Source: a virus
Lineage: Duplodnaviria; Heunggongvirae; Uroviricota; Caudoviricetes
DNA length: 64,000 bases
Direction: 5' to 3' (one strand)
Virus record (IMG/VR): IMGVR_UViG_3300042275_000481
Coordinates: 38,172-102,171 of that record
This document shows positions 1 to 64,000 of the stretch, one piece after another; positions within the stretch are counted from its first letter, which is position 1; each line of letters starts with the position of its first letter. Under the pieces are notes generated by a model that saw only the letters and a program-made list of their open reading frames with translations, searched no databases and had not been told where the DNA came from. Made by a program: the position numbers and the translations under genes.

Positions 1-1154
1 GAAATGCTATTTTTATCATTATAATATCGAAACATCTTATTGGAAGTAAGAGCAATTTTTATTTTGTCTGTGCCACTTAATTCCGCATAAACAGATTGGT
101 TAGGAAGCCAAATAATTGAGTTATTTTTAAATTCTCTATCCTTATTTGCAAAATTCACGAAATTTTTATAGACTTTTATAATAACTGGTTTGCCTATACC
201 ATATAATGGGTAACTCTCTAATTTTTTATAAACACCTGCTGTACTAGTTTCTTCTGTTCTTATTTCAGGAACAGTTGTAAAATCTAATACAGTTGTCATA
301 GGATATGTATATTCTTCTAGTACTATATCTGCAGCAGTATCATTTAATTCAAATACAGTTTCTCTATTTATGTACTCTTTTAAATCTGGCGTGCCTGGCG
401 CACCGATAGAATATGTTGTGGTTCTCTTATATTTTTCATAATAAACCAATTTCTTATTGTAACCTTGATTTACTAGTCCAATACATTCTGGGAGAAAGCG
501 TTGTGGTATGATTTCAGTAATATCTTGAACATTATTCAAAACACTTCTGATAGTTGAATTATATCTTCCAAAGTTATAGTCTATACCATTTTCAGTTGTT
601 TCCCTTTGGTATTCATCTATATAGATATATTTACCAAGAGTGCTGTCAAAATATGGTATTTTAAATTCCTTATTTTCATATATGTATGCTACTAAACTAG
701 GAGTATATACATCCCATCTCTTATAGATGTCATTGTATTCTATTGTTGCTGTAGGATATATAAGAGTGTTATCTTTTAAATCTGTAACGGTAGTCTCATC
801 AAATTCTATAAAATGTTCCCAAGTAGAGCCTACTAAGTCTTTCATTCTGTATTTGTATGGAATTATAGTTTGTAGAACAGGATTGTAATATAATTTATCA
901 ATAGCACTTGTTGAATTTATTTCTGGTGTTGTAATAGAAGTAACACCATAATAATTTTGAATGTCTCCTAAAATATTATTAAATGCAAATGGAGATTTAT
1001 AGAAATATGTACTAGCATCTGCCGTGAATTCGTATGTATATATTATTGGATCGTCAGCATACTTTGTTTTAAAATCTCTTCTTGCTAAGTTGGTCTTATT
1101 AAAATATTCCATGAATAAACTTATTGGAATGTCGTTAAGATATAGTCCTTTCAT
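1..1154 (-). CDS. hypothetical virion/tail-associated protein, 5'-proximal part; the gene runs off the window start
   Basis: Not in the supplied ORF track because it is truncated by the window edge. Minus-strand ATG at 1152-1154 preceded by a GGAGGTGG RBS (revcomp of 1157-1167). Continuous reading frame to position 1. Sits in a block of large structural-looking genes. Confidence 0.55.
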   Translation of the reverse strand, partial: MKGLYLNDIPISLFMEYFNKTNLARRDFKTKYADDPIIYTYEFTADASTYFYKSPFAFNNILGDIQNYYGVTSITTPEINSTSAIDKLYYNPVLQTIIPYKYRMKDLVGSTWEHFIEFDETTVTDLKDNTLIYPTATIEYNDIYKRWDVYTPSLVAYIYENKEFKIPYFDSTLGKYIYIDEYQRETTENGIDYNFGRYNSTIRSVLNNVQDITEIIPQRFLPECIGLVNQGYNKKLVYYEKYKRTTTYSIGAPGTPDLKEYINRETVFELNDTAADIVLEEYTYPMTTVLDFTTVPEIRTEETSTAGVYKKLESYPLYGIGKPVIIKVYKNFVNFANKDREFKNNSIIWLPNQSVYAELSGTDKIKIALTSNKMFRYYNDKNSI

Positions 1155-1213
1155 ATTTCCACCTCCAAATTTCTCATATAATTAATTGTTGTTGATAGTT
1201 AATATAATTAAAA

Positions 1214-1252
1214 AACAAAAAAAAGACAAGTTCCCCCTACCGCTTGGTAGGT
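1214..1252 (-). terminator. rho-independent terminator (hairpin ccctaccgcttggtagg plus T-run on the minus strand)
   Basis: A GC-rich inverted repeat at 1235-1252 is followed, on the minus strand, by a run of about 8 T (1214-1224). It lies at the 3' end of the ORF-less GC-rich region. Confidence 0.55.
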
Positions 1253-1860
1253 TTCACCGCATCCTTCCCGTCATCACCCCAGTGACGAATATCCTCCATA
1301 GCTGTTGCAAACTTCGCGACAAACTACTTCAAACATTTTCTTGTACCCTCATTCCGTCATCACGACGTTCAAAAGATACTGGGTGGTTAACCCGGGGTGA
1401 CACAGCTCATCGATTTTACCAGCTTCTTTCTAACGGGCCCAACCTGAGCTTCCACCTTCAATCCACTGATCGACTTACTGTACTACATGATTTGTTATTA
1501 CGGGACTCCATGCAGAGAGTATCCCAACCAATCGCCACCACAGCAATTGGATTCAAAGTTTTCAATGCAAACTTTGCAGCATCTTGGTTTAGTAAAACTG
1601 GCAACCAAGTACCATAAAACAGTTTGCTAATTTTTAAAAGGTAATCAACGAACCTCCTGATTTTAAAGGCAATCAAGCGCCACATGTTTGAACTATTGAT
1701 TCCAAATTATAATGGGGAAATCAACAAACCCTCTACTGTGGTAAATAAATTTACCACCAAAAATACTCAGTATCAAATTACTGAACTGACCAAGCTACAG
1801 TTCATACCAATTTAGCCAGCCTGTACTGATTACTAATATTGGGGAATAGTATAGTTGTCT
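1215..1860 (-). ncRNA. candidate large structured non-coding RNA (~640 nt), class unassigned (ROOL/GOLLD-like size)
   Basis: GC content is clearly elevated relative to flanks. No credible ORF: the only ORF, 1186-1617 on the plus strand, lacks an RBS and has odd composition. Many local helices are visible (e.g. ccggggtgacac / gggcccgttag). An intrinsic terminator ends it on the minus strand, the same orientation as the neighbouring genes. Confidence 0.4.
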
Positions 1861-1936
1861 ATTCTATTCAGATTTATAATATATATTTAAAATTTGATGG
1901 TTTCTAAAAAGAAATAAATAACCAAAAGGTTATTTA

Positions 1937-2164
1937 TTATTCTTTAGTTGCTCTTTTGAAAATCCCTAGGAATTTTTTACTTTCTTCTTTTGCTTCTACA
2001 ACTTTCTTTAATTCAGGTTTACCTTGTTTAGCTTGTTCTTGTAAAAGTCTAGCTTTTTGTGCTACTGTTAAAGCTTGTTGTTGAATTTGTTCAGCTTCTT
2101 GTGCGTCTACTTTTTTAAGTTTTCCAGCAACTTCTTTAGCTGATTTTTTGAATTTTTCGAACAT
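1937..2164 (-). CDS. small Lys/Glu-rich protein, unknown function
   Basis: 75-aa ORF with RBS. The hairpin aaataaccaaaaggttattt lies immediately downstream (1911-1936). Confidence 0.45.
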   Translation of the reverse strand: MFEKFKKSAKEVAGKLKKVDAQEAEQIQQQALTVAQKARLLQEQAKQGKPELKKVVEAKEESKKFLGIFKRATKE

Positions 2165-2218
2165 AATTTTTTCCTCCTTTATTTTCTAGGTTAAGTACCT
2201 ATAAATAATTGTTCGGAA

Positions 2219-2758
2219 TTATGAATTTAAAACTATGATTTGAATTTTTACTTCAGTTCTCGGGTTTATTGAGTAGTATTTGTTTGTATTTAAGGATACA
2301 ACTCGTTTATCATCATCAAAAACTATATTGTGAAGCACATCCACAAGAAATTTTATATAGTTGTCAAGGTCAGGTCTGATAGCCGGGAGTATAACTTTTT
2401 CCTCTTTCAGAACAGCCTTCTTGATTGAGTCACCGTCAGGTGTCTTCAGATAAAAATCAGCATTTATTTTTACATAATACTCAGCATCTTTATTAGCTAT
2501 TAATTTATTTAGCTTATCTCTTGTTAATACATCTAATTGACTAGCATAAAATTTATTAGCTTTGTCCATTTGTTTTGCTTTTTTATTGTAGAATCTTTTA
2601 CCTCTACTTGTATATCTTTCTCTCACATAATTTTCAGGATGTCCTGGATATATAAATTTTACATTTATTTCTTCTTTATTTATAGTATGTTCATCAGTAA
2701 TCTTTTTGCTATATTCTTTATCTAAAAGTTTTTCTTCTATTTTTTCTCTTTTGGCCAT
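2219..2758 (-). CDS. rusA: RusA-like Holliday junction resolvase
   Basis: Motif RPDLDNYIKFLVDVLHNIVFDDDKRVVSL matches the RusA catalytic signature (PD-DN ... DDD). 179 aa. Confidence 0.65.
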   Translation of the reverse strand: MAKREKIEEKLLDKEYSKKITDEHTINKEEINVKFIYPGHPENYVRERYTSRGKRFYNKKAKQMDKANKFYASQLDVLTRDKLNKLIANKDAEYYVKINADFYLKTPDGDSIKKAVLKEEKVILPAIRPDLDNYIKFLVDVLHNIVFDDDKRVVSLNTNKYYSINPRTEVKIQIIVLNS

Positions 2759-3591
2759 TTGATTCTCTTCTTTCCGTATAAAAATTTCAGAAGATCTTCT
2801 ATTATATCTTTTTTTAGATTGCTCCTTAATAATCTATGCTTAACTCCTGAATATAATACTAGTTTTTTATCATTGTTAGTTACCCTATCAAAAGCATACA
2901 TTGGTCCGTCAAGAGGTACTAAATCATCATTTTCAGATATATACATTCTAGCTGGAATATCCAACTTTGAATCTTTTGTAGTTCTTCTAATTGATGAAAC
3001 TAGTCTTATGAAGTTTAAAAACACTGAGAGTTTTAAATTACCAAATCTTTCATCAAACTCTTTTTTATAATCAGTTCCACCATCACCAGAGCTAGTACTA
3101 ACAAATTCTTCAATAATTTCTTTTGCTTCTTTATCATTCTTGAGTGATTTCTTTAATACATCTTTAGCAATTTCATCTTCTTTTGAAGATTTTAAGAATC
3201 CTCCGATTTTACTTAATAGTCTATTGTCCCCACCATATTTCAATGCTGGTGCTAATAATACTATTTTTTCAGCTCCAAATTTCTCAGCAAGATAGAATGC
3301 TAATGCTCCACCCATTGAGAATCCCATTATATAAACTTTATCATGTCTAGCTCTGAAAACGATATATTCTTTTTCTATATCATCCAAAGCTTGTTTATAA
3401 TTAAATGTATTTGGGTCTACATCTTCTCCATGTCCTTGTACTAATGGAAAATAATAATTTTTAATCTTATTTTTCTTTAGTATACCTTCAAGTCCAGGAT
3501 ATGATATATTTGGATTACTTAAATATCCATGAATTATAAATAATCCAATATTCTCTTTTTCTCTTCTTTTAAATATATTCATTTTCCTCAT
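2737..3591 (-). CDS. alpha/beta-hydrolase fold esterase/lipase
   Basis: GFSMGG nucleophile-elbow motif (GxSxG). The HG oxyanion region is near the N-terminus. 284 aa. The stop overlaps the downstream rusA start. Confidence 0.65.
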   Translation of the reverse strand: MRKMNIFKRREKENIGLFIIHGYLSNPNISYPGLEGILKKNKIKNYYFPLVQGHGEDVDPNTFNYKQALDDIEKEYIVFRARHDKVYIMGFSMGGALAFYLAEKFGAEKIVLLAPALKYGGDNRLLSKIGGFLKSSKEDEIAKDVLKKSLKNDKEAKEIIEEFVSTSSGDGGTDYKKEFDERFGNLKLSVFLNFIRLVSSIRRTTKDSKLDIPARMYISENDDLVPLDGPMYAFDRVTNNDKKLVLYSGVKHRLLRSNLKKDIIEDLLKFLYGKKRIKWPKEKK

Positions 3592-3658
3592 CTCCCTTAT
3601 ATATAAAAAGTTGTTAATTTCGATTTAAAAAAATAAAGAGGCTGTAATAACCTCTTTA

Positions 3659-5857
3659 TTATCCTGTTTTACTCATCCATGGTACTGATTTCATATTAAG
3701 AGTTCTACCAACTTTTTTCTTTCTTAAGGTGATATACTCATTATTTTTATCTCTACGATTTTGACTGAAATCATTCCATAATTGTCCCGTCAAGGTAGCA
3801 TTACCTTCACCAGAGACTCTATTTATCATTTGTTTCCAATATTTATTCATAGGTTCAGAGTCACCGTTATAAAGTGCTCCTAATCCTGCCATATTATCTA
3901 AGAATACTGTAAATGATGGATTAGCTGATAAAAAGCTAAAACGTTTAACCATAGCCAAATATGGATATAAGTCTGTAATTGTAAATGAGCCGGAAATTGC
4001 TCTTGGAAGTTTGTCTTTAGTCCATAAGTTTGCATCTCCACCTTTAATCCAAGTTAAGTCAGATATAAGTGCAAGGTCTGATGTAAATAGACCAGGGATA
4101 TCAGCTCTAACAAAGAATGGTGATACAAATCCGTTATCAGCAGCTTGTCTTGGTAAGGCAAACGCTAATAAACTAAAGAATGGTACATATACATATTGGA
4201 ATATACTCAATGGGTCTCCATATGGAGAAACAAAGTTAAAGTTGAAGTTAAGATTTTTACTGTAATTCGAGTTTGCCCATAAATTTGGATACATAACTTT
4301 CATACCATTAGTTACAGAGAATGCTTGAACTAATGAGCTTAAATCTTGTTCAGTTGCAAGATTTTTAACACTCTGTAATATACCTGATAAACCACTAGCA
4401 TCACCTTTTACACCCTGCAATGTACTTTTAAATGTATCTATTTGAATATCTAAAACACCAGCCATTCTTCTCATAGCGCCAATTTTGTCAGTTCCCATAC
4501 CCGTTATAAGATTCAATCTCTGGAATTGGTCTGACGCAGCATTGGCTCTGTCCTCTAAACCTGATGAGAATTCTTGGTTACTAATTGCCTCAGATACAGC
4601 ACTCATAGTTACATAGAATCCTAATGACGATTTGTACTTCGCTTGTAATGTTTCTCCATAATTAGATGAATTAGAAAGCGGATCGAAAAACGAGAATAGA
4701 TTGAAACTATTATTATTTTTGGTTCCCAATCCAAGTTTAATCCACATAGTATTTAACATCGTTTCTAAATATGAGTAGTATTGATTGTATTTTGCTTGGA
4801 AGGTGTAGTATCTTTTATCCTTTTCTGCAAAATCAGGATCTAACCCATTTTTTAGTAAGTAACTCATAACTTCTTCTACACCTTCGGTTTGGTTTGTATA
4901 GTTTGATGTAGAAATAGTTTTGTTATTAAAATCAGACGCACTTGATGAAGATGTAGCATTCTTATAAATACTACTAGCACCAGTTCTTAAACTTTGAGTA
5001 AAAGAACCACCGTTAAATTTTGGCAGACCAGGCGTCAAGCTTAAGAATACAGAATCTTTAACAAATGTATTTATTGTTGTTCTATTATTTGGGTCTGAAA
5101 TATGATTAAATAGTGGTGGACCACCTAATAAAAGGTTTCCATATAAATTCGCACTATTATTATCTGTTGAAGGGTCTAATGGAGTATTTTGTAAGAAGGT
5201 AATATTATATTGCCCAACTTGTCCATTTGTAGCATTTCTGAGTTGTGACAAGAAACTATTGCTTCCTGTGCTCCATGATTTTTCCATTGCAAGACCATAT
5301 CTTGTCTCAGTTACACCATCTTGGTATACAAGTGCTGATGTGATGATTTCGCCAACAGTTTTGATTGTTTGTCCAATTGCAGTCTTTTCGCCGCCAACTA
5401 AATTAGCAAGCGCATTTATACCTTTACCTAGCGTGGCAGAAGGGTCATTAAAGAAGTCGCCGACAATATTCGCGCCAGTTGTTGGCACCCAATCCCAAGC
5501 ACTATTTACTGCTCCTTTAATAGAAGACCATGCAGATGATAAACCAGGTTTAACTTTACCTTTTACTGTATCATAGTCAATTGTTGAGAGTGGGTTATAT
5601 GCACTACTTGCGAAATTAGAAGCTACATTCCCTACATTATTTAGGAAGTCGCCAGCAGCTCCTATTGCATTTGCTAAATCAGGATTTTCACTAACTTTTT
5701 TTATAGTTGTTAATATATCTTCTCCAGCGTCTTCGGCAAAATCTATTAAATTATCTGTAACGTCACCAATTTTATCAAAAGCATCGGAGGCGAAGTTTGA
5801 AACGTCTGATGCAGTATCTTTTATACCATTCCAGGCATCTTTCATAAATTTAAACAT
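3659..5857 (-). CDS. large virion-associated structural protein (hypothetical)
   Basis: 732-aa ORF rich in Gly/Ser/Asn/Thr, typical of tail/baseplate proteins. It immediately follows the 998-aa protein on the same strand. Confidence 0.5.
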   Translation of the reverse strand: MFKFMKDAWNGIKDTASDVSNFASDAFDKIGDVTDNLIDFAEDAGEDILTTIKKVSENPDLANAIGAAGDFLNNVGNVASNFASSAYNPLSTIDYDTVKGKVKPGLSSAWSSIKGAVNSAWDWVPTTGANIVGDFFNDPSATLGKGINALANLVGGEKTAIGQTIKTVGEIITSALVYQDGVTETRYGLAMEKSWSTGSNSFLSQLRNATNGQVGQYNITFLQNTPLDPSTDNNSANLYGNLLLGGPPLFNHISDPNNRTTINTFVKDSVFLSLTPGLPKFNGGSFTQSLRTGASSIYKNATSSSSASDFNNKTISTSNYTNQTEGVEEVMSYLLKNGLDPDFAEKDKRYYTFQAKYNQYYSYLETMLNTMWIKLGLGTKNNNSFNLFSFFDPLSNSSNYGETLQAKYKSSLGFYVTMSAVSEAISNQEFSSGLEDRANAASDQFQRLNLITGMGTDKIGAMRRMAGVLDIQIDTFKSTLQGVKGDASGLSGILQSVKNLATEQDLSSLVQAFSVTNGMKVMYPNLWANSNYSKNLNFNFNFVSPYGDPLSIFQYVYVPFFSLLAFALPRQAADNGFVSPFFVRADIPGLFTSDLALISDLTWIKGGDANLWTKDKLPRAISGSFTITDLYPYLAMVKRFSFLSANPSFTVFLDNMAGLGALYNGDSEPMNKYWKQMINRVSGEGNATLTGQLWNDFSQNRRDKNNEYITLRKKKVGRTLNMKSVPWMSKTG

Positions 5858-5871
5858 GTATTATTCGCCTC

Positions 5872-8868
5872 CTATTGTCCTTGTAATATACTATCTAAAC
5901 TCTTTGGAAAGCCACCCTCTAAAAAAGGATTGCTACTTCCACTAGAACTAGATGTCTTTTGGTCTATTGAACCAGTATTTGCAACTACAGCATTTCGTTG
6001 TTGATTACCAGTTTGTAGAAGATTTTGTATTACTGCTAGTTGAGAATTCATTTGAGCTACAAGACCAATTAATGATACTTGTTGGCCATCAAATTCTACT
6101 AAATCATCTATACCAGGAGTTACTGGCATTACTTTGATTGCTTCTTTTGTACCTTGATCTTTAGCATATTTAAGATCTCTTGTATATGTCGCTAATTGAG
6201 TTGTAATACCAACAGCCATTGGGGATTTCTTTTCAAGTTGTCCCATTTTAGCTGCTTGTGATATACCACTATTAGCTAAACTTTGTCTATCAATTGATGG
6301 AACAGGTTTAACTTGGAATTCTTTTTTACTCCAGTCAATACTTACTTGTTCTTCATTTGGTTTACCATTTAAAGAGTCTCCTGCAATAAATTGCGACATT
6401 GAAGCTGCAGTTGACATTGAAGAACTTCCTTTAGAAGTAGTTCCAGTTGCAAATCTAGGTGTTGCTGATGATCTAGATGCACGTCCTTTCCCACCAGTTG
6501 CCAATCCTAAAACAGAGGTAACAATAGGTCCAATACCAGGTAATGCTGCATTAATAGCAAGTTTAGCAGCTTTCATGGCAAGTTCTTCTAATTTGCCCAT
6601 TTTAAGGTCTGTTCTTGTCGTTACATCTTGCATTTTATTTACAACATAAACAGGTGATGCAGGTTCTTTCTTAACCATTCTAATTCCAAATGAAGTTGCT
6701 TCATCTGATAGATAGTCTTTTGAAGAACTATTTTTCAATCTAGAATTTTTTCGTTTTTCTACTTTTTCAGCCATTTGTTGTGCAATAATAGCACCTTGGT
6801 CAAATACTCTAATTGCCATAGCACCTTTAATAGCAGTAGCTTGTAGAGTATTATCCACTTTTGCGACAAATGGGTCTTTCTCACTTAATCCAGTGAAAGG
6901 ACCTGATGCTTCATCATATTCGTATCTATCTGTATCTGTATTTCTAGAAAGATCTAATCCGAATTTAGAAATATCTGCTCTTTCTTCTGAAGAAAGCATT
7001 GGAGCTGGGTCATTCAAACTCTTGATTAATTCGCCCATTCTTTGTAAGTCTGGGTTATTTCTGATTTGGTCTTCAGGAGTTTTGTCTAATCTGCTTAGAA
7101 TACCTTCTCCACCACTTCCAGCTCCAGATATTTGATTTACAACAAAAACAGGCATAACTAAATCGTCTGTTGATATATTAGGAGCTTCAGTTAATTTTAC
7201 CATTTCTAATAATTTATTAGCCACATATACTGGCATAACAGCTTCATCGCTGCCTGCCGAAATAGTTTCAGCATCCTTCATACTTATCATACCAATTGAT
7301 GTTATTTGATTGGCCACATATACTGGCACAGTTTTTCCTGTCTCATGATAATAATATGGTACATTTGGTCCTTCAGATGGGGAAGCTAAATCCTTAGTCT
7401 CTGCAAATGATAAAGATTCTTGAAGGGCTTTTTTCCTGCCTTGATCTGCAAGTGATAACTGCTTACCAAAGAAATTTTTTCGTTTTTCCTTGTTCTCAAC
7501 TCTTTTTAATGCTAGCTCGGTTTCTAATACTTTTGCCATTATTTCATCAACTAGAAGAGCTTTATTCATTCTTGGTTGAAGACCATATAAATTAGCTTTT
7601 TGGAATAATAACTGAGGGTCTTTTTGTGCTAATTCTGTTAATTGGTCTTTTGTTTCTTGTTGTTCTTTTGTTAAATCACCTGTTTTAGACAGATGATAAA
7701 ATTCTTTACCTCTATTTACAAGTCTCTTTTCCTCAGTAAGACCAAATTGTCTAGCCTTAGACGCACCTTTTTTTGCTCCTTCAACTATACCATCTTTAGA
7801 GAAAACACCTGTAACTCCGCCGAGTATTCCACCAACAACAGATTTAGCCGCTCTAGTTGGCGCAGACGCAACTTTATTAACAGCACGCCCAATAATACCT
7901 CTTTGTTTTAATCCTTTTTCTTTTCGTCTGAAACCTTCTTTTATCTGAGCTTTAGCTCTAGCAGCATCTTCTCTAAGCTTTTTAATTTGCTCAGGTGACA
8001 TACCTGCCTCACCAGTTACAAAGGCATAACTAGTATATTTTAATATTCTATGGAAAGGTTCTGAACGAACTATAGCTCCACCATACATTGTTTTTGATTT
8101 TCCTGTGATTAAGGATATGTATAGTAAAGTCTTATTTATAATCATATTGGTTAAATCTTTATATTTTACTTTATCTGGAACTTCTATTTCCATTTCATAA
8201 GCGAGTCCAGATAATTCAACAACATTAAATAAATCTTTCAGAACTTGTTGCAATTCTTTCTTTAATTTACCATATTGTTTGGTAATTTTTTTAGGAACTC
8301 TAAATGATTTATCATATGCTTTTAGGAATTTTCTAATTTCTCTAGGGCTTCTAGCATCTTCAGTTCTTTTAGCAACCATTTGGAAAGCATTAACACCAAA
8401 AGACCTTGCTTTTTTACCATTTCTCTTTCTTTCAGTTCTTATATTTTGAACTTCTTTAGCAACTTCTCGTTCATCAGTTTTAATATCTTTAAGAAGAATT
8501 TCTAAATCTTCTTGTTTCATATTTATAATTAATGTCTCAGTAACTTGCTTATTTATATCAGTTTCATTAGCATTAGGACCTAGAAGATTAATGTCCCCGT
8601 ATTGTACCAAAATGCTATTCTTATGATTCATAGACCAGGTGCTTACCATTTTGTATACATATCTTCTTAGTTCGCTAACCTTAGAATCTGACATACTTAG
8701 TGTTTGATAATTCTCCCTGGCAATAGCTGATGATACCGCCTCTGCAGTATATCCTGATAACTGTTTAGCAGTTATCATAGATGCAACATTTGAATTACTA
8801 GAGCGCCCGCTAGGTACACCATTACCTAAACCAACCGTATTATTTACAGAAGATGCCATAGGTATCAC
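5872..8868 (-). CDS. large virion protein with internal short repeats (VPVYVANQ-type); tape-measure-like or internal/ejected protein
   Basis: 998-aa ORF. Repeated motifs VPVYVANQITS / MPVYVANKLLE / MPVFVVNQISG / SPVYVVNKMQD. Coiled-coil-like K/E-rich central region and a Gly-rich C-terminus. Confidence 0.5.
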   Translation of the reverse strand: MIPMASSVNNTVGLGNGVPSGRSSNSNVASMITAKQLSGYTAEAVSSAIARENYQTLSMSDSKVSELRRYVYKMVSTWSMNHKNSILVQYGDINLLGPNANETDINKQVTETLIINMKQEDLEILLKDIKTDEREVAKEVQNIRTERKRNGKKARSFGVNAFQMVAKRTEDARSPREIRKFLKAYDKSFRVPKKITKQYGKLKKELQQVLKDLFNVVELSGLAYEMEIEVPDKVKYKDLTNMIINKTLLYISLITGKSKTMYGGAIVRSEPFHRILKYTSYAFVTGEAGMSPEQIKKLREDAARAKAQIKEGFRRKEKGLKQRGIIGRAVNKVASAPTRAAKSVVGGILGGVTGVFSKDGIVEGAKKGASKARQFGLTEEKRLVNRGKEFYHLSKTGDLTKEQQETKDQLTELAQKDPQLLFQKANLYGLQPRMNKALLVDEIMAKVLETELALKRVENKEKRKNFFGKQLSLADQGRKKALQESLSFAETKDLASPSEGPNVPYYYHETGKTVPVYVANQITSIGMISMKDAETISAGSDEAVMPVYVANKLLEMVKLTEAPNISTDDLVMPVFVVNQISGAGSGGEGILSRLDKTPEDQIRNNPDLQRMGELIKSLNDPAPMLSSEERADISKFGLDLSRNTDTDRYEYDEASGPFTGLSEKDPFVAKVDNTLQATAIKGAMAIRVFDQGAIIAQQMAEKVEKRKNSRLKNSSSKDYLSDEATSFGIRMVKKEPASPVYVVNKMQDVTTRTDLKMGKLEELAMKAAKLAINAALPGIGPIVTSVLGLATGGKGRASRSSATPRFATGTTSKGSSSMSTAASMSQFIAGDSLNGKPNEEQVSIDWSKKEFQVKPVPSIDRQSLANSGISQAAKMGQLEKKSPMAVGITTQLATYTRDLKYAKDQGTKEAIKVMPVTPGIDDLVEFDGQQVSLIGLVAQMNSQLAVIQNLLQTGNQQRNAVVANTGSIDQKTSSSSGSSNPFLEGGFPKSLDSILQGQ

Positions 8869-8954
8869 CTTACTTTCTAATTTGAATTTTTATCATATAA
8901 AATATTGTTGAGCTTGAAACAATTAATTATTATTTAAAAAAGAAAATAAAGGAG

Positions 8955-10502
8955 TTGAATGCTATGAAGATTACAAGAGAGAATCTAGATCCAGCAATTC
9001 TAGAAAAATTAGATCGTCTGGATCAGCTATATAATGACTTCAACGATAATAGAAAAAATGAATTTCTATCATTTGATGGGAAATCATTCCATGGACAGAA
9101 AATAAATGACTTGTCTTTAAGAAAGATGACTTCTATAAATGAATTAGAAGTACTTAAAGGGCATTTATACAAAGAAGAAACTACTATAAAAAATAGCTTT
9201 ATGAGCAACTTTAATGTTAACAATCGTGCAATAGAAAATCTAAAAACACAAATAGTCAAATTAAAAGGAATTACTTTCTTTGAGACTAAATCTCAGATAA
9301 GAACATTCAAGAAATATAAAGATTCACTTCTTATTTTAGATAGAGATGGAAATTTTACTAACTTTGATATCAAAGCAGATGAAGTTAACTATGAGCTTAA
9401 TCTTGCTGAAAAGGTAAAAAATCTGTTTGCAATTAAGAACTTCTTACCATACGATATTCTAGACTTCCAAATTTTTAGAACAGGTTTTCTATTTTCTACA
9501 TCACATTATGGTATTTTCTATGCAGATGTGGCAGAAAATACGATTGAAGTGATATTCCCAGAACAATGGGTTTTAAAAATCAAAGTAATAGATGACAACG
9601 ATATTTTATTTATTTCCAAAGATGGTAGCTTTTCTATATATGACTTTGACAGAGGACTAAAAATAGAGTCTTTCAACAAAATTAAGCAATTAAATCAAAC
9701 TATCAAAAGAATAGAAATAGGAAGAAATCCTAAATATAACAGAATTTATGTATTAGCTCAAAATGAAGCAACAAATCATACAAAACATATCCTGCATGTC
9801 TTTGAAAAAGATAATGCTGGTATAGGATACAACGATATTACAGCAAAAGTTTTCCCAGGATATAATGTATTAAATTCTATAATAAATACATTATGTTTAT
9901 GTGATACAAATGTACTAGTATGTGGACTAAGGGATAAACACCTTTTTACTTGGAAATATGATAAAGAAAAAATGAATATTAAATTTGAAGAGATGATATT
10001 TGATAAAGTATCGTTTGAAAAATTGAACTTCATTAAATTCGAAAATCAAATTCTATATACATCGTTAGATAACAAACTAATTGGAATGAATCTTTCAGGA
10101 GATGTTATCTATAATATAGAACTAGACAATAGTGAAATATTAGATATTATCTTTGATGAAAATAACAGCTTTTATGCTATTTCAGATAATAAAGTATCAT
10201 TCTATTCAATACCATCATACAACAAAACCGAGTTAGAATTTACAGCAAAAGTTTATGAAGGTCCATCAACTAATAACATTGAAATATTTGTTAAAAGCAA
10301 TACAGGTGACCAATTAATATCATTTGTTGACCCAGATACATTAGAAGAAATACAACCGAATTATCATATCATATATAACAATGATTCATTTATAAAAATA
10401 AGTGGCAGAAACGTTAAAGAACTTGTTATGAAGATAAGAATAACGCCAAGTACTGAAATTGAAGGTATAGTTGTTAATGCCAATAGAATATTCTTGAAGT
10501 AG
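8955..10502 (+). CDS. hypothetical protein
   Basis: 515-aa ORF. TTG/ATG start with an AAAGGAG RBS. Diverges from the minus-strand structural block across an 86-bp intergenic region. Confidence 0.5.
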   Translation: MNAMKITRENLDPAILEKLDRLDQLYNDFNDNRKNEFLSFDGKSFHGQKINDLSLRKMTSINELEVLKGHLYKEETTIKNSFMSNFNVNNRAIENLKTQIVKLKGITFFETKSQIRTFKKYKDSLLILDRDGNFTNFDIKADEVNYELNLAEKVKNLFAIKNFLPYDILDFQIFRTGFLFSTSHYGIFYADVAENTIEVIFPEQWVLKIKVIDDNDILFISKDGSFSIYDFDRGLKIESFNKIKQLNQTIKRIEIGRNPKYNRIYVLAQNEATNHTKHILHVFEKDNAGIGYNDITAKVFPGYNVLNSIINTLCLCDTNVLVCGLRDKHLFTWKYDKEKMNIKFEEMIFDKVSFEKLNFIKFENQILYTSLDNKLIGMNLSGDVIYNIELDNSEILDIIFDENNSFYAISDNKVSFYSIPSYNKTELEFTAKVYEGPSTNNIEIFVKSNTGDQLISFVDPDTLEEIQPNYHIIYNNDSFIKISGRNVKELVMKIRITPSTEIEGIVVNANRIFLK

Positions 10503-11489
10503 GTGAGAGAGATGACAGAAAAGATTAAAAAAATAAAAGATAGAATTTATGAGTTTGATTTTTCTAATACTGAGTTAGTCGATGGTAGTGAACTTGCCGA
10601 AGTTAATGGTGTTAGCGATTTTGTCATGGCTTTCAGAAGACGTGACTTAGATAAAGGTGTAATTGTTACGCCATCAGGCTATAGGAACGGTCTGGTATAT
10701 AAATCCTCAAATGATGGTGAAATATACAACAATCCTAACTGGATTCCCGATGTTATAAACTTCGCTTTCAATATATTCGGTCTTAAAAAAGGACGTTTCT
10801 ATAAACTAACCGTTATTGGTCGTGATACAGGTTCTAATAATATTATAACAGATGACAGAAGTCTAAGAGTTACAAATGAAGACAAAGAACTATTAATGGA
10901 CTTCGATCTTCATAATGTGGACGAAAATACTGAATACCATGCTATATTTAGAACACTTGATAATGAATCTAACCTTTTCTTCTCAATAGGAAAAATCGTT
11001 GTTAGCAATATTATTATTGAAGAAGTTGAAATCATTGGTGACGATGTACAAGAAACTGAGATTATACCAGAGAATGTATTTGAAAAAGGCAAACTGCAAC
11101 TTGCAGCTTATGGAATCTTTACAACTCAACCAAACACAGATACAGACTATAAAGGAAGATATATCCCAATGCTTCGTTATAGTGGAAAAGGAATAAATCT
11201 ATATTTTGATAAAAATACTAACCAGTATATTCTTGAAAGAGATAACATCGAAGATATACTTGGCGAGGCTTTTACGAATTTAAATTATATTATCGATTTT
11301 AACTTTAATAAAGTCGTTAACAAAGATTTATTCACAGATTATAATATTGTAGATGTCAATACAGACCTCTCGCCTAATACGCTTAAACAAGGTTATCTTG
11401 TATTTGAATTTACAGATGCCGATAACAATTCAGTCCTTTATACTAATAAAGATGGTAGAATGGTTATCCTGATTCATAAATTATACTAA
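10503..11489 (+). CDS. hypothetical protein
   Basis: 328-aa ORF, start overlaps the upstream stop (translationally coupled). Confidence 0.5.
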   Translation: MREMTEKIKKIKDRIYEFDFSNTELVDGSELAEVNGVSDFVMAFRRRDLDKGVIVTPSGYRNGLVYKSSNDGEIYNNPNWIPDVINFAFNIFGLKKGRFYKLTVIGRDTGSNNIITDDRSLRVTNEDKELLMDFDLHNVDENTEYHAIFRTLDNESNLFFSIGKIVVSNIIIEEVEIIGDDVQETEIIPENVFEKGKLQLAAYGIFTTQPNTDTDYKGRYIPMLRYSGKGINLYFDKNTNQYILERDNIEDILGEAFTNLNYIIDFNFNKVVNKDLFTDYNIVDVNTDLSPNTLKQGYLVFEFTDADNNSVLYTNKDGRMVILIHKLY

Positions 11490-11501
11490 GGAGTGAGATA
11501 A

Positions 11502-11720
11502 ATGGCTAAAAAAAGTTTAAACTTAACTGGTACAGCTGGACAAACATACGATTTAGACCAAATTGAACAAGAGACTCGTCTTAATGCCGAGAGACCACTT
11601 GTTATTCAGGTTCATAAATACAACCCTGCAAGTCAGCTTTCCGAAGAAAATAAAAAACCAAATCCTTCAAATCTAAAACTAGGTCAAATGTGGTTGTCTA
11701 AAAAAGATAGTACATTATAA
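11502..11720 (+). CDS. small hypothetical protein
   Basis: 72-aa ORF with a GGAG RBS. Confidence 0.4.
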   Translation: MAKKSLNLTGTAGQTYDLDQIEQETRLNAERPLVIQVHKYNPASQLSEENKKPNPSNLKLGQMWLSKKDSTL

Positions 11721-12415
11721 TGCCTAGAGAAATAATCACAGCTACCGTACTTTCTGAGGACACAACTGCAACACCTACAACTACTGAAGAAAGTACACTT
11801 AGCGAAGACCAGAATTTAGATGGCGACCTAAATGACCTAATTAGTAGTTTAGATGAAGGAGAAACAGAAGAAAGTCCTACTGGTGGCTTTGGTTTGAGCT
11901 TTACTCCAGATAAGGAATACGATTTAGATGCAATTATTGAAAGTATTTCTCGTGATAATGACGAATATGCTCTTATTATGCGAGTTAATACTGAATCTGA
12001 AATTGTTCAAGCAATTATAGACAGATGTATTGAAGAATTAAAGATAGAATACAGTGCAGAAAATCTAGAAGATATACTTGATTATCAAAATATATTTAAT
12101 GCTTATTTTGAGGAGCATTTTGTTGAATATAGTGAGGAAGCTCGTGAGGCTGGAATTCCTGGTGAAATCATAATTGATGAAAAACAATCTAAAGTTGAGG
12201 TTCTTCGTTCAGATATGAAAAAATATCTGTTTGAGGAAATTAAACCAGGAGACAAAGTTAAGCCTGTTCTTAATTACGCAAAAACTATGACAGAGTGGGC
12301 AGAACTTGGTGATGGTGATATGACTATCCCTGAAGATTTTGACACCATAGAATTGTATCAAGCTAGAATAGATGCATTAAATGAAAGAATTTTAGAATTA
12401 CAAGAGGAAGAATAA
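11720..12415 (+). CDS. acidic hypothetical protein
   Basis: 231-aa, strongly acidic (D/E-rich) ORF overlapping the upstream stop. Confidence 0.45.
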   Translation: MPREIITATVLSEDTTATPTTTEESTLSEDQNLDGDLNDLISSLDEGETEESPTGGFGLSFTPDKEYDLDAIIESISRDNDEYALIMRVNTESEIVQAIIDRCIEELKIEYSAENLEDILDYQNIFNAYFEEHFVEYSEEAREAGIPGEIIIDEKQSKVEVLRSDMKKYLFEEIKPGDKVKPVLNYAKTMTEWAELGDGDMTIPEDFDTIELYQARIDALNERILELQEEE

Positions 12416-12424
12416 AATATTATA

Positions 12425-12535
12425 GAAATATATAGTGATACGCTATAATATCTCTGCTATCCGAAATGTCACTCGAGAAAGAGAGGGAGGAATTCCTCTC
12501 GAGTGTGTCATTCCGAGGCGAGGAACCCAAAGCTA
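12425..12535 (+). ncRNA. candidate small structured RNA with its own promoter-like element (tgatacgctataat)
   Basis: AT-rich -10-like element tagtgatacgctataat, followed by GC-rich nested hairpins (cactcgag...ctcgagtg; ggaacc...ggttcc). No ORF. Confidence 0.3.
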
Positions 12536-12559
12536 GGTTCCAGGAATGTTTTAATGTAT

Positions 12560-12705
12560 AATATTTTGACATTATAGAAAAATTAGTGATACGCTAAGAT
12601 ATGTATTGTGGAAAGAATCCGAAGCTGCACTTAACCTACCGCAACCGGCCTCCGAGTGCGCTTCCGGCATTCTCGCCCGGATTTGCGCATTAATGCCATT
12701 GTAAT
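12560..12705 (+). ncRNA. second candidate small structured RNA; promoter TTGACA-17-gatacgctaagat
   Basis: TTGACA followed 17 nt later by a -10-like gctaagat. It repeats the tagtgatacgcta box of the first element. Followed by a GC-rich ORF-less segment (ccggcctccgagtgcgcttccgg...). Confidence 0.3.
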
Positions 12706-12715
12706 TGTATAATGT

Positions 12716-12752
12716 AAAAAAAAAAGAATAACCGAAAGGTTATTCTTTAACT
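12716..12752 (-). terminator. intrinsic terminator hairpin gaataaccgaaaggttattc (bidirectional)
   Basis: Perfect hairpin flanked by an A-run and a T-run. It sits at the convergence point of plus- and minus-strand units. Confidence 0.5.
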
Positions 12753-13171
12753 TCAAAGAAGAATAATCTTGATGAATAACCCTGACCAACAAATAGTCTG
12801 GGCCATTCTTTTTCATTAAAGACATATTCTTTAGTGGCAAGTCTAATACTACTACGACCTGGTTTGTGATACCATCTTCCACTTTTCTTGTGTCTCTTGA
12901 CAAAATGAAAGTCACCGTCACCATATCTAAAAGCGATAATGGTTTTGCCTTTCTTTTGTTTAAGAACTTTCTTCTTTGAAATTAAACGAAGATGAGGATA
13001 TCTATTTAGAATAAATCTTATGATTTTAATATCATTTATAAGACTTGGCTTTCTAAAATCAATAGCATCTCTACCTTCCGAACCTGGCTCTTCACCCTCA
13101 ATGCCCAGTTGGGTAAACTGGTTTCTGCCTAGTGCATAACCTAGGCAATTTGCTTTAGAATATTTTCCCAT
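12740..13171 (-). CDS. hypothetical basic protein
   Basis: 143-aa ORF with an RBS. Confidence 0.45.
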   Translation of the reverse strand: MGKYSKANCLGYALGRNQFTQLGIEGEEPGSEGRDAIDFRKPSLINDIKIIRFILNRYPHLRLISKKKVLKQKKGKTIIAFRYGDGDFHFVKRHKKSGRWYHKPGRSSIRLATKEYVFNEKEWPRLFVGQGYSSRLFFFEVKE

Positions 13172-13229
13172 TAAATACTCCTCCTTATGTATACTAAATT
13201 TATAATATATAAATAAAATTCAGAGGAAT

Positions 13230-13262
13230 ACAAAAAAGAATAACCAAAAGGTTATTCTTCTT
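13230..13262 (-). terminator. intrinsic terminator hairpin gaataaccaaaaggttattc
   Basis: Second copy of the same hairpin family, with a flanking T-run. Confidence 0.5.
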
Positions 13263-13566
13263 TTTTAATGGCGTCATCACGATGATTTAATTCTGTTTCG
13301 ATTTCAACTTTCTTGTCTAGCAAATAATTTTTATCTTCTCTGCTAGTGACCAGATAGTAATAGTTATCAATAACTTTTAAATATCTTCTAAGACTTGAAC
13401 TTTTAGCGTCCGAGATTTTTACTGTATTTTTTGAAATATTATCTACAAAATAACCTTTTTCAGGTCTATCTTTTAAATAATCCCCAGCTGCTTGCAAGTT
13501 TTTAATTTTTCTTTGTTGTGATTTAATACTTTTTTCCATATTTTTCCAATTAACTTTTCTTGACAT
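13252..13566 (-). CDS. hypothetical protein
   Basis: 104-aa ORF. Confidence 0.4.
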   Translation of the reverse strand: MSRKVNWKNMEKSIKSQQRKIKNLQAAGDYLKDRPEKGYFVDNISKNTVKISDAKSSSLRRYLKVIDNYYYLVTSREDKNYLLDKKVEIETELNHRDDAIKKEE

Positions 13567-13577
13567 ACTATCACTCC

Positions 13578-14048
13578 TTATAATTTTGCAAATAGTTGTA
13601 TTGCTTCATCATCCATATCCTCAACTATCTCTAATTTCTTTAATAAATTATCTAGATTGTCTTCGATATTCTTATCATATCTTTGGAAGTTAGTCATATT
13701 AAATGGATCTTTATCATTAAAAATATAAATATAAAAACACCTGTTAGTTCCAGTATATATAATATCCCTATCATAAAGACTATCTGATATTTGGTTTCCT
13801 ACATCATCTAATCGAATAAGTAAGTCTAGGTATTCTATTCCAATTTTATCAAATATATTCATAAAACCATATATTTGGTCTTTTTCTCCATTTATTGGCC
13901 TTATTTTAATTGTACTAATAATTCGGCTTTCTCCACTTATATTCATAACATTTTTTTCATAATCGTAAAGTATATATGAGTTATCATTAATATCAACTGC
14001 ATTGATTATCTTTGTCAGGAGATTAATTATTTTATTTAAAGAGTCCAA
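13578..14048 (-). CDS. hypothetical protein
   Basis: 156-aa ORF. Confidence 0.4.
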   Translation of the reverse strand: MDSLNKIINLLTKIINAVDINDNSYILYDYEKNVMNISGESRIISTIKIRPINGEKDQIYGFMNIFDKIGIEYLDLLIRLDDVGNQISDSLYDRDIIYTGTNRCFYIYIFNDKDPFNMTNFQRYDKNIEDNLDNLLKKLEIVEDMDDEAIQLFAKL

Positions 14049-14114
14049 TTATATCACTTCCTTAAATATCTGTTTTGTGTGTTATAAAAGTTTAAGAATC
14101 AAAAAAAGAGGAAA

Positions 14115-14471
14115 TTAATCCTCTTTAAATAATTTATCTTTATTCCCTTTAAAATCTTTTATAAATGCATTATATGCTTCTATAGCATCTTCTTCATTAT
14201 CATATTCCCCTAGTACATGCACCCCATAATGCCACACTCCATTACTATCTTCAAATGTATACATGTCACTAAAACTGAATATTTTTTTGTTGATTTCTTC
14301 CTTTGTATCAGGAAGCCAATACTCTGCCGCATCATCTGTACAATCCACTACATCTATATTTAGAGCTGAACAAGATGTATCACTATAAATAATTTCCTCA
14401 GCTGAAAATAATGCAAATTCATATTCTGTTGATTTATATCCTTTTGGGTCTGATATTACAATATAGTTCAT
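14115..14471 (-). CDS. hypothetical acidic protein
   Basis: 118-aa ORF. Confidence 0.4.
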   Translation of the reverse strand: MNYIVISDPKGYKSTEYEFALFSAEEIIYSDTSCSALNIDVVDCTDDAAEYWLPDTKEEINKKIFSFSDMYTFEDSNGVWHYGVHVLGEYDNEEDAIEAYNAFIKDFKGNKDKLFKED

Positions 14472-14500
14472 AATTTCCTCCTTATAAAATGAGACGAAGA

Positions 14501-14866
14501 TTAAACTTCGTCGTATTCATTTAGTTTTATCCACAATTTAACATCATCATAAATAGAACTTTCTGTTAAGAACTTTGAAACTCTTTTTAATTTATTTTGT
14601 GGTATTTTAGATAATACATCGATAGTCTCTTCTATAGAAAAGATTCTAGGCTCTTTCATTATAAGATATAATTTGATAGGTTCGCCAAAAGAAACACCAT
14701 GATGAGAGTCAACTAGTAAACAACAACGCCCTTCTTCATATAAAACTATCCCAACTTTTTGGATACTCTTCTCGGTAAAGTTAGAAATTAAAGAAGCTAT
14801 TTTATAATCAATTGTAATTTTTCCAGTCATATATCTATCTATAAAATCTTTTACTATTTTATGCAC
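14501..14866 (-). CDS. hypothetical protein
   Basis: 121-aa ORF. Confidence 0.4.
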   Translation of the reverse strand: MHKIVKDFIDRYMTGKITIDYKIASLISNFTEKSIQKVGIVLYEEGRCCLLVDSHHGVSFGEPIKLYLIMKEPRIFSIEETIDVLSKIPQNKLKRVSKFLTESSIYDDVKLWIKLNEYDEV

Positions 14867-14897
14867 ATTTTTTCTCCTTAAAATAAAGGCAAAGTCC

Positions 14898-15953
14898 TTA
14901 GACTTCGCCTTTTAATAGCATATCGATTGAAATCGGATATGTTGTGAATATTTTTGCGTTTAATTCTAAGAAATGATTCACACTGTATGTTTGTTTTGGT
15001 TTATTAAATCTCACCATAATATTCGTTTGATTAGAATACAAAACATCATCAGCGCGAATTATTTCAAAGTTCTGCTTTATTTCGTCATAATGTTCTAAAA
15101 TCAGTTTTTCATATGTGTTTCGTTTATTTAAAGCATCCTTTTTAATCGGGAAGTTGATATATTCAGTATCGAGTATTTTTCCACTCTCAACTAAATGCTC
15201 AACAGCTTTGATAGCACGATATGGACCAACATTTTCAATAGTATTTAAACTATATCGCTGAGTTCCAAGTATCGCCGAAATAAGTGAAACAAGTTCTGAT
15301 GAAAGGTGTGTTGACCTTTTAAACAGTTTTGAAACAGCGTTTGCTTCATCTAATAAATCTGAGTCCATGCTTTTTATATTAAGCATAAACACATGATTAT
15401 TGATTAGCTGGGCCATTATCTCGTCATTTGATAGTATAATTGCAATTTCATTTGATGGAACTTGTTGGACTAAATACTTAATCATTACAAATTCATCGAA
15501 CTCACTTGTGTCAACAAACTGACAGTTAGGAACTCGACTCAAAACTTTCTTAGAAATATCAATTGCTTTTTTAACCATCTCATGACGATTTGCACGTTCA
15601 GGGTCATAGAAATATTTTTCATAATGCTCTTTCTTATAACCTGGAAATTTTGACTTCATTAAATCGCATTCTGACTCACTATACATAAAATATAGTGACG
15701 TATATTTTCCTTGCTTATAGAAATAGTTTCTATAATGTGCAGCAATTCCAATTATGTCAGATGCAAGTTCTTCTATACTGTCCCTTGAAATACTCTCTTC
15801 ACTAAGAATATCTGGACGATAAACTTTTCGGATGATTTCTTTCAGGTCAATAATAACGTTTACATTGTTAGAAAATCTTATATTGTTGAGCTTTTCCTCT
15901 AATATAATATCGAGGTGCTCATATTTGATTTTTATTTCTTTGAATACAATCAT
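14898..15953 (-). CDS. hypothetical protein (possible nucleic-acid processing enzyme)
   Basis: 351-aa ORF. Its stop overlaps the upstream gene start by 1 nt. Confidence 0.4.
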   Translation of the reverse strand: MIVFKEIKIKYEHLDIILEEKLNNIRFSNNVNVIIDLKEIIRKVYRPDILSEESISRDSIEELASDIIGIAAHYRNYFYKQGKYTSLYFMYSESECDLMKSKFPGYKKEHYEKYFYDPERANRHEMVKKAIDISKKVLSRVPNCQFVDTSEFDEFVMIKYLVQQVPSNEIAIILSNDEIMAQLINNHVFMLNIKSMDSDLLDEANAVSKLFKRSTHLSSELVSLISAILGTQRYSLNTIENVGPYRAIKAVEHLVESGKILDTEYINFPIKKDALNKRNTYEKLILEHYDEIKQNFEIIRADDVLYSNQTNIMVRFNKPKQTYSVNHFLELNAKIFTTYPISIDMLLKGEV

Positions 15954-16741
15954 TATTTAGGATTACTATCTAAAACTTTCTGTTTTAATTCATCGACAGT
16001 GTCATGATAGTAGATCTTTACACCTCTTTCTTCGAGTATATCGTGAAGCACACTTTTTTTGATTCCGTCTAAATCACTTTCATTGTATCTGACTCTTTTT
16101 TGTTTGCTTAGAATCTTATCAATAAGTTCAGGGACGGTGTTTTTATAGAAATAACCAACTTTCATATCGTCAAGAATTTCTTGAAGTTCTGGTTTTTTCA
16201 TATTTTCTAAATCTTTTTTCTTGTATTTAGGTTTTTCAGGCTCTTTTTTTGAAGCTGCTGATGTCAATATTTTAGTCTTTTTAGCAACAAACATGCTTTT
16301 TTCTTTATGTTGAGCCCAAAGATTGGTATATCTTTCTTCTTTTGACATTTTCAAATACATGTCATTTACCTTAGAATACTCTGGCATATTTCTTACACTT
16401 TCATTCTTTATAACCTTGTCCATTGAAAGACTTTCTTTATAAGCCTCAATAAATTTAAAAGTTAATACTTGAAATGCAGAAACAGAGTATAAATCAAGAT
16501 ATTCGAAATGCTTTTCCATGAATTTAATCGGCAGTTTATAAAACGTGCAGAGATACGACCAATTAATGTTTTCGATATGTTGTTCTGCAACATCTAAATT
16601 GAATGCTTCTGATTTTGTCACAAGCAGCCATTCATAATTGGTCATTTCATCTTTAAATTCGCTTATATAGTGTTCTAAATCACGTGTTTTTTTAATGGAT
16701 TCCAGATCATATATTCGTTTATAATTTTGTTTTTCGCGCAT
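15953..16741 (-). CDS. protein with two C-terminal HeH/SAP (Rho_N-like) motifs
   Basis: KKPELQEILDDMKVGYFYKNTVPELIDKIL and KKSVLHDILEERGVKIYYHDTVDELKQKVL resemble Rho-N/HeH DNA/RNA-binding motifs. Confidence 0.4.
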   Translation of the reverse strand: MREKQNYKRIYDLESIKKTRDLEHYISEFKDEMTNYEWLLVTKSEAFNLDVAEQHIENINWSYLCTFYKLPIKFMEKHFEYLDLYSVSAFQVLTFKFIEAYKESLSMDKVIKNESVRNMPEYSKVNDMYLKMSKEERYTNLWAQHKEKSMFVAKKTKILTSAASKKEPEKPKYKKKDLENMKKPELQEILDDMKVGYFYKNTVPELIDKILSKQKRVRYNESDLDGIKKSVLHDILEERGVKIYYHDTVDELKQKVLDSNPK

Positions 16742-16743
16742 TT

Positions 16744-18177
16744 TTACATCTCCTGCACAATTTCTAGTTCTTCGATTTTGAATTGGTCGAATACTGCACT
16801 ATCTGTCATTGCAGTGAAAATAATATTGACTTGTTTACCTTGTTCAGGTAGATAATCACTGTAAATAAACGTTCTAAATGGTCTATTATCGATATATAAA
16901 ATACGATTATATTCATCATATTTTGTGACTGTTCCAGTATAACTGAATTTTAGTTTCTCAAAACCTTTACCATACGGTGCAAGGTTATAATGAGCATCAA
17001 ATATCTCAGTTGTATAATAATCCTCAAAAATGAATACATTCTCATCGACGTCATGTGCATTTTCTGCATAGTCTTTTTCGAAGTGTTCCTTCAATAATTG
17101 TAAATCTTTTTCTGGATTTCCAACACGAATTCCAATTGCTCCGTCATGTCCGCCACCATCAACTGTTGTATCTGGATTAGCTTTCAAGAAGCGGTTAAGG
17201 CCTTCATAAAGCGAATAACCAGGAACTGAACGACATGAAAATGATAGTGTTCCGTCTTTTTCTGTACCTACAAAAGCAGGTTTTTGTTCCTTATCTGAAA
17301 TCCTATTTGCTACTAAACCAATAAGACCACCGATTGGATAGTCATATTTATCAGCATCGATAACCATGAAACCGATATTTTCTTCTGGATTAGCCACATG
17401 TTCTTTAAAGATGTCACGAGTTTTCTCTTGACGTTCTCTGTTAACTTCACGATAGCCATTGATGTAGGTTCCATATTCGTTTGAACCAATGATATCTGAG
17501 ACGATATCTTCTGTTTCTCCATTTACACGTCCACTTGCATTGATTGTTGGTCCAACATAATATCCAAAAGTATCTTCTGTGATATAAGTATCTTTGTCAT
17601 CCATAATCCAACGTCCAACACCAAATCCAGCTAAGAATTTAAGTGTTCGTCCAGCCCAAAGTTTACGTTCTTTATAATAATTGATATTATCGAGAACATA
17701 TTTAACTAATAGTCGATTTTCACCAACTAATGGCATAACATCTGAAACAGTTGCAACAGCCGCAAATAATGCAGCATCTTTTAAAACATATTCATCTTCT
17801 TTTTTGCTTGGGTCTAATAATGCATTCCCAAGTTTAAGTGCAACAAATGCACCACAGATATGTTCATGTCTGTCATTTGTTACATGTGGATTGACAAGAA
17901 TATCAGCATTTGGAAGATTTTCCATATCTGGAATATGATGGTCTGTTACAATCATCACAAGCCCATTGCTCTTTCCATAATCAATAACGTTGTTTGCAGA
18001 TATTCCATTATCAACTGTGATAATAACTTCTGCGCCCATTTCTAGTGCTCTGTCAACGTGTTTTTCCTTAATTCCATAACCATCGTTAAGACGGTCTGGA
18101 ATGATGTAGTCACATTGTTTCACACCATAATGCTCTAAGATAATCTTCATAGCAGTTGTTGCCATTATACCGTCAGC
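16744..18177 (-). CDS. RecJ-like DHH-family ssDNA exonuclease, exon 2 of 2
   Basis: DHH motif IVTDHHIP and DHHA1 motif GGGH. The frame continues upstream of the annotated Met as ADGI, completing the RecJ motif I GDYD|ADG when joined to exon 1. Confidence 0.7.
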   Translation of the reverse strand, partial: ADGIMATTAMKIILEHYGVKQCDYIIPDRLNDGYGIKEKHVDRALEMGAEVIITVDNGISANNVIDYGKSNGLVMIVTDHHIPDMENLPNADILVNPHVTNDRHEHICGAFVALKLGNALLDPSKKEDEYVLKDAALFAAVATVSDVMPLVGENRLLVKYVLDNINYYKERKLWAGRTLKFLAGFGVGRWIMDDKDTYITEDTFGYYVGPTINASGRVNGETEDIVSDIIGSNEYGTYINGYREVNRERQEKTRDIFKEHVANPEENIGFMVIDADKYDYPIGGLIGLVANRISDKEQKPAFVGTEKDGTLSFSCRSVPGYSLYEGLNRFLKANPDTTVDGGGHDGAIGIRVGNPEKDLQLLKEHFEKDYAENAHDVDENVFIFEDYYTTEIFDAHYNLAPYGKGFEKLKFSYTGTVTKYDEYNRILYIDNRPFRTFIYSDYLPEQGKQVNIIFTAMTDSAVFDQFKIEELEIVQEM

Positions 18178-19363
18178 CTTAATTGGACTATATCTTCTAT
18201 AAATTGTTTAATTTATAGCAGTGCACTTCGAGTGGTATCGATCTCCACCCTACTCCGCTACATTCATCACGGATAGTCTCTTGACCTTCCTATTTCTAGG
18301 CTTGGCACAGGATAATTAGGTAACTTCCCCTGTTAGCATAACTTTTAACTATCATTTCCTATAGTTCCAAAAGTAAGTTATACACCTCGCTGATCCACGA
18401 GTTCACACTGTTTTACTACGACACTGTTATCGGTATAATATTTTCTAGGTTTTATTTCTAAATCTGGTGATATTAATAAAATATTAAATTCTTTTAATGA
18501 ATTATAATCTTTTTTATAAAATGTATCTAATATGATTTCTATATTATTTTCTTCACTGTAAGGTATTCTTAAAAGAGTTATCGAATTTTTTCTACAATAA
18601 TCATTTTTCATCTTATCATGAATTAATGCTGTTTTGTATCCTCTTTTTGAAGAATTAAAATGTTGTTCGCCATCAAATTCTATTAATTGATTTAGTATAT
18701 CTATATAATCAAATGGCATTTTCCTTTTATCTTTACAATCATCAAATCTATATTCACTATCTAAATAAAGATTTTTATCTTGTAGATATTTTGCAATATT
18801 TGATGAACCACTTCCTGGAATAGCACCAACTCTTTTAAGGTTTGCACATTCAGGACATCTTTTTCCTTGTTGAAAATTATTTGGAGTAGTATAAAAATAT
18901 GTTTCACAAATCTTATGCTTAACCCTTACTCTCATTTTGTTATTCCCAGAGTAAACAGGAGCATCTAATAATTCATAATCTGGATCATTAAATATACCTT
19001 CTAAATAATTTTCTTTCACGAGATATTGCCCTCTGCCTATTTTTTTCCGATTTTCATACTTTACTCTTCTTAAATTTTTTGTCTCGCAAGAACAGCGAAT
19101 CTTTCCTTCTTGAAATAATTTTCAGGAAGTGTTTATAACTTCACCACAGTCATGTTCTATCATAATAATAGATTTATTATTTTTATAATTCTTGAAATCA
19201 TATTTTTTACTTAAATTAAACCTAGAATCTAATTTTTTTATTTTCTTTTCTAATTCATTTCTTGTTAATCTCTTTGGCATAATTTTTCTCCTCCATATTA
19301 TAAATTACATAATATATTGTTTAGATTATGAATCAGAAAAGTTATAAAAATTTAATTTCTTTT
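18178..19363 (-). mobile_element. group I intron (minus strand) in the RecJ-like gene, carrying a decayed homing endonuclease gene
   Basis: Exon 1 ends with U of GAT (GDYD). The intron ends in G (..aag) before gct-gac-ggt (ADG). R element (revcomp of ggatagtctcttgacc, 18271-18286) and S element (revcomp of gactatatc, 18186-18194) are present in the correct order for a minus-strand transcript. Confidence 0.6.
18378..19280 (-). pseudogene. frameshifted intron-encoded homing endonuclease (zinc-ribbon + Vsr/DUF559-like nuclease family)
   Basis: ATG at 19278-19280 with a GGAGG RBS. The N-terminal module (IEHDCGEVI) reads in one frame, then shifts (~19120) into the 18378-19019 ORF. That ORF starts with GTG and contains CPECA and FDGEQHF...LLRIPY. 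Confidence 0.5.
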
Positions 19364-19621
19364 ATCGTAGTCGCCAATAATACAATAATGTTTATCCTTA
19401 TTATTAGCAATATAATCCACAAATTGTTCCTGATTTCCAATACCTGTGATTTCTGATTGTAAAAACTTTGTCAACCAGCTCTTCTTGTACAAATCTTGGA
19501 AATCCTCAAAAATCTTTTGAGGGTCAGAATAGCCGCTTTCTTGAAAGATTACAGACTCAACTTGTGAGTAGCCTTCAATCATCGGGTAATCTGATAATCT
19601 TTTTTGTATGTATTTCCTCAT
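19364..19621 (-). CDS. RecJ-like DHH-family exonuclease, exon 1 of 2
   Basis: 89-aa ORF ending ...HYCIIGDYD(KRN*). GDYD is the N-terminal half of RecJ motif I. The stop codon lies within the intron. Confidence 0.6.
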
Positions 19622-19637
19622 TTATATCTTTCCTCCT

Positions 19638-20078
19638 TTAATTTCTTAACATTAATAGCACCTTCAATTCATCTGATTGGTTTTCTTCTTTAACCCACTG
19701 ATTAAGCCGTGGGCTTACGTTTGATATTTTTATTTTATCGATATTCTCTAAAAAGAATAATTCTGAGAATTTCTGAGTTGATTCGAATGTTCTCCAAAAC
19801 ATATAGATTTCATATTTTAAATCTTTGTCACCTACGATACTATTAAAGAGGTCCATTACTATATTTAATGAAAATGTATTCAAAACTTTATGTCTCATTA
19901 CAATGCATAATGCGTTCACTTTCATATAAGTTCCTCTTTGAGAATCAATTATTTTAGGTAAATATACTTTGTAGAAGCTATTTGGTAATGTATCATATCT
20001 TTCAAGCACATAACGATAACCTTTTGCTCGTATATCTTCTTTCAAATGCTTTCTTTTTGCTCTTTGATTTTTACTCAT
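19638..20078 (-). CDS. hypothetical protein
   Basis: 146-aa ORF with an RBS. Confidence 0.4.
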   Translation of the reverse strand: MSKNQRAKRKHLKEDIRAKGYRYVLERYDTLPNSFYKVYLPKIIDSQRGTYMKVNALCIVMRHKVLNTFSLNIVMDLFNSIVGDKDLKYEIYMFWRTFESTQKFSELFFLENIDKIKISNVSPRLNQWVKEENQSDELKVLLMLRN

Positions 20079-20121
20079 AAAATACTCCTTTCTAATTGAT
20101 TGTTGATATGGGTTTTAATAT

Positions 20122-20160
20122 TAAAAAAATAGCGGGAATAATCCCGCTATTTATCATAAT
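20122..20160 (-). terminator. intrinsic terminator (agcgggattattcccgct plus T-run)
   Basis: Hairpin followed by a TTTTTTT run on the minus strand, directly downstream of the 20163 ORF. Confidence 0.55.
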
Positions 20161-20162
20161 AT

Positions 20163-20720
20163 TTATTTTAGATACTCGTCTAACACTGTATTTAAACGGT
20201 CTAGCTTAGCAACCTCTAAAACAGGGTGCTCAATGTATCTTTCTGGATGTTTCGCAAAGCGAATAACTTCTTTCACATCTTTTTTCGGATATTGAGTCCA
20301 ATCAAAGACTTTTCTCCCTAGAAGTTTTCCAGAAATGGTGAGTTCTTCTAACCAGTCATAATATTGATCGCGGCCAATTCTATGTTTTTTAAGAACTTCA
20401 AATACTTTCGCATCTGTATTCTTAACTTCAAGAATGACCTTTGCAGCAGTTTTGAAATAAACTGTGCGGTTGGTTAAAATGAGATTTTGTTGTTGCCATA
20501 CATTTTGAGATTGTTTGTATTTTCCAGCTTTTGTGCCATCTTTGTAGCGTCTGGAAAATTTCTCATTTTGTACGTCTAGCTGGGAATAATTTTTCCAAGC
20601 TCTTTTTGCTTTTTGGCGGTCAACTTGAAGTTGGTCAGCCAAAGTGTTGATCATTTGATTCGTGATTTTCTTTTTCTTACTAGTCGCAAGAGTGAAAATC
20701 AAAGTTTCTAAAGCGTTCAT
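20163..20720 (-). CDS. hypothetical protein
   Basis: 185-aa ORF downstream of gap. Confidence 0.4.
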   Translation of the reverse strand: MNALETLIFTLATSKKKKITNQMINTLADQLQVDRQKAKRAWKNYSQLDVQNEKFSRRYKDGTKAGKYKQSQNVWQQQNLILTNRTVYFKTAAKVILEVKNTDAKVFEVLKKHRIGRDQYYDWLEELTISGKLLGRKVFDWTQYPKKDVKEVIRFAKHPERYIEHPVLEVAKLDRLNTVLDEYLK

Positions 20721-20748
20721 GATTTCCTCCTTTTAATTTATTTTTTTG

Positions 20749-21765
20749 TTACTTAATACTCTTCTTAACTAAATATTCTGCAGTTCTAATAAGTTGTGCA
20801 GCATAACTCATTTCATTATCATACCAGGAAATGACCTTAACAAGCTGTTTCCCGTCTACTTCAATAAGTTGAGTTAATTGTCCGTCAACTAATGAACCGT
20901 AAGTCATACCGATTGTATCGCTTGAAACGATTGGGTCTTCTGTGTAACCAAGTGTTTCATTTGCAGCAGCTTTCATTGCGTCATTGATTTCTTGAACTGT
21001 AACATTTCTGCTAAGCTCAACTGTCAAGTCTACAACAGAACCTGTTGCTGTTGGTACACGTAAAGCAATACCATCCAATTTACCTTTTAGTTGAGGTAAT
21101 ACAAGTCCAACTGCTGATGCAGCGCCTGTAGATGTTGGAATAATATTTGATGCAGCTGTTCTGCCGCGTCTTGAATTTACACCTTTTGGATGTGGTCGAT
21201 CTAATGTCACTTGGTCATTTGTATAAGAGTGAACTGTTGTCACATAACCTTTAACAATACCAAATGAATCATCTAAAACTTTTGCAACTGGTGCTAAACA
21301 GTTTGTAGTACAAGATGCACCACTAATTACTGTTTCTGAACCATCAAGTGTTTCATGGTTTACACCAAATACGATCGTTTTTAAGTCACCTTTTGCTGGT
21401 GAATTGATAATAACTTTTTTGGCACCTGCTGTGATGTGCGCCATTGATTTTTCTTTTGACGCATAAAAGCCGGTACATTCTAAAACGACATCAACATTTA
21501 ATTCTCCCCAAGGAAGTTGTGATGCATCTTTTTCAGCATAGATTCTAATCTTTCTCCCGTCAACTACTAAGTAGTCTCCCTCAACGGAAATCTTATCCGA
21601 CATATAACGACCTTGTGTGGTGTCATATTTTAATAGGTGTGCTAATTCAGCAGGATTAGATAAATCGTTAATCGCTACCACTTCAAATGTTGGATTGTCA
21701 TGTACAAGTCTGTACGCTAATCTCCCGATACGACCGAAGCCGTTAATTGCAATTTTTGCAGCCAT
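20749..21765 (-). CDS. gap: type I glyceraldehyde-3-phosphate dehydrogenase
   Basis: N-terminal NGFGRIGR Rossmann motif. Active-site [10 protein letters not shown]. Full-length 338 aa with conserved WYDNE near the C-terminus. Confidence 0.9.
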
Positions 21766-21863
21766 AGTTTATTTCCTCCTTTTATATTTTATTTCACTTC
21801 TCGAACCAATATTATAATATATGTTTAAAGAGAAAGATAGACCATATTGGTCTATCTTTCATT

Positions 21864-22412
21864 TTATTCAGGAATTACTAATATACCATAATTTCCATCA
21901 TTACGTTTGTAAATAGTCGAAATTAAGGCATTATTATCTTTATCTTTGAAAATAAAGAATGAGTGTCCAAGAAGTTCCATTTCTTCAATTGCTTGTTCAC
22001 GAGTTATAGTTTCTAACGGAATAAACTTTTCCCTTGCAATCTTTCCTGTTTCTTCTTGTTCTTCATTATAAATTGCTTCTAATTCTTCTTGTAAATCAAG
22101 AATATTAAAAGCTAATTTATTTCCATTTCTATGCTTCATTCGCATAGTTTTATATTTTCTAATTTGTCCTTCTAATTGATTAACAACTTCAATAACAAGA
22201 GCATAAAAATCTGTACCAGAATGTGACGCTCGGATGTTGCCTGGAATTGCTATTTCTAATTTTAGTTGATGTCCTTCTTTCTTGAGCGTTGCTCTTCCAT
22301 CTACACTATCAACAAACCTCTTTAACTTTTCTACCTTCTCAATAACATAAGTTTTCATTGCATCGGTAAATTCAATTTTTTTCTTGTCTGAGTAGAATTC
22401 CATAATTTTCAT
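21864..22412 (-). CDS. hpf: ribosome hibernation promoting factor (long HPF/YfiA family)
   Basis: N-terminal RaiA/HPF fold region. C-terminal dimerisation domain ...EEMELLGHSFFIFKDKDNNALISTIYKRNDGNYGILVIPE is characteristic of long-form HPF of Firmicutes. Confidence 0.75.
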   Translation of the reverse strand: MKIMEFYSDKKKIEFTDAMKTYVIEKVEKLKRFVDSVDGRATLKKEGHQLKLEIAIPGNIRASHSGTDFYALVIEVVNQLEGQIRKYKTMRMKHRNGNKLAFNILDLQEELEAIYNEEQEETGKIAREKFIPLETITREQAIEEMELLGHSFFIFKDKDNNALISTIYKRNDGNYGILVIPE

Positions 22413-22518
22413 CCCTTCTTTTTTAATTATAATTTATTTCTTCTTCAGGTCATATTTATAATATATAAATAAAAGCATATTTACCCCCTTAAGTCTAGAG
22501 GTAAATATGCCTTATTTT

Positions 22519-22770
22519 TTATGCTAAGAACGCCTCTAGATCCTTTTTAGGTCTATAACCGACCATGGTTTGCATGTCATCTCCATCTAATTTAATTATA
22601 GTTGGGACTCCAGCAATTCCATACGACATAGCTTCTAATTGGCCTTCATCAGTGTCAATGTAATATTCTGTCATATCTAGGTTTTGTTCTTGTTTAATTT
22701 CTTCTAATATTGGTGTGATCATCTTGCAAGCGCCGCAATTTTGGGATTTGAATAATAATATTTTTGCCAT
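22519..22770 (-). CDS. thioredoxin/NrdH-like redoxin
   Basis: 83-aa thioredoxin-fold protein with a CGAC redox motif. cis-Pro region GVPTII. Next to the RNR gene. Confidence 0.65.
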   Translation of the reverse strand: MAKILLFKSQNCGACKMITPILEEIKQEQNLDMTEYYIDTDEGQLEAMSYGIAGVPTIIKLDGDDMQTMVGYRPKKDLEAFLA

Positions 22771-22985
22771 TGTTAGTTCTCCTTATTGTTTTTGTACTTT
22801 TTTAATCTTTGCCCAATCGTTTGTTCAGAGCAGTTAAAAATTCTTGCAATTTCTCTTTTTTTAAGGCCTTGCTCCAGTAATTCTTTCATTTTTTTGTCAT
22901 CTTTTTCTGAAAAATTTTTAGATACTGTATTCTTTTTAGCTTTACTGCTAGATTCTAAAAGTTTAATTGGAATTTTTATATGTTC

Positions 22986-23555
22986 TCATGCTTTTCTCTG
23001 TAATATTTTTGCAACATAACGATCGGATATTTTAAATTTCTTTCCGATTTCTATCATAGATATTCCATCTGAGAATAATTTGAATATTTCAATAATATTT
23101 TCTTTTTTTAACTTTGAATTCTGATGGTCTTCACCTTTTAAAGTGTTTATTAATCCATTTTTATAAGCATGAATAACATTTTTACTAATTGACATTATTT
23201 CTAAATTTCCAATTTTATTATTTAGTTTATTTCCATCTTTATGATTTACGATAAAATTTTTTGGAATTTCACCTATAAAATTTTCTGCAACTAATCTATT
23301 TATTCTAAAGGATTTATTCTTATTATTTTTATGAAGTTTTATAGTATAATATCCTCTTTCTAAAATTCTTTTTTTTATATAGCCATATTGATTTTTAACC
23401 CTGCCAAAATTTGAAATATAATAGTTATTATATCCTTTAATATTCTTTCAAATTTCGTCTAAGATAGGTTTTTGATCTTCAACGATAGGTTTATTAAAAT
23501 TTGCTTTAAGTAAACCGGCTTTAACAGCATGTTTTATATTTTCAGATTGGGTAAC
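22986..23555 (-). pseudogene. decayed HNH homing endonuclease (second NUMOD4-HNH module plus NUMOD1/HTH tail) interrupted by in-frame TGA codons
   Basis: Reading-through translation gives ...NNLE*VTQSENIKHAVKAGLL...DEI*KNIKGYNNYYISNFGRVKN...VNHKDGNKLNNKIGNLEIMSISKNVIHAYKNGLIN... The second TGA falls at the conserved Trp of the NUMOD4 WK-I-GY motif. The 3' part corresponds to ORF 22986-23195. Confidence 0.45.
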
Positions 23556-23870
23556 TCATTCTAAATTGTTCATATGGTTATTGAGTTTGTTTCCATCTTT
23601 ATGATTAACAAAAGATTTATTACTAGGATTATCAATAAACATTATAGCTACTAATCTATGGACCATGAATTGTCTTCTTTCCATATTTTTCTGTAAAGAT
23701 ACTCTATAGTATCCATTTTCAGATAATCCTAGTTTTTTCAATTGTCCCTTATATTTTTTGTTATTAATAACCCTATCTAATGATCTTATATTTCCTAGAT
23801 TTGATACTTGATAGTAACTCTCGTATCCAATTATATCTTTCCATATTTCTGTCATATTACCTACCTCCAA
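23556..23870 (-). CDS. HNH homing endonuclease (NUMOD4 + HNH_3 motifs), free-standing
   Basis: EIWKDIIGYESYYQVSNLGNIRSL (NUMOD4) and VHRLVAIMFIDNP...VNHKDGNKLNNHMNNLE (HNH). Confidence 0.65.
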   Translation of the reverse strand: MEVGNMTEIWKDIIGYESYYQVSNLGNIRSLDRVINNKKYKGQLKKLGLSENGYYRVSLQKNMERRQFMVHRLVAIMFIDNPSNKSFVNHKDGNKLNNHMNNLE

Positions 23871-23933
23871 TTTTTAACTATAATTAATTGTTATAAAAAA
23901 TTAAAAGTAAAATATATGATGTATGCTATAGGG

Positions 23934-24465
23934 CTACAATCTATCAGAAGCACAACTACCAGTAGCACAATCTGGATCTTCATCTGCTTCTTCTTTATAG
24001 TATTCATCAAGTTCTAAATATTTTGTTAGTAATTCGTGGGAAAGGTCATCTAATCCTTCAATAGCTTCTTCATATTCTTCTTTAGTAATAGTTTGATATG
24101 GAGCTTGTGCATATTGATGGTCAGTCAATGGTAAGAATGAAACCGCTGTGAAAGATTTCCAGTTTTCATATAACCATTCTGTTGCTGCTTCCCACTCATC
24201 ATTTTGAACAGATACTGTAATCGATGTATTTTGGTCAGTATAGTGTTCTTGGAATCTCTTATATCTGTCTAGTTGTTCAATAACTGAGACGTCAAATTTA
24301 GTTCTCTTTGCTTCTGATTTAACTGGGAAATATATTACAGCTGTTGTATCAGGTCTTGTAATATCATCTTCAATTCTCCAGTTAAGCTTACTAATCACTT
24401 TGAACATTGGGTTTGTTTTATCAATGCGAATAGTTCTATAATAATATGGACTGTGGCTCATATGT
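23934..24465 (-). CDS. nrdJ: class II (NrdJ-like) ribonucleotide reductase, exon 3 of 3 (C-terminal part)
   Basis: Continues the conserved ...SS-G-x-E-P...Y-x-RR region as (V)HMSHSPYYYRTIRI. C-terminal redox cysteine pair DCATGSCASDRL. Confidence 0.65.
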
Positions 24466-25938
24466 CGTTTTATTCTATCAAGGTCGTTAATCTTGATACG
24501 TTCTCTTATGAACTGCTTATATTTTCATATAAGACTAGACTATATCACGATCCTTCTAAGGATCCTTTCCATTTCGATTTAAGGGATTTTCACCCACCAC
24601 TTGGCCCTACTCCTGTTGACAAATTTATATTAGCGCTTGTCCTTGGGATAGTCGTTGCACATCTAATTTAATTTTAACTTTTCTTTTAAGGTTTCTTCTA
24701 TTTTTAATTTGATTTTTTTCTTAGAGAGACTAGATACATCAATCCTCAAGAGCTGCTCGCCTGCAAAGTTATTTCTAATATTATCCCTTTGTTTAATAAT
24801 TTCAAGTTCCTTTGCTAGACTATCTCTATTAAATGATTCTTTATGAAATCTTCCATCAATTTCTATAAATTTAATATCATCATGTTCTATTTTAAAATCA
24901 AATTCAAATTTATCATTACCTATTTGTTGATAGTAGTTTTGTTGAAATATTATGTTATTTTTTTCTAAAAATAAACGAGTTATTTTTTCTCCATAAGGTT
25001 CTCTTTCACAGGTACATTGTAAATTTTGGTTTATCATATTTACAGTAGTATACCATTCTCTTGGTTTATCATATTTACAATTAATATGTTTTACCTTTAT
25101 TTTAGAATGAGCATTTTTGTAGTTAGATGAATCTAATAATTCAAAACCTTTCTGTTCTAAGAGTTTTTTAACATCTTCAATAGATCTTGTCCTAGATTTA
25201 ACTCGTTTTTCCTGGCCACAAATAGGACACCCAAAGCCGCGAGTTAAATTATTTGGAGAAACTTTTCACTCATGACCACAAATATTATGTCTATGTAATA
25301 TCTTAGTATCTTTATTAATATATTCTTCTAAAGCAATATATTCATTATTATAAATATCATATAGATTCTTTTTATACTCTTGGTTCGTAAGCTTAAATGT
25401 ACCATTGCAAATAGGACATCCATGTTTACCAGATAAAATAGAATTAGGCGTTGTTTTTCACTCATGACCACAAATATTATGTCTAATAGTGATAGCTGTA
25501 CGAGTTCCTTTATATTCTTCTAATGCAGTATATTCATTCTCATAAATATGATGGAGTTTAAATCTAAAAGCTCTATCGTCAAGTATTCTTCCACTACAAA
25601 TAGGACATCGCTGATTTGATGATAAAAATTTTACCAGTGGCATTTTTCATGTGAAACCACAATCTAGATGCTTAAATTCCATCAGTGATTTATTATTAGT
25701 ATAATCTGATTCATTAGAAATTAAAATATATTTTCCATGCCCTTTTTCAAAAACCTCATTTTTTATATCAACAAATTGTTTTCGTTTCATACAATACACT
25801 CTCCCTCTTATTAAAGAATAATATATTGTTTAGTTAAAATTAAATTATTTTGCTCAGGATTACCATATCTTTTGACTTAGGCTTCCCTGAATTAAAAAAG
25901 TTTTCTTATACTATTGCTAGTATAAGGCGCAATATTTT
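24466..25938 (-). mobile_element. group I intron (RNR intron 2) carrying a heavily decayed homing endonuclease gene
   Basis: Proposed 5' splice site after U of ..gctggcgt. The 3' end ...aataaaacg (omega G) is homologous to the end of the ORF-less Clp intron. R (24645-24660) and S (24548-24556) elements present. The 5' portion (aattcagggaagcc...atcctgagc, 25850-25905) resembles the 5' portion of intron 3. Confidence 0.55.
24663..25790 (-). pseudogene. multiply frameshifted homing endonuclease (zinc-ribbon + Vsr/DUF559-like family)
   Basis: ATG at 25788-25790 with an AGGGAG RBS. Fragments are MKRKQFVDIKNEVFEKGHGKYILISNE..., then ...NQRCPICSGR... (25458-25643), then the nuclease-domain remnant IEIDGRFHKES...LLRIDV (24663-25037). 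All are in different frames. Confidence 0.5.
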
Positions 25939-26798
25939 ACGCCAGCGCTACTTGAATTAGCAACTAATCCAAGTGTTCCTGAAGGTTTAACAGCACTTAC
26001 ATTAAGTGAATGAGATAAACCAAGTTCATCAGCATACTCATCTGCAGACCTTCTAATTACTCCGTAAAGCCAATCCATAAATTTATTTTCTTCTTCAATA
26101 TTCATACCTGTTGCTTCAATCATATCCATCCATGAAGATGGTGAAACACCGAGTAATCTATCTTCTTCTTGTGTTTTGTCCCACTCTTCTAATTCAAGCG
26201 TGTTCATGGTGACACGATAAGCAGAACGAGTTAAAACACGAAGGTCTTTTTCAAGTAAATCATAGTTGATAGTTTTATCTTCATTTAGGTAAAATACAAC
26301 ATTGAATGTAACTAAGTTACATGTCTGTTTTGAGCGTAACAAAATCTCGGCACAAGGATTGAGTCCTCTAGCTTGAGGGTGTCTCTTCTTGATTTCACTT
26401 TCATTCATAAATCCTGGTTCACCGAATGACTTGATATTCTCCATCCAAGCAGTTACTTCTTCCTTAGTTGGTTCATATCCTTCTTCGACAACCATTGTAT
26501 TATTTGAAATCCAATAGTGAGAAATTTTTCTATCACTAAAATCCGTGAAGTTTGTTTTGGCTTTTGCCATTTCATCATCTGTTCTTGAGAATAGTGCAAT
26601 CATAGCACTTCTTCTTACACCACCAACAACAATCGCTTCAGCAATTGAGTTTGCAATGTGCATCATATGAATTGGTCTTAGTTTTCCATCAATTGGCGCT
26701 TTTGTAAGAATGTTTCCGTGACTATCTAAATAATCTCCAGTAACAACTTCATGCATCTTTTTGATAGATTGAATGAATGGTTCGGCACCACTTGCATA
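25939..26798 (-). CDS. nrdJ: class II (NrdJ-like) ribonucleotide reductase, exon 2 of 3
   Basis: Contains GGVRRSA, the active-site loop NPCAEI (N-x-C-x-E) and the KPSGTLGLVANSSSAG motif. The exon ends inside the Val codon ahead of intron 2. Confidence 0.7.
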
Positions 26799-27987
26799 CA
26801 TATGTTAGCTCATAGTTTCTTATGAGATCAGACTATATCTTCAACCCTAGAACTATCTAGGATTGCCTCGCACTTCGAACTATAAGTTCTACTCTACTCA
26901 CTTCTTTACTTAGATTATGTTCTAAGCTATGTTTTCGATAGTCGTTGCACGTTCAAATATATCATCTAGAATTTCATGTATCTGACTAATTTGATTATAT
27001 CTTATTCTTATTAAATTGATATTATTTTCTTTTGCTATTTCATTTTTTCTGAAGTCATTTTCTTTCAAAATTTTGAATGATTCTTCCCCACCCCAATTAT
27101 CTTGAGGTATAAAATGTTGTATTCCGTCAAACTCAACTATTAAATTTTTTTCTTTAATCCAAAAATCCAATCTTAAATTTCCAAATAATTTATGCGTTTT
27201 ATTATATTTATATTTAATATTTTTAGAATTCAAATAATCTATAATAATTCGTTCACCATTTGAAGCTTGACAAAATGGACATCTTTGACCTTGTTGAAAG
27301 TCATTAGGTCTCATAACAAAAGTATTTTTGCATTTTTTATGATAATGTTTTATTTTTGTATATGAATTAATATATTCCTCATTTACAGTATATTGATTAG
27401 AACCTAATTTCTTAACTAAATTTTTATACTGTTGATGTGTTTTTCTAATTCCGCCATTGCAAACCGGGCATCTTCTTCCAGCTGAGATGAATTTATTGGC
27501 TGTTGCATAGTAATCATTTCCACATTTTTTATGTGTAAATTTCAACTTACTGTGATTATTCTCATAATTACCTTCAACTATATACTCATCTTGTACTAGA
27601 TCATATATTTGTTTTTGTATATCTTCTAGTGTGAATGCATGAAATTTTTTTCTTTTTTCATTAGCACATAACGGACAACGTCTTCCTTGTTTGAATTTAT
27701 CAGGTGTTACTGAATAAATATTACCGCAAGCAAGATGTTCTACTTTTAATTTAGTTTTCGAAGTAGTATAAGTTTCTAACCATTTATACTCATTCGCATC
27801 ATCAAATTTTTTATTAATATCATTTAAGAATTTTTTATGTTTAGTCATTTTAATACAGTCCCTTCTATAATAATATATAAGCTTCGCTCAGGATTGTCTC
27901 CATCATTACATGGTAAGAGTTTCCCTGAATTCACGAGGTTGCTATAATATATTGTTATATTAAGGTGGCTATGCTTTTGGGGCGTTA
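26799..27987 (-). mobile_element. group I intron (RNR intron 1) carrying an intact homing endonuclease gene
   Basis: Exon 1 ends ...TFGG with U before the in-intron TAA. The intron ends in G just before tat-gca-agt (YASGAEP). R (26927-26940) and S (26830-26838) elements present. Confidence 0.6.
26922..27848 (-). CDS. intron-encoded homing endonuclease: four tandem zinc-ribbon (CxxC...CPxC) modules plus a C-terminal Vsr/DUF559-like PD-(D/E)xK nuclease domain
   Basis: Repeats of H..CGN.Y...P..F..G.RCP.C. C-terminal IVEFDGIQHF...D...K...INLIRIRY. The 3' end reads through the R element of the intron core. Confidence 0.6.
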   Translation of the reverse strand: MTKHKKFLNDINKKFDDANEYKWLETYTTSKTKLKVEHLACGNIYSVTPDKFKQGRRCPLCANEKRKKFHAFTLEDIQKQIYDLVQDEYIVEGNYENNHSKLKFTHKKCGNDYYATANKFISAGRRCPVCNGGIRKTHQQYKNLVKKLGSNQYTVNEEYINSYTKIKHYHKKCKNTFVMRPNDFQQGQRCPFCQASNGERIIIDYLNSKNIKYKYNKTHKLFGNLRLDFWIKEKNLIVEFDGIQHFIPQDNWGGEESFKILKENDFRKNEIAKENNINLIRIRYNQISQIHEILDDIFERATTIENIA

Positions 27988-28986
27988 ACCACCGAAGGTT
28001 TTGAGTGGCTCTCCAGCTGGTCGGATGTTATTAAACACCATTCTAATATTCTTATAATCATGGTCAATTTCATAACTCATGTATTTTAAGAATTCAGTTA
28101 CAGCTTTACCCCAACCATCTCTGCTGTCTCCAACAATAATTGAAATAGTTCCATCAAGTTTTAGAACCTGAGTTTTGTCTTTTCTCATTGTCTTTGGAAG
28201 TGGGTTGTAAGGCACAACTTGTAATTTTACATCGCTTCTAAATCTTGGAAGTTTTTCTGCAACATCCCAAGTAATTCTGTATCCAACTCCAGCACCAACA
28301 GATAATAGATATAAAATATCATAGAATGAGTCTAATGTGTCTGGTTCAATAAATGAGCAGTTGAATAAACTTAAAGGATAACGTTCTGCAGCACTTGATC
28401 CACCTGTGAACATTGCACGTCCACTAAGGAAAGCTCTAAGATTAAACTGCATGTCAAATAATTGCTCAGCTTCTCTTTTAAGAAACTGCATAACTTTTTC
28501 TTCACGTTCACGAGTATCCATATTGATATTATGGTCTGTGGCACGTAAAATTGTTTCTTTAAATGTTTCTCGTCTACCTAATTCAACTACATCTCGACTA
28601 TATGTTCTCAAATAAGTAAATTTACTTACAGGGCCCATATGTTTTGGGTAGCTGTCATAGTTCACAAGGAAACTCGGTGCTAAGTACTCAGAGCTATAAA
28701 CAACATCTTTCAACGATTCTCTTCGTTTCGCTCTTGCATTTCTTCTTAATATATAATGCTCAACAGCTTCAGGATATTCCCTGATTGCATGTTGCACTTT
28801 GTTTTGAATCTCTTCTATTCCAATACCATCATAAACAACTACAGATTTAGCCATCTCTTGAATCTTTGAGTATAGTTCCTCTGCTCTTTCTTCTCCATAA
28901 GTCTCTCTGAACGCTTTGTAGATTGCCTGTTCGATTTTGGAGACATCGAATTTTTGCAATTCACCAGTTCTTTTACGAATATACAT
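27988..28986 (-). CDS. nrdJ: class II (NrdJ-like) ribonucleotide reductase, exon 1 of 3 (ATP-cone N-terminus)
   Basis: N-terminal ATP-cone (RKRTGELQKFDVSKIEQAI). Exon ends ...KTFGG. Confidence 0.7.
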
Positions 28987-29273
28987 GACCCATCATCCTT
29001 TCCCTCAATTTCACAAAAAACGGGATATAAGGCTAATATGCTTAAGTGTATAACAACCTTATTTCTTCTAGACATGAAGTATAATTTTTTAGTAAGAAAT
29101 TTTTATTGTTATTCATAAACATATCATCTTTTGTTTTTCAGAAATTGGACAGTAACCACTGTCAGAAGTATTTCTTAATTTATTGTTGTTAGGATTTTTC
29201 GTTTTTAAATTATATACTTTTTGTAAAAAATTTAATCAAAAAAAGAAGGATTCGAAAATCCTTCTTATATTAG

Positions 29274-30719
29274 TTATTCTACCCAGAATCTGGCAAATCC
29301 CTCAAGACCGCCAAGATCTAAATCAATATATACAGACTCATAGTTCTTAGTTTTGAGTTCTGCTTTAGCAATTTTAGGATTATTATTGAAGTCAATATGC
29401 TCAAAATATTTTTGAATTGCATCCAATGTTCTTACTGGAAGCTCATCTGAAAGTCGAACATAGAAGTCAAAGAATTCTTTGTCTTCATCTAAATCGCAAT
29501 GCATTTTGAATAGATTTGCTTCTTTACTGTTATTGCATTTGATTCTTCCAACTCTTATAAAGTCACTGTTAAAAACAGATGGAGTTGGTGAAGCAAAGAT
29601 TTCGCCAAAATCATGTGCTGATAGAAGCGGTTCTTTATCTTCATACAATAACAAATCCAAACTTCCTCTAACTCTGTCCACATCTAGTGGATGAGTAAGT
29701 TCTAGTGAAATATTGCCTTTGTCATCTTTTACTTCTCGATACATATCAGTATCAAGGACTTTGTTAATAGCGTCTCCACTTTCGATATTGAATGTATTTC
29801 CATATTCTGGAACTATGAAATCAAATACTTCTTCAGAGCTCTTAATCGCTGCAACAACGAAGTCTTCAATAGATTCGTCATTTGATTGAGCCAAGAATAG
29901 AATATATTTTTCATTATTGCCTATATATGTTAATGTATCCATAGTAGAAAATGCTGGTATCAAGTTGTAACCTTTGGTTGCAACAAAAGTTTGAAGATTG
30001 TATGGGCCTTCACCATAGATATCTTTGAATTCATCGTAAAGATGTTCACTAGGGATATAAACAATTGCGCCAAATGATTCGTTATCAGCAATGATATCAA
30101 AATCATAAGATGTCATTTGTTCTTCTCCATCATCAAAGAGTTCATCTTCTTCACCGCTAGCTATACCTAATAGTTTTTCCACATCCTCGTCAGATGCAGC
30201 TCCACCAGAAAGTAAGTTAATCAGTTTATTTACAAAATCTGTGGTTTCTTCCATTTCGTCATCAGGAATTCCTAAATCTTCTTGCATCTTCTCTAATAGT
30301 TCATCCATGTTACCAAAAGGGTTTTTACCAGCGTTAGGTGACATCTTTGACATATCAGGAGTATGATTACCTCCTAGAAATTTATCAAGAACCATTTTCA
30401 AACCAATGTTATCCAAAGAGAAGTGTTTTTCATTACCATTCCCAGAAGTCATCATATGTCCTGAGAGCTCTTCTAGAAAGTCAGGATCAGAATTGCTATT
30501 TAGCATTTGAGCGAATTTTTCCATTGCACTTTCTAATTCACTTTCTGTTACTCCAAACATTTCTGTTATTTCAGATGCAGCATCTCCAAAGGGTTTACCT
30601 CTGCCTGGATGATTATTTCTTTTAGGTTGAACATCTTCTTCGATGTCAATATTTTCTTCCATTCCAGAAATAGAGAAGTTTGTTTCTTTATCTTTGTCGT
30701 TATCATCAAAGAAATTCAT
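29274..30719 (-). CDS. large acidic hypothetical protein
   Basis: 481-aa D/E-rich ORF downstream of clpP on the same strand. It ends at a hairpin terminator (aaaaagaaggattcgaaaatccttctt, 29240-29270). Confidence 0.45.
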   Translation of the reverse strand: MNFFDDNDKDKETNFSISGMEENIDIEEDVQPKRNNHPGRGKPFGDAASEITEMFGVTESELESAMEKFAQMLNSNSDPDFLEELSGHMMTSGNGNEKHFSLDNIGLKMVLDKFLGGNHTPDMSKMSPNAGKNPFGNMDELLEKMQEDLGIPDDEMEETTDFVNKLINLLSGGAASDEDVEKLLGIASGEEDELFDDGEEQMTSYDFDIIADNESFGAIVYIPSEHLYDEFKDIYGEGPYNLQTFVATKGYNLIPAFSTMDTLTYIGNNEKYILFLAQSNDESIEDFVVAAIKSSEEVFDFIVPEYGNTFNIESGDAINKVLDTDMYREVKDDKGNISLELTHPLDVDRVRGSLDLLLYEDKEPLLSAHDFGEIFASPTPSVFNSDFIRVGRIKCNNSKEANLFKMHCDLDEDKEFFDFYVRLSDELPVRTLDAIQKYFEHIDFNNNPKIAKAELKTKNYESVYIDLDLGGLEGFARFWVE

Positions 30720-30772
30720 ATATTTTCCTCCTTTTGGAAAAGAGGGGGAAAGATTATTCCCCCAATTTTATT

Positions 30773-31369
30773 TTATTTATCAGATGGTTTCTTGATTTCG
30801 TCAATAATTCCATATTTTAATGCATCTTCTGCAAACATCCAACTGTCACGTTGTGTATCTTTTTTAAGTTGAGTAACTGTCTTGTTACATGATTTTGCAA
30901 TCATCTTAAGCAATTTCTCATTTAATTGTTTTGTAAAGTCAAGAGAAACTTCCATATCTTGGATATTTCCTTGAGTTCCACTAGATACTTGATGAAGCAT
31001 TACAGTTGCATTTGGTAGCGCAAAACGCTTGTCACCTTGAGACAGAATAGCTGCGCCCATAGATGCAGCAAGACCTTTAACACAAGTATAAACTGGTGCT
31101 TCAATATCTTTCATAACATCAATAATAGCCAATCCGTCAAGAACGGATCCTCCCGGACTGTTGATGTATAATTGAATAGGTTGTTTGCTAATTTTATTCA
31201 AATGTAACAATGTTTGTGTAATATAGCTAGCTTGTCTTTCATCAACAACACCTTCTAAATGGACAACACGGTCGTCAATTTGTGCACGTTGAATATCATA
31301 TTTAGGTTCTGAGTAATAAGTCCCTGAACTAGTCATAGGCTTATTAATATTTTTCGGATCAAAATTCAT
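30773..31369 (-). CDS. clpP: ClpP-family serine protease (S14; ClpP/NfeD-like)
   Basis: YINSPGGSV, Ser nucleophile in GLAASMGA, His in MLHQVSSG. 198 aa. Confidence 0.8.
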   Translation of the reverse strand: MNFDPKNINKPMTSSGTYYSEPKYDIQRAQIDDRVVHLEGVVDERQASYITQTLLHLNKISKQPIQLYINSPGGSVLDGLAIIDVMKDIEAPVYTCVKGLAASMGAAILSQGDKRFALPNATVMLHQVSSGTQGNIQDMEVSLDFTKQLNEKLLKMIAKSCNKTVTQLKKDTQRDSWMFAEDALKYGIIDEIKKPSDK

Positions 31370-31433
31370 ATTTTCCTCCTTGATTTTTAGAATTGAGGGG
31401 AAGATTTCTCTTCCCCAATTTAATATTTTTTAT

Positions 31434-32543
31434 TTATGGATTTATAATAATTCCGGATCCATCAGTAATAACTTGTGGCAACTCACCATTCCATGTATTT
31501 AAATACTCGATATATTGAATATAATCAAAGATTACCTTTAATTCTTCTGGAGTACTTCCTGAAGTATCAACTGTATATGTTGTAACCTCTGTAACTGGAT
31601 CTGTGGTCGATGTAACTGGCATACCTAATGTTCTGGCAACATCAACGACCTTAGCTGACAATGCAGCTGCTTCAGCCTGAGCGATTGCAAGAATAGCGTT
31701 TGCTTCACCTTTAGCTTCTTCTAGAGCCGATTCTGCTTCAAGAATAGTTGTTGCTAATTGTTGTTCAGCCTGAATGATGGCAATTTGTTTTTCAGTTTCA
31801 GCTTTTAATCTTTGTTGATCTGCAATCATCTTAGCTTCAACAGCTGCTTCAAAAGCATCTGAAAATGCAAAATCTGTAAGATAAATCGCAACAATTTCAA
31901 CAGGCATTCCTCTACCATTAATTTCCTCAACAATTAAGGTTTCTATAGAAACAGATAATGCGGATCTTTGTGAAATTAAATCCTCAGCGGTATATTGTGA
32001 TAAAGACGATTTAGTTCTTTCCATAACAAGCGAACCTAATCTATCTCTAACATTTTGAACATCTCCACCATATTTTTCATAGATTGTTTGAGCTTGTTCT
32101 CTCTTAATTCTCCACTGAACTGTAAGCATTGCGTCTACAGGCTGGGAATCGTTAGAATAGAATGATATTCCCATATCTTCAAGATTGTCATATCTGATTT
32201 CTTGAACTTTTAATGTATATTTGTGATATTTTTCTAATGGGCTTTTAACCTTTAAACCAGGTTCATATACAACTCCTTGAATATCTCCTAATTGAGTAAC
32301 AACCACTACTTCGGTTGCATCAATAGTTTGAAACATTCCAAATAATACAATTAATGCGCCAAGTGGAGCAAGTAACACAAGTTTACGGAATTTCCATCCG
32401 AACTTATATTGTTCTTCTGTATATTTTTCAACAGTTCCATCATATTTTACTTTTTGTTTCTCAACAATATATGAATGTTCTCCTAGGCCAAGACCAATGA
32501 ATAAACCAATAACTAAAATAAATGCAAAAATAATTAAAAACAT
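31434..32543 (-). CDS. SPFH/band-7 (stomatin/prohibitin/HflKC-like) membrane protein
   Basis: N-terminal TM helix. SPFH core domain. Long Ala/Glu/Gln coiled-coil (AEQQLATTILEAESALEEAKGEANAILAIAQAEAAAL). Confidence 0.75.
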   Translation of the reverse strand: MFLIIFAFILVIGLFIGLGLGEHSYIVEKQKVKYDGTVEKYTEEQYKFGWKFRKLVLLAPLGALIVLFGMFQTIDATEVVVVTQLGDIQGVVYEPGLKVKSPLEKYHKYTLKVQEIRYDNLEDMGISFYSNDSQPVDAMLTVQWRIKREQAQTIYEKYGGDVQNVRDRLGSLVMERTKSSLSQYTAEDLISQRSALSVSIETLIVEEINGRGMPVEIVAIYLTDFAFSDAFEAAVEAKMIADQQRLKAETEKQIAIIQAEQQLATTILEAESALEEAKGEANAILAIAQAEAAALSAKVVDVARTLGMPVTSTTDPVTEVTTYTVDTSGSTPEELKVIFDYIQYIEYLNTWNGELPQVITDGSGIIINP

Positions 32544-32612
32544 AATTTGTACCTCCCAATTTTCTTAAAATTTTTTACTCAAAGTTTAAAAGAAGGGAAT
32601 CCGAAGATTCCC

Positions 32613-33216
32613 TTATACTGATACTACTTCTTTTTCTTTTTGCTTGGACTCGATACGATCAATAGCCACAAGCATTTGTTTTCTTACAGCGCGCTTCAAT
32701 CCACGTGCACCATAAGTTTCGATATCAGCTGTCTTAATGATATCATCGATATCAGATTTAATGAATTTAACATCTTTTTCCATTTCCATGTACTCTTGAT
32801 ATTCTTTCTTGTATCTGTCGATTAGTGTTTCAGCGATATCTTTTTCAAGACCGTTGAACACAATGATTTCATCTAAACGGTTGATGAATTCTGGACGGAA
32901 ATGCTTTTCAACATTTTCTCTAATTTCGCTTGACTCAGTTTTATGAGTTACGAATCCAGAACTTCTAGGTTTAGCAAAGTCTTTACCATAACCTAAGTTC
33001 GTTGTGAAAATAATAATCGCATTTCTAAATGAAACACGATTTTTATGGTTATCAGTCATTTCACCTGTATCTAAGATATTCAATAATGTATCGAATACTT
33101 TTGGATGAGCTTTTTCAATTTCATCAAATAGAACGACTGAGTTTGGATACTGTTTGATTTTTGCAACTAAACCTGATTCATCATCATGGCCTATATCTTT
33201 TGTGTTACGATAGTTC
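32613..33216 (-). CDS. ClpC/ClpA-like double-AAA+ ATPase, exon 3 of 3
   Basis: GHDDESGLVAKIKQYPNSVVLFDEIEKAHPKVFDTLLNILDTGEMTD (D2 Walker B/sensor), RPEFINRLDEIIVF (sensor 2), GARGLKRAV. The 5' boundary is uncertain (33191-33216). Confidence 0.65.
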
Positions 33217-33491
33217 GCTAAACTATCTCTTTATATTTCTATAAAGAACTGACTATATCTTCACCCGATAAACGGGGTACTGCATTTCGAGTTCGCTTGA
33301 ACCCTACTCCCATAAGGGATAGTCGATGAACCTTCATCTCATTGAGATGTTTGGCTGCGGATTGCCCAATCTCTTGCCTTTTTACCATCTCTCCGACGTT
33401 ACTCTTCGATTAACAGGTAGCTAAGAGCTCTAAGGGGTTTCCCGCAATTAACAGTATTTTCTTTTGTATATCACTATACAATGGGGCGTAT
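33217..33491 (-). mobile_element. ORF-less group I intron (Clp intron B)
   Basis: R (revcomp of gggatagtcgatgaacc, 33316-33332) and S (33251-33259) elements. Conserved gcggattgcccaatct and gctctaaggggtttcccgcaatta blocks. Proposed 5' splice site after U of tgg-att. The 3' splice site is ambiguous: ..tagcg or ..gatata. Confidence 0.5.
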
Positions 33492-33628
33492 AATCCACCC
33501 AGGGGCACTACCAGTAATTTTTGTTACATCCATTTCAGTACCATATTCACCCATATTTAATTTGATTAAGTTTCGTTCAGCACCACAGAATTGCTTTGCA
33601 ACAATTTTACAAGTTTCGGTTTTACCGA
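33492..33628 (-). CDS. ClpC/ClpA-like ATPase, exon 2 of 3 (46-aa micro-exon)
   Basis: Encodes VGKTETCKIVAKQFCGAERNLIKLNMGEYGTEMDVTKITGSAPGWI. This is the remainder of the D2 Walker A (GPTG|VGKTE) through the ...G-A-P-P-G-Y-like motif. Confidence 0.6.
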
Positions 33629-33938
33629 CCGTTTATATTCCATCGAAATCGTTAATTTCAATGCGTTCTCTTATGAACTGCTTATACTTTCATATAAGAC
33701 TAGACTATATCATCACCTTTTTCAGGTGGTTTACATTTCGACTCACTTGAGTCTACTCCTTACGGATAGTCGTTGAACTTTTCTCTTATTAAGAGACTTA
33801 GCTGCTGATTGCCCAATCTACACACTTTTCAAGCCTTGGCTTTTCCTCACGGATCGCAGTGGCAGTGTAGCTCTAAGGGGTTTCCAGCAATTAGTAAACT
33901 TTGCTTATGTAAATTTCTTTACATAGGGGCTAAATTTA
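33629..33938 (-). mobile_element. ORF-less group I intron (Clp intron A)
   Basis: Exon 1 ends GPTG (ggt, U) followed immediately by TAA. The intron ends ..ataaacg (G) before gtcggtaaaacc. R (33754-33768) and S (33693-33701) elements, plus the gctgctgattgcccaatct and gctctaaggggtttccagcaatt blocks. Confidence 0.65.
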
Positions 33939-35408
33939 ACCCGTAGGACCTGCAAATACCATTGATGTCAATGGTTTCTCTGGATCGACTAATCCTCTTT
34001 CAATGTATCTTAGGTTCTCAATAACACGGTTCAATGGTCTTTCTTGACCTAATAGAACACGTTTCAACTCTTTTGCAGTTGCTTCTGTTTTGTTGTCAGC
34101 AATATTGATATCATATTTGACTTTAATCGCTGTGCGAACATCATCTGTGAAAACAATTTCACCGTCTTCATTGAAAACAGTTGAACTGGCAAATGCAAGT
34201 TCCAACATATTAATTGCTTTTGCTGGATTTGCTTGGTCAAGGGTGTATTTTTCAGAATAGTCTAAGACTTTTCTTACTAAATCGTCCTCAGCCTTCTTAC
34301 CAAAATATTCTTCGATATCAGGTTGTACACCTTTAAGAATTTGATAAGTTTGTTGTTTTGTAGGCTCACTAATGTTTACCTTATGGAAACGTCTTTCTAA
34401 TGCTTTGTCTTTGCTGATGTGTTTTTGATATTCATCATCAGTTGTAGTCCAAATCATTTGAATTTCACCACGAGTGATATATGGTTTAAGAATATTACCA
34501 CCACTTGCAGCTCCTTCTGCGTCTCCTAATTTCACCATCATATGTGCTTCATCAATGAACAGAATTACTTCTGGATTTTCTTTGACAAGTTTAATGATGT
34601 TCATAAGTTTTTCTTCAAAATCACCACGATATCTAGTTCCAGCAACTAATGCACCTGGATCTAATTGGTATACAATTTTGTTTCTGAACTTTTTAATAAC
34701 ATTTTTATTATTAATACGATTTACGAATTCATATACTGCAACAGTCTTACCTGTACCAGCAGGTCCAACGAGAATCGCATTTCTAATTGATTTTCCTGAC
34801 AAAGCCATTTGAATTTGATTAACAGCATTGTCTGCACCGATTACAACTGGTTTCGCTTGTTTCACATATCTGTTAAGATTTGTTAACTCACGGATTTTTT
34901 CCAATGCATCGATTTCTTGTTTAGTTGCAACAATATTAAATGCTTCAACAATTTTCTCAGACATTTGGTCAACTTTTTGAGTTGAACCGCCGAGAACAAA
35001 TTCAAGAATACTTCTAAGTTTATAACTTGGGTCTGAAAATAACACTTTAATAAGGTCTTCAACTTGCATTTGTCTGCGTTGTGCAAGAGCATCTCTTTTA
35101 AGTTGATTTCTTACAGCATTACCTTCTTCATGCCAAGTAACTTCAAAACGTTCTCCGCCTACATCCAATCCAGGATATAGTTCCAAGAATACCTTTTCAA
35201 AATCTTCTCCCTTAACTTCGTATTCTTGTAAGATATTCGTTAGAGTTTCATACGTCTCAGCAAATCTTTCAGTATCTTTATTCTTCTTCAAGAAGATTGT
35301 TGTACCTAAGAATAGATGAGGTGTACCAACCCAATTTTGATAGTTCTTAATTGCAATTTGTCCCGCTTTTTGCGAAATCATTTCGACTTCTTGTGATAGT
35401 GCCTTCAT
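33939..35408 (-). CDS. ClpC/ClpA-like ATPase, exon 1 of 3 (Clp-N repeat, D1 AAA+, start of D2)
   Basis: D1 Walker A GPAGTGKT. Walker B ILFIDEAH. ALERRF. Ends at ...MVFAGPTG (first half of the D2 P-loop). Confidence 0.75.
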
Positions 35409-35420
35409 TCTTTTCCTCCT

Positions 35421-35849
35421 TTAGAATCCAAAATCATCATCATCATCGTCTTCATGAGGATTGACTTGAACGGTATTTTGTTTGTTTTCATATTCTTTAA
35501 GATCTGTAAATGACATTTCCTTAACAGTTGCCATAATTTCATCGATTTTGTCGAGAATTTGTTCATCTGTAAGTGCTTCTGGTCTTTCACCAGTCATTTG
35601 TTCCATTATATCTGCAAAATCTGGATCTGATAAAGCTTCTAGATCCGTCATCGCACCAACATATCGTGATATTACCATAAAGTTAGCTCTGAAGTCAGCG
35701 CTTTCTTTATACTCAATATTTCTTTTTGCTTCTTTTACAGTAGCTTCTATTTTTTCAATAACTTCTAATTTTGCTTTCTCAACGGGTCCAAGACTCGCTT
35801 CTTCTTCTAGACCATCATCATCTAAGAAGAAATCATCAAAATCAGCCAT
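35421..35849 (-). CDS. acidic protein (poly-Asp C-terminus)
   Basis: 142-aa ORF ending HEDDDDDDFGF. Lies between the VWA gene and the Clp ATPase gene. Confidence 0.45.
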   Translation of the reverse strand: MADFDDFFLDDDGLEEEASLGPVEKAKLEVIEKIEATVKEAKRNIEYKESADFRANFMVISRYVGAMTDLEALSDPDFADIMEQMTGERPEALTDEQILDKIDEIMATVKEMSFTDLKEYENKQNTVQVNPHEDDDDDDFGF

Positions 35850-35907
35850 ATTAGTTCCTCCCTGTTTCTATAATTTTGTTGGGAACATAGAAAAATAAAG
35901 ACGGATC

Positions 35908-37383
35908 CTAGAAGAATCCGTCTTGTTGTTTTTTCATTTTAACCCAATCAGCGTCTTTTTTCAACGCTTTAACTTCACCATATGGTTCTTTCAGTGATAA
36001 ATGTTTTTCATCTGCAAGAACGATCCAAAGATTTCTTAGTGTTCTTGGTTTTGGAATTTCAGAATCACCAAAGCCATCAGTAAAGTATACCATTAGCGCA
36101 TTTTTATATGCACCAGTTTCATTGATATGATTGATTACAGGAATGAAAGAAGTTCCTCCACGACCTGTAACTTTTGTATTTACATCACGAGGATATTTTG
36201 CATCATAAATTCTTCCAATTTCAGCATCACATTCGATGATAGTAACTTTTGTATCATAATCTTTAACGATATTGAAAATTTCGTTGATTACATACTCAAT
36301 ATCACTATTTGACATAGAACCTGATGTGTCAATTGCAACAACAAGTTGTATATGTCTCTTTGGAAGTTTACCAGATAAGTCAGCACGATATGGTTGACGT
36401 CTGTTTAGACGTGTTTTAGTTCTTCTGTATGGAACAGGAACTGTACCCATATACTTTTTAAGAATCTGTTTCCAACTAATTTCTGGTTTTCTAAGAAGAT
36501 GTTTAATCTGTTCGATTACACCTGCAGGCATAAGTCCACGAGATTTTTCATCCATCTTATTATAAACATCTGCAATTAAACCTTTAACTCTGTCTTTCGC
36601 ATCTTCACTATCAACTTTTTCCCATTGATGTGGTGCTTGACCATTTTGATTATTTTGAGTTGCAGGTGCATTAGGATCTGGTTCACCTTCTCCTTGACCT
36701 TGTCCTGGCATAGCAAACTTGCTAGGTTTACTTTTCTTATTACTATCACCATCTTGTGGCTTAGGACCAAAGTTCTTCAAGAACTTATAATAATAGTCAA
36801 TCGAACTGTTTTCTTTCGGTGTTCTATTACTTTCTTGATTCATTTTTGCGGTTGTGTAAGCGTCAGGTGGAAGACGTAATGTCTTCGATCTGTCGTTTTT
36901 ATCTAATCTTATATCTTGTTGAACCATTGATGAAACAGATGCACTTGAAGCTTTTTCAAGGTTCACATGTTGTTCTGGATCATTTGCACCATTTAACTCA
37001 CCAAATACTGATGGATGATTATAAACTAATCTCAAAATCTCAGAAATAACCAATGCTGTAAATTCAGCATATGGATATTTAGCTAAGAATAATGGATTGA
37101 AATGCAATTCAAGTGGTTCTTTACTTACATCAATATCAAGTGGGCCTCGAATATTGAAGTTAACTTTTGTTGTCATGTTAACTAGAACTGAGCCCCAGAA
37201 AACATCGTGTGCCATGATTAAGTGAATTTTTTCAAATTCAATTACTTGCTCAAAAGCCTCTCTAAGAGGAGGGAGGATCTTTTCATCGACCTTCCCTTCA
37301 TTTATCAAAGCAGAAGCCTCAGCTTGATCTACAAGTTCACGGCAGATATTATATACTTCTAAAATATTAGTCTTTCCTGCCAT
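35908..37383 (-). CDS. von Willebrand factor A (VWA) domain protein, partner of the MoxR ATPase (DUF2201/ViaA/CoxE-like)
   Basis: MIDAS motif in VVAIDTSGSMSNSD. Further VWA elements (TDG..D). Long N-terminal region with a Gln/Pro/Gly-rich linker. Immediately downstream of, and tightly spaced (10 bp) with, the MoxR gene. Confidence 0.7.
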   Translation of the reverse strand: MAGKTNILEVYNICRELVDQAEASALINEGKVDEKILPPLREAFEQVIEFEKIHLIMAHDVFWGSVLVNMTTKVNFNIRGPLDIDVSKEPLELHFNPLFLAKYPYAEFTALVISEILRLVYNHPSVFGELNGANDPEQHVNLEKASSASVSSMVQQDIRLDKNDRSKTLRLPPDAYTTAKMNQESNRTPKENSSIDYYYKFLKNFGPKPQDGDSNKKSKPSKFAMPGQGQGEGEPDPNAPATQNNQNGQAPHQWEKVDSEDAKDRVKGLIADVYNKMDEKSRGLMPAGVIEQIKHLLRKPEISWKQILKKYMGTVPVPYRRTKTRLNRRQPYRADLSGKLPKRHIQLVVAIDTSGSMSNSDIEYVINEIFNIVKDYDTKVTIIECDAEIGRIYDAKYPRDVNTKVTGRGGTSFIPVINHINETGAYKNALMVYFTDGFGDSEIPKPRTLRNLWIVLADEKHLSLKEPYGEVKALKKDADWVKMKKQQDGFF

Positions 37384-37393
37384 AATGGCCTCC

Positions 37394-38851
37394 TTATTCT
37401 TCTTTCATTAAGTTTTTAAGCGTACTGTCGAATTCAGAAAGTTGCAATAAGACCTCACGTGCAAAGCATTTAGAAATCTTAGAGAATACATTCTTTCCAT
37501 CTTTTGCAATAACTTTCTCTACATTTGAAAGACCTTTTGCGAAGGTGATTCTTGTAGAATCGTCAAGCATTTGAACGAATTCTGTGATTTGATCCTTATA
37601 GTTATTGTATTCTTTTGCAATCTTCAAATCAGATGATTTTTTCTTATTTTCAAAGTCAACAATTGTTTCAGCGATGTAGTAAATAACTGTGTCAGCAGTA
37701 ATCTTTCTACGAAGTGCACCTTGTTTGTTGAATTTAACTTTAAGTTCATTACTGATTGTTGCGGTTTTACCATTGATAAGTTCTTCTGGTTTAATAAGTG
37801 TGCTTGTATCTTTTAAGTTACGGATAAATGCACGACCTGCTGTTTGACCAACTTTACCAATGATCATTCTTTGCATATCGCCATCTTCGTCTGATCTATC
37901 TTGACGACTTAGAAGAGGGGTTTTAGCAAATACTTGGAAACTTTCATAAATATATGCAACAATTTCCCAAGAACGTGGTGATGGATGTTGCTCATCAGTA
38001 TCCTTATGAGAGTTGTCTTTTGTCATAAATTGACTTTCATCAACAGCAATTGCGTTGATAACGTCTGTATTAATTCCTTTATCAAGAGCATAATCTACCC
38101 AGTCGCTTAACTTAGCATCAACAACGATTTTAAGGAAGCGGTCTTTTTGAGCGTCATCCATTTCGTTAGTTGCATAAGTTGAGTTTTGAGATGATGGATT
38201 GACTGCGCCTACAATCGTAACCCACCAAGGTAAGTCATAACCATTGATATTTTTGTTAAGAACGATGTTCATTAATTCTTTCATTGTTTGTGGTTCTGTA
38301 CGGTTAAGCTCATCAATAAATAGTAAGAAAGGTTTAATTTCTCCACTTTCGATTAATGCAATTTTAAGTTCTGCTGGTAATTCTTCACCGAATTTAAATT
38401 CGTTGATTTCTCCATCAACAAGACGTTCCATTTGAGAACGTGTTGCTAATACTTTTGCTTTCTTAGTTTTAGGGTCTGTATAAACCATACCTTCATCAGT
38501 AAGTTTAAGAGCTCCACCTAAGAAACCTTCTTCTTTTGCAATTCTGTAATATTCTTTTTCAAGTTTCATAATATTACTTGTTACATAATAAGGAACGAAA
38601 CGAACTTCTGTTCCTCCATCTTTAGTTGGGCTTGCAAATGGTAAACCAGTTACTTCCCCTTCTTTTAGAGATCCACCTTCAACTACGTTACTGAACCCTC
38701 CAAGTTCTTTTGCAGCTTGGTGAATAATTTCTGTTTTACCGATACCATGAGGACCTGATAAAAGCATTGTAATACCTTTACCTCTTGGTGTAATAAGATT
38801 TGCTAAATATGCGCGCTTAACTAAGCGCTTTGACACTTCAATTGTTGCCAT
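37394..38851 (-). CDS. MoxR-family AAA+ ATPase (AAA_5)
   Basis: Walker A LSGPHGIGKTE. Walker B LLFIDELNR. Sensor-1/Arg-finger region TIVGAVNPSSQNSTYATNEMDDAQKDRF matches the MoxR ..ATQNP...LP.A.LDRF signature. Confidence 0.75.
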   Translation of the reverse strand: MATIEVSKRLVKRAYLANLITPRGKGITMLLSGPHGIGKTEIIHQAAKELGGFSNVVEGGSLKEGEVTGLPFASPTKDGGTEVRFVPYYVTSNIMKLEKEYYRIAKEEGFLGGALKLTDEGMVYTDPKTKKAKVLATRSQMERLVDGEINEFKFGEELPAELKIALIESGEIKPFLLFIDELNRTEPQTMKELMNIVLNKNINGYDLPWWVTIVGAVNPSSQNSTYATNEMDDAQKDRFLKIVVDAKLSDWVDYALDKGINTDVINAIAVDESQFMTKDNSHKDTDEQHPSPRSWEIVAYIYESFQVFAKTPLLSRQDRSDEDGDMQRMIIGKVGQTAGRAFIRNLKDTSTLIKPEELINGKTATISNELKVKFNKQGALRRKITADTVIYYIAETIVDFENKKKSSDLKIAKEYNNYKDQITEFVQMLDDSTRITFAKGLSNVEKVIAKDGKNVFSKISKCFAREVLLQLSEFDSTLKNLMKEE

Positions 38852-38948
38852 AATTTTGTTTCCTCCCTGTTATTTGTTTTGTCGAGTTATAATTTTCCAG
38901 TAACTCGCATTTATAATATATAGTTTAAAACTTATTTAAAAATACAAC

Positions 38949-39599
38949 TTAGTTTTCACTAAGTTGTATGTTTTCATAATCTAGCTCCTCATGGAAGATA
39001 ACTTTCTTCGATTGAGGTTGTTGATTTTTTATCATTTCAATTATTTCTAAGAATTTGTCAAAATTATTATCGTACATTTTAAGATAATTAAAGTTTGACT
39101 TCTTAACTGCTTCATCTTGTGCTCGTTCATCATCAATATCTCTTAGTCTGTAATGTGTATTGTCAGATGCTTTAATGTTCACGATAAGATTAAGGCTTGT
39201 AATATAAAAATCTGGAATGTGAAATCTTTGATTACCTTCTGCATCTATATACGGAAAAGTCATTGGAGCTGGCCCCATAACATCACCTGGGTTGTCCCAA
39301 TCAAGATAAACATCGAGATATTCTAAAAATTTTCTTTCATAACTTCCAGTATATGGAGTTGTAGTTCCATCTTCCCATTTGTATTCTCCAGATATGCTTC
39401 TATTTGAAAGCATTTTCTTTTGTTGTTCTGGTTCATCAAGTAAATGGACTTTTCCATATTTTTGTTTCATTCTTCTCTTAAACATTTCACGATATGCTTC
39501 TCTTGCTCGTTCATCAGCAAAGCGTTCATATCGGCCAGTTGTAACGTTAAACTTAGTTGGCTTGCCAGTCATAACACACTTTCCATGCTCTTTTGTCAA
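38949..39599 (-). CDS. hypothetical protein (TTG start), separated by a single in-frame TGA from the upstream zinc-finger ORF
   Basis: 216-aa ORF. The same frame as 39615-39746 continues through one TGA (...IVFN*RNKYALTKEHGKC...). Confidence 0.4.
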   Translation of the reverse strand: MTKEHGKCVMTGKPTKFNVTTGRYERFADERAREAYREMFKRRMKQKYGKVHLLDEPEQQKKMLSNRSISGEYKWEDGTTTPYTGSYERKFLEYLDVYLDWDNPGDVMGPAPMTFPYIDAEGNQRFHIPDFYITSLNLIVNIKASDNTHYRLRDIDDERAQDEAVKKSNFNYLKMYDNNFDKFLEIIEMIKNQQPQSKKVIFHEELDYENIQLSEN

Positions 39600-39614
39600 A
39601 GCATATTTATTTCT

Positions 39615-39746
39615 TCAATTGAAAACAATTTGCATTGCTGGTAATCCGTGCAGTTCATCCTTATGTTCTTTCTCCATATGGTTGTATAATGCATCTTCAA
39701 CTATATAGTTTTTCTTACAAAATGGACATTTATGCATTTGTGCCAT
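39615..39746 (-). CDS. small C2H2-like zinc-finger protein (43 aa)
   Basis: ATG with a GAGGTGAG RBS. KCPFCKKNY...HMEKEH (C-x2-C...H-x3-H). Confidence 0.4.
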   Translation of the reverse strand: MAQMHKCPFCKKNYIVEDALYNHMEKEHKDELHGLPAMQIVFN

Positions 39747-39950
39747 ATTCTCACCTCGATCTTCTCACATATAATTAATTGTTCTTATTCTAACACCTCT
39801 TAGAATTAAAAGGTGTCAAAATAGACCGAAGAGAGGATCTATTTTGACGTTCAAAGAGAAATGAAGAAAGAAACTATGAAGAGATATCTTTGTGGGGTCT
39901 CTAGTCCCACTAATAATTTGTTCTGAATTTTCTCATGAAATTTCTAAGGT

Positions 39951-40571
39951 TTATGTTTGTAGTTTCACGAAAAGTTTAACAGAATCTGAGTCTTCCATCT
40001 CTTCAATTTTTTTAGCAAATTTCTTCTCTTTTAATAGTCTTAATATTGATTCTTTTTCCTCTGTATTACTTATTTTACCAAATACTTTATAAAAGATTTC
40101 CTCGTCAGCTGCGTCCTGATGTTTCAATAATCTGTATTTATTTGCCTTAGCAATACTTTCGCCAGACATTGGAATAGATCTTTTAGTTTCAAAACTTGGG
40201 TAATCAATAATTTGATCGAGTTCTGATTTAGTAAACTGAACTTGTGCTGCGCCTACTAATAGATAACAAATCTCAATCTTTTCTCTTTCTAGATATGAAA
40301 GAATCATGCTTCTTGAAGAATTATTAAAATCAATATATTTTAGAATTGAAAATACCATCGACTTAGTAGGCTTAGAATCAAACATAAAATCAATTTCGTC
40401 TAACGTGAATTTCTTATTAAATAAAATGAAATATTTTTCAAGCTTGTCATCTTCAATAATGATTTCAGGTGAGATCCATGCTCCATCACTAGTGACATAA
40501 ATACTCGGTAATAACTTTGTTAAAAATGATTTATTTATTTTCTCTTTAATTTTATCTAAGAATTCTTTCAT
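39951..40571 (-). CDS. hypothetical protein (N-terminus possibly longer; the frame is open back to ~40750 without a canonical start)
   Basis: 206-aa ORF from the ATG. The frame is open a further ~60 codons upstream, starting right after a TAGGAGGAG RBS, with only ATT/ATA as candidate starts. Confidence 0.4.
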   Translation of the reverse strand: MKEFLDKIKEKINKSFLTKLLPSIYVTSDGAWISPEIIIEDDKLEKYFILFNKKFTLDEIDFMFDSKPTKSMVFSILKYIDFNNSSRSMILSYLEREKIEICYLLVGAAQVQFTKSELDQIIDYPSFETKRSIPMSGESIAKANKYRLLKHQDAADEEIFYKVFGKISNTEEKESILRLLKEKKFAKKIEEMEDSDSVKLFVKLQT

Positions 40572-40772
40572 TTTAGCTGGTGATATTTCATTTACTATTA
40601 TACATTTCTCTATATTATTGTATTGGCTCCAGAATCTAAATTCGCTTGAATTAATAATCTCATAGTTTTCACTATCAAAATATTCTCCAAATTTTATCTC
40701 TGGGTCGCCATAAATAGGAGTAGCTCCACTCCAATTTTTTGTAGTTTGTAGAATTTTTATTTTAATCTCCTC

Positions 40773-41543
40773 CTATAATAAAACTCTAAATAATGGAATC
40801 AAATAATTAACATAGTTATAAACAATATCGACATCATCAATCAAACGGTCAGGTAAGCTGTCCATTTTATAATCGCCACGGACAACAAAGTTCCCTGTAT
40901 CTAATTGTCTGTATATATTCTTGTCTAACTGTCTCGCTAAATATTTAGTTCTGTATCTTTGCAAATATGCAAAAATCTGGTCTGGCATAAGTTTCTCTGA
41001 CATTTCAAATATCTTTTTCATATCTGCAATTAGATAATCTTTTTGTTTTTCTTGAAATTCTTTACTTATACCTTTTATTTCTAACACATCTTCGCTAGCA
41101 CTGTAATAGAATTCTTTACCATTTATATAAGCATAACTTGTATACTTTTTCTTTGGTCTGAACTCAAACATTTCTTTTACTAGAAGATGTTGCGGTTCTT
41201 TCTTAATTATAAATAATGCGTCTTTCTTAATAGACAAAATATCGTCTTCCATGATTTGATTCAGTACAACAAAATCTTTTCGAACATCAATAAGTGTGTT
41301 GATTAATTCTTCACCTATTTTAGGATGTTTACGAATTTGTTTACCAATATAAACATTTCTGATATCGTTTGCCATATCTTCTAATTTTTTGATTTCATCA
41401 CTCGGAAGAAGCTTCTTATACTTCAGAGTAGTGAAACCTGCCGAGCGAATATCATACTCACTGATATTGACATTTTTAAGATATTCAATATCTTTGTTGA
41501 GATAATTCGTTCGTTCAACTAATTCTTTTGCTAATCTATCCAA
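40773..41543 (-). CDS. hypothetical protein
   Basis: 256-aa ORF. Confidence 0.4.
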   Translation of the reverse strand: MDRLAKELVERTNYLNKDIEYLKNVNISEYDIRSAGFTTLKYKKLLPSDEIKKLEDMANDIRNVYIGKQIRKHPKIGEELINTLIDVRKDFVVLNQIMEDDILSIKKDALFIIKKEPQHLLVKEMFEFRPKKKYTSYAYINGKEFYYSASEDVLEIKGISKEFQEKQKDYLIADMKKIFEMSEKLMPDQIFAYLQRYRTKYLARQLDKNIYRQLDTGNFVVRGDYKMDSLPDRLIDDVDIVYNYVNYLIPLFRVLL

Positions 41544-41555
41544 GTGACTCCCTCC

Positions 41556-42113
41556 TTAAATATTATTATTCTCCATAAATTCCAATAATAAATCTTTGTT
41601 ATTTCTAATTTCTTTAAGATTATCATGTGTGATTTCAATTATATTGTAGTTTCCATGAAATATTTGTTTAACCTTTTTTAATACAATCTTGTTGTATTTT
41701 TCCTCATCATGATAATTTCTTTCTGCTCTTTCTACTTCTGGTTCAACATCTTTAATAAATAAGACATTGACTTTATCTGATTTATCTACTTTTGTTACAG
41801 CATCAAGAAATCCTTCAATTGATGCGACTATGATATTTGTTTTGTCCTCATCCAGTTTTGCCACTGGTGTTCCATAACGATATGGAGCGAATTCGTCCTT
41901 AACTTGCGCTATTAAAGCTCCGATATTATCGTAGTTATCATATTGCTCATCTGTTAAGAAATAATATTCTCTTCCTTCTTTTTCGTTATCTCTTGGAGGT
42001 CGTGTTGTAGTTTGGGTTAGCCAGTTATACTTCTCCGGTTCAAATAGTTCTAATTTCTTTGCCAGAGATGTTTTTCCACTACCTGATGGACCCATTATAA
42101 ATAAGTAATTCAT
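41556..42113 (-). CDS. guanylate kinase-like (d)NMP kinase
   Basis: P-loop MGPSGSGKTS. QTTTRPPRDNEKEGREYYFL matches the guanylate-kinase TTR-pR-gE-dG-dY-F signature. Confidence 0.65.
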   Translation of the reverse strand: MNYLFIMGPSGSGKTSLAKKLELFEPEKYNWLTQTTTRPPRDNEKEGREYYFLTDEQYDNYDNIGALIAQVKDEFAPYRYGTPVAKLDEDKTNIIVASIEGFLDAVTKVDKSDKVNVLFIKDVEPEVERAERNYHDEEKYNKIVLKKVKQIFHGNYNIIEITHDNLKEIRNNKDLLLEFMENNNI

Positions 42114-42124
42114 ATTTCCTCCTG

Positions 42125-42469
42125 TTAGTATAGTTTTCTATTTACCCTTTTTATAATCATATCCAGAAGTAATTGTACCCAACTATCAGTAAACTCATAT
42201 GGATACCATTTTTTACCACTAGGGAATGTTATTATAATTGGATAAGCATCATTTGTATGAATATCTACATCTTTAAAAGGTGTTCCTTTTACCTTTGTAT
42301 AATAATCAAATACATCTGCTTCTAAATCTGTTCCAAAATTTGAGTCAAAGTCTTTTAGAATGTCTAAAACGATAAATATACCATATGCTTCCATGCTCAT
42401 ATTAACATACTTTTTTAAATCATTCAGTATCTTTGATTTGGCAGTGCTGCCTACATTGTATAAGTTCAT
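42125..42469 (-). CDS. hypothetical protein
   Basis: 114-aa ORF. Confidence 0.4.
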   Translation of the reverse strand: MNLYNVGSTAKSKILNDLKKYVNMSMEAYGIFIVLDILKDFDSNFGTDLEADVFDYYTKVKGTPFKDVDIHTNDAYPIIITFPSGKKWYPYEFTDSWVQLLLDMIIKRVNRKLY

Positions 42470-43348
42470 TTAATCCTCCTCTTTAAGAATATCCTTTGCT
42501 AAGATGTCACATATTTCATTAAAATTATTGTCATCGTGACCTCTTGTCCATTTAAACAGAATAACATGGTCTGTTTGTTTTGATAAATTGTAAATCTCTT
42601 GAATCAATTCTTTATTAGCTATATCTTTCTTTGCATAGTTTTTGAAGTTATTATTCTTCCAAGTATAATACCATTCCCTGAATACTTTAACGCCATATTC
42701 AGAATCTGATATAACAACTTGGTACTTCTTCTTTCCAAAGTTTTCTATAGCTACTTTAATACCAGTTAGTTCACCGATATTATTAGTTCCGTCTTGAACT
42801 TTTCCAGATAATCCTAAATAACTAAATTTCTTATCTGTGAATTCATCTAGAACGCCATTTGAATCTTCTTGCAGCAATTTCGCTACACCATAACTCGCTT
42901 CGTTAGTATCTTTTTTAAAGCTACCATCTGTATAAGTGACATCAATCTTTTCATCACTTATTTCGGCAAGTATAGATATTTCAAGGAATATCTTTTCTAA
43001 TACAATATGATTACCTTGATTAAAAATTGTAGCTAGTGAATATATGATATTATTTGTTACCTCAATCACACTATTAATTTTCTGAAATAATGTTTCTTGC
43101 AACAATATCATCTGCTCTGTAAGATTTACTGGTGCGTCTAATATTGGAACCAACACATAATTATAATTTAATTCTTTTGCCTTTCCTGGCAGCTGTGTTT
43201 TTATCTTTGATGTGTAAGCCAGTTCTTTCAAAACTTTCTGATCCAGAAAGTTCTCCATACTAGTGCTATCATTAACAAAGATGTTGCAAATTATATATTT
43301 CAATATATTTCTCCTCCTGTAAATAAATTTATATTGCTCACATCTCAT
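42470..43348 (-). CDS. protein with C-terminal RNase H1-like domain
   Basis: YTDGSFKKDTNEASYGV, SDSEYGVKV..W...WKNN, WTRGHDDNNFNEICDILAKD follow the RNase H1 DEDD pattern (TDGS ... DS.Y ... W.KGH.G...NE.AD.LA). Confidence 0.55.
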   Translation of the reverse strand: MRCEQYKFIYRRRNILKYIICNIFVNDSTSMENFLDQKVLKELAYTSKIKTQLPGKAKELNYNYVLVPILDAPVNLTEQMILLQETLFQKINSVIEVTNNIIYSLATIFNQGNHIVLEKIFLEISILAEISDEKIDVTYTDGSFKKDTNEASYGVAKLLQEDSNGVLDEFTDKKFSYLGLSGKVQDGTNNIGELTGIKVAIENFGKKKYQVVISDSEYGVKVFREWYYTWKNNNFKNYAKKDIANKELIQEIYNLSKQTDHVILFKWTRGHDDNNFNEICDILAKDILKEED

Positions 43349-43419
43349 AAATATAATATATAAATGAAAAAAATATTAAGAAAAGACAAACCAGATGGTT
43401 TGTCTTAAATATTAACTAA

Positions 43420-44715
43420 TTATGTTGTTTTAACTGTTTTCTTTGGAGTTACACTACTACCTTTAGAGCTGCTATTATTACTTTGATTTCCGTATACTAC
43501 TTTTTTCGCAGCTTCAACATTGGCAGGTTTAGTGCTTGGAGTTGAAACTTTATTTTTAACTTTATTAAAGGCTTTCTTGATACCAGTAGCAGCTCGTCCT
43601 ACACCACTAGTTTGTTGCCAGTTTTGTTTTTTAGCTGTACTATAATCAGCCTGTGCCTTAGCACGTTTAGCGCCTACATCAGTTTTTATTTTATTAACAT
43701 TTTGTTTTTTATTTAGTTTATATTGTTTTTTATTTTGTACTTTTTGAGAAGCTAGTTTAGCAACTTTGTTGTAATCACTTTCAGCTGTAGCTTGTTTCAT
43801 TTTACCCTTTAAGGCTTTTTTACTTTCTTTGTATTTTGCTTTTGCAGTTGCTTTTGCATCAGATACAAGTGCTTTTCCAGCTTGTGAAAGAGTACGATTG
43901 TTTGCTTTATGAGCTTTCTTAAGGTCACCAGCAGCATTTCCTCTGAAAAGACCCTCATTTAGTGATATAAAGTTTTCAGACTCATTGATGATTCCCTCAA
44001 TAACCACAATTTCTTCATATGACATTGCAGATAGAGCTTCAGAAAGTTGATCTAGTGATACAGAAGTAATATCATTATAAATATCTAAAGCTTCTATAAT
44101 AGAGACTTTATTTTCTGAAATAATGTCTTCTTCATTAATTTCACTAGCTTCTACTAGTTCGAAACCAAGCTGTTCAGCAAGATAATTGAATGTGTATTTT
44201 TCAGTATCTAACTCTAGTTCTTCAAATAATTGTAATAATTCGTCTTCATCATAAACTTCGCCTTCTACAACAACTTCTTCAACTTCTTCGTTTTCATCAT
44301 GTTCGTCAGTTGGATAAACATCTTCATTGTCAGTATCAGGTTCAGCAGTTTCAGCATCGCCTTCATCAGTTGCTTCGTTGTCTGTTTTAGCAATGTCACC
44401 CTTAGAAGTTAATTCTTCTTCATCTAATACTTCAAAACCAAGTTGCTCAGCAAGATAATTGAAAGTATATTTGTCAGTATCTAATCCTAAATTTTCAAAT
44501 AGCTCTGCTAATTCTTCTTCAGAATATGATTCAACAATAACTTCTTTTATTTCTTCTACTTCTTTGTGTGAATCTTTAGTATAAATTTCTTTGTTTCCTA
44601 ATTGAACCTTATAAAGTTCAGGTTGATTTTCTTTAGTAGCTTCATTATCTGTCTTAGCAATGTCACCCTTAGAAGTTAATTCTTCTAATAATGATTGTAA
44701 TTTTTTATTTAACAT
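43420..44715 (-). CDS. acidic tandem-repeat protein (paralogue of 51202-54045)
   Basis: 431 aa. Two copies of ...TSKGDIAKTDNEAT...EVEE..VVE...EEL.(E/Q)LFE.L.LDT(D/E)KYTFNYLAEQLGFE. Lys-rich C-terminal third. Confidence 0.5.
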   Translation of the reverse strand: MLNKKLQSLLEELTSKGDIAKTDNEATKENQPELYKVQLGNKEIYTKDSHKEVEEIKEVIVESYSEEELAELFENLGLDTDKYTFNYLAEQLGFEVLDEEELTSKGDIAKTDNEATDEGDAETAEPDTDNEDVYPTDEHDENEEVEEVVVEGEVYDEDELLQLFEELELDTEKYTFNYLAEQLGFELVEASEINEEDIISENKVSIIEALDIYNDITSVSLDQLSEALSAMSYEEIVVIEGIINESENFISLNEGLFRGNAAGDLKKAHKANNRTLSQAGKALVSDAKATAKAKYKESKKALKGKMKQATAESDYNKVAKLASQKVQNKKQYKLNKKQNVNKIKTDVGAKRAKAQADYSTAKKQNWQQTSGVGRAATGIKKAFNKVKNKVSTPSTKPANVEAAKKVVYGNQSNNSSSKGSSVTPKKTVKTT

Positions 44716-44717
44716 AA

Positions 44718-44948
44718 TTATTCCTCCTTATCCTTTTTATTGTTATTATACTCTACTTCTATATTATCTACGTCTAATTCTTCTAAAATAGTACCAAAAA
44801 TAATTTCTTGCTCTAATGCTCTTTTTTCTTTCTCAGAAAGGTTAAAAGCATCTTGTTTAACTTCGGATTTTTTAATCTCCTCATTTAACTTTTTAAATAA
44901 AGCCATAATATTCCTCCTTATACGTCTTTCATATAATATTTTGTTCAT
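44718..44948 (-). CDS. small hypothetical protein
   Basis: 76-aa ORF overlapping the upstream stop. Confidence 0.35.
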   Translation of the reverse strand: MNKILYERRIRRNIMALFKKLNEEIKKSEVKQDAFNLSEKEKRALEQEIIFGTILEELDVDNIEVEYNNNKKDKEE

Positions 44949-44965
44949 ACTAAATACTATTAAAA

Positions 44966-45000
44966 TGGCAAAAAAAAAAGATAACCGAAGTTATCTTTTA
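44966..45000 (-). terminator. intrinsic terminator hairpin gataaccgaagttatc with A/T runs
   Basis: Fourth member of the aaccgaa-loop hairpin family. Confidence 0.45.
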
Positions 45001-45489
45001 TAAGTTATCGATAATAAACTCAATTAATTCAGCTTTTTTCATTCTAGAATAACCATGAAGGTCATTTTCCTTAGCCATCTCTTTAAGCTCAACTAGAGTC
45101 ATTTTTCTTAAATTATCTCTAGTAAGAGTTTCAGAAGGTTCTTCGATTTCCTCTTCTTCAAATTCCTTTGTAAGTTCTTCTTCATGATCTGCTAAAGTTT
45201 TTATACCTTTGATCTCTTCATTATAATTCTCATGAAACATACTTAACTGAATCGCATTGTCTTTTTCTTCTTTAATTTCTTCCTCTTGAATAGTCTCTTC
45301 TTCAATTGGTTGTTGTACTCTTGTTATTGTTTCTGGCTCACGTTTTGGATCCATTTTAAACATTGATTCATATTTTTCATATGATTTGTTAATATCATTT
45401 TCTTTAGTTTTTCTTGGTCTAATTGTTATAATTAAAAATATAATAACTAAGAGGCCAATCACACCATAAATAATGTATTCCTGTGGCAT
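44998..45489 (-). CDS. membrane-anchored protein with C-terminal Rho_N/HeH motif
   Basis: N-terminal TM helix (IIYGVIGLLVIIFLIITI). C-terminal LRKMTLVELKEMAKENDLHGYSRMKKAELIEFI (Rho-N-like). Confidence 0.45.
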   Translation of the reverse strand: MPQEYIIYGVIGLLVIIFLIITIRPRKTKENDINKSYEKYESMFKMDPKREPETITRVQQPIEEETIQEEEIKEEKDNAIQLSMFHENYNEEIKGIKTLADHEEELTKEFEEEEIEEPSETLTRDNLRKMTLVELKEMAKENDLHGYSRMKKAELIEFIIDNL

Positions 45490-45505
45490 TGTCTGGTTCT
45501 CCTCT

Positions 45506-46216
45506 CTAAATAGTTGCGAATATCTGGTTAATTTTTACAAAACCACTCTGGCTTGTTATATTAACATATCTTTTGTTATTGTCATCTCTATCGCTATAAT
45601 AGAGCATATAACTAACACCATCTTCAGATTCATCTAAGTTTATAGCTTTTTTAGCTTTTTTAGATAAAAACTGATATGATAGTATTCTTTTGATTGGAAA
45701 TTCAATAATTTTTTCCGCAGTCTTTGTTTTAACTGCCTCATTATTTTCATCCTCATATAACACAAGATTGTCCTCAAAATTTGAGAAATCAAGCTCATAT
45801 GAATAGACCAATTTCTTTTCAATATCATCAATACTGTTTATTATATCATGATGCTTTGGATTGTCAATGTTGGAACATACAAAATTCTGTTCATTTCCAT
45901 CACGATCATCATATACAATCTTAAATTCATCATCTGTAACGATCATATCTTTAAGATTCTTTTTGATAGCCGCTTTCTTAAACTCATTGATATATTCTAA
46001 TTCAAGAGTTAGATTCTTGTCCTTAATCCATTTAAGAAATTCATTATCATCATTATTAATAAGCTCTCCATATAAAATAAAGAACTGATCTTTCTTATAG
46101 AAAAATTTATTCCCAACAAAATAAATCTTTTGTACAATATTGTTATTTATGAGTGTATAAATATTATCAAAATATTTAACTACTTCAAATATCTCTTTCT
46201 GTTCAAAATTATTCAT
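45506..46216 (-). CDS. hypothetical protein
   Basis: 236-aa ORF. Confidence 0.4.
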   Translation of the reverse strand: MNNFEQKEIFEVVKYFDNIYTLINNNIVQKIYFVGNKFFYKKDQFFILYGELINNDDNEFLKWIKDKNLTLELEYINEFKKAAIKKNLKDMIVTDDEFKIVYDDRDGNEQNFVCSNIDNPKHHDIINSIDDIEKKLVYSYELDFSNFEDNLVLYEDENNEAVKTKTAEKIIEFPIKRILSYQFLSKKAKKAINLDESEDGVSYMLYYSDRDDNNKRYVNITSQSGFVKINQIFATI

Positions 46217-46233
46217 AAAAACGAGGATGAGGA

Positions 46234-46626
46234 TTATTCATCCTCGTCCTCTTCATCTTCCTTTCTCTCTACGAGTAAAACATCGATTTCTAAAAAGTCA
46301 CACAACATCGAGAAAGTTGTATCTAACATAGAACGTCTATGTCTAAGCCCGCTAATTATATTATAACCTAATTTTTGTCCTTCAGCGGTGTCTCCGCCTT
46401 TGATATCACTACAATAATCATATAAATCAGAATATACTAAGTCTTTAGCATTGATCCTCTCTACAATTGCTGCTTTTAGTGGTGAGTCATCTGGATGTGG
46501 GTCAAATGTTAAAGGTTTAACAGATGTACTAGGTTTTTTACTCTTCTTAGCTTTTGCTCTTTTAACTTTATCGACATTAGCGACTATGGTTGTTAGATCC
46601 ATATCTATTTTTCTATTTTTTGCCAT
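46234..46626 (-). CDS. hypothetical protein with acidic tail
   Basis: 130-aa ORF. Confidence 0.4.
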   Translation of the reverse strand: MAKNRKIDMDLTTIVANVDKVKRAKAKKSKKPSTSVKPLTFDPHPDDSPLKAAIVERINAKDLVYSDLYDYCSDIKGGDTAEGQKLGYNIISGLRHRRSMLDTTFSMLCDFLEIDVLLVERKEDEEDEDE

Positions 46627-46647
46627 AATCGTTGTCCTTTCTTACTG

Positions 46648-47682
46648 CTACTCTTCGTCGTTGAAGATATCATCGACAGCAGACGAATCGTTAAAATTAA
46701 CAGAAGCTACCGGTGTTTCCTCTACATTTCTCATGTTTACGATGCTTTTTTCATTTTTGCGAGGTGGAAGATTACCCCTTGTTGGTTGTGCTTGTAATTC
46801 CTCATCCATGTAGTCTTGTGGACTAACTTCATCTGGTTGAGGTCTCAAAGCTGGTTGTTGTCTTGTTTTAAATGTATTTCTAGTTGCAGTATTTCCATAT
46901 CTTGGTTGTGTTGCAGCTTGTTGTTGTCTTGGTTGATATGTGTTATTTCCATAGGCAGGTTGTTGAGGTGTTTGTTGTTGATATTGACTTTGCCTTGGTG
47001 CTTGTTGTTGATAACCTTGTTGAGGTGCTTGATATGATGGAGCATTATAAGTTGGAGATCCATCATTATCATTTAGCATTGCTAACATAGTTAATTGAAC
47101 TTGAATTCCGCTTAAGTCAATGTCTTTAACAATTGTATAAACTGTTAAGAATTCTTCAGCAGTCATTGGCGATGCAAAGTTTGAACTTGAAATTTGAATT
47201 GTCGCACCAGGAACTTTATTTCTGATGTTAGATTCTGGGTCAATATTTTCAACTGTTGCCACACCGAATGAAATCCAATTGTTATCTCTACCAATTCCAT
47301 CAATAATGAAAGGTTCTTGAAACTGACTCTTAACTTCTAGAACTCCTTCAATTTCTTCAAAAGTGTTAGGGTCTAACAATAAGTCCTTAACGATTTCCAT
47401 TTGCTCTCTTATTGCAAATAATTGTGGAAATGAAGTATAGAGTGTTTCATTTGTTTCGTAAGTTTCCCCACGATATCCAAACACTAAATAGATATTTGGA
47501 TTGATGTTTAAAGTTGTAACAGGTTTGTTTGTACGGTTGTTAGTATAAGTGCTTTTATATACTAGATTTGCTGTAGAGCCGTCATTACGTTCTCTTGTAA
47601 ATGTTCCTTTTACGGAAAGTTTGAATTGTGCGATTGTGCTATCGAATAGCACCATTTCTACTTGATTAAAATTCATATTCAT
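46648..47682 (-). CDS. candidate single-stranded DNA-binding protein (globular N-domain + Q/P-rich disordered linker + acidic tip)
   Basis: Architecture only: a ~200-aa folded domain, then a Gln/Pro/Tyr-rich low-complexity linker (QQGYQQQAPRQSQYQQQ...), then C-terminal ...VDDIFNDEE reminiscent of the SSB DDDIPF tip. Sits directly upstream of a helicase. Confidence 0.35.
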   Translation of the reverse strand: MNMNFNQVEMVLFDSTIAQFKLSVKGTFTRERNDGSTANLVYKSTYTNNRTNKPVTTLNINPNIYLVFGYRGETYETNETLYTSFPQLFAIREQMEIVKDLLLDPNTFEEIEGVLEVKSQFQEPFIIDGIGRDNNWISFGVATVENIDPESNIRNKVPGATIQISSSNFASPMTAEEFLTVYTIVKDIDLSGIQVQLTMLAMLNDNDGSPTYNAPSYQAPQQGYQQQAPRQSQYQQQTPQQPAYGNNTYQPRQQQAATQPRYGNTATRNTFKTRQQPALRPQPDEVSPQDYMDEELQAQPTRGNLPPRKNEKSIVNMRNVEETPVASVNFNDSSAVDDIFNDEE

Positions 47683-47700
47683 TTTTATTTTCTCTCCTTG

Positions 47701-49125
47701 TTATTCGTAGTTGTCTATTTCAATGATTTTTTTAGCATTTTTCTTATAGAATCTTTTTCTGGTTTTCATCTGATTAACGGTCGATGGATACCCAATGTCT
47801 GTTACGTCAATTAATATTGAGGATTTATTTTCCCCTTGTCTCAATCTTCCCATTATTTGTTCAGTCTTTACTAAACTTCCGAATGGAACAAAATTTATCA
47901 AAATTTCTAAATCTTGGACATCAATTCCTTTATCAAACATCTTGTCATTCGTTAGAATAACGTCTTGCTTTAGTGCTTCTTCTCGTTCTGATTTTTTGAC
48001 TTCACCAATAAATAAACCTGTACTTAAATTTATGTTCTCATCTAAATCAGCTTTAAGTTTTTTTATTAAACTTATTGTTGGAAGCATTATAGCTACTTTC
48101 TTTTTCCGTTCTTCTAGTTTAAACTTCTCAAAGATATCCAATACAACTTTGAGAAATATCTCATAACTTTCATTCTCTAGGTTGGAAGCCCATTTACCTG
48201 CATTGAAACCATACTTCGTTTTAGAAGCAAGTTGTTCGTCAAGGGATGGTTTACTATCCATTTTGAAGAGAACTACAGTGTGATATTTTTCACCATATAT
48301 TCCTTTACCATTAAAATATGGAATTCGTCTTAAAACTTTTCCATATAAATGGTCATCCGTATAGCTACTACGACTTGGTGTCGCAGTTAAGAAGATTGTA
48401 TACTCAACATTGCTCAGAGAGTTAATCATACACACATTTTTAAAATTAACGTGTGCTTCATCAAAAACTCTGATTCCAATTTTGAGCTTATTCATCAATA
48501 AATTTATTGAATTATAATCTTCATCTAGCATATTAGTCAGTGTCCTGTGTATAGCAATATATACTTTTCCACTAGGACTCTTCTTTTCTTTTTCTACAAT
48601 CTCTGTCCCTGAAAGGATTACAACGTCACCTTGCTTTAGATTTGTGTGTTTAAGAAATTCTCTCTCCCACTGCAAGGCAAGTTCGACAGTATCAACAATA
48701 ACTAAAGGTCTTTTTTTATACTTAGATATCACGTTTATAGTAACATAAGTTTTACCTTTACCTGTTCTTAATGATAATAATCTCTCTCTCATATAGTTAT
48801 CATTTTTCATTTTCATTAGAAAATTGATACTATCTTTTTGCAAGTCGTCTCTGGGACCATAATTCATAGTATATACTACTTGAGATGATTTGGATGTTGT
48901 TTTGTAGTTATATGATACATCTTTGTTAGGAAAGTGCTTTTGTATCTGGTCTAATCCAATACTTGATGGGAAATACAGATCATTGTCTATTAATGTAAAT
49001 GCTGAAAGTGTATATTTATGTTGAACTTTATCCCACAGGGAATATTGATAGTTTACATTCTTATACGCTTGTGATTCTAAATCAACATTTCGTACAATAA
49101 TAGAGTTTCTTCCCACTTCTATCAT
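47701..49125 (-). CDS. SF2 (DEAH-type) helicase
   Basis: Motif I LRTGKGKT. Motif II VFDEAH. Motif III LTATP. Motif VI QIMGRLRQ. Confidence 0.7.
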   Translation of the reverse strand: MIEVGRNSIIVRNVDLESQAYKNVNYQYSLWDKVQHKYTLSAFTLIDNDLYFPSSIGLDQIQKHFPNKDVSYNYKTTSKSSQVVYTMNYGPRDDLQKDSINFLMKMKNDNYMRERLLSLRTGKGKTYVTINVISKYKKRPLVIVDTVELALQWEREFLKHTNLKQGDVVILSGTEIVEKEKKSPSGKVYIAIHRTLTNMLDEDYNSINLLMNKLKIGIRVFDEAHVNFKNVCMINSLSNVEYTIFLTATPSRSSYTDDHLYGKVLRRIPYFNGKGIYGEKYHTVVLFKMDSKPSLDEQLASKTKYGFNAGKWASNLENESYEIFLKVVLDIFEKFKLEERKKKVAIMLPTISLIKKLKADLDENINLSTGLFIGEVKKSEREEALKQDVILTNDKMFDKGIDVQDLEILINFVPFGSLVKTEQIMGRLRQGENKSSILIDVTDIGYPSTVNQMKTRKRFYKKNAKKIIEIDNYE

Positions 49126-49140
49126 CCGCTCTCACCTCTC

Positions 49141-51063
49141 TTAATAGTATAAATAATCCATTAGACTTTCTTCATCTTTTTCATACGTTTTTAAGTTTAT
49201 GAATTGCTCAGGTAGTCTTTCAAATGCTAATGCTTTTGCGATTGGACCATTCAATACTGTATTCGATACTCTTAGTATCTCATAATTATTTAATCTCTTC
49301 TTAGAGAAATCTAATTTGTTTCCTGTCTCTTTGTCCACGATTAATACAGAACTAATCATTTCAGCATGAACTGACATAATATCTAGTCCATTTTCTAAGA
49401 TAAGATCATCAAAGTTATTTACTAATTCATCATAGTTTTTGACATCAAGATGCCCACTAGATTCAATAAGGTCAAGAATTTGTTGCAATGATTTTGTTAG
49501 TTCATTGTTTTTAGCCATGAACGTAAATACAGCTTCATTATCGTCAAAATCGCTTCCTTTAAGTTTTATAACTTTAGTACTTTCTTCTTCCCCATCAAAA
49601 TCATATTCTTCGTCAAACTCATCTTTAATATTATTCATATTATAATATAATTTGACTTCTGGTGTCTTGTATGTAAAGACTTTCTTTCCTTGATGAATGA
49701 TTTCAATCTTTTCTGTATATTCACCAATTTCATCTTCATCTTGGTCTTCGATAGGAACTTTGTAAACAAGTACATCCGTATCTGGGTCTTTGATGAAAAT
49801 AGAATTCATATTGATTGAGAAATAGTCTAAGAATGGTTTCTTATCGTTGTAATTCCAATCAATTTTTTCTGAATTTGTGGTCAATAAATGTTTTGCGGAA
49901 AGCAATTTCTGTGTAAGTGGATTTGTTAGAAGTAATACAGATAATAATCCAGTATTTAAATCCTCATTGATTTCAGATAATTCTGAACCATAACAAGTTC
50001 TACAAACATGTCCTTCAGCCGCACATGTAACTGGCGAGCGCAGACCAATAATTTTTCCAATCAAATCTTTATTCTTGTTGGAATCTACTGTTAACAATTC
50101 GGACTCTTTCTTTCCATCTTTGTCAATAATGTAGTAATGTCTTCCATGGATTTGATCTAATTTCTTCTGAGTTTCTATATTATATTTAATATAATGCTCA
50201 GTTCCGCAGTCAACATGACTATGGTCATGATAACGGTCAATTAATGCTAATGATAATTTTCTTGTAAGATAGCCAGATTTTCTTACTTGTCTAGCGTTTG
50301 TTATGAGCGCCTTTCTTGTACCTTTTGCATTAATGAAATAGTTTTGAATAGTCTTTAAACCATTTAGATAATTCTCATCAATAGCATGGGGTATAATACT
50401 GCCATCAATATCAGGTTTCAGACCAATGAACCCAATTGCTTGTGTAAGCTGTTTCTTGTTAATTCCTGTATCCGCAGTCATAAATGGATAAAGTTCTGTC
50501 TCTGGACGGTCTAAGAAGAATTTCTCTATCTCATGTCCAAGTTTACTAAACTCATCTTCAATATCATTAAACTGCATTCTATCTTCTAACTTGTAGTTGA
50601 ATATTGCTTCTGCTTCTGGATCTTCCACATATAAGCGAACAAAGTCATGGAATGATATACTATTTCCAGCAAGTACATTTAACTCACCAGATAAGTCTGA
50701 CATTTCATTAATTGTTTCAGCTATAGTTTTTCGAAGATTATCAAAGTCAACTACAGTCTTTCCTTTGGCGATTATACTATTAAAATATTCATTAAGATTG
50801 TCCGCTGTGACAGATGCGAATCCGAAGATAAAATCTTCAGTCAAGACGACATCTTTTTCAACAAACGGTTTCATAATAAGTAAATTAATCAGCACTCTAC
50901 CAAGTGTTGCGTCAATAATCTGAGCTCCAATTTGTATCTTTGCAGGATTCTTTCTGGCGCTATAATCTTGCAAAATCAAATTCTTCAGATCGTTCTTCGT
51001 GTACTCATATTCTTCGTATTTACTGAAGATATTCGTGAAATTAAATAGTCTTTCTGAGCTCAT
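49141..51063 (-). CDS. multisubunit RNA polymerase beta'-like subunit, C-terminal-half fragment
   Basis: GTRKALITNARQVRKSGYLTRKL matches rpoC ...G.RKGL.DTALKTA.SGYLTRRL. RSPVTCAAEGHVCRTCYG matches the beta' ...C....GVC..CYG region. Followed by an ...LLTNPLTQKLL... segment aligned to the trigger-loop region. Confidence 0.6.
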   Translation of the reverse strand: MSSERLFNFTNIFSKYEEYEYTKNDLKNLILQDYSARKNPAKIQIGAQIIDATLGRVLINLLIMKPFVEKDVVLTEDFIFGFASVTADNLNEYFNSIIAKGKTVVDFDNLRKTIAETINEMSDLSGELNVLAGNSISFHDFVRLYVEDPEAEAIFNYKLEDRMQFNDIEDEFSKLGHEIEKFFLDRPETELYPFMTADTGINKKQLTQAIGFIGLKPDIDGSIIPHAIDENYLNGLKTIQNYFINAKGTRKALITNARQVRKSGYLTRKLSLALIDRYHDHSHVDCGTEHYIKYNIETQKKLDQIHGRHYYIIDKDGKKESELLTVDSNKNKDLIGKIIGLRSPVTCAAEGHVCRTCYGSELSEINEDLNTGLLSVLLLTNPLTQKLLSAKHLLTTNSEKIDWNYNDKKPFLDYFSINMNSIFIKDPDTDVLVYKVPIEDQDEDEIGEYTEKIEIIHQGKKVFTYKTPEVKLYYNMNNIKDEFDEEYDFDGEEESTKVIKLKGSDFDDNEAVFTFMAKNNELTKSLQQILDLIESSGHLDVKNYDELVNNFDDLILENGLDIMSVHAEMISSVLIVDKETGNKLDFSKKRLNNYEILRVSNTVLNGPIAKALAFERLPEQFINLKTYEKDEESLMDYLYY

Positions 51064-51201
51064 ACATACCTCCTATGAAGCTTAAATTCTCATGGTGCTT
51101 CAAGTATATAATATATTTTTATATTAATTTTAAACGTTTAAATTTTTTTGACTATGATAAATAAGGACTAACTTTTGTTAGTCCTTTTAATTAAAATAAT
51201 A

Positions 51202-54045
51202 TTATTTACTTTCTTTTAAGTTAACTAATTCTTGTGATTTTGCTTTTGCAGCCTCACCATATCTATCATGAAGCTGTTCTTGTAGTTTCTTAGCAAGAAT
51301 AGTTGTTCTTACAAGTTCTTCATAAAGAGGATCTTGCGATTCACGAGCGATAAGAAGAGACATTTGATTTTCCAATTTGTTTCTCTTTTCATCAGCAGTT
51401 AATACAACTTTACTATCTTTAGAGAAATAATCTGCTTCTAATAGGAAAGCTTCTTTAATAGATTTATAACCTTCAGTTACATCTTCAGGTTGAGCTTTTT
51501 CATCTTCTTTTTCATCAGCAGGATCTTCTAATTCACCATCATTATTGATAGTGTCAGATCCAGCATCATTAAGTTCTTCAGTTGATTTAGGTTCTTTTTC
51601 TTCGGCTTCTTCAATGATTTCAGCACGAACTTTTTTACCTTCTTCGTCAGCAGCATCATGAGGTTTAACAGAAACTTCATCATTTTTAACTTCTGGTTCA
51701 ACTTCGCAATCAGAGTCTTTCTTAGTTTTTTCTTTTTCCTCAGCTGGATTTAGAACTTCTTCTTCATTAACAACAGAATCTTCAGATTCTTCCTTTTCAT
51801 CATCATCTGATTCTTCATCATGATCTTCATCTTTAGAATCGTCTTCTAATTTTTCAGGAACTTTGTCTTCGTCATCTTTGTCGCCTTTAGTATTCTTTTC
51901 AAGTTCTTCTGGAAGTTCTTTCTTTTCTTCAGCTTCTACAACAACTTCTTTAACTTCTTCAACTTCTTTATGTTCATCACTTGGATAAACATCAGCATTG
52001 TCATCTTTAGGAGCGTCTGCAGAACCATCATTTTCTTTAGTAGCTTCATTGTCAGAATGAGCAGCATCACCTTTAGATGTTACTTCTTCAACAACAACTT
52101 CTTCTACATCATCTTCTTGCTTATGTTCATCAGCATAAAGATCTTCATTATCTACTTGGTCAGCATTTTCAGGATCATCTTTACCTTTAACTGCATCTTT
52201 TGTAGGATTATTAACTACATCAATAGCAGCAATTCCAGCTGTAGACATTTCTTTAAGAACAGCGTCAAGAACTTCTAAAGCTTCTTGTAATCTTGCAGCG
52301 TCAGATTCAGTAATTTGTTCTGATGGATTAGAAACAGGAAGTTCGATTTCGATTTTTTCTTTATATACTTTAAGATCCGCTTCGCTATCAGCAGGAACTT
52401 CAAAGTCTTCATTTAATTTTTTACCAGTAAATACACCATAAACTTCTTTTAGAGCTTCAGTAACGATTTCTTGTTCTTTATCACTAAGTTCTTTAGCAAA
52501 TTTTTCGTTTTCTCTAATTGGAAGTGTGATAAATACTGCATTTTCAGAAACTTGAATAGCGTCTTCAACGACTACTTCTTCAACTTCTTCAACTTCTTTA
52601 TGTTCATCAGCTGGGAAGACATCTTCATTATCATCTTTAGGTTCTTCTGATTCTGGTTTTCCTTCATCAGTAGCTTCATTATCTGTCTTAGCAACTTCAC
52701 CTTTAGATGTAACTTCTTCTTCAATAAGTTCTTTTTGAACTTTCTCAGGGTCAACTTCATCTGGTTGTGTTACTAATTCACCTTTAGAGTCTAATGTATC
52801 AGACTTAACATCATTAAGTTTATCTGCTTTTCCAGCATTTTCAACTTCTTTATTTGCTTTATCTAATTGCTCACCTTCTACAACAACTTCTTCGACTTCT
52901 TCTTTTTCCTCATGTTCATCTTTTGGATAAACATCTTCGTTATCGTCTTTAGGCTCTTCTGAAGTTCCTTCACCGTCTTTAGTAGCTTCAGGTTTAGCTG
53001 CTGCATCACCTTTATCAGTTACTTCTTCAACGACTACTTCTTCGACTTCTTCTGCTTCTTTATGTTCATCACTTGGATAAACATCTTCGTTATCGTCTTT
53101 AGGTTGTTCAGATTTTCCATCTTCTTCTTTAGTTGCTTCGTTATCTGTCTTAGCAACTTCACCTTTAGATGTAACTTCTTCTACAACAACTTCTTCGACT
53201 TCTTCGTCTTCATTATGTTCTTCTTTTGAATAAACATCTTCATTATCTGTATCTGGTTCTTTAGTTTCTGCGTCAGCGTCATCAGTAGCTACAGGTTCAG
53301 CTGCTGCATCACCTTTGTCAGTCACTTCTTCTTCACGTAGAGGTTTCATATCCCTAAGGATATCAAAGATACTTTCTAATGATTCGTTTACGCTTTCGAT
53401 GTTTTCATCTTTAGTTAGCGCTTTTTTATCTTGTTTGATAGTATCATCTCCTTCTTTATCTTTTGTATCATTAACATCTTTATCATTTGCTTGAACTTCT
53501 GGTTCTAATTCTTTTTCTTCAGCATCGATCTCATCATTTTCAGGAGATTCTACTTCTGCATTGACCTTTTGTCCACTAACTCTAGCACTTTCTGGTCCGT
53601 TATTTTGCATAGCTAGACGTTTTTGTTTCATCATTTCTGCATTTGCATTAGTTTCCCTAGCTTTTGCATTAGTTTCTTGAGGTGTATCAGCTTCTAATAA
53701 AACGTCAGCTTTAACAAATTTAGTATTAGGGTCATTAAGCTCTTTTAAGAATTTTGCACGTTCTTCAACAGCAAGTTCTCTCATAGAACTTACACCATAC
53801 TTCTCAAGAAGAAGATTCATTTTTTCTTTAGCAGAAAGGTCCTTGCTTTCAACAATTACTTCTTTTACTTCCTCAACTGCACTATGAGAATCCTTAGTGT
53901 ATACATCGGAATTTTTTAATTCTGGGTTACTTAATTCTGGGTTTGCCTTCTTAGTTGCTTTAGTTTCTAATTCTTCTAGAAGATTATCCAAAGCATTTTG
54001 TGTTTTTCCCTCATTAAGAAGACTACGTAGTTTATTTTTATCCAT
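51202..54045 (-). CDS. giant acidic tandem-repeat protein (947 aa)
   Basis: At least 5 tandem copies of a ~50-aa unit EEVTSKG(D/E)xAKTDNEATxE...PKDDNEDVYPSDEHKEVEEVEEVVVE. N-terminus is paralogous to 43420-44715 (VYTKDSHSAVEEVKEVIVES vs IYTKDSHKEVEEIKEVIVES). Confidence 0.55.
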   Translation of the reverse strand: MDKNKLRSLLNEGKTQNALDNLLEELETKATKKANPELSNPELKNSDVYTKDSHSAVEEVKEVIVESKDLSAKEKMNLLLEKYGVSSMRELAVEERAKFLKELNDPNTKFVKADVLLEADTPQETNAKARETNANAEMMKQKRLAMQNNGPESARVSGQKVNAEVESPENDEIDAEEKELEPEVQANDKDVNDTKDKEGDDTIKQDKKALTKDENIESVNESLESIFDILRDMKPLREEEVTDKGDAAAEPVATDDADAETKEPDTDNEDVYSKEEHNEDEEVEEVVVEEVTSKGEVAKTDNEATKEEDGKSEQPKDDNEDVYPSDEHKEAEEVEEVVVEEVTDKGDAAAKPEATKDGEGTSEEPKDDNEDVYPKDEHEEKEEVEEVVVEGEQLDKANKEVENAGKADKLNDVKSDTLDSKGELVTQPDEVDPEKVQKELIEEEVTSKGEVAKTDNEATDEGKPESEEPKDDNEDVFPADEHKEVEEVEEVVVEDAIQVSENAVFITLPIRENEKFAKELSDKEQEIVTEALKEVYGVFTGKKLNEDFEVPADSEADLKVYKEKIEIELPVSNPSEQITESDAARLQEALEVLDAVLKEMSTAGIAAIDVVNNPTKDAVKGKDDPENADQVDNEDLYADEHKQEDDVEEVVVEEVTSKGDAAHSDNEATKENDGSADAPKDDNADVYPSDEHKEVEEVKEVVVEAEEKKELPEELEKNTKGDKDDEDKVPEKLEDDSKDEDHDEESDDDEKEESEDSVVNEEEVLNPAEEKEKTKKDSDCEVEPEVKNDEVSVKPHDAADEEGKKVRAEIIEEAEEKEPKSTEELNDAGSDTINNDGELEDPADEKEDEKAQPEDVTEGYKSIKEAFLLEADYFSKDSKVVLTADEKRNKLENQMSLLIARESQDPLYEELVRTTILAKKLQEQLHDRYGEAAKAKSQELVNLKESK
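51930..53340. repeat. imperfect tandem DNA repeats (~150-bp units) inside 51202-54045
   Basis: Recurrent blocks such as ttcttcaacttctttatgttcatc...tggataaacatcttc(g/a)ttatc(g/a)tctttagg at ~51950, ~52580, ~52880, ~53040, ~53200. Confidence 0.6.
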
Positions 54046-54138
54046 AGTAGAATTCCTCCTTTTTTATTCATAATTCATCTATATAATTTATTGTTTAATT
54101 AAATAAGGTGCAAATTCTAAATTTTTAAAATTTTTATC

Positions 54139-54390
54139 TTATTCTAATATGATTTTCTTGATATTGCTTGTTAATTGAACTTCATGACAATATAGTTTAG
54201 AAGCATTTTGGATATGTCCTGTGCCCTGAGCTATAACAACATTTTCATTTTTGTATAGAATTGTTAACGAAGCCAATGGTGTTATAATATGACTAGAAAG
54301 AGTAGTGCTATCTGGAGCATGTAGGACTTTATAATAGTCTATTTGATTTTCGCATTCTAATTCGTAATATTTATCTGCAAATAAATCCAT
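54139..54390 (-). CDS. hypothetical protein
   Basis: 83-aa ORF. Confidence 0.35.
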   Translation of the reverse strand: MDLFADKYYELECENQIDYYKVLHAPDSTTLSSHIITPLASLTILYKNENVVIAQGTGHIQNASKLYCHEVQLTSNIKKIILE

Positions 54391-54402
54391 GATATCACTC
54401 CC

Positions 54403-55194
54403 TTAATTTATAATTATATATCCATTATTTTCTGTTGCAAAAGATATTTGAAAATTGACAAACTTATCTCCCTCTGCAATAGACAGAAATTTTAGTGTGC
54501 GTATATTTCCTAATTCTTCCTTTACAACAACTTCTTCATTATTTAATAATGCAACTGTTATTGTATCCGAACCCTCAATTTTAAAGTATGTTTTTTTATA
54601 AAATTGAAAATTAGAAGTTTCAGAGTATAAGTTAGTCCAATCAGTTAAATCTGTAATATAGTATCCGTAATCATCTAATGGCAAATCATAATCGAATTCA
54701 GAATTGAAATGATATTCACCATTAATTATAAATTGTAATTTGTTCTTAGTCCACATTACATTGTCGCTATTTTTGTCATAAACTGTAAGAACTCTCTTAT
54801 TGATTGGATTGACAGTTTCATCATATCCAGATAGTTGTTCGTAACCATTTGGGTCAATATCTTCATAAATGTCAGAATCTTGGTCAAATAAATCAACAAA
54901 TTCGATATAATTAATTCCTCTAATAACAGCAATTATTCCATCATTAGTAATTAATGTATTTTCATCAGTTGAGCCAGATATTCCTGATACTTCCCTATTA
55001 TAGATATAAAAAGCATGATTATTATAGTCAGCTGGCAGAGTTCTTAAACTCCAATCAGAAATCTCATAATGAATTCCATTTAGTAATAAGCCATTATTTG
55101 CACCATTATTATTTCGTTTCAGTTCAAGCACATCTGTTGGTTGGTCTATCATTGGGCTACTATTATTAATAGTATTTATAATATATCTTTTCAT
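54403..55194 (-). CDS. hypothetical protein
   Basis: 263-aa ORF. Confidence 0.4.
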   Translation of the reverse strand: MKRYIINTINNSSPMIDQPTDVLELKRNNNGANNGLLLNGIHYEISDWSLRTLPADYNNHAFYIYNREVSGISGSTDENTLITNDGIIAVIRGINYIEFVDLFDQDSDIYEDIDPNGYEQLSGYDETVNPINKRVLTVYDKNSDNVMWTKNKLQFIINGEYHFNSEFDYDLPLDDYGYYITDLTDWTNLYSETSNFQFYKKTYFKIEGSDTITVALLNNEEVVVKEELGNIRTLKFLSIAEGDKFVNFQISFATENNGYIIIN

Positions 55195-55586
55195 TAGAAC
55201 GCCACCCCAATCACTAAATCTATATCCTTACTACAAGTTATTTCAATTGGGTCATCTTGTATTGCAATCAAAATATATCCCTCTTTATATGGAAATACTG
55301 TATACTCATCTGAATTGCCATTGATTGTAATTGCTCCATCACCAGATGATTCGTCCATAAGAATTAAAAACATTCCACGATAAAACGGAGTGACTATATT
55401 AGTATTGGCGATGATATTATATCTATAAAAAAATAAATCTTTGAAAACGCCATTAACAGGCACTATATCATTGTCATGATAGTATTTCTCTACCATATCA
55501 AATACACTAAAATCTGGTGCAAGTTTAATAAAATAGTCCTGCAGATTTTTGTTTATACTCTTCATAATATCACTCCTTTGACTCAT
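55194..55586 (-). CDS. hypothetical protein
   Basis: 130-aa ORF overlapping the downstream start by 1 nt. Confidence 0.4.
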   Translation of the reverse strand: MSQRSDIMKSINKNLQDYFIKLAPDFSVFDMVEKYYHDNDIVPVNGVFKDLFFYRYNIIANTNIVTPFYRGMFLILMDESSGDGAITINGNSDEYTVFPYKEGYILIAIQDDPIEITCSKDIDLVIGVAF

Positions 55587-55637
55587 ATAATTAATTGTTC
55601 AACTTTACCACTTTTTAAGAATCAAAAAAAAGGATAC

Positions 55638-56063
55638 TTAATATCCTTTTAATTCATCTCGTACTTTCATTATTGTTTTTCCAAGCATGTTCAAGCCATT
55701 TCCATCACAGACTCCCCAAAATTTATCTCCCCAAGTGTTGCCTTCTATTAAAACAGCATCACCAGTATCGAGAAGCATATCTTGTAAATCTGGCTCTGAG
55801 AATTTTGCTCTTATCACATGTTCCATCACTTCAACCTTGATTTCTTCCCAGTCTTCCCTTAACTTTACTTGTCTTCCTAATCTTTTTGCTTCATTAGGTG
55901 GAAGATTCTGGAATTGACTTTTTATTGAAAGGTCAAATGTTTTCTGTGCATGGAATGCAGCTTCTGCATTTTGATAAGTTCTACCATATAAAGTTAGTTC
56001 ATGAGGGTAAAAATTACTTAGAAAGTAATAGCCGCCCTTGAACTCTGCAATTTTATTGTTCAT
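55638..56063 (-). CDS. NADAR-domain protein (YbiA/DUF1768 family)
   Basis: GGYYFLSNFYP...YQNAEAAFHAQK...WGDKFWGVCDGNGLNMLGKTIM matches the NADAR signature. 141 aa. Confidence 0.7.
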   Translation of the reverse strand: MNNKIAEFKGGYYFLSNFYPHELTLYGRTYQNAEAAFHAQKTFDLSIKSQFQNLPPNEAKRLGRQVKLREDWEEIKVEVMEHVIRAKFSEPDLQDMLLDTGDAVLIEGNTWGDKFWGVCDGNGLNMLGKTIMKVRDELKGY

Positions 56064-56736
56064 AATAATTATAAACAGCGCCTTTACCTTTAATCAGTAC
56101 ATCTAAAATATCAGGCATTTCATTGTATCCAAATTTTGGAATTAGAAACTCCTTACCTTCTATATCTAGATTTTCTGCAAAGTCTGCAATATTCTTAATT
56201 TCATCATCTACAAAGATATTCCAATCTATATTCAATTTCTTGATATAATCTGATTTCTTTTCATGCAAAGGAACTGCAATCAATTCAATCTTAGAGTGAT
56301 TGAAGTACTTTTTAATGAATTTCTTTTTAGATTTTAGCATTTCTTCATCCACATATCGTGTCAAGATATAAACCTTTTTAACACGAATATGCTCCATGAA
56401 AGCCTTATTCATAAGAGTCTTCTTGGCAAAATCTGTTGGCTCCATGTTGGCGTACAAATCTGTTGAGAAGTAATCTTTTCGAATCATTTGATGTATAAAT
56501 TCTTTAATTGACAGTAGATTCTCCAGATTTTTGTACTCATCTTTAAGCAACCAGTCAGTAAGTTTGAATGTTGGTCGATTAAGCACGTCTTTATCTTTCA
56601 ATGGCCCAAGGTCGTTAAAGAATCTATTATATCTTAGCCAATTTTCTCGAATTGCTCTGTATTGGCCTGGACTAATATTTACTAGAACTTCGTCCATATC
56701 TATGATAAAGTTTCCAGATAGATTGCTTACATTCAT
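56053..56736 (-). CDS. HAD-superfamily 5'(3')-deoxyribonucleotidase-like phosphatase
   Basis: Motif I FIIDMDEVLV (DxDxV). Length and C-terminal Asp cluster (IFVDDE) are consistent with HAD nucleotidases. Confidence 0.5.
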   Translation of the reverse strand: MNVSNLSGNFIIDMDEVLVNISPGQYRAIRENWLRYNRFFNDLGPLKDKDVLNRPTFKLTDWLLKDEYKNLENLLSIKEFIHQMIRKDYFSTDLYANMEPTDFAKKTLMNKAFMEHIRVKKVYILTRYVDEEMLKSKKKFIKKYFNHSKIELIAVPLHEKKSDYIKKLNIDWNIFVDDEIKNIADFAENLDIEGKEFLIPKFGYNEMPDILDVLIKGKGAVYNYYEQ

Positions 56737-56747
56737 GGTGTTCCTCC

Positions 56748-57671
56748 TTAGTTTTCGTTAAGTTTTAATAATACTAATAAATCCATATAATCTTTAAATC
56801 TTGCATATTTGACCAACTCGTCAAACAATGCGTTTTTCAAGAATAAATCTGAGTTCTCAATAAGGAAATCTTCTGTAAGATAATCCTTCATATTTAGAAT
56901 ATAACCCAATAAGTCATAAGTGAATGCTGCTGGATTGTTTGTTCTTAATATGTCAAATAGATAACCAATTTGATTTTCAGAAATTCTGTTTATGAAGTTT
57001 TTAAGCTCCACATTGAAAGTTTCGTTTGTTGGTTCATATTTAAATGAAGAATCTTTAAGCACTTTTTCAATGAAGAAAATATTCTTGACATTTGTAAGCG
57101 CTGAAAGAACGAATCTTACAGTTAATACTTTGTTTGCAAAGATTTTTTCAATTAAATCTTCTGACCATTCAATATTTAAGTTTCTATTCTTAAATACATC
57201 AGCTGTTAAATACTCCACATTGTCAAGCAAGAATTGTTCATCTTCAATAAGTTTTGAGTTATTGATGATTTGAACTCTTGTGTCGTATGGAATAGTGTCT
57301 TTGAAATTTTCGAATATTTCTTTGCTAACTCTCATTGGATTTGTATTCTTGATCGCCTCATCAACTTTGTCTCCAAGAGAATTAATAAATACTGGAACTA
57401 AGAGCGGGTCTAATGATTTTTCTTGACTTTCAATCCAAAAATTCAAGTCAAAATACTCATCTTCATACATAGATATAAGTTCAAAACTCAACTCTGGTGA
57501 TGTAGAAAACGCCTCCTTTGTTAAGTATCTTCCAAATTCTTGTACGAATTCCATTGTTAGTTTATATTTTTTACACTGCATATTGATAAGATTTTCTTTG
57601 TCTTCATATGCATTTAGTATAAGTTTAATCGCTTTAATATCTGATTCTTTAACTTCTCGTATTTTAATCAT
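56748..57671 (-). CDS. hypothetical protein
   Basis: 307-aa ORF. Confidence 0.4.
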   Translation of the reverse strand: MIKIREVKESDIKAIKLILNAYEDKENLINMQCKKYKLTMEFVQEFGRYLTKEAFSTSPELSFELISMYEDEYFDLNFWIESQEKSLDPLLVPVFINSLGDKVDEAIKNTNPMRVSKEIFENFKDTIPYDTRVQIINNSKLIEDEQFLLDNVEYLTADVFKNRNLNIEWSEDLIEKIFANKVLTVRFVLSALTNVKNIFFIEKVLKDSSFKYEPTNETFNVELKNFINRISENQIGYLFDILRTNNPAAFTYDLLGYILNMKDYLTEDFLIENSDLFLKNALFDELVKYARFKDYMDLLVLLKLNEN

Positions 57672-57684
57672 ATATTTCTCCCTT

Positions 57685-57981
57685 CTAATTTCTTAATCGT
57701 ATAAATAGTTTTAATTCATCTGATAGTCCGCCAGGAAGTATTCTATGAAGTAATGTAGGAACAACTTCACGGAGTTCTAACTCAGTTTCAAATAACACGT
57801 CTTTATGAAATCCTCTTCCCTCAGAGTCTATTCCAGTTAAATAAACTATACGGACATGTGTATATACTGATTTATTTACAAAATTCATCAATTTAAATGT
57901 CTCATCCATATCTTCCTCAGAGTTCATTATATCGACTATCATTGATAAAGGAATTGTTATATTTCCTACTTTTCGTTCCAT
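57685..57981 (-). CDS. hypothetical protein
   Basis: 98-aa ORF. Confidence 0.35.
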   Translation of the reverse strand: MERKVGNITIPLSMIVDIMNSEEDMDETFKLMNFVNKSVYTHVRIVYLTGIDSEGRGFHKDVLFETELELREVVPTLLHRILPGGLSDELKLFIRLRN

Positions 57982-57983
57982 GC

Positions 57984-58328
57984 TTATAGGGCACCTCCTT
58001 CTTTCTCATCATACTTCATTTTTTTCTTAATACGCTTTTCTTCTTTTACAATAGATTTAGGAAAGTTATAAACAGTTACAAGCACTATATCTTTTTCTGT
58101 CATAGAAAATATAAATACAAAGCTTCCGTAAACTTTGACAATTTGGTTTTTTCCCTTATAACGTTCAAAATACTTTTTACCTTTTTCACTATTGAAATCA
58201 TCTATTTCCATTCCAAAAATAAATGCTTTCTCTGCAAAACGTCTCAGCTTTCCTATTGTTATTCTTTTACCTGTTTCTAGGATTCTTTCCTTACCACGTT
58301 GTAATGCGTGGTCACTAACAACAATCAT
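57984..58328 (-). CDS. hypothetical protein
   Basis: 114-aa ORF overlapping the upstream radical-SAM gene stop. Confidence 0.35.
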   Translation of the reverse strand: MIVVSDHALQRGKERILETGKRITIGKLRRFAEKAFIFGMEIDDFNSEKGKKYFERYKGKNQIVKVYGSFVFIFSMTEKDIVLVTVYNFPKSIVKEEKRIKKKMKYDEKEGGAL

Positions 58329-59047
58329 TGTACATCTTTTCCTTCTTTATCTTCCCAATGACTGTATACTTTTCCGTCAGCTCTGAAAATTTCATATCTT
58401 CCGTGGCTGTCTTGACAACTTGCATCTAGTCTTACACTAACTTTCTTATTGCCATTGAATTTATCAACGATTGCATATATATTGGAAAGATCTTTCATTT
58501 CATTTGCATCAATCCATTTATTCGTATCTTCATCTTCTGTTGTTTGAAGAACTTTAAACGTGATTTGTTCAAACCCCATTGGACTGAAATTCTTTGCTGT
58601 AAGGAAATCAAATTCGTTAGTTAATAGAATGACTAATCGATTTTTTGCATTTGGAAGTCTTCTCAAACTCCATGCTTGAAGATATTCCTTACTATTTGTA
58701 ATACTGTATGCTAATACAGACAATTCGTGAAAATCATAATTCTTGACGCTGTAATTCTTTGTTTGTAATTCAGTATGATAACCCTTTAAGGTTTCCAATA
58801 CATCACTTAACCAATGACTATTTAAAGTCGGATCGGATGCTCCTGTAATCACAAAATCTTTATATTTACCAGATTCAGTTAATGCTTTTAATTTATTCAG
58901 ATACTCCTCCCGATTCTCTGAATACATATCTGGAAATCTTTTTCTTCCACTTGCGATGCACATTGGGCACTTAAATGGACATGGTTCATAAGGCATGCTT
59001 ACTTGTAAGTTCATGATAAACCTCCTCTTTCTATTGCAGTAATGCAA
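58325..59047 (-). CDS. radical SAM domain protein
   Basis: N-terminal CPFKCPMC (C-x3-C-x2-C) cluster. Downstream Gly-rich VITGASDPTLN segment (SAM-binding GGE-like). Confidence 0.5.
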   Translation of the reverse strand: MHYCNRKRRFIMNLQVSMPYEPCPFKCPMCIASGRKRFPDMYSENREEYLNKLKALTESGKYKDFVITGASDPTLNSHWLSDVLETLKGYHTELQTKNYSVKNYDFHELSVLAYSITNSKEYLQAWSLRRLPNAKNRLVILLTNEFDFLTAKNFSPMGFEQITFKVLQTTEDEDTNKWIDANEMKDLSNIYAIVDKFNGNKKVSVRLDASCQDSHGRYEIFRADGKVYSHWEDKEGKDVQ

Positions 59048-59654
59048 ATAATTTGCATGAATCTGACAATGTTTTGTTTTGACCTGTAATTACTCTGGCC
59101 GTGTCTCTAAAAACGTGGTGTTTTAAATCACGATTCAATATTTTGAATAAATCTTCTTCGGTCCAATTGAATTTATACAAAGCATAAAAATATAATGGAA
59201 TTGCATAAGTTCTAAAAACTTTCTTCCCGACTTTGTAATGTGATGTATTTATAAGATAATCTAATTCTGTTACTTTATATACGTAACAGTGGGCATTGCT
59301 CACAGATACTATAGTTGCTAGTTCATCCCAATAATAATTTATTAAGAGCGATTCTCTTCTCTTAATAAAATAGTCATAGTCTTCTCTTTCATCGTCAGTC
59401 ATATTCTCTTTTTTAAATTCAATATCTTTAACGCCTTCTAATTTGTAGTCAATAGTTGAGAAATGTACAAATCCTTCTGTAACAAATGCTCTTGATTTTC
59501 CATATTTTGGGAACTGCTCTTGACCTCTTATTTTGAAGACTGCCTTCATAAAGTCTTTCAACTCTGGTCGACCAATGACTCTGTGACCTTCGATATAAGG
59601 TTTGACTTTTGCGTTTATTGTAGTTGAATACAATGCGTAGGTTTCTCCTCTCAT
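59031..59654 (-). CDS. hypothetical protein
   Basis: 207-aa ORF. Confidence 0.4.
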   Translation of the reverse strand: MRGETYALYSTTINAKVKPYIEGHRVIGRPELKDFMKAVFKIRGQEQFPKYGKSRAFVTEGFVHFSTIDYKLEGVKDIEFKKENMTDDEREDYDYFIKRRESLLINYYWDELATIVSVSNAHCYVYKVTELDYLINTSHYKVGKKVFRTYAIPLYFYALYKFNWTEEDLFKILNRDLKHHVFRDTARVITGQNKTLSDSCKLFALLQ

Positions 59655-59662
59655 AATATCGC

Positions 59663-60169
59663 CTACATTAACTCAAATCTTAATTTCAAAGATTCTGGGA
59701 ATTTCTTTTCATATATTTTAAATTCCCAATATATGTCTCTAAAATTATTTCTAAACAATCTTCCGCCAGTAGAATAATAACCAGTAAGAACTCTGTAACA
59801 AGTTTCACTGACATTGTCACCCTTTTTATAGTCAATATCATAATAGCGAGAATCATCGCTAAATGTATAAAAAGTTGAAACGTGTTGTAATTTAGTTGGT
59901 CCAATTGAACCGAAAAATACTTGAAGATTAGCAGCTCGACCAGTATAATCATTGGTTAAAGCATGGTCATCCTCTCTCATTGCTTCGTCAATTATTGTAA
60001 TTTTTTCAACTATTTCATCATACAAGTCACTAATGTCTTTACCTTCAAAGAAGTCATCCTTCTCTTTTTGTAGTTGTAACTTTCGTTCTTCTTTTTCTAT
60101 ACGTTGTCTTTCAATTTCTTCCTGCTCTCTAATTTTAGTAGCTTTCTGTTCTTTCCATTTTTTAAACAT
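59663..60169 (-). CDS. hypothetical protein with N-terminal coiled-coil
   Basis: 168-aa ORF. Confidence 0.4.
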   Translation of the reverse strand: MFKKWKEQKATKIREQEEIERQRIEKEERKLQLQKEKDDFFEGKDISDLYDEIVEKITIIDEAMREDDHALTNDYTGRAANLQVFFGSIGPTKLQHVSTFYTFSDDSRYYDIDYKKGDNVSETCYRVLTGYYSTGGRLFRNNFRDIYWEFKIYEKKFPESLKLRFELM

Positions 60170-60223
60170 AGAATAACCTCCCTTTAATAAAATAAAGAGA
60201 ACCCGAAGGTTCTCTTTTTATTT

Positions 60224-60397
60224 TTAGTCTAAATATTCTTCATCATCAAAATCATCGTATTCTTCACCTTCGAATACTTCGTCAAGTTCTTCCTCAGTGA
60301 TTGCTAATTCTTCAATTAGTTCATCATCTGAATAACCGTGTTCTTGAAGTAAAACGATTGCGTTGTAAAGTAATACCATTGCTCTTTCTTTGTTCAT
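60224..60397 (-). CDS. small acidic protein (57 aa, below the ORF-track cutoff)
   Basis: ATG at 60395-60397. Ends ...EEYDDFDDEEYLD. A hairpin terminator (agagaaccttcgggttctct) lies immediately downstream at ~60194-60222. Confidence 0.35.
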   Translation of the reverse strand: MNKERAMVLLYNAIVLLQEHGYSDDELIEELAITEEELDEVFEGEEYDDFDDEEYLD

Positions 60398-60407
60398 GAT
60401 GTATCCT

Positions 60408-61496
60408 TTATAGTTCTATAATATTTTCTAAAATTTGTTCAATCTTATTAAAATTCCAATAGGGTATCCTAATAAGTTTTATACCTTTTTGCTTACAATA
60501 TTCATCTTTTAAATGGTCATTGTATTTTTGTTCAGACAACTTATCTAAACCGAAAATAGGTTCATAATGAAATTCACCATCATATTCTATTAAGGTATTA
60601 CTATCAGATAGAAAAAAGTCAAATCTTAGTGGATTGATAAATTTCAAATCTTCAAACGAAAACTCTCTTTCAAACTGTATCTTTCTATTTTCTAGCCATT
60701 CTGATATTTTATTTTCACCCTTTGATGACTTACAAATAGGGCACCTATCACCAGATAGGAATCTTGTTGGACTAACGTCATATATATTACCACACTTATT
60801 ATGTTTTATTCCTATTTTTGTATGTGTGTTTGTATAATCTTCTAAAACACTATATTCGTCGCCTATTAGATTAAAAACTTCTTCCTTAAATTCTTTGGTG
60901 GATTTCTTAAATTTTCCATTACAAATAGGACACCTATCACCAGATAGGAATCTTGTTGGACTTACTTTATATTCACTATCACACACAAGATGACGCATTT
61001 TTATCTTTGAGTCGCAATTAACATAATCACTTAAAACACTATATTCGTCACCTACTAGATTAAAAACTTCTGCTTTAAAGTCCTCGGTAGATTTTTTTAT
61101 CAGTCCTGCACATTTTGGACAACCATGTCCTTTTAAGATATTTACAGGTGTTGGTTCATATTCAAAACCACATTTTTTGTGCCTCATAAGTATAGGAGTT
61201 TTGTTATTTTTATAATCACCCAATACTTCATATTCAGGTCCTAATATATCCATAACATCGTCTTTAAAGGTATCAATAGTTTTTCTTAGACCGTTTCCAA
61301 CTTTTATAATAGCACATTTTGGACAACCATGTCCCCGATTTATCATTCGGCTAGGATGTGCTTCAAATATATTTCCACACTTCTTGTGCTTCATGGTTAT
61401 TTTTGTATTGGTGTTTGTATACTCTCCTAAAACTTCATACTCATCACCAAATTTTACTTCAACTTCTTTAATAAATGATTCAGTAGTTCTTTTCAT
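60408..61496 (-). CDS. free-standing homing endonuclease (zinc-ribbon repeats + Vsr/DUF559-like nuclease)
   Basis: Five tandem H.KCG..(Y/F)...P...L.G.GCP.C modules. C-terminal IEYDGEFHYEP...D..K..YC...GIKLIRIPYWN. Confidence 0.6.
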   Translation of the reverse strand: MKRTTESFIKEVEVKFGDEYEVLGEYTNTNTKITMKHKKCGNIFEAHPSRMINRGHGCPKCAIIKVGNGLRKTIDTFKDDVMDILGPEYEVLGDYKNNKTPILMRHKKCGFEYEPTPVNILKGHGCPKCAGLIKKSTEDFKAEVFNLVGDEYSVLSDYVNCDSKIKMRHLVCDSEYKVSPTRFLSGDRCPICNGKFKKSTKEFKEEVFNLIGDEYSVLEDYTNTHTKIGIKHNKCGNIYDVSPTRFLSGDRCPICKSSKGENKISEWLENRKIQFEREFSFEDLKFINPLRFDFFLSDSNTLIEYDGEFHYEPIFGLDKLSEQKYNDHLKDEYCKQKGIKLIRIPYWNFNKIEQILENIIEL

Positions 61497-61558
61497 AAAA
61501 ACCTCCCTATACCTAGAATGTATAAATAAATTATTTGTTCTAAGTAAAGGGATTATTT

Positions 61559-62218
61559 TTACAGTTCAATTATGTTACTCTTATATTTTGTTTGGTCGAT
61601 GTCCTCAATATAGACACCCAAGCTTTCTAAAAGAATATATCCATTTTGCATATTTTTACTTACCATTGTTCGGTAGTCAATAAGTGGTCGTAGATATTCA
61701 GGAATTCTTTCCACACCTTTTGGAACAGCAACAACGCTCATTCCAAATCGTGAAATATCAATTTCAGGTTCATCTACGTTTCGATTAAATACTGTGCGAC
61801 TAATTGCGCCATATTTTTTCGGATAAGTATCTTTTAGTTTCTCTAATTCTGGATGATTTTCATCTACTGTTTTTAACTTAAGTAGATTTACTTTTTCTGG
61901 TGGAACTATTTGATTTTCAGGTTCTAGCGCATTCCATATAATTGCTCCTCTAACCTGTTCAAGCGTAGATGGATCTTTATATTGCTCAAATTGCTCTATA
62001 CTCTTTGGAAGTGAATATAATAATTCTCCGCCTCTTAGTGATTCTTCAATTTCTAAACCTAATTCATCAAATTTATTAATAATAGTTCTAATATTAATAT
62101 CTTCCGCTGACAGAATATCTTCCTGTAAAATTGTCGTAAATTGTTCACGTAATTTCTTAGGAACGTTTGTTTTCCTTATGGCTAACATATATCTTCCATT
62201 GAGTTCGTTAACTCTCAA
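61559..62218 (-). CDS. 3'-terminal exon of an intron-interrupted gene of unknown product
   Basis: The ORF begins with TTG inside conserved intron-3' sequence (..cataagagaacg|cattgagag..). The true acceptor is probably ~62180-62200. Confidence 0.45.
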   Translation of the reverse strand: MRVNELNGRYMLAIRKTNVPKKLREQFTTILQEDILSAEDINIRTIINKFDELGLEIEESLRGGELLYSLPKSIEQFEQYKDPSTLEQVRGAIIWNALEPENQIVPPEKVNLLKLKTVDENHPELEKLKDTYPKKYGAISRTVFNRNVDEPEIDISRFGMSVVAVPKGVERIPEYLRPLIDYRTMVSKNMQNGYILLESLGVYIEDIDQTKYKSNIIEL

Positions 62219-62455
62219 TGCGTTCTCTTATGAACTGCTCATACTTTCATATGAGATGAGACTATATCTTCATCTTTCGATGTTTCCTGTTTCGGACCAC
62301 TTGGTCCTACTCCTTACGGATAGTCGTTGAACCTTCATCTCATTGAGATGTTTGGCTGCGGATTGCCCAATCTACACACTTTTCAAGCCTTGGCTTTTCC
62401 TCACGGATCGCAGTGGCAGTGTAGCTCTAAGGGGTTTCCCGCAATTAAGGAAATT
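62219..62455 (-). mobile_element. ORF-less group I intron (unknown-gene intron 2); boundaries approximate
   Basis: R (62318-62333) and S (62249-62257) elements, plus the gctgcggattgcccaatct and gctctaaggggtttcccgcaatt blocks. Nearly identical to Clp intron A. Confidence 0.55.
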
Positions 62456-62461
62456 TTATAA

Positions 62462-62550
62462 GAGCATAACTGTTTACCCTTAATATCAAGAACTGGTTTG
62501 TCTAATAGACGCCCAAGTTCACCTGTAATTAAACCGGCATACATAATTTT
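62462..62550 (-). CDS. internal micro-exon of the unknown intron-interrupted gene (approx. boundaries)
   Basis: Only one frame is open between the two introns: KIMYAGLITGELGRLLDKPVLDIKGKQ... It begins right after an intron-terminal G (..gagtttaattg|aaaatt). Confidence 0.4.
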
Positions 62551-63768
62551 CAATTAAACTCGCTAAGTTTAATTCGCTTTCGCTGCTCATATTTTCATAT
62601 GAGATAAGACTATATCTTCAGATATTTATTGAACGTAAATATCTGTCTTCCTTTTCCAATAGGCTTCTATTGTACTCGCATTGCGATAGTCGTTGAACTT
62701 TTTTCTTAAAATTAATTCTTCAAGTATATTTTCAAGTTGTTTATAATTTTTATATGATAATCTTAATAGTGTATACTTAGATAATTGTATAATATTATTT
62801 TTTCTATTGTCTCGTTCTCTAATAACATCAATAGATTCAAATAATGATTTTTCTTTAAAATGTTGTATTCCATCATATTCAATTATTAGATTTAAAGAGT
62901 CAATAATAATATCTACTCTTAAATCCGTATTGAATAATTTAGAATCAAATTCAAATAAAATATTATTTTTTTCTAAGAACTGAATTATTTTTCTTTCACC
63001 TTTAGAAACTTTCTTAGAACAAATAGGACATCTACTAGCAACAGATTTTGATATGAAATTGTTCGCTTTTACGTCCCATTCATGACCACATTTATTATGT
63101 CTTAGTTTAATTTTTGTTCTAGTGTTTGTATATGGTGATATTAATGAATACTCATCCCCAACAGTTTCCTCTAGTTTTCTTTTAAACATTTCTTCAGTCC
63201 AAGTTCCTTTCCCAGAACAATACGGACAAGAATTTTTTTGATTCAAAAGATTATTTGCTCTCATTTTGAATTCATGACCACATTTATTATGCTTAAAAAT
63301 TGATGATTTATTTGCATAACCTGAATAATCTAATACTGAATACTCATTATCTAATTCTATTTCTAGTCTTTTTATAAGATTTTTTTCAGTTAATCTTATA
63401 GAACCTGAACATTTAGGACACCTTCTTCCATTATTAAACGTATTAGGTGCTACTAAATACTCATGGCCACATTTATTATGTCTTATTAAGATTTTAGTTT
63501 TTGAATTTATATAATCATTCCCAAGAACTGTATATTCCATTCCAACTTGATTTTTTACTTTGTGTTTAAAACTTTCTAGTGTATCTTTTTTCATAATATC
63601 ACTCCTTAATAATTTGTTCAATGAGTGACAACATGAAATAAAAAGTTCTTAATTTTAAGAAACTTAGCTGCTGATTGCCCAATCTTTCAGATTTTCAAAC
63701 ATTCACGCTCACTTTTGCAAGTCACGTTGTAGTTCTGAAAGCTCTAAGGGGTTTCCAGCAATTAAAAA
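62551..63768 (-). mobile_element. group I intron (unknown-gene intron 1) carrying an intact homing endonuclease gene; 5' boundary approximate
   Basis: R (62674-62689, inside the 3' end of the HE ORF) and S (62618-62626). 5' blocks gctgctgattgcccaatct (63661-63679) and gctctaaggggtttccagcaatt (63742-63764). Confidence 0.55.
62626..63621 (-). CDS. intron-encoded homing endonuclease (zinc-ribbon repeats + Vsr/DUF559-like nuclease)
   Basis: Four H.KCGHE(Y/F/W)...N....RCP.CSG modules. IIEYDGIQHF...D..R..K......LLRLSY. Confidence 0.6.
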   Translation of the reverse strand: MNKLLRSDIMKKDTLESFKHKVKNQVGMEYTVLGNDYINSKTKILIRHNKCGHEYLVAPNTFNNGRRCPKCSGSIRLTEKNLIKRLEIELDNEYSVLDYSGYANKSSIFKHNKCGHEFKMRANNLLNQKNSCPYCSGKGTWTEEMFKRKLEETVGDEYSLISPYTNTRTKIKLRHNKCGHEWDVKANNFISKSVASRCPICSKKVSKGERKIIQFLEKNNILFEFDSKLFNTDLRVDIIIDSLNLIIEYDGIQHFKEKSLFESIDVIRERDNRKNNIIQLSKYTLLRLSYKNYKQLENILEELILRKKFNDYRNASTIEAYWKRKTDIYVQ

Positions 63769-64000
63769 GATTTTATAGAAGAACAATGCCACTTATTCTT
63801 CTTGTTTCTGGTCGCGAGAATTCTCTTATAAAGGAATTCAGACTTCATCGCAATAATAGGTTTATACTCATCTAACAGACCCATATTTCCAGTCATTTTC
63901 CAGAATATCTGTTTTAAAACTTCTGTTACAACATCGACATAGATGTTCATAACTGTCATTTGTTGAGTTTTATTTTCTTTGTCAAGTCCAAGTTCAGCTG
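63769..64000 (-). CDS. upstream exon of the unknown intron-interrupted gene (partial; continues beyond the window end)
   Basis: The frame is open from position 64000 to the in-intron TAA at 63762-63764 (...NIYVDVVTEVLKQIFWKMTGNMGLLDEYKPIIAMKSEFLYKRILATRNKK...). Confidence 0.4.

Follow-up and report, generated by a model that had tools for sequence, protein, structure and literature searches.

A Predicted Non-Virion RNA Polymerase β′C Subunit of the AR9/PBS1 Type in an Uncultured Phage

The 64,000-nucleotide stretch of phage DNA analyzed here (the window) contains an open reading frame that we identify, with a probability of about 0.93, as the β′ C-terminal subunit (β′C) of a split phage RNA polymerase (RNAP) of the AR9/PBS1 type, known from the Bacillus jumbo phage AR9, and specifically of the non-virion enzyme (nvRNAP). 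The protein is a distant uncultured member of the known AR9 family and not a new kind of system. The gene adds no new mechanism, since the family has already been characterized structurally and biochemically in AR9, and its value is evolutionary, in that it offers a distant, abundant, and uncultured branch for testing the conservation of template-strand uracil-dependent recognition.

Gene call, homology, and functional elements of β′C

The 640-aa open reading frame, an ortholog of AR9 gp154 by homology and fold searches, is real and runs from an ATG start through 49141–51063 on the minus strand, as do the protein segments and flanking elements given below. An AGGAGG Shine-Dalgarno sequence, read from the DNA at 51069–51074, is separated by a 5-nt spacer from the ATG at 51063, and because AGGAGG precedes this ATG we prefer the 640-aa start over a TTG that would give 612 aa. 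The JGI gene caller (P0001) reports the 612-aa version with the TTG start, 28 codons late, under the name of a YlbF/YmcA-type regulator. In the Logan gene calls the protein begins at the 640-aa ATG, and the exact 640-aa product is found only on short Logan contigs. The present analysis puts right the public mis-annotation in both name and start.

Profile, sequence, and fold searches agree on the homology to β′ (RpoC) that the initial annotation had proposed, and they place it in the C-terminal half only. The homology is well above chance, with matches to Pfam RNA_pol_Rpb1_5 (E = 2e-8, score over the gathering cutoff) and PHROG 3015 (E = 1.5e-76). Bacterial β′ residues ∼720–936 are matched at E values of 1e-10 to 1e-14, with residues ∼190–392 of the protein aligned to E. 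coli β′ 723–936, and a family profile widens the match to ∼556–937 plus C-terminal segments. The N-terminal half of bacterial β′ is absent from the protein, which is not a single-chain RpoC, and a six-frame search of the window for D[FYW]DGD, the motif of the Mg-binding loop, found none, in line with the earlier statement that the NADFDGD-bearing half is missing. The phage β′C is far shorter than bacterial β′ and is without the lineage-specific bacterial insertions. The split β′ of cyanobacteria and plastids (RpoC2/β″) is also matched (8GZG_Z, 8XZV_D, 8QMA_B), with N-termini within ∼80 residues of the phage split.

Much stronger matches are obtained with the AR9 nvRNAP β′C, PDB 7S00 chain D, for which the single sequence gives E = 1.3e-87 (query 14–638, chain 33–630) and the family profile gives E = 2.4e-210 (positions 3–629, chain 2–631). 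AR9 gp154 is about 31–33% identical to the window protein and spans 100% of the query. A fold search with the AlphaFold model (pLDDT 82.9) likewise returns AR9 nvRNAP chain D as the top hit (E = 1.9e-42, TM 0.66), followed by phiKZ nvRNAP 8QUE chain D (4e-23) and then by bacterial β′ (∼1e-16). The best phage matches are AR9/PBS1, Staphylococcus jumbo phages, and phiR1-37. The proteins of Staphylococcus phages S6, PB50, Machias, and MarsHill and g102 of Yersinia phage phiR1-37 are 27–32% identical over 90–99% of the length, and this AR9-related group is no closer to the window β′C than AR9 is. When 40–60 kb of the window was compared with 50,697 phage records, no near-identical DNA was found, which leaves the phage without a close relative in culture.

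The initial annotation had pointed to an SGYLTR(K/R)L segment, a C....GVC..CYG segment, and a trigger-loop-like region in the 640-aa product, and all of these are present, the cysteine segment with a slightly different spacing. SGYLTRKL occupies residues 263–270, inside the bridge helix (residues 239–274, 50242–50349), which was placed by conservation, by the model, where 239–274 is one long helix, and by alignment to bacterial β′ SGYLTRRL; G264, Y265, and K269 are invariant, and R268 is at least 90% conserved. Four cysteines, C286, C347, C354, and C357 (49993–50208), align with the DCGT...C-x6-C-x2-CYG segment of bacterial β′ and form what we take, from established knowledge of bacterial β′, to be a zinc site. 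Three of them (C347, C354, C357) lie in TCAAEGHVCRTCYG, whose spacing is one residue longer than C....GVC..CYG; AR9 gp154 fits that pattern exactly.

Both arms of the trigger loop are recognized from conservation and the model. The N-terminal arm (residues 371–396, 49876–49953) contains LTNPLTQKLLSAKHLLTT at residues 379–396, near-invariant in the family, and its invariant residues are T384, Q385, L387, L388, S389, K391, H392, and L393, with H392 the catalytic-cycle histidine. The C-terminal arm and the next conserved segment (49444–49518) contain NNELTKSLQQILDLIES at residues 519–535, also near-invariant. The conservation alignments held 24–33 homologues with an identity range of 33–86%. G264, Y265, R268, K269, the four cysteines, T384, Q385, and H392 are invariant among 24 sequences, and R268 and the cysteines drop to at least 90% among 33. 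Between the two arms lies a trigger-loop insertion domain (TLID; residues ∼400–515, 49519–49866), β-rich in the model (β-strands 415–502, pLDDT 65–87) and collinear with residues 400–508 of AR9 gp154, the protein in which the TLID was defined and in which its fold is unrelated to that of E. coli SI3 (PMC9209446). The termini, bridge helix, cysteine cluster, trigger loop, and TLID are those of AR9/PBS1 gp154 (7S00, 7S01, 7UM0, and 7UM1 chain D). In contrast, gp154 carries a 17-residue insertion near residue 36, which the whole uncultured clade lacks.

Promoters and gene neighborhood

The gene for β′C stands alone, having a Shine-Dalgarno sequence, a predicted promoter, and an upstream terminator to itself. 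A motif at 51100–51120, AAAAATATATTAT-atactt-GA, is of the type of the AR9 early (virion-RNAP) promoters and scores 20.2 bits with a position weight matrix built on 32 annotated AR9 early promoters, the AR9 sites themselves scoring 17.0–26.4. Transcription is predicted to start at the G at 51101, which would leave a 38-nt 5′ UTR. With the consensus taken from PMC5312081, the window has 7 copies of the core ATATATTAT-N6-G vs 0.49 expected. Three relatives keep the motif 57–67 nt ahead of β′C, as does AR9, where an early promoter is annotated before gp154. The β′C motif has one deviation from the AR9 13-mer, and the same variant is kept in relatives; the AR9 virion RNAP is reportedly sensitive to single deviations from the early-promoter consensus (PMC5312081).

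The AR9 late consensus AACA-N6-T(A/G) is found 23 times in intergenic DNA vs 7.3 ± 2.7 expected, a count reached by 0 of 1000 shuffles, and 13 times directly upstream of genes vs 2.8 ± 1.5. This 3–5-fold enrichment upstream of other genes of the window is comparable with that in AR9 as a positive control (72 vs 12.6 ± 3.9). Ahead of the β′C gene itself there is no late-type motif, a difference from gp154; of the five nvRNAP genes in AR9, four carry promoters of both kinds, early and late (PMC5312081). A sigma-70 promoter scan gave 68 sites vs 52 expected and is uninformative in the AT-rich DNA of the window.

The neighborhood also resembles that of gp154, which is a stand-alone gene with an early promoter ahead and a gp156-type SF2 helicase gene after it. 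In the window, the SF2 helicase gene (47701–49125), an ortholog of AR9 gp156 (37% identity, E = 1.6e-88), begins 15 nt past the β′C stop, and this adjacency is common to AR9 and three relatives. With respect to the DNA polymerase, the genes around β′C are arranged differently in AR9 and in the window. From the sequence, β′C is predicted to head a seven-gene unit, 51063→43420, with the helicase co-transcribed; its predicted end is a strong terminator-like hairpin at 43383–43406, followed by another early-promoter motif at 43345–43365. A second terminator-like hairpin with a 10-bp stem (51163–51186) ends the 947-aa gene that lies upstream and shields the β′C unit from it, and equivalent hairpins are found in the relatives.

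Partner subunits, uncultured relatives, and alternative readings

The complementary β′N and β genes, for which the initial annotation had suggested a search, were not found in the window and were seen in relatives. The 64 kb contain no β′N, β, gp226-like, or any further RNAP subunit, and similarity to AR9 gp270 yields nothing below E = 4. The tblastx matches of the AR9 virion RNAP in the window were rejected, as they fall on intron and homing-endonuclease parts and not on RNAP exons. The left end of the window can be extended by only ∼2.2 kb, where it enters a gene whose 827-aa product matches nothing in PDB or PHROG, and it shows no synteny with the β′N neighborhood of a 63%-identical relative; the homing endonuclease at the right end matches no record.

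A scan of IMG/VR with the single β′C protein returned no relative, and an alignment query found them. The uncultured clade, a radiation separate from the cultured AR9-related phages, comprises at least 148 β′C proteins, all from metagenomes, with sampled lineages at about 55–63% mutual identity and only about 33% identity to AR9, and more than 140 homologues share a length of ∼620–640 aa. On at least eight IMG/VR contigs, β′C and β′N occur as separate genes. In the 63% relative, one 85,990-bp contig carries β′N, with GDFDGD intact, 65 kb from β′C, and this β′N adjoins a gp264-like virion β′C paralog (399 aa, E = 1e-93 to gp264). The same β′N/virion-paralog module is present in the population of a 58% relative, and other family members have βN- and βC-like genes close to β′N; none of the loci examined contained a gp226 homologue. 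Clustering depicts a star-like radiation, so a β′N candidate for the window phage cannot be picked by identity. P0203 and P0287 were rejected as a route to this β′N because they come from other sample sets, and no relatives from samples Ga0451657/62/63/65 are among the matches listed in the metagenome scan (80 of 416). With no partner gene in the 64 kb and none tied to this exact phage, the complete enzyme is something we infer.

AR9-like phages have two paralogous RNAP sets, and the protein could accordingly be read as β′C of a virion-packaged RNAP of the AR9 gp264 type, the enzyme for early-gene transcription. It shares with gp264 a core of an SGYxxKKL-type bridge helix and C-x-C CxG, giving a weak match from SGYLTRKL to CYG (E = 3.6e-6). 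We consider this reading extremely unlikely. The comparison of non-virion and virion subunits recommended in the initial annotation favors the non-virion one, as the match to gp154 (E = 1e-90) surpasses that to gp264 by 85 orders of magnitude and runs over the full length. The gp264-type proteins, at ∼400 aa, have neither the N-terminal region nor the TLID and are encoded by a separate gene in relatives, the 63% relative having its gp264 ortholog beside a gp154 ortholog, and the early promoter motif ahead of β′C is as expected of an enzyme made after infection. A very unlikely reading is that of a decaying or repurposed rpoC remnant, from a host or an ancestral phage RNAP, that has lost its function in a polymerase. 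In its favor, the window holds just one half of β′ and none of the partner subunits, but the length and split point equal those of gp154 within a few residues, the length is shared across the clade, and conservation is complete or almost complete at the residues of the bridge helix, the zinc cysteines, and the trigger loop. The frame is intact, with a strong Shine-Dalgarno sequence and a conserved promoter motif, and partner genes are present in relatives.

The initial annotation had named phiKZ-like and AR9/PBS1-like phages together as carriers of such split RNAPs, and of these only the AR9 type applies here. An assignment to the nvRNAP of phiKZ-type, nucleus-forming Chimalliviridae would make the protein a gp74 ortholog in a phage with TATG promoter usage. 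phiKZ gp74 (7OGP and 8QUE chain D) has the same role in a split phage RNAP and shares the conserved core, which spans the bridge helix through the first trigger-loop arm, and 7OGP chain D is matched at E = 9e-11 alone and 1e-25 by profile, beside the fold match to 8QUE. Yet the alignment covers only ∼190 residues (query 203–395, gp74 206–391) at 15–16% identity in the fold alignment, against full-length identity of 31–33% to AR9, and no full-length homology to gp74 was found by sequence, profile, or fold comparison. The phiKZ enzyme has another fifth subunit and another promoter logic, the promoter motifs found in the window are those of AR9, and the best phage matches are the AR9-related ones, so that the probability of a phiKZ-type enzyme is next to negligible.

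Proposed role in the phage transcription program

As the β′C of an AR9-type nvRNAP, the protein would act in the second of two transcription stages. After injection, the virion RNAP would transcribe the β′C gene from its ATATATTAT-N6-G promoter, and β′C would assemble with separately encoded β′N, bearing the catalytic loop, βN, βC, and a gp226-like σ-related specificity subunit. The assembled enzyme would contain no α or ω; the AR9 enzyme functions without them. β′C would contribute the bridge helix and trigger loop, which would serve translocation and assist catalysis, and would also form some of the secondary channel and clamp. The nvRNAP would then transcribe late genes from AACA-N6-T(A/G) promoters. 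The window is part of a jumbo phage that very probably runs a two-stage, host-independent transcription program of its own, with the virion RNAP followed by the non-virion RNAP. Independence from the host RNAP is something we infer, with the AR9-type early and late promoter motifs as indirect support.

We suggest tentatively, at a little under even odds, that the phage of the window is one of a large and so far uncultured radiation of jumbo phages related to AR9, in which both AR9 promoter codes were kept. AR9 late promoters are read on the template strand and need deoxyuridine, and this mode of recognition is so far known from a handful of cultured phages. If the DNA of the clade has deoxyuridine, template-strand, dU-dependent promoter recognition would be a way of transcription widespread in the environment; if it has thymine, a variant enzyme with no uracil requirement would recognize this same code. 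The genomes of AR9 and phiR1-37 contain uridine (PMC5312081). The two codes can also guide annotation of the remaining contig, where ATATATTAT-N6-G would mark early genes and AACA-N6-TA would mark late ones; examples of predicted promoter sites in the window are AACAATATTTTA at 8909 and AACAATAAATTA at 54095.

Identity and anatomy of the β′C subunit

The ORF at 49141-51063 (minus strand) is present and unbroken over 640 codons, as the initial annotation had it, and its ATG lies behind an AGGAGG with a spacer of 5 nt. A public JGI protein record of identical sequence (P0001) is called from a TTG 28 codons downstream, which gives 612 aa, and bears the name "cell fate regulator YlbF (YheA/YmcA/DUF963 family)". 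Because the 640-aa start is the one used in the Logan gene calls and the alignment with AR9 gp154, the non-virion β′C of that phage, begins at residue 2-3, the long form is the better gene model; the YlbF-type name and the internal TTG start are probably both annotation errors.

Homology to RpoC, which had been claimed from the sequence alone, was borne out by each type of search. Pfam RNA_pol_Rpb1_5 matches the protein above its gathering score (E = 2e-8), and PHROG 3015 ("RNA polymerase beta subunit") matches it end to end (E = 1.5e-76). Among all PDB sequences, the top match is 7S00 chain D, AR9 non-virion RNAP (nvRNAP) β′C gp154 (E = 1.3e-87, residues 14-638 versus 33-630), with bacterial β′ chains next at 1e-10 to 1e-14 (residues 193-392 versus E. 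coli 723-936). When a family profile of 24 members was used for the PDB search, AR9 gp154 was matched over its full length at 2.4e-210, bacterial β′ at 1e-23 to 1e-27, and phiKZ gp74 at 1e-25. An AlphaFold model built with 33 homologues as input (pLDDT 82.9) has AR9 nvRNAP chain D as its best predicted fold match (E = 1.9e-42, TM 0.66), followed by phiKZ nvRNAP chain D (4e-23) and bacterial β′ (about 1e-16). The profile searches on which the RpoC assignment had been staked thus side with it, since the Pfam, PHROG, PDB, profile, and fold matches agree. We read the ORF as an AR9-type non-virion β′C, at a probability of roughly 93%, a reading that supports and sharpens the original interpretation.

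AR9 encodes two split RNAPs. When its complete genome was searched by local tblastn, the 640-aa protein matched gp154 at E = 1e-90 and the virion subunit gp264 at E = 3.6e-6; proteins of the gp264 type are about 400 aa long and have neither the N-terminal region nor a trigger-loop insertion. For these reasons the virion identity was rejected, and the gene is the ortholog of gp154. The initial annotation had named phiKZ-like and AR9-like split RNAPs together and had proposed comparison with both; the protein is of the AR9 non-virion type and not of the phiKZ type. Although phiKZ gp74 is matched in the PDB search (E = 9e-11), similarity to phiKZ-like phages is limited to the core, and the protein belongs neither with gp74 nor with full-length bacterial β′, while it carries all the testable features of the gp154 family. 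Among cultured phages, identity is 33% to AR9/PBS1 and relatives, 29.5-32% to Staphylococcus jumbo phages, 28% to Listeria LPJP1, and 27% to Yersinia phiR1-37.

The motifs predicted for this subunit were largely recovered. SGYLTRKL occupies residues 263-270, and the trigger-loop-like segment LTNPLTQKLLSAKHLLTT is present. The cysteine segment TCAAEGHVCRTCYG (C347, C354, C357) is also present, with a spacing one residue longer than had been written. In HMMER alignments, SGYLTRKL, VDCGTEH, and C-x6-C-x2-CYG of the window lie opposite SGYLTRRL, IDCGTEH, and C-x6-C-x2-CYG of bacterial β′, the first of which is the bridge helix of bacterial RNAP and the other two its second zinc site. Across 24-33 homologues (33-86% identity), the invariant or nearly invariant residues are G264, Y265, R268, and K269 in the bridge helix; C286, C347, C354, and C357 with Y358 and G359 in the cysteine cluster; T384, Q385, L387, L388, S389, K391, H392, L393, and T396 in the first trigger-loop arm; and N519 to E534 in the second arm and the segment that follows. 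By the alignment register, H392 is presumably the equivalent of the E. coli trigger-loop histidine H936. Between the arms, the AlphaFold model places a β-rich domain at residues ∼400-515, collinear with the trigger-loop insertion domain of AR9 gp154 (residues 400-508). The fold of that gp154 domain is described as unique (PMC9209446).

The β′ split and candidate partner subunits in relatives

As had been noted, the catalytic NADFDGD loop is missing: D[FYW]DGD occurs in no frame of the 64 kb. Because similarity in the 24-member profile extends N-terminally to bacterial β′ ∼556, we place the split point 3' of the catalytic loop region and ahead of the bridge helix. Cyanobacterial and plastid β′ chains, which the searches match as well, are naturally divided at a point about 80 residues or less from the phage split.

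The search proposed for β′N and split β pieces gave a divided answer, with nothing in the window and clear candidates in relatives. AR9 gp270 (β′N), gp105 and gp089 (split β), and gp226 (σ-related) give nothing below E = 0.8 by tblastn in the window, and PHROG and Pfam scans detect no RNAP domain in its other large ORFs. Matches of AR9 virion-RNAP genes by tblastx fall on introns and homing endonucleases and were set aside. The remainder of the phage genome was not found in IMG/VR or the scanned metagenome contig collection. Public contigs with an identical β′C gene measure at most 15.5 kb. On at least eight contigs in IMG/VR, relatives of β′C and β′N are encoded by two distinct genes at distances of 3-140 kb, and within five β′C/β′N cluster pairs the longest contig is equal in size. 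In a relative with 63% β′C identity, β′C (14.7-16.6 kb) and β′N (81.5-83.1 kb) lie on the same strand of one 85,990-bp contig; this β′N has an intact GDFDGD and is 33% identical to AR9 gp270, and two genes upstream of it is a 399-aa ortholog of virion β′C gp264 (38% identity, E = 1e-93). A three-gene module, in which gp264-like β′C (399-400 aa) and a dCMP deaminase accompany the non-virion β′N, is conserved at two loci from relatives (L225 2415-6569, L226 2170-5407), with the population of the 58% relative among its carriers, and is absent from the window. Genes resembling gp105 and gp089 lie near β′N in other family members. On these sequences, the split RNAP architecture of the clade is clear.

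The gp154 family is already known, and the gene itself will not surprise a specialist. Two points are mildly new. The uncultured clade is broad, a metagenome-only radiation of at least 148 proteins (E ≤ 1e-10) whose contigs reach 333 kb and whose sampled lineages are about 55-63% identical to one another, and both AR9 promoter codes have been kept at a protein identity of about 33%.

Early and late promoter motifs

In AR9, the virion RNAP reads the early consensus AAATATATATTAT-N6-G(+1) (PMC5312081). A position weight matrix derived from 32 early promoters annotated in AR9 yields six sites in the window at a cutoff of 12 bits, versus 0.75 expected, all six on the coding strand. The core ATATATTAT-N6-G occurs seven times versus 0.49 expected, a number reached in 0 of 100 shuffles. 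One site, at 51120-51100 (minus strand), lies upstream of β′C and scores 20.2 bits (AR9 real sites, 17.0-26.4); the predicted transcript start is the G at 51101, 38 nt ahead of the ATG. In three relatives and AR9, the early element sits 57-67 nt upstream of β′C, after a hairpin each time. The other motifs (12.9-24.6 bits, all minus strand) are at 1868-1888, 21806-21826, 22450-22470, 38905-38925, and 43345-43365.

The late consensus AACA-N6-T(A/G)(+1) is that of the nvRNAP, which recognizes it on the template strand and requires deoxyuridine (PMC7598289, PMC9209446). It occurs 23 times in coding orientation in intergenic window DNA versus 7.3 ± 2.7 (0 of 1000 dinucleotide shuffles reach 23), whereas no enrichment is seen in the opposite orientation (7 versus 4.3 ± 2.1). 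The 120 nt ahead of genes contain 13 copies versus 2.8 ± 1.5, and AR9 as a positive control gives 72 versus 12.6 ± 3.9. At many sites the motif takes the longer form AACAAT..(A/T)TTA, with a Shine-Dalgarno sequence and an ATG after it. Motifs of this form, each followed by a Shine-Dalgarno sequence and start codon, have their first bases at 2213, 3615, 8909, 14074, 19321, 20104, 23892, 25830, 35880, 39783, 54095, and 55599 (minus strand). Several of the start codons open short ORFs (<60 aa) that do not appear in simple ORF lists. No late-type motif precedes β′C.

What is established here is the homology, the conservation of catalytic-cycle elements, the split of β′, and the presence of the cis-motifs; the steps that may connect them are modeled on AR9 (PMC5312081, PMC7598289, PMC9209446). 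By that analogy, a packaged virion RNAP would start at the early promoter, β′C would join β′N, βN, βC, and a σ-like fifth subunit, and the holoenzyme would fire AACA-N6-TA late promoters with no need for host RNAP. A gp151-like HAD deoxyribonucleotidase was found, and together with the dCMP deaminase of relatives it is compatible with dU-DNA metabolism without proving it.

Gene neighborhood and other genes of the window

β′C opens a series of seven minus-strand genes with short gaps between them (51063 to 43420), and a terminator-like hairpin stands on either side of the series (51186-51163 and 43406-43383). Next after β′C, at a distance of 15 nt, comes an SF2 helicase gene, the ortholog of AR9 gp156 (37% identity, E = 1.6e-88), in the same order as in AR9. 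This arrangement is common to three relatives (β′C 73%, 63%, and 58% identical), although in the 63% relative two small genes are inserted between the pair. The predicted early unit also holds a 163-aa protein (44998-45489, minus strand) to which the gene calls of Logan and of relatives assign a Rho_N-type domain; of the three relatives compared, two keep it at that place. Directly upstream of β′C, and itself next to the late-type motif at 54095, is a gene for a 947-aa hyper-acidic D/E-rich repeat protein (51202-54045, minus strand) with only weak PHROG matches and a 150-bp repeat array at 52875-53332; large, partly homologous ORFs occupy this position in relatives.

Further early motifs lie ahead of other genes. 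Behind the one at 38905 is the gene for a gp028-like AAA ATPase, and the ortholog in AR9 likewise has an annotated early promoter. The window's strongest early motif lies upstream of an 827-aa gene that is truncated at the left end (1-1154, minus strand, continuing into the extending contig L014 at 11605-14088), for which PDB and PHROG gave no match. Just downstream of the motif at 21806-21826 (17.9 bits) is a 338-aa glyceraldehyde-3-phosphate dehydrogenase (20749-21765, minus strand; Gp_dh_N 3e-36, Gp_dh_C 4e-59), which is unusual among the auxiliary metabolic genes of phages. The motif at 22450-22470 is upstream of a 182-aa long-form ribosome hibernation-promoting factor (21864-22412, minus strand; Ribosomal_S30AE 5e-15, S30AE_C 7e-18), which suggests early manipulation of host ribosomes.

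Elsewhere on the minus strand, ClpP protease (30773-31369, 8e-51) and an SPFH/Band-7 protein (31434-32543) lie beside a ClpX/Lon-like AAA+ ATPase (33936-35408 and 32613-33083) whose coding sequence is broken by two group I introns matched in Rfam (33681-33948, 98.5 bits; 33229-33506, 85.4 bits). Within 23556-28986, the gene for the large subunit of ribonucleotide reductase is fragmented (ATP-cone and RNR_Alpha, 27985-28986; barrel fragment, 25917-26801), with homing-endonuclease genes among or near them (26922-27848, 25458-25643, HNH 23556-23870) and intron-like similarity to AR9 introns at 24453-24671. At the right end (60408-64000), the gene for an AR9 gp152-like family-B DNA polymerase catalytic subunit runs off the window; a group I intron at 62238-62540 (91.7 bits) splits it, with exons at 61559-62218 and 62401-62553, and two Hef-like homing endonucleases flank it at 60408-61496 and 62626-63621.

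Follow-up and report, generated by a model that had tools for sequence, protein, structure and literature searches.

We consider it probable (at roughly 60%) that the gene at 55638-56063 of the window, by which we mean the whole 64,000-nucleotide stretch of viral DNA that was analysed, encodes a stand-alone and catalytically competent NADAR ADP-ribosyl-glycohydrolase of the AdfN^Bas32 clade that undoes guanine-specific DNA ADP-ribosylation of the DarT1 type. The gene belongs to an AR9-like jumbo phage with a GC content of 31%, and the following features, listed with the evidence on which they were called, define it and its surroundings:

55588-55599, minus strand: AACA-N6-TA box (AACAATTAATTA), found by motif search and fitting the AR9 late-promoter consensus
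55624-55650, minus strand: hairpin resembling an intrinsic terminator, with a 10-bp stem and a 3-nt loop followed by a U-run (RNA fold)
55638-56063, minus strand: NADAR (YbiA-fold) gene, 141 aa (ATG-initiated open reading frame, PF08719, structural model)
56053-56063, minus strand: 11-nt overlap (ATGAACAATAA) of the HAD-like gene's 3' end with the NADAR start (read directly in the sequence)
56053-56736, minus strand: gene of a HAD-superfamily phosphatase, the co-transcribed upstream neighbour of NADAR (HAD motifs and structural model)
60194-60217, minus strand: strong hairpin terminator with a 10-bp stem, a GC-rich centre and a T-run (terminator scan and sequence)

A NADAR domain with an intact active site

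The sequence-only reading had recognised a NADAR (YbiA-like) domain by its signature motifs and had proposed the Pfam profile PF08719 as a check, and both hold up. All of the motifs are present (FLSNF at residues 14-18, AEAAFHAQK at 33-41, WG at 111-112 and 116-117, G-L-N-M-L-G at 123-128), and PF08719 matches the 141-aa product with 94.9 bits (E=7.9e-27; gathering cutoff 35.1) across profile positions 9-163 of 163, a match well outside what chance would give. The protein also matches phrog_1017 (E=1.6e-45), and among solved structures it is closest in sequence to E. coli YbiA (2b3w, 2.4e-16) and PnNADAR (8bau, 4e-9). The same two entries, the latter in ADP-ribose-bound form, are the only significant Foldseek matches in the PDB to the AlphaFold model (pLDDT 96; TMq 0.85 each), which has a YbiA-like alpha-helical core with flanking small beta-sheets. 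The full-domain profile score, the YbiA-like fold and the presence of the catalytic residues place the protein in the PF08719 (DUF1768) superfamily.

The Glu/Lys pair spaced seven residues apart (E43/K50 in PnNADAR) corresponds to E34/K41 and the E125 position to E107, a Glu typical of the YbiA subfamily; E34, K41, E107 and D113 are invariant in an alignment of 126 homologues. When contact residues were mapped onto PnNADAR from the sequence alignment and the residue list in PMC11543638, ADP-ribose was predicted to be contacted by E34, K41, K60, G63, R64, D71, W72, K76, E107, D113 and W116. Ten of the 12 ADP-ribose contacts of PnNADAR are identical in the window protein, one is conservatively replaced (R93 by K76) and one is different (Y84, here R69). 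K60 aligns with K75 of PnNADAR and K115 of the E. coli C7 NADAR, a lysine that is not needed for catalysis but is needed for rescue in vivo (PMC11543638). The equivalent lysine is kept in AdfN^Bas32, whereas alignment shows A in YbiA and Q in T4 gp30.3, the very two that gave no rescue of uninfected cells.

The window contains a single NADAR copy. With a GC content of 0.352 (mean of the genes 0.311±0.034) and a GC3 of 0.261 (mean 0.217±0.049), the gene is not clearly foreign and thus gives no clear sign of recent horizontal acquisition. The open reading frame is a genuine stand-alone NADAR enzyme and an ordinary phage gene.

Characterised NADARs and the probable substrate

Among relatives with a tested function, the closest is AdfN^Bas32, the product of bas32_0066 of the T5-like phage IrisVonRoten, which is 45.5% identical to the window NADAR over 143 aa (full length; E=6e-41). 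It is one of three phage NADARs that were experimentally proven to be anti-DarT factors and named AdfN (PMC11825919; Johannesman et al. 2025): in E. coli, AdfN^Bas32 neutralises DarT1, and with it three phages can again form plaques on hosts with DarTG1 (PMC11825919). Like the window NADAR, it is a phage orphan and minimal in size (149 aa against 141 aa), and the two share the E/K/E/D catalytic set, the LIEGNTWGD..WGVC motif and the K60-equivalent lysine. Both genes lie amid genes of replication and nucleotide metabolism and both are accessory, being present in some close relatives and absent from others (Bas32 carries a NADAR gene and Bas28 does not). The phages, however, differ, AdfN^Bas32 coming from a Demerecviridae siphovirus of Enterobacteria rather than from an AR9-like jumbo phage, as do the neighbouring genes; and AdfN^Bas32 is known from phage rescue, the window NADAR from sequence and a model. 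In a neighbour-joining tree that was built without AdfN^Bas60, DarG1 and the full PnNADAR sequence, the two proteins fall into one clade with E. coli YbiA outside it. The window NADAR is thus both a phage-encoded orphan and a homologue of a validated AdfN (AdfN^Bas32).

That a phage copy could plausibly act as an anti-DarT factor had been proposed from the sequence, and for three other phage NADARs this has since been demonstrated; the counter-defence idea is therefore not new, having been published as AdfN (Johannesman et al. 2025). We judge it well founded also for the window gene, because AdfN^Bas32 neutralises DarT1 and lets phages escape DarTG1. The earlier statement that NADARs remove ADP-ribose from guanine in DNA likewise agrees with the literature, in which every NADAR assayed to date removes guanosine-ADPr (PMC11833690 included). 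The toxin that had been named, DarT2, was the wrong one: it modifies thymidine, the NADARs tested are inactive on thymidine-ADPr (PMC11543638, PMC11125620, PMC11825919), and no phage AdfN countered DarTG2, so the relevant toxin would be the guanine-specific DarT1.

We propose the following mechanism. A guanine-specific ADP-ribosyltransferase of the host, DarT1 of DarTG1 or a similar toxin, would attach ADP-ribose to guanine N2 in phage single-stranded DNA and so block its replication. The NADAR would hold the ADP-ribose through K41, K60, R64, W72, K76, D113 and W116, with E34 and E107 flanking the distal ribose; hydrolysis of the N-glycosidic bond would then restore the unmodified guanine, a counter-defence of the orphan-antitoxin type. 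Placed last among the cistrons of a replication-gene unit that would run from DNA polymerase through the dTMP-phosphatase-like gene to NADAR and a terminator, the enzyme may be expressed when replicating single-stranded DNA is exposed.

The same chemistry could act on another nucleic-acid target, namely guanosine-ADPr in RNA or the cytidine-ADPr left by pierisin/ScARP-like or other toxins of the host or of competitors, and to this we give a small but real chance. YbiA-type and T4 NADARs strip guanosine-ADPr from RNA (PMC11833690), certain NADARs, YbiA-type ones included, remove cytidine-ADPr (PMC12945103), and the window NADAR bears the YbiA-subfamily Glu E107; the physiological substrate could therefore differ from the one proposed here. 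However, the sole in vivo phage phenotype of any NADAR is anti-DarTG1, which is exactly what AdfN^Bas32 shows, and we found in the literature no phage defence based on RNA or cytidine ADP-ribosylation that a NADAR reverses. A slimmer chance goes to soluble substrates. For most phage NADARs, Iyer, Burroughs and Aravind (Iyer et al. 2022; PMC9503650) made the case that the targets are soluble derivatives of ADP-ribose; the enzyme would accordingly degrade signals of immunity, or toxic products of NAD+ breakdown, that arise from NADase-type host defences. They predicted that NADARs cut N-glycosidic links in ADPr derivatives, and reported that some 48% of medium and jumbo phages have one, frequently together with Macro, SLOG or Nudix domains (PMC9503650). 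Against this stand the experimental data since 2023, which point to removal of ADP-ribose from nucleic-acid bases, a literature in which we found the soluble activity demonstrated for no NADAR, and the absence of a Macro, SLOG or Nudix partner adjoining the window gene.

E. coli YbiA (2B3W) is like the window NADAR in its fold (TM 0.85), in 36% identity and in the Glu at the third catalytic position, and differs in being a chromosomal gene of a LexA-controlled operon and in lacking the K60-equivalent lysine; it removes guanosine-ADPr in vitro and gives no DarT1 protection in vivo. YbiA is the best match of the window NADAR in both sequence and fold among solved structures, and the NCBIfam equivalog-domain profile TIGR02464 (riboflavin biosynthesis intermediates N-glycosidase) gives 82.3 bits against a cutoff of 73.7, which would fit a metabolic rather than an anti-defence gene, a metabolite-repair N-glycosidase acting on reactive riboflavin-pathway intermediates or similar ribosylamines. 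We hold this to be very unlikely. The window NADAR lies near the cutoff, and genuine YbiA scores 169.5 and the anti-DarT1 AdfN^Bas32 66.3, from which it follows that the label does not discriminate between functions; after scoring of these reference proteins it was rejected as a functional assignment. The tree places the window NADAR with AdfN^Bas32 and outside YbiA, there are no riboflavin genes (RibA/RibD) among the scanned proteins of the window, and the NADAR gene is dispensable in syntenic relatives. The marginal TIGR02464 score and the YbiA-type Glu, taken with the failure of YbiA to protect from DarT1, nevertheless speak against an anti-DarT1 role.

Two other groups of NADARs lie further away. 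AdfN^T4 (T4 gp30.3), whose anti-DarTG1 function is proven, is like the window NADAR a phage orphan with the SNF motif and the catalytic E and K, but the two have no similarity detectable by BLASTP; AdfN^T4 has its own Pfam family (PF08010), its clade has His for the third catalytic Glu, and it needs the T-even context for full activity. The DarG1 or BC4488-type antitoxins (E. coli C7, G. lovleyi) share with the window NADAR the superfamily, the predicted chemistry and the lysine (K60 = K115). Antitoxins linked to DarT1 have a basic N-terminal extension (beta1-beta2-alpha1), for which a DNA-binding groove for single-stranded DNA was proposed (PMC11543638). In the 141-residue window protein the NADAR domain begins at residue 11, and no additional N-terminal elements appear in the model; by the model the protein consists of the minimal core domain and lacks this extension, an observation that also counts against an anti-DarT1 role. 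Membership in DarG1 was rejected: the extension is missing, the third catalytic residue is Glu (E107) and not Asp as in E. coli C7 (D171), no DarT1 is adjacent, PADLOC gave no DarG match, and DarG1 is not among the significant sequence or Foldseek matches.

The nearest relatives in isolated phages are gp80 of Bacillus phage phi18-2 (58% identity), SPbeta-like NADARs (57%) and AR9 g140/PBS1 gp27 (54%), for none of which did we find a functional characterisation in the literature. Their neighbours differ from those in the window, being NrdF, dUTPase, ThyX and a cytosine methyltransferase in phi18-2 and SbcC in AR9.

Transcription unit and neighbouring genes

The terminator at 60194-60217 lies ahead of a string of genes that runs from 60169 to 55638 and ends in NADAR, and it is probably the upstream boundary of the transcription unit. 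The 11-nt overlap of the HAD-like gene with NADAR is conserved in the relatives L083-L090. Inspection of the sequence reveals no Shine-Dalgarno element at the usual distance from the NADAR start, and translation of NADAR is therefore likely coupled to that of the HAD-like gene. The hairpin at 55624-55650 (-8.4 kcal/mol, z=-2.8) has the NADAR stop codon (55638-55640) as its loop. A homologous hairpin with a T-run follows NADAR in L087 and L088 and, in the NADAR-less relatives L096-L098, follows the HAD-like gene directly.

The box at 55588-55599, which was compared with the AR9 late-promoter consensus from PMC5312081, is conserved as gAACAAyTAATTAtatg at the corresponding junction of L087, L088, L096, L097 and L098, and we infer that it is the promoter at the start of the next transcription unit, which has the Shine-Dalgarno sequence AAAGGAG and an ATG at 55565. 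The box is thus a boundary feature outside the NADAR unit. This AR9-type motif analysis took the place of a sigma-70 promoter scan, in which 42 promoters were found against 35.9±6.9 expected, not above chance. A tRNA scan found no tRNA.

The HAD-like protein conserves HAD motifs I-IV (D13/D15, T/S126, K149/K161, D177-D178), and its model (pLDDT 95) has a 5'(3')-deoxyribonucleotidase-like fold, the top seven PDB matches all being mdN/cdN deoxyribonucleotidases (E~6e-7). Its only phage homologues are in AR9/PBS1, S6-like, BpSp and LPJP1 jumbo phages; it is a backbone gene of this AR9/PBS1-related clade and probably orthologous to the dTMP phosphatase that PBS1-type dU-DNA phages encode, described for PBS1 as Dtm_PBS1 (PMC12697855). 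Dtm_PBS1 is UniProt A0A223LEB8, and its equation with PBS1 gene 39 is putative.

The sequence-only reading had taken the adjacent HAD nucleotidase and a downstream radical-SAM gene as signs of a neighbourhood of nucleotide or DNA chemistry. For the first gene the assignment stands, as the deoxyribonucleotidase matches show, but the argument from the neighbourhood holds only in part: NADAR is missing from three syntenic relatives that retain the HAD-like gene, and when all 74 ORFs of the window were compared by tblastn with 82 viral loci that contain NADAR, none of the neighbours turned out to accompany it, so the neighbourhood says little about NADAR function. A conserved neighbourhood module was rejected on the latter ground, and an obligatory HAD-NADAR pair was rejected since L096, L097 and L098 keep the backbone without NADAR (confirmed at the DNA level). 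The radical-SAM gene lies, on the coding strand, four genes upstream of NADAR and not downstream, inside a separate variable island; it belongs to a small, uncharacterised family (111 representatives), and its linkage to NADAR was rejected as it is absent from the close relatives L088-L090 and L096-L098. Pfam, PHROGs and PADLOC gave no ART or DarT match among the neighbours within about 4 kb.

The coupling of the two genes raises the question of a joint function. NADAR and the dTMP-phosphatase-like enzyme might remodel the dNTP pool for uracil-DNA, for example with NADAR as an N-glycosidase on thymidine nucleotides; the overlap conserved in L083-L090 without a separate Shine-Dalgarno sequence, the resemblance of the HAD-like protein to the PBS1 enzyme and the 54%-identical NADAR of AR9/PBS1 would fit. 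We regard this as scarcely probable, given that L096-L098 retain the HAD-like gene and the whole backbone with no NADAR at the site, that the AR9 NADAR and HAD-like genes are about 9 kb apart, and that hundreds of phages not known for dU-DNA (T5-like, SPbeta-like, Staphylococcus) carry a close homologue of NADAR. The missing co-occurrence in the 82 loci points the same way, and a 2025 study of dU-DNA enzymes mentions NADAR 0 times (PMC12697855). Quite improbable, too, is that the pair forms a two-layer unit of DNA-base protection in a uracil-DNA jumbo-phage clade, in which the replacement of T by U would alter or remove the thymine target of DarT2 and NADAR would repair the guanine target of DarT1. 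The grounds for this reading are the dTMP-phosphatase-like gene and the AR9-type promoter motifs of the window.

Phage relatives and accessory distribution

NADAR genes are very common in large phages and were found in 779 of 50,697 phage records. Among the relatives of the window phage, NADAR is present in L087 and L088-L090, and L096-L098 have the same conserved junction without it; its absence from these three syntenic relatives marks it as an accessory insertion and not a part of a conserved module. Counter-defence genes typically show such a patchy, accessory distribution.

If the anti-DarT1 reading is true, the orphan-antitoxin strategy of AdfN reaches an uncultured lineage of AR9-like jumbo phages, and the view gains support that large phages are widely under selection from guanine ADP-ribosylation of DNA. 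The K60 lysine, kept in the clade of AdfN^Bas32, the Bacillus-phage NADARs and the window NADAR and absent from YbiA and T4 gp30.3, offers a testable predictor of autonomous activity, and the insertion of NADAR at a precisely conserved terminator/promoter junction is an example of how accessory genes are slotted into jumbo-phage backbones. The K60 pattern and the junction insertion are mildly new and leave the current understanding unchanged.

The window phage itself is new and distantly related to the AR9/PBS1 jumbo phages; its RNAP beta' is about 33% identical to theirs. When the locus was compared with known phages by megablast, nothing matched, and the phage thus has no close cultured relative. 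A probe with the phage GAPDH found matches of 60-67% identity in Bacillota and Bacteroidota, with a weak lean towards Bacillota.

NADAR fold, active site and relatives

An ATG-initiated ORF of 141 aa on the minus strand has its ends exactly at 55638..56063, where the sequence-only reading had placed a NADAR-domain gene, and every motif quoted in its favor is found there. The observation is confirmed: the product of this ORF (the query) matches the PF08719 HMM at 94.9 bits (E=7.9e-27; gathering score 35.1), and the alignment, beginning at query residue 11, spans nearly the entire profile. PHROG 1017 (function unknown) is matched as well (1.6e-45). Of solved structures, two alone are matched by the query sequence, YbiA of E. 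coli (2b3w, 2.4e-16) and PnNADAR of Phytophthora (8bau, 4e-9); the same two are the only significant Foldseek matches in the PDB (query-normalised TM 0.85 each) of the AlphaFold2 model, which was built with 103 homologues as input (mean pLDDT 96).

The residues of PnNADAR that contact ADP-ribose were listed by Schuller et al. 2023 (PMC11543638). The numbering of the PDB chain is that of the paper +2, and this offset holds at 12 of 12 residues in the query alignment.

ADP-ribose-contacting residues of PnNADAR and their query counterparts
E43: E34
K50: K41
K75: K60
G78: G63
R79: R64
Y84: R69 (not conserved)
D86: D71
W89: W72
R93: K76 (conservative)
E125: E107
D130: D113
W133: W116

Residues E34, K41, E107 and D113 do not vary across 126 aligned sequences. 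At the E125 position the query has the Glu of the YbiA subfamily, whereas DarT1-linked antitoxins have Asp and T4-like phage NADARs His (PMC11543638). In the DarT1-linked NADARs an N-terminal extension forms the putative ssDNA groove; the query model shows no such extension and only ten residues precede the Pfam alignment, so the query is a minimal NADAR core. Action on soluble ADPr-derived signals is, in our view, unlikely.

The closest characterized relative of the query is AdfN^Bas32, the NADAR of T5-like phage IrisVonRoten/Bas32 (MZ501075, bas32_0066), to which the query is 45.5% identical over 143 aa (BLASTP, E=6e-41). Identity is 58% to gp80 of Bacillus phage phi18-2, 54% to AR9 g140 and 36% to YbiA, and BLASTP similarity to T4 gp30.3 is absent. 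In a neighbour-joining tree, 101 of the 126 sequences, the query and AdfN^Bas32 among them, form a clade with YbiA outside; the topology is no more than indicative, since the tree was rooted on the divergent T4 protein. The query also scores 82.3 bits (cutoff 73.7) with TIGR02464, named "riboflavin biosynthesis intermediates N-glycosidase" in NCBIfam, but this name was rejected as a function because true YbiA scores 169.5, the Bacillus-phage proteins 78-79 and AdfN^Bas32 66.3. YbiA-like metabolite repair, with which the Glu at the E125 position would agree, is thus quite improbable.

The slot 3' of the RNase H gene in T5-like phages is fixed, but its occupancy by the AdfN^Bas32-type NADAR varies: the gene is carried by Bas32 and 96 more records at >=95% identity, and is missing from sibling phage Bas28.

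AdfN^Bas32-type NADAR in T5-like phages
L094:642-1091 (Bas32 locus); compare L095 (Bas28 locus) and L092:2498-3539

In GenBank this NADAR goes by names as different as "swarming motility protein", "GTP cyclohydrolase II" and "antitoxin-like enzyme". One record also gives the name "swarming motility protein" wrongly to the following gene (171 aa), which has no similarity to NADAR.

Guanine ADP-ribosylation and the proposed role of the query

NADARs hydrolyse ADP-ribose on guanine N2, the toxin specific for guanine being DarT1, whereas DarT2 modifies thymidine, its mark being reversed by the DarG macrodomain (PMC11543638). Guanosine-ADPr is cleared by each of the four NADAR types associated with E. 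coli, YbiA and T4 gp30.3 among them, and thymidine-ADPr by none (Cihlova et al. 2024). Johannesman et al. 2025, who coined the name AdfN for phage NADARs, reported that T4 gp30.3, AdfN^Bas32 and AdfN^Bas60 counter DarTG1 and not DarTG2. The proposal that a phage NADAR serves as an anti-DarT factor is therefore sound, and already published for AdfN, but its "DarT2-type" part was wrong, since the thymidine adduct is left in place. Iyer et al. 2022 (PMC9503650) put the share of medium and jumbo phages with NADAR at about 48%, and we found homologues by tblastn in 779 of 50,697 phage records.

A counter-defence role, already established for close relatives, is reasonable. We favor, with a probability of roughly 0.6, a scheme in which a host DarT1-type toxin would put ADP-ribose on guanine of the phage DNA and the query, as an AdfN-like orphan antitoxin, would strip it from that guanine. 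The same chemistry might be directed at guanosine of RNA or at cytidine, adducts that are substrates of NADARs (cytidine-ADPr for some members; PMC11833690, PMC12945103); given the DarTG1 results with AdfN proteins, we regard such targets as possible, though doubtful.

For the favored antitoxin role, K60 of the query may deserve attention. It corresponds to K115 of the E. coli C7 NADAR, which is not needed for catalysis but is essential for in vivo rescue from DarT1 (PMC11543638). The lysine is kept in the query, AdfN^Bas32, AR9 and 122/126 homologues, whereas YbiA has Ala there and T4 gp30.3 has Gln. AdfN^Bas32 rescued uninfected cells, while YbiA and T4 gp30.3 did not (Cihlova et al. 2024; Johannesman et al. 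2025). The lysine would thus track rescue of uninfected cells, a possibly useful correlation over very few data points.

Neighbours and transcription unit

The immediate upstream neighbour (56053-56736, minus strand, 227 aa) had been called a HAD nucleotidase, which is borne out at the fold level. It has no Pfam match and no PDB sequence match; all four HAD motifs are conserved through its 50-member family, and the top seven PDB matches of its model (pLDDT 95) are mitochondrial and cytosolic 5'(3')-deoxyribonucleotidases (E about 6e-7, TM 0.5-0.6). Its homologues among isolated phages (19 records) occur only in AR9/PBS1, S6-like, BpSp and LPJP1 jumbo phages. In PBS1 the homologue is gene 39 (L099:2971-3696), which immediately follows the gene for DNA polymerase, an arrangement shared by the window lineage. 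The PBS1 dTMP phosphatase, Dtm_PBS1, a previously uncharacterised mdN-fold protein, was identified in 2025 (PMC12697855), and the HAD-like protein is probably its orthologue, the dTMP phosphatase of this jumbo-phage clade. This hints that the window phage may have thymine replaced by uracil in its DNA (dU-DNA). No dCTP deaminase was seen among the scanned proteins of the 64-kb window.

The NADAR ATG lies inside the end of the HAD-like gene (11-nt overlap, ATGAACAATAA); as it lacks a Shine-Dalgarno sequence, the two genes are likely coupled in translation. Functional coupling of the query to the dTMP phosphatase for dU-DNA synthesis is nevertheless very improbable in view of the distribution of NADAR. 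In the window's own lineage (syntenic loci L083-L090, NADAR identity 68-100%) the conserved block comprises a 307-aa gene, the HAD-like gene, NADAR, 123-aa, 263-aa and 83-aa genes and a large acidic protein. Three more distant syntenic contigs (L096-L098, 177-301 kb) keep DNA polymerase, ~310-aa, HAD-like (53-67% identity) and ~120-aa genes, further genes, the acidic protein and RNAP beta', and lack NADAR, as tblastn confirms. In 82 viral loci with homologues of 41-62% identity, NADAR is accompanied by none of its window neighbours. Though it had been described as downstream, the radical-SAM gene is found on the coding strand four genes 5' of NADAR; the island that houses it, bounded by DNA polymerase and the 307-aa gene, is variable and has a different content in each relative. 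NADAR is therefore an accessory gene, gained by or lost from a conserved backbone, and of the argument from context the nucleotidase fold stands, while the conserved "DNA-chemistry" module was rejected.

NADAR ends within a 10-bp hairpin that precedes a U-run (-8.4 kcal/mol, z=-2.8), its stop codon serving as the loop. Directly 3' is the box gAACAATTAATTAtatg, which fits the AR9 late-promoter consensus AACA-N6-TA (PMC5312081), and then a Shine-Dalgarno sequence and the next gene. This junction (window 55588-55650) is common to L087 and L088, which carry NADAR, and to the NADAR-less L096-L098, where the hairpin is directly 3' of the HAD-like gene. The box, gAACAAyTAATTAtatg, is conserved though flanking proteins are only 39-67% identical among relatives, which suggests a predicted AR9-type late promoter under strong constraint in this clade. 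The only strong terminator 5' of the NADAR unit is at 60217-60194; judged from these signals, NADAR is the last cistron of a unit with replication-associated genes, consistent with its expression while DNA replicates.

Phage lineage and other genes of the window

Megablast found no related phages. The RNA-polymerase beta' fragment (49141-51063) has ~33% full-length identity to the subunit of AR9/PBS1, BpSp, Staphylococcus S6-like phages, phiR1-37 and LPJP1, by which the window phage is placed as a novel, distant member of the AR9/PBS1-type jumbo-phage assemblage. Seven copies of the AR9 early-promoter core TATATATTAT (PMC5312081) occur in the window, each in intergenic DNA (1.0 expected if uniform) and 6/7 on the coding strand.

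Copies of TATATATTAT
43353-43362, minus
38913-38922, minus
27870-27879, minus
22458-22467, minus
13202-13211, minus
1876-1885, minus
1037-1046, plus

Of 13 copies of the shorter ATATATTAT, 12 are intergenic, one being 5' of the RNAP beta' gene (51108-51116). This placement implies that the virion-RNAP early-promoter motif is conserved from AR9 to this very distant phage and supports a shared transcription strategy.

Possibly more noteworthy than NADAR are the phage GAPDH and ribosome hibernation factor, a small radical-SAM family and the lineage itself, probably a new one of dU-DNA jumbo phages.

Other genes of the window (all minus strand)
20749-21765: glyceraldehyde-3-phosphate dehydrogenase (GAPDH), full length (Gp_dh_N 3e-36, Gp_dh_C 4e-59)
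21864-22412: long-form ribosome hibernation factor HPF
22519-22770: thioredoxin
25917-26801: ribonucleotide reductase alpha chain, barrel piece
27985-28986: ribonucleotide reductase alpha chain, ATP-cone/N-domain (ORF 26922-27848 between the pieces)
33936-35408: Clp/AAA ATPase (separate C-terminal fragment 32613-33083)
51202-54045: extremely acidic protein, 947 aa, internal repeats, motifs e.g. DNEDVYP.DEHKE.EEVEEVVVEEVT.KG
58325-59014: radical-SAM protein, 229 aa from conserved ATG (true start 59014)
61559-62218: DNA-polymerase C-terminal piece (58-66% identity to relatives' divDNApol)

For a phage, GAPDH and the adjacent HPF and thioredoxin are an unusual cargo; early-promoter cores like those of AR9 (21814-21822, 22458-22467) are situated just 5' in this region. 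No reference bacterial genome exceeds 67% identity to the GAPDH, whose matches are mostly Bacillota, also Bacteroidota.

The small, uncharacterised radical-SAM family (111 cluster representatives among 1.84 billion proteins) has an invariant C12-x3-C16-x2-C19 (CxxxCxxC). The protein has no PHROG match, weak sub-cutoff NCBIfam models only, and as sole Pfam model the generic Radical_SAM (29.0 bits, slightly under the 29.5 cutoff); profile similarity to viperins and aminofutalosine synthase is weak, and a match to the anti-CBASS Acb1 domain occurs in one member of the family. The radical-SAM protein is perhaps a so far unexplored enzyme of phages with an accessory or anti-defence role. In the 68%-identity relatives, a CTP_transf_like (nucleotidyltransferase, NMNAT-like) gene (L088:5511-5993) replaces it in the island, which lies 5' of the 304-aa/HAD/NADAR block; the island seems to gather differing nucleotide- or NAD-related accessory genes.

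The acidic protein holds the same position, 5' of the RNAP beta' gene, in all relatives, where its counterparts have 1069-1195 aa. Several core genes appear interrupted (60408-63621, 25917-28986 and 32613-35408, minus strand). The DNA-polymerase piece is flanked by paralogous ORFs of ~330-360 aa (60408-61496 and 62626-63621) that resemble homing-endonuclease-type insertions, and introns, inteins or homing endonucleases are the likely cause of the interruptions.
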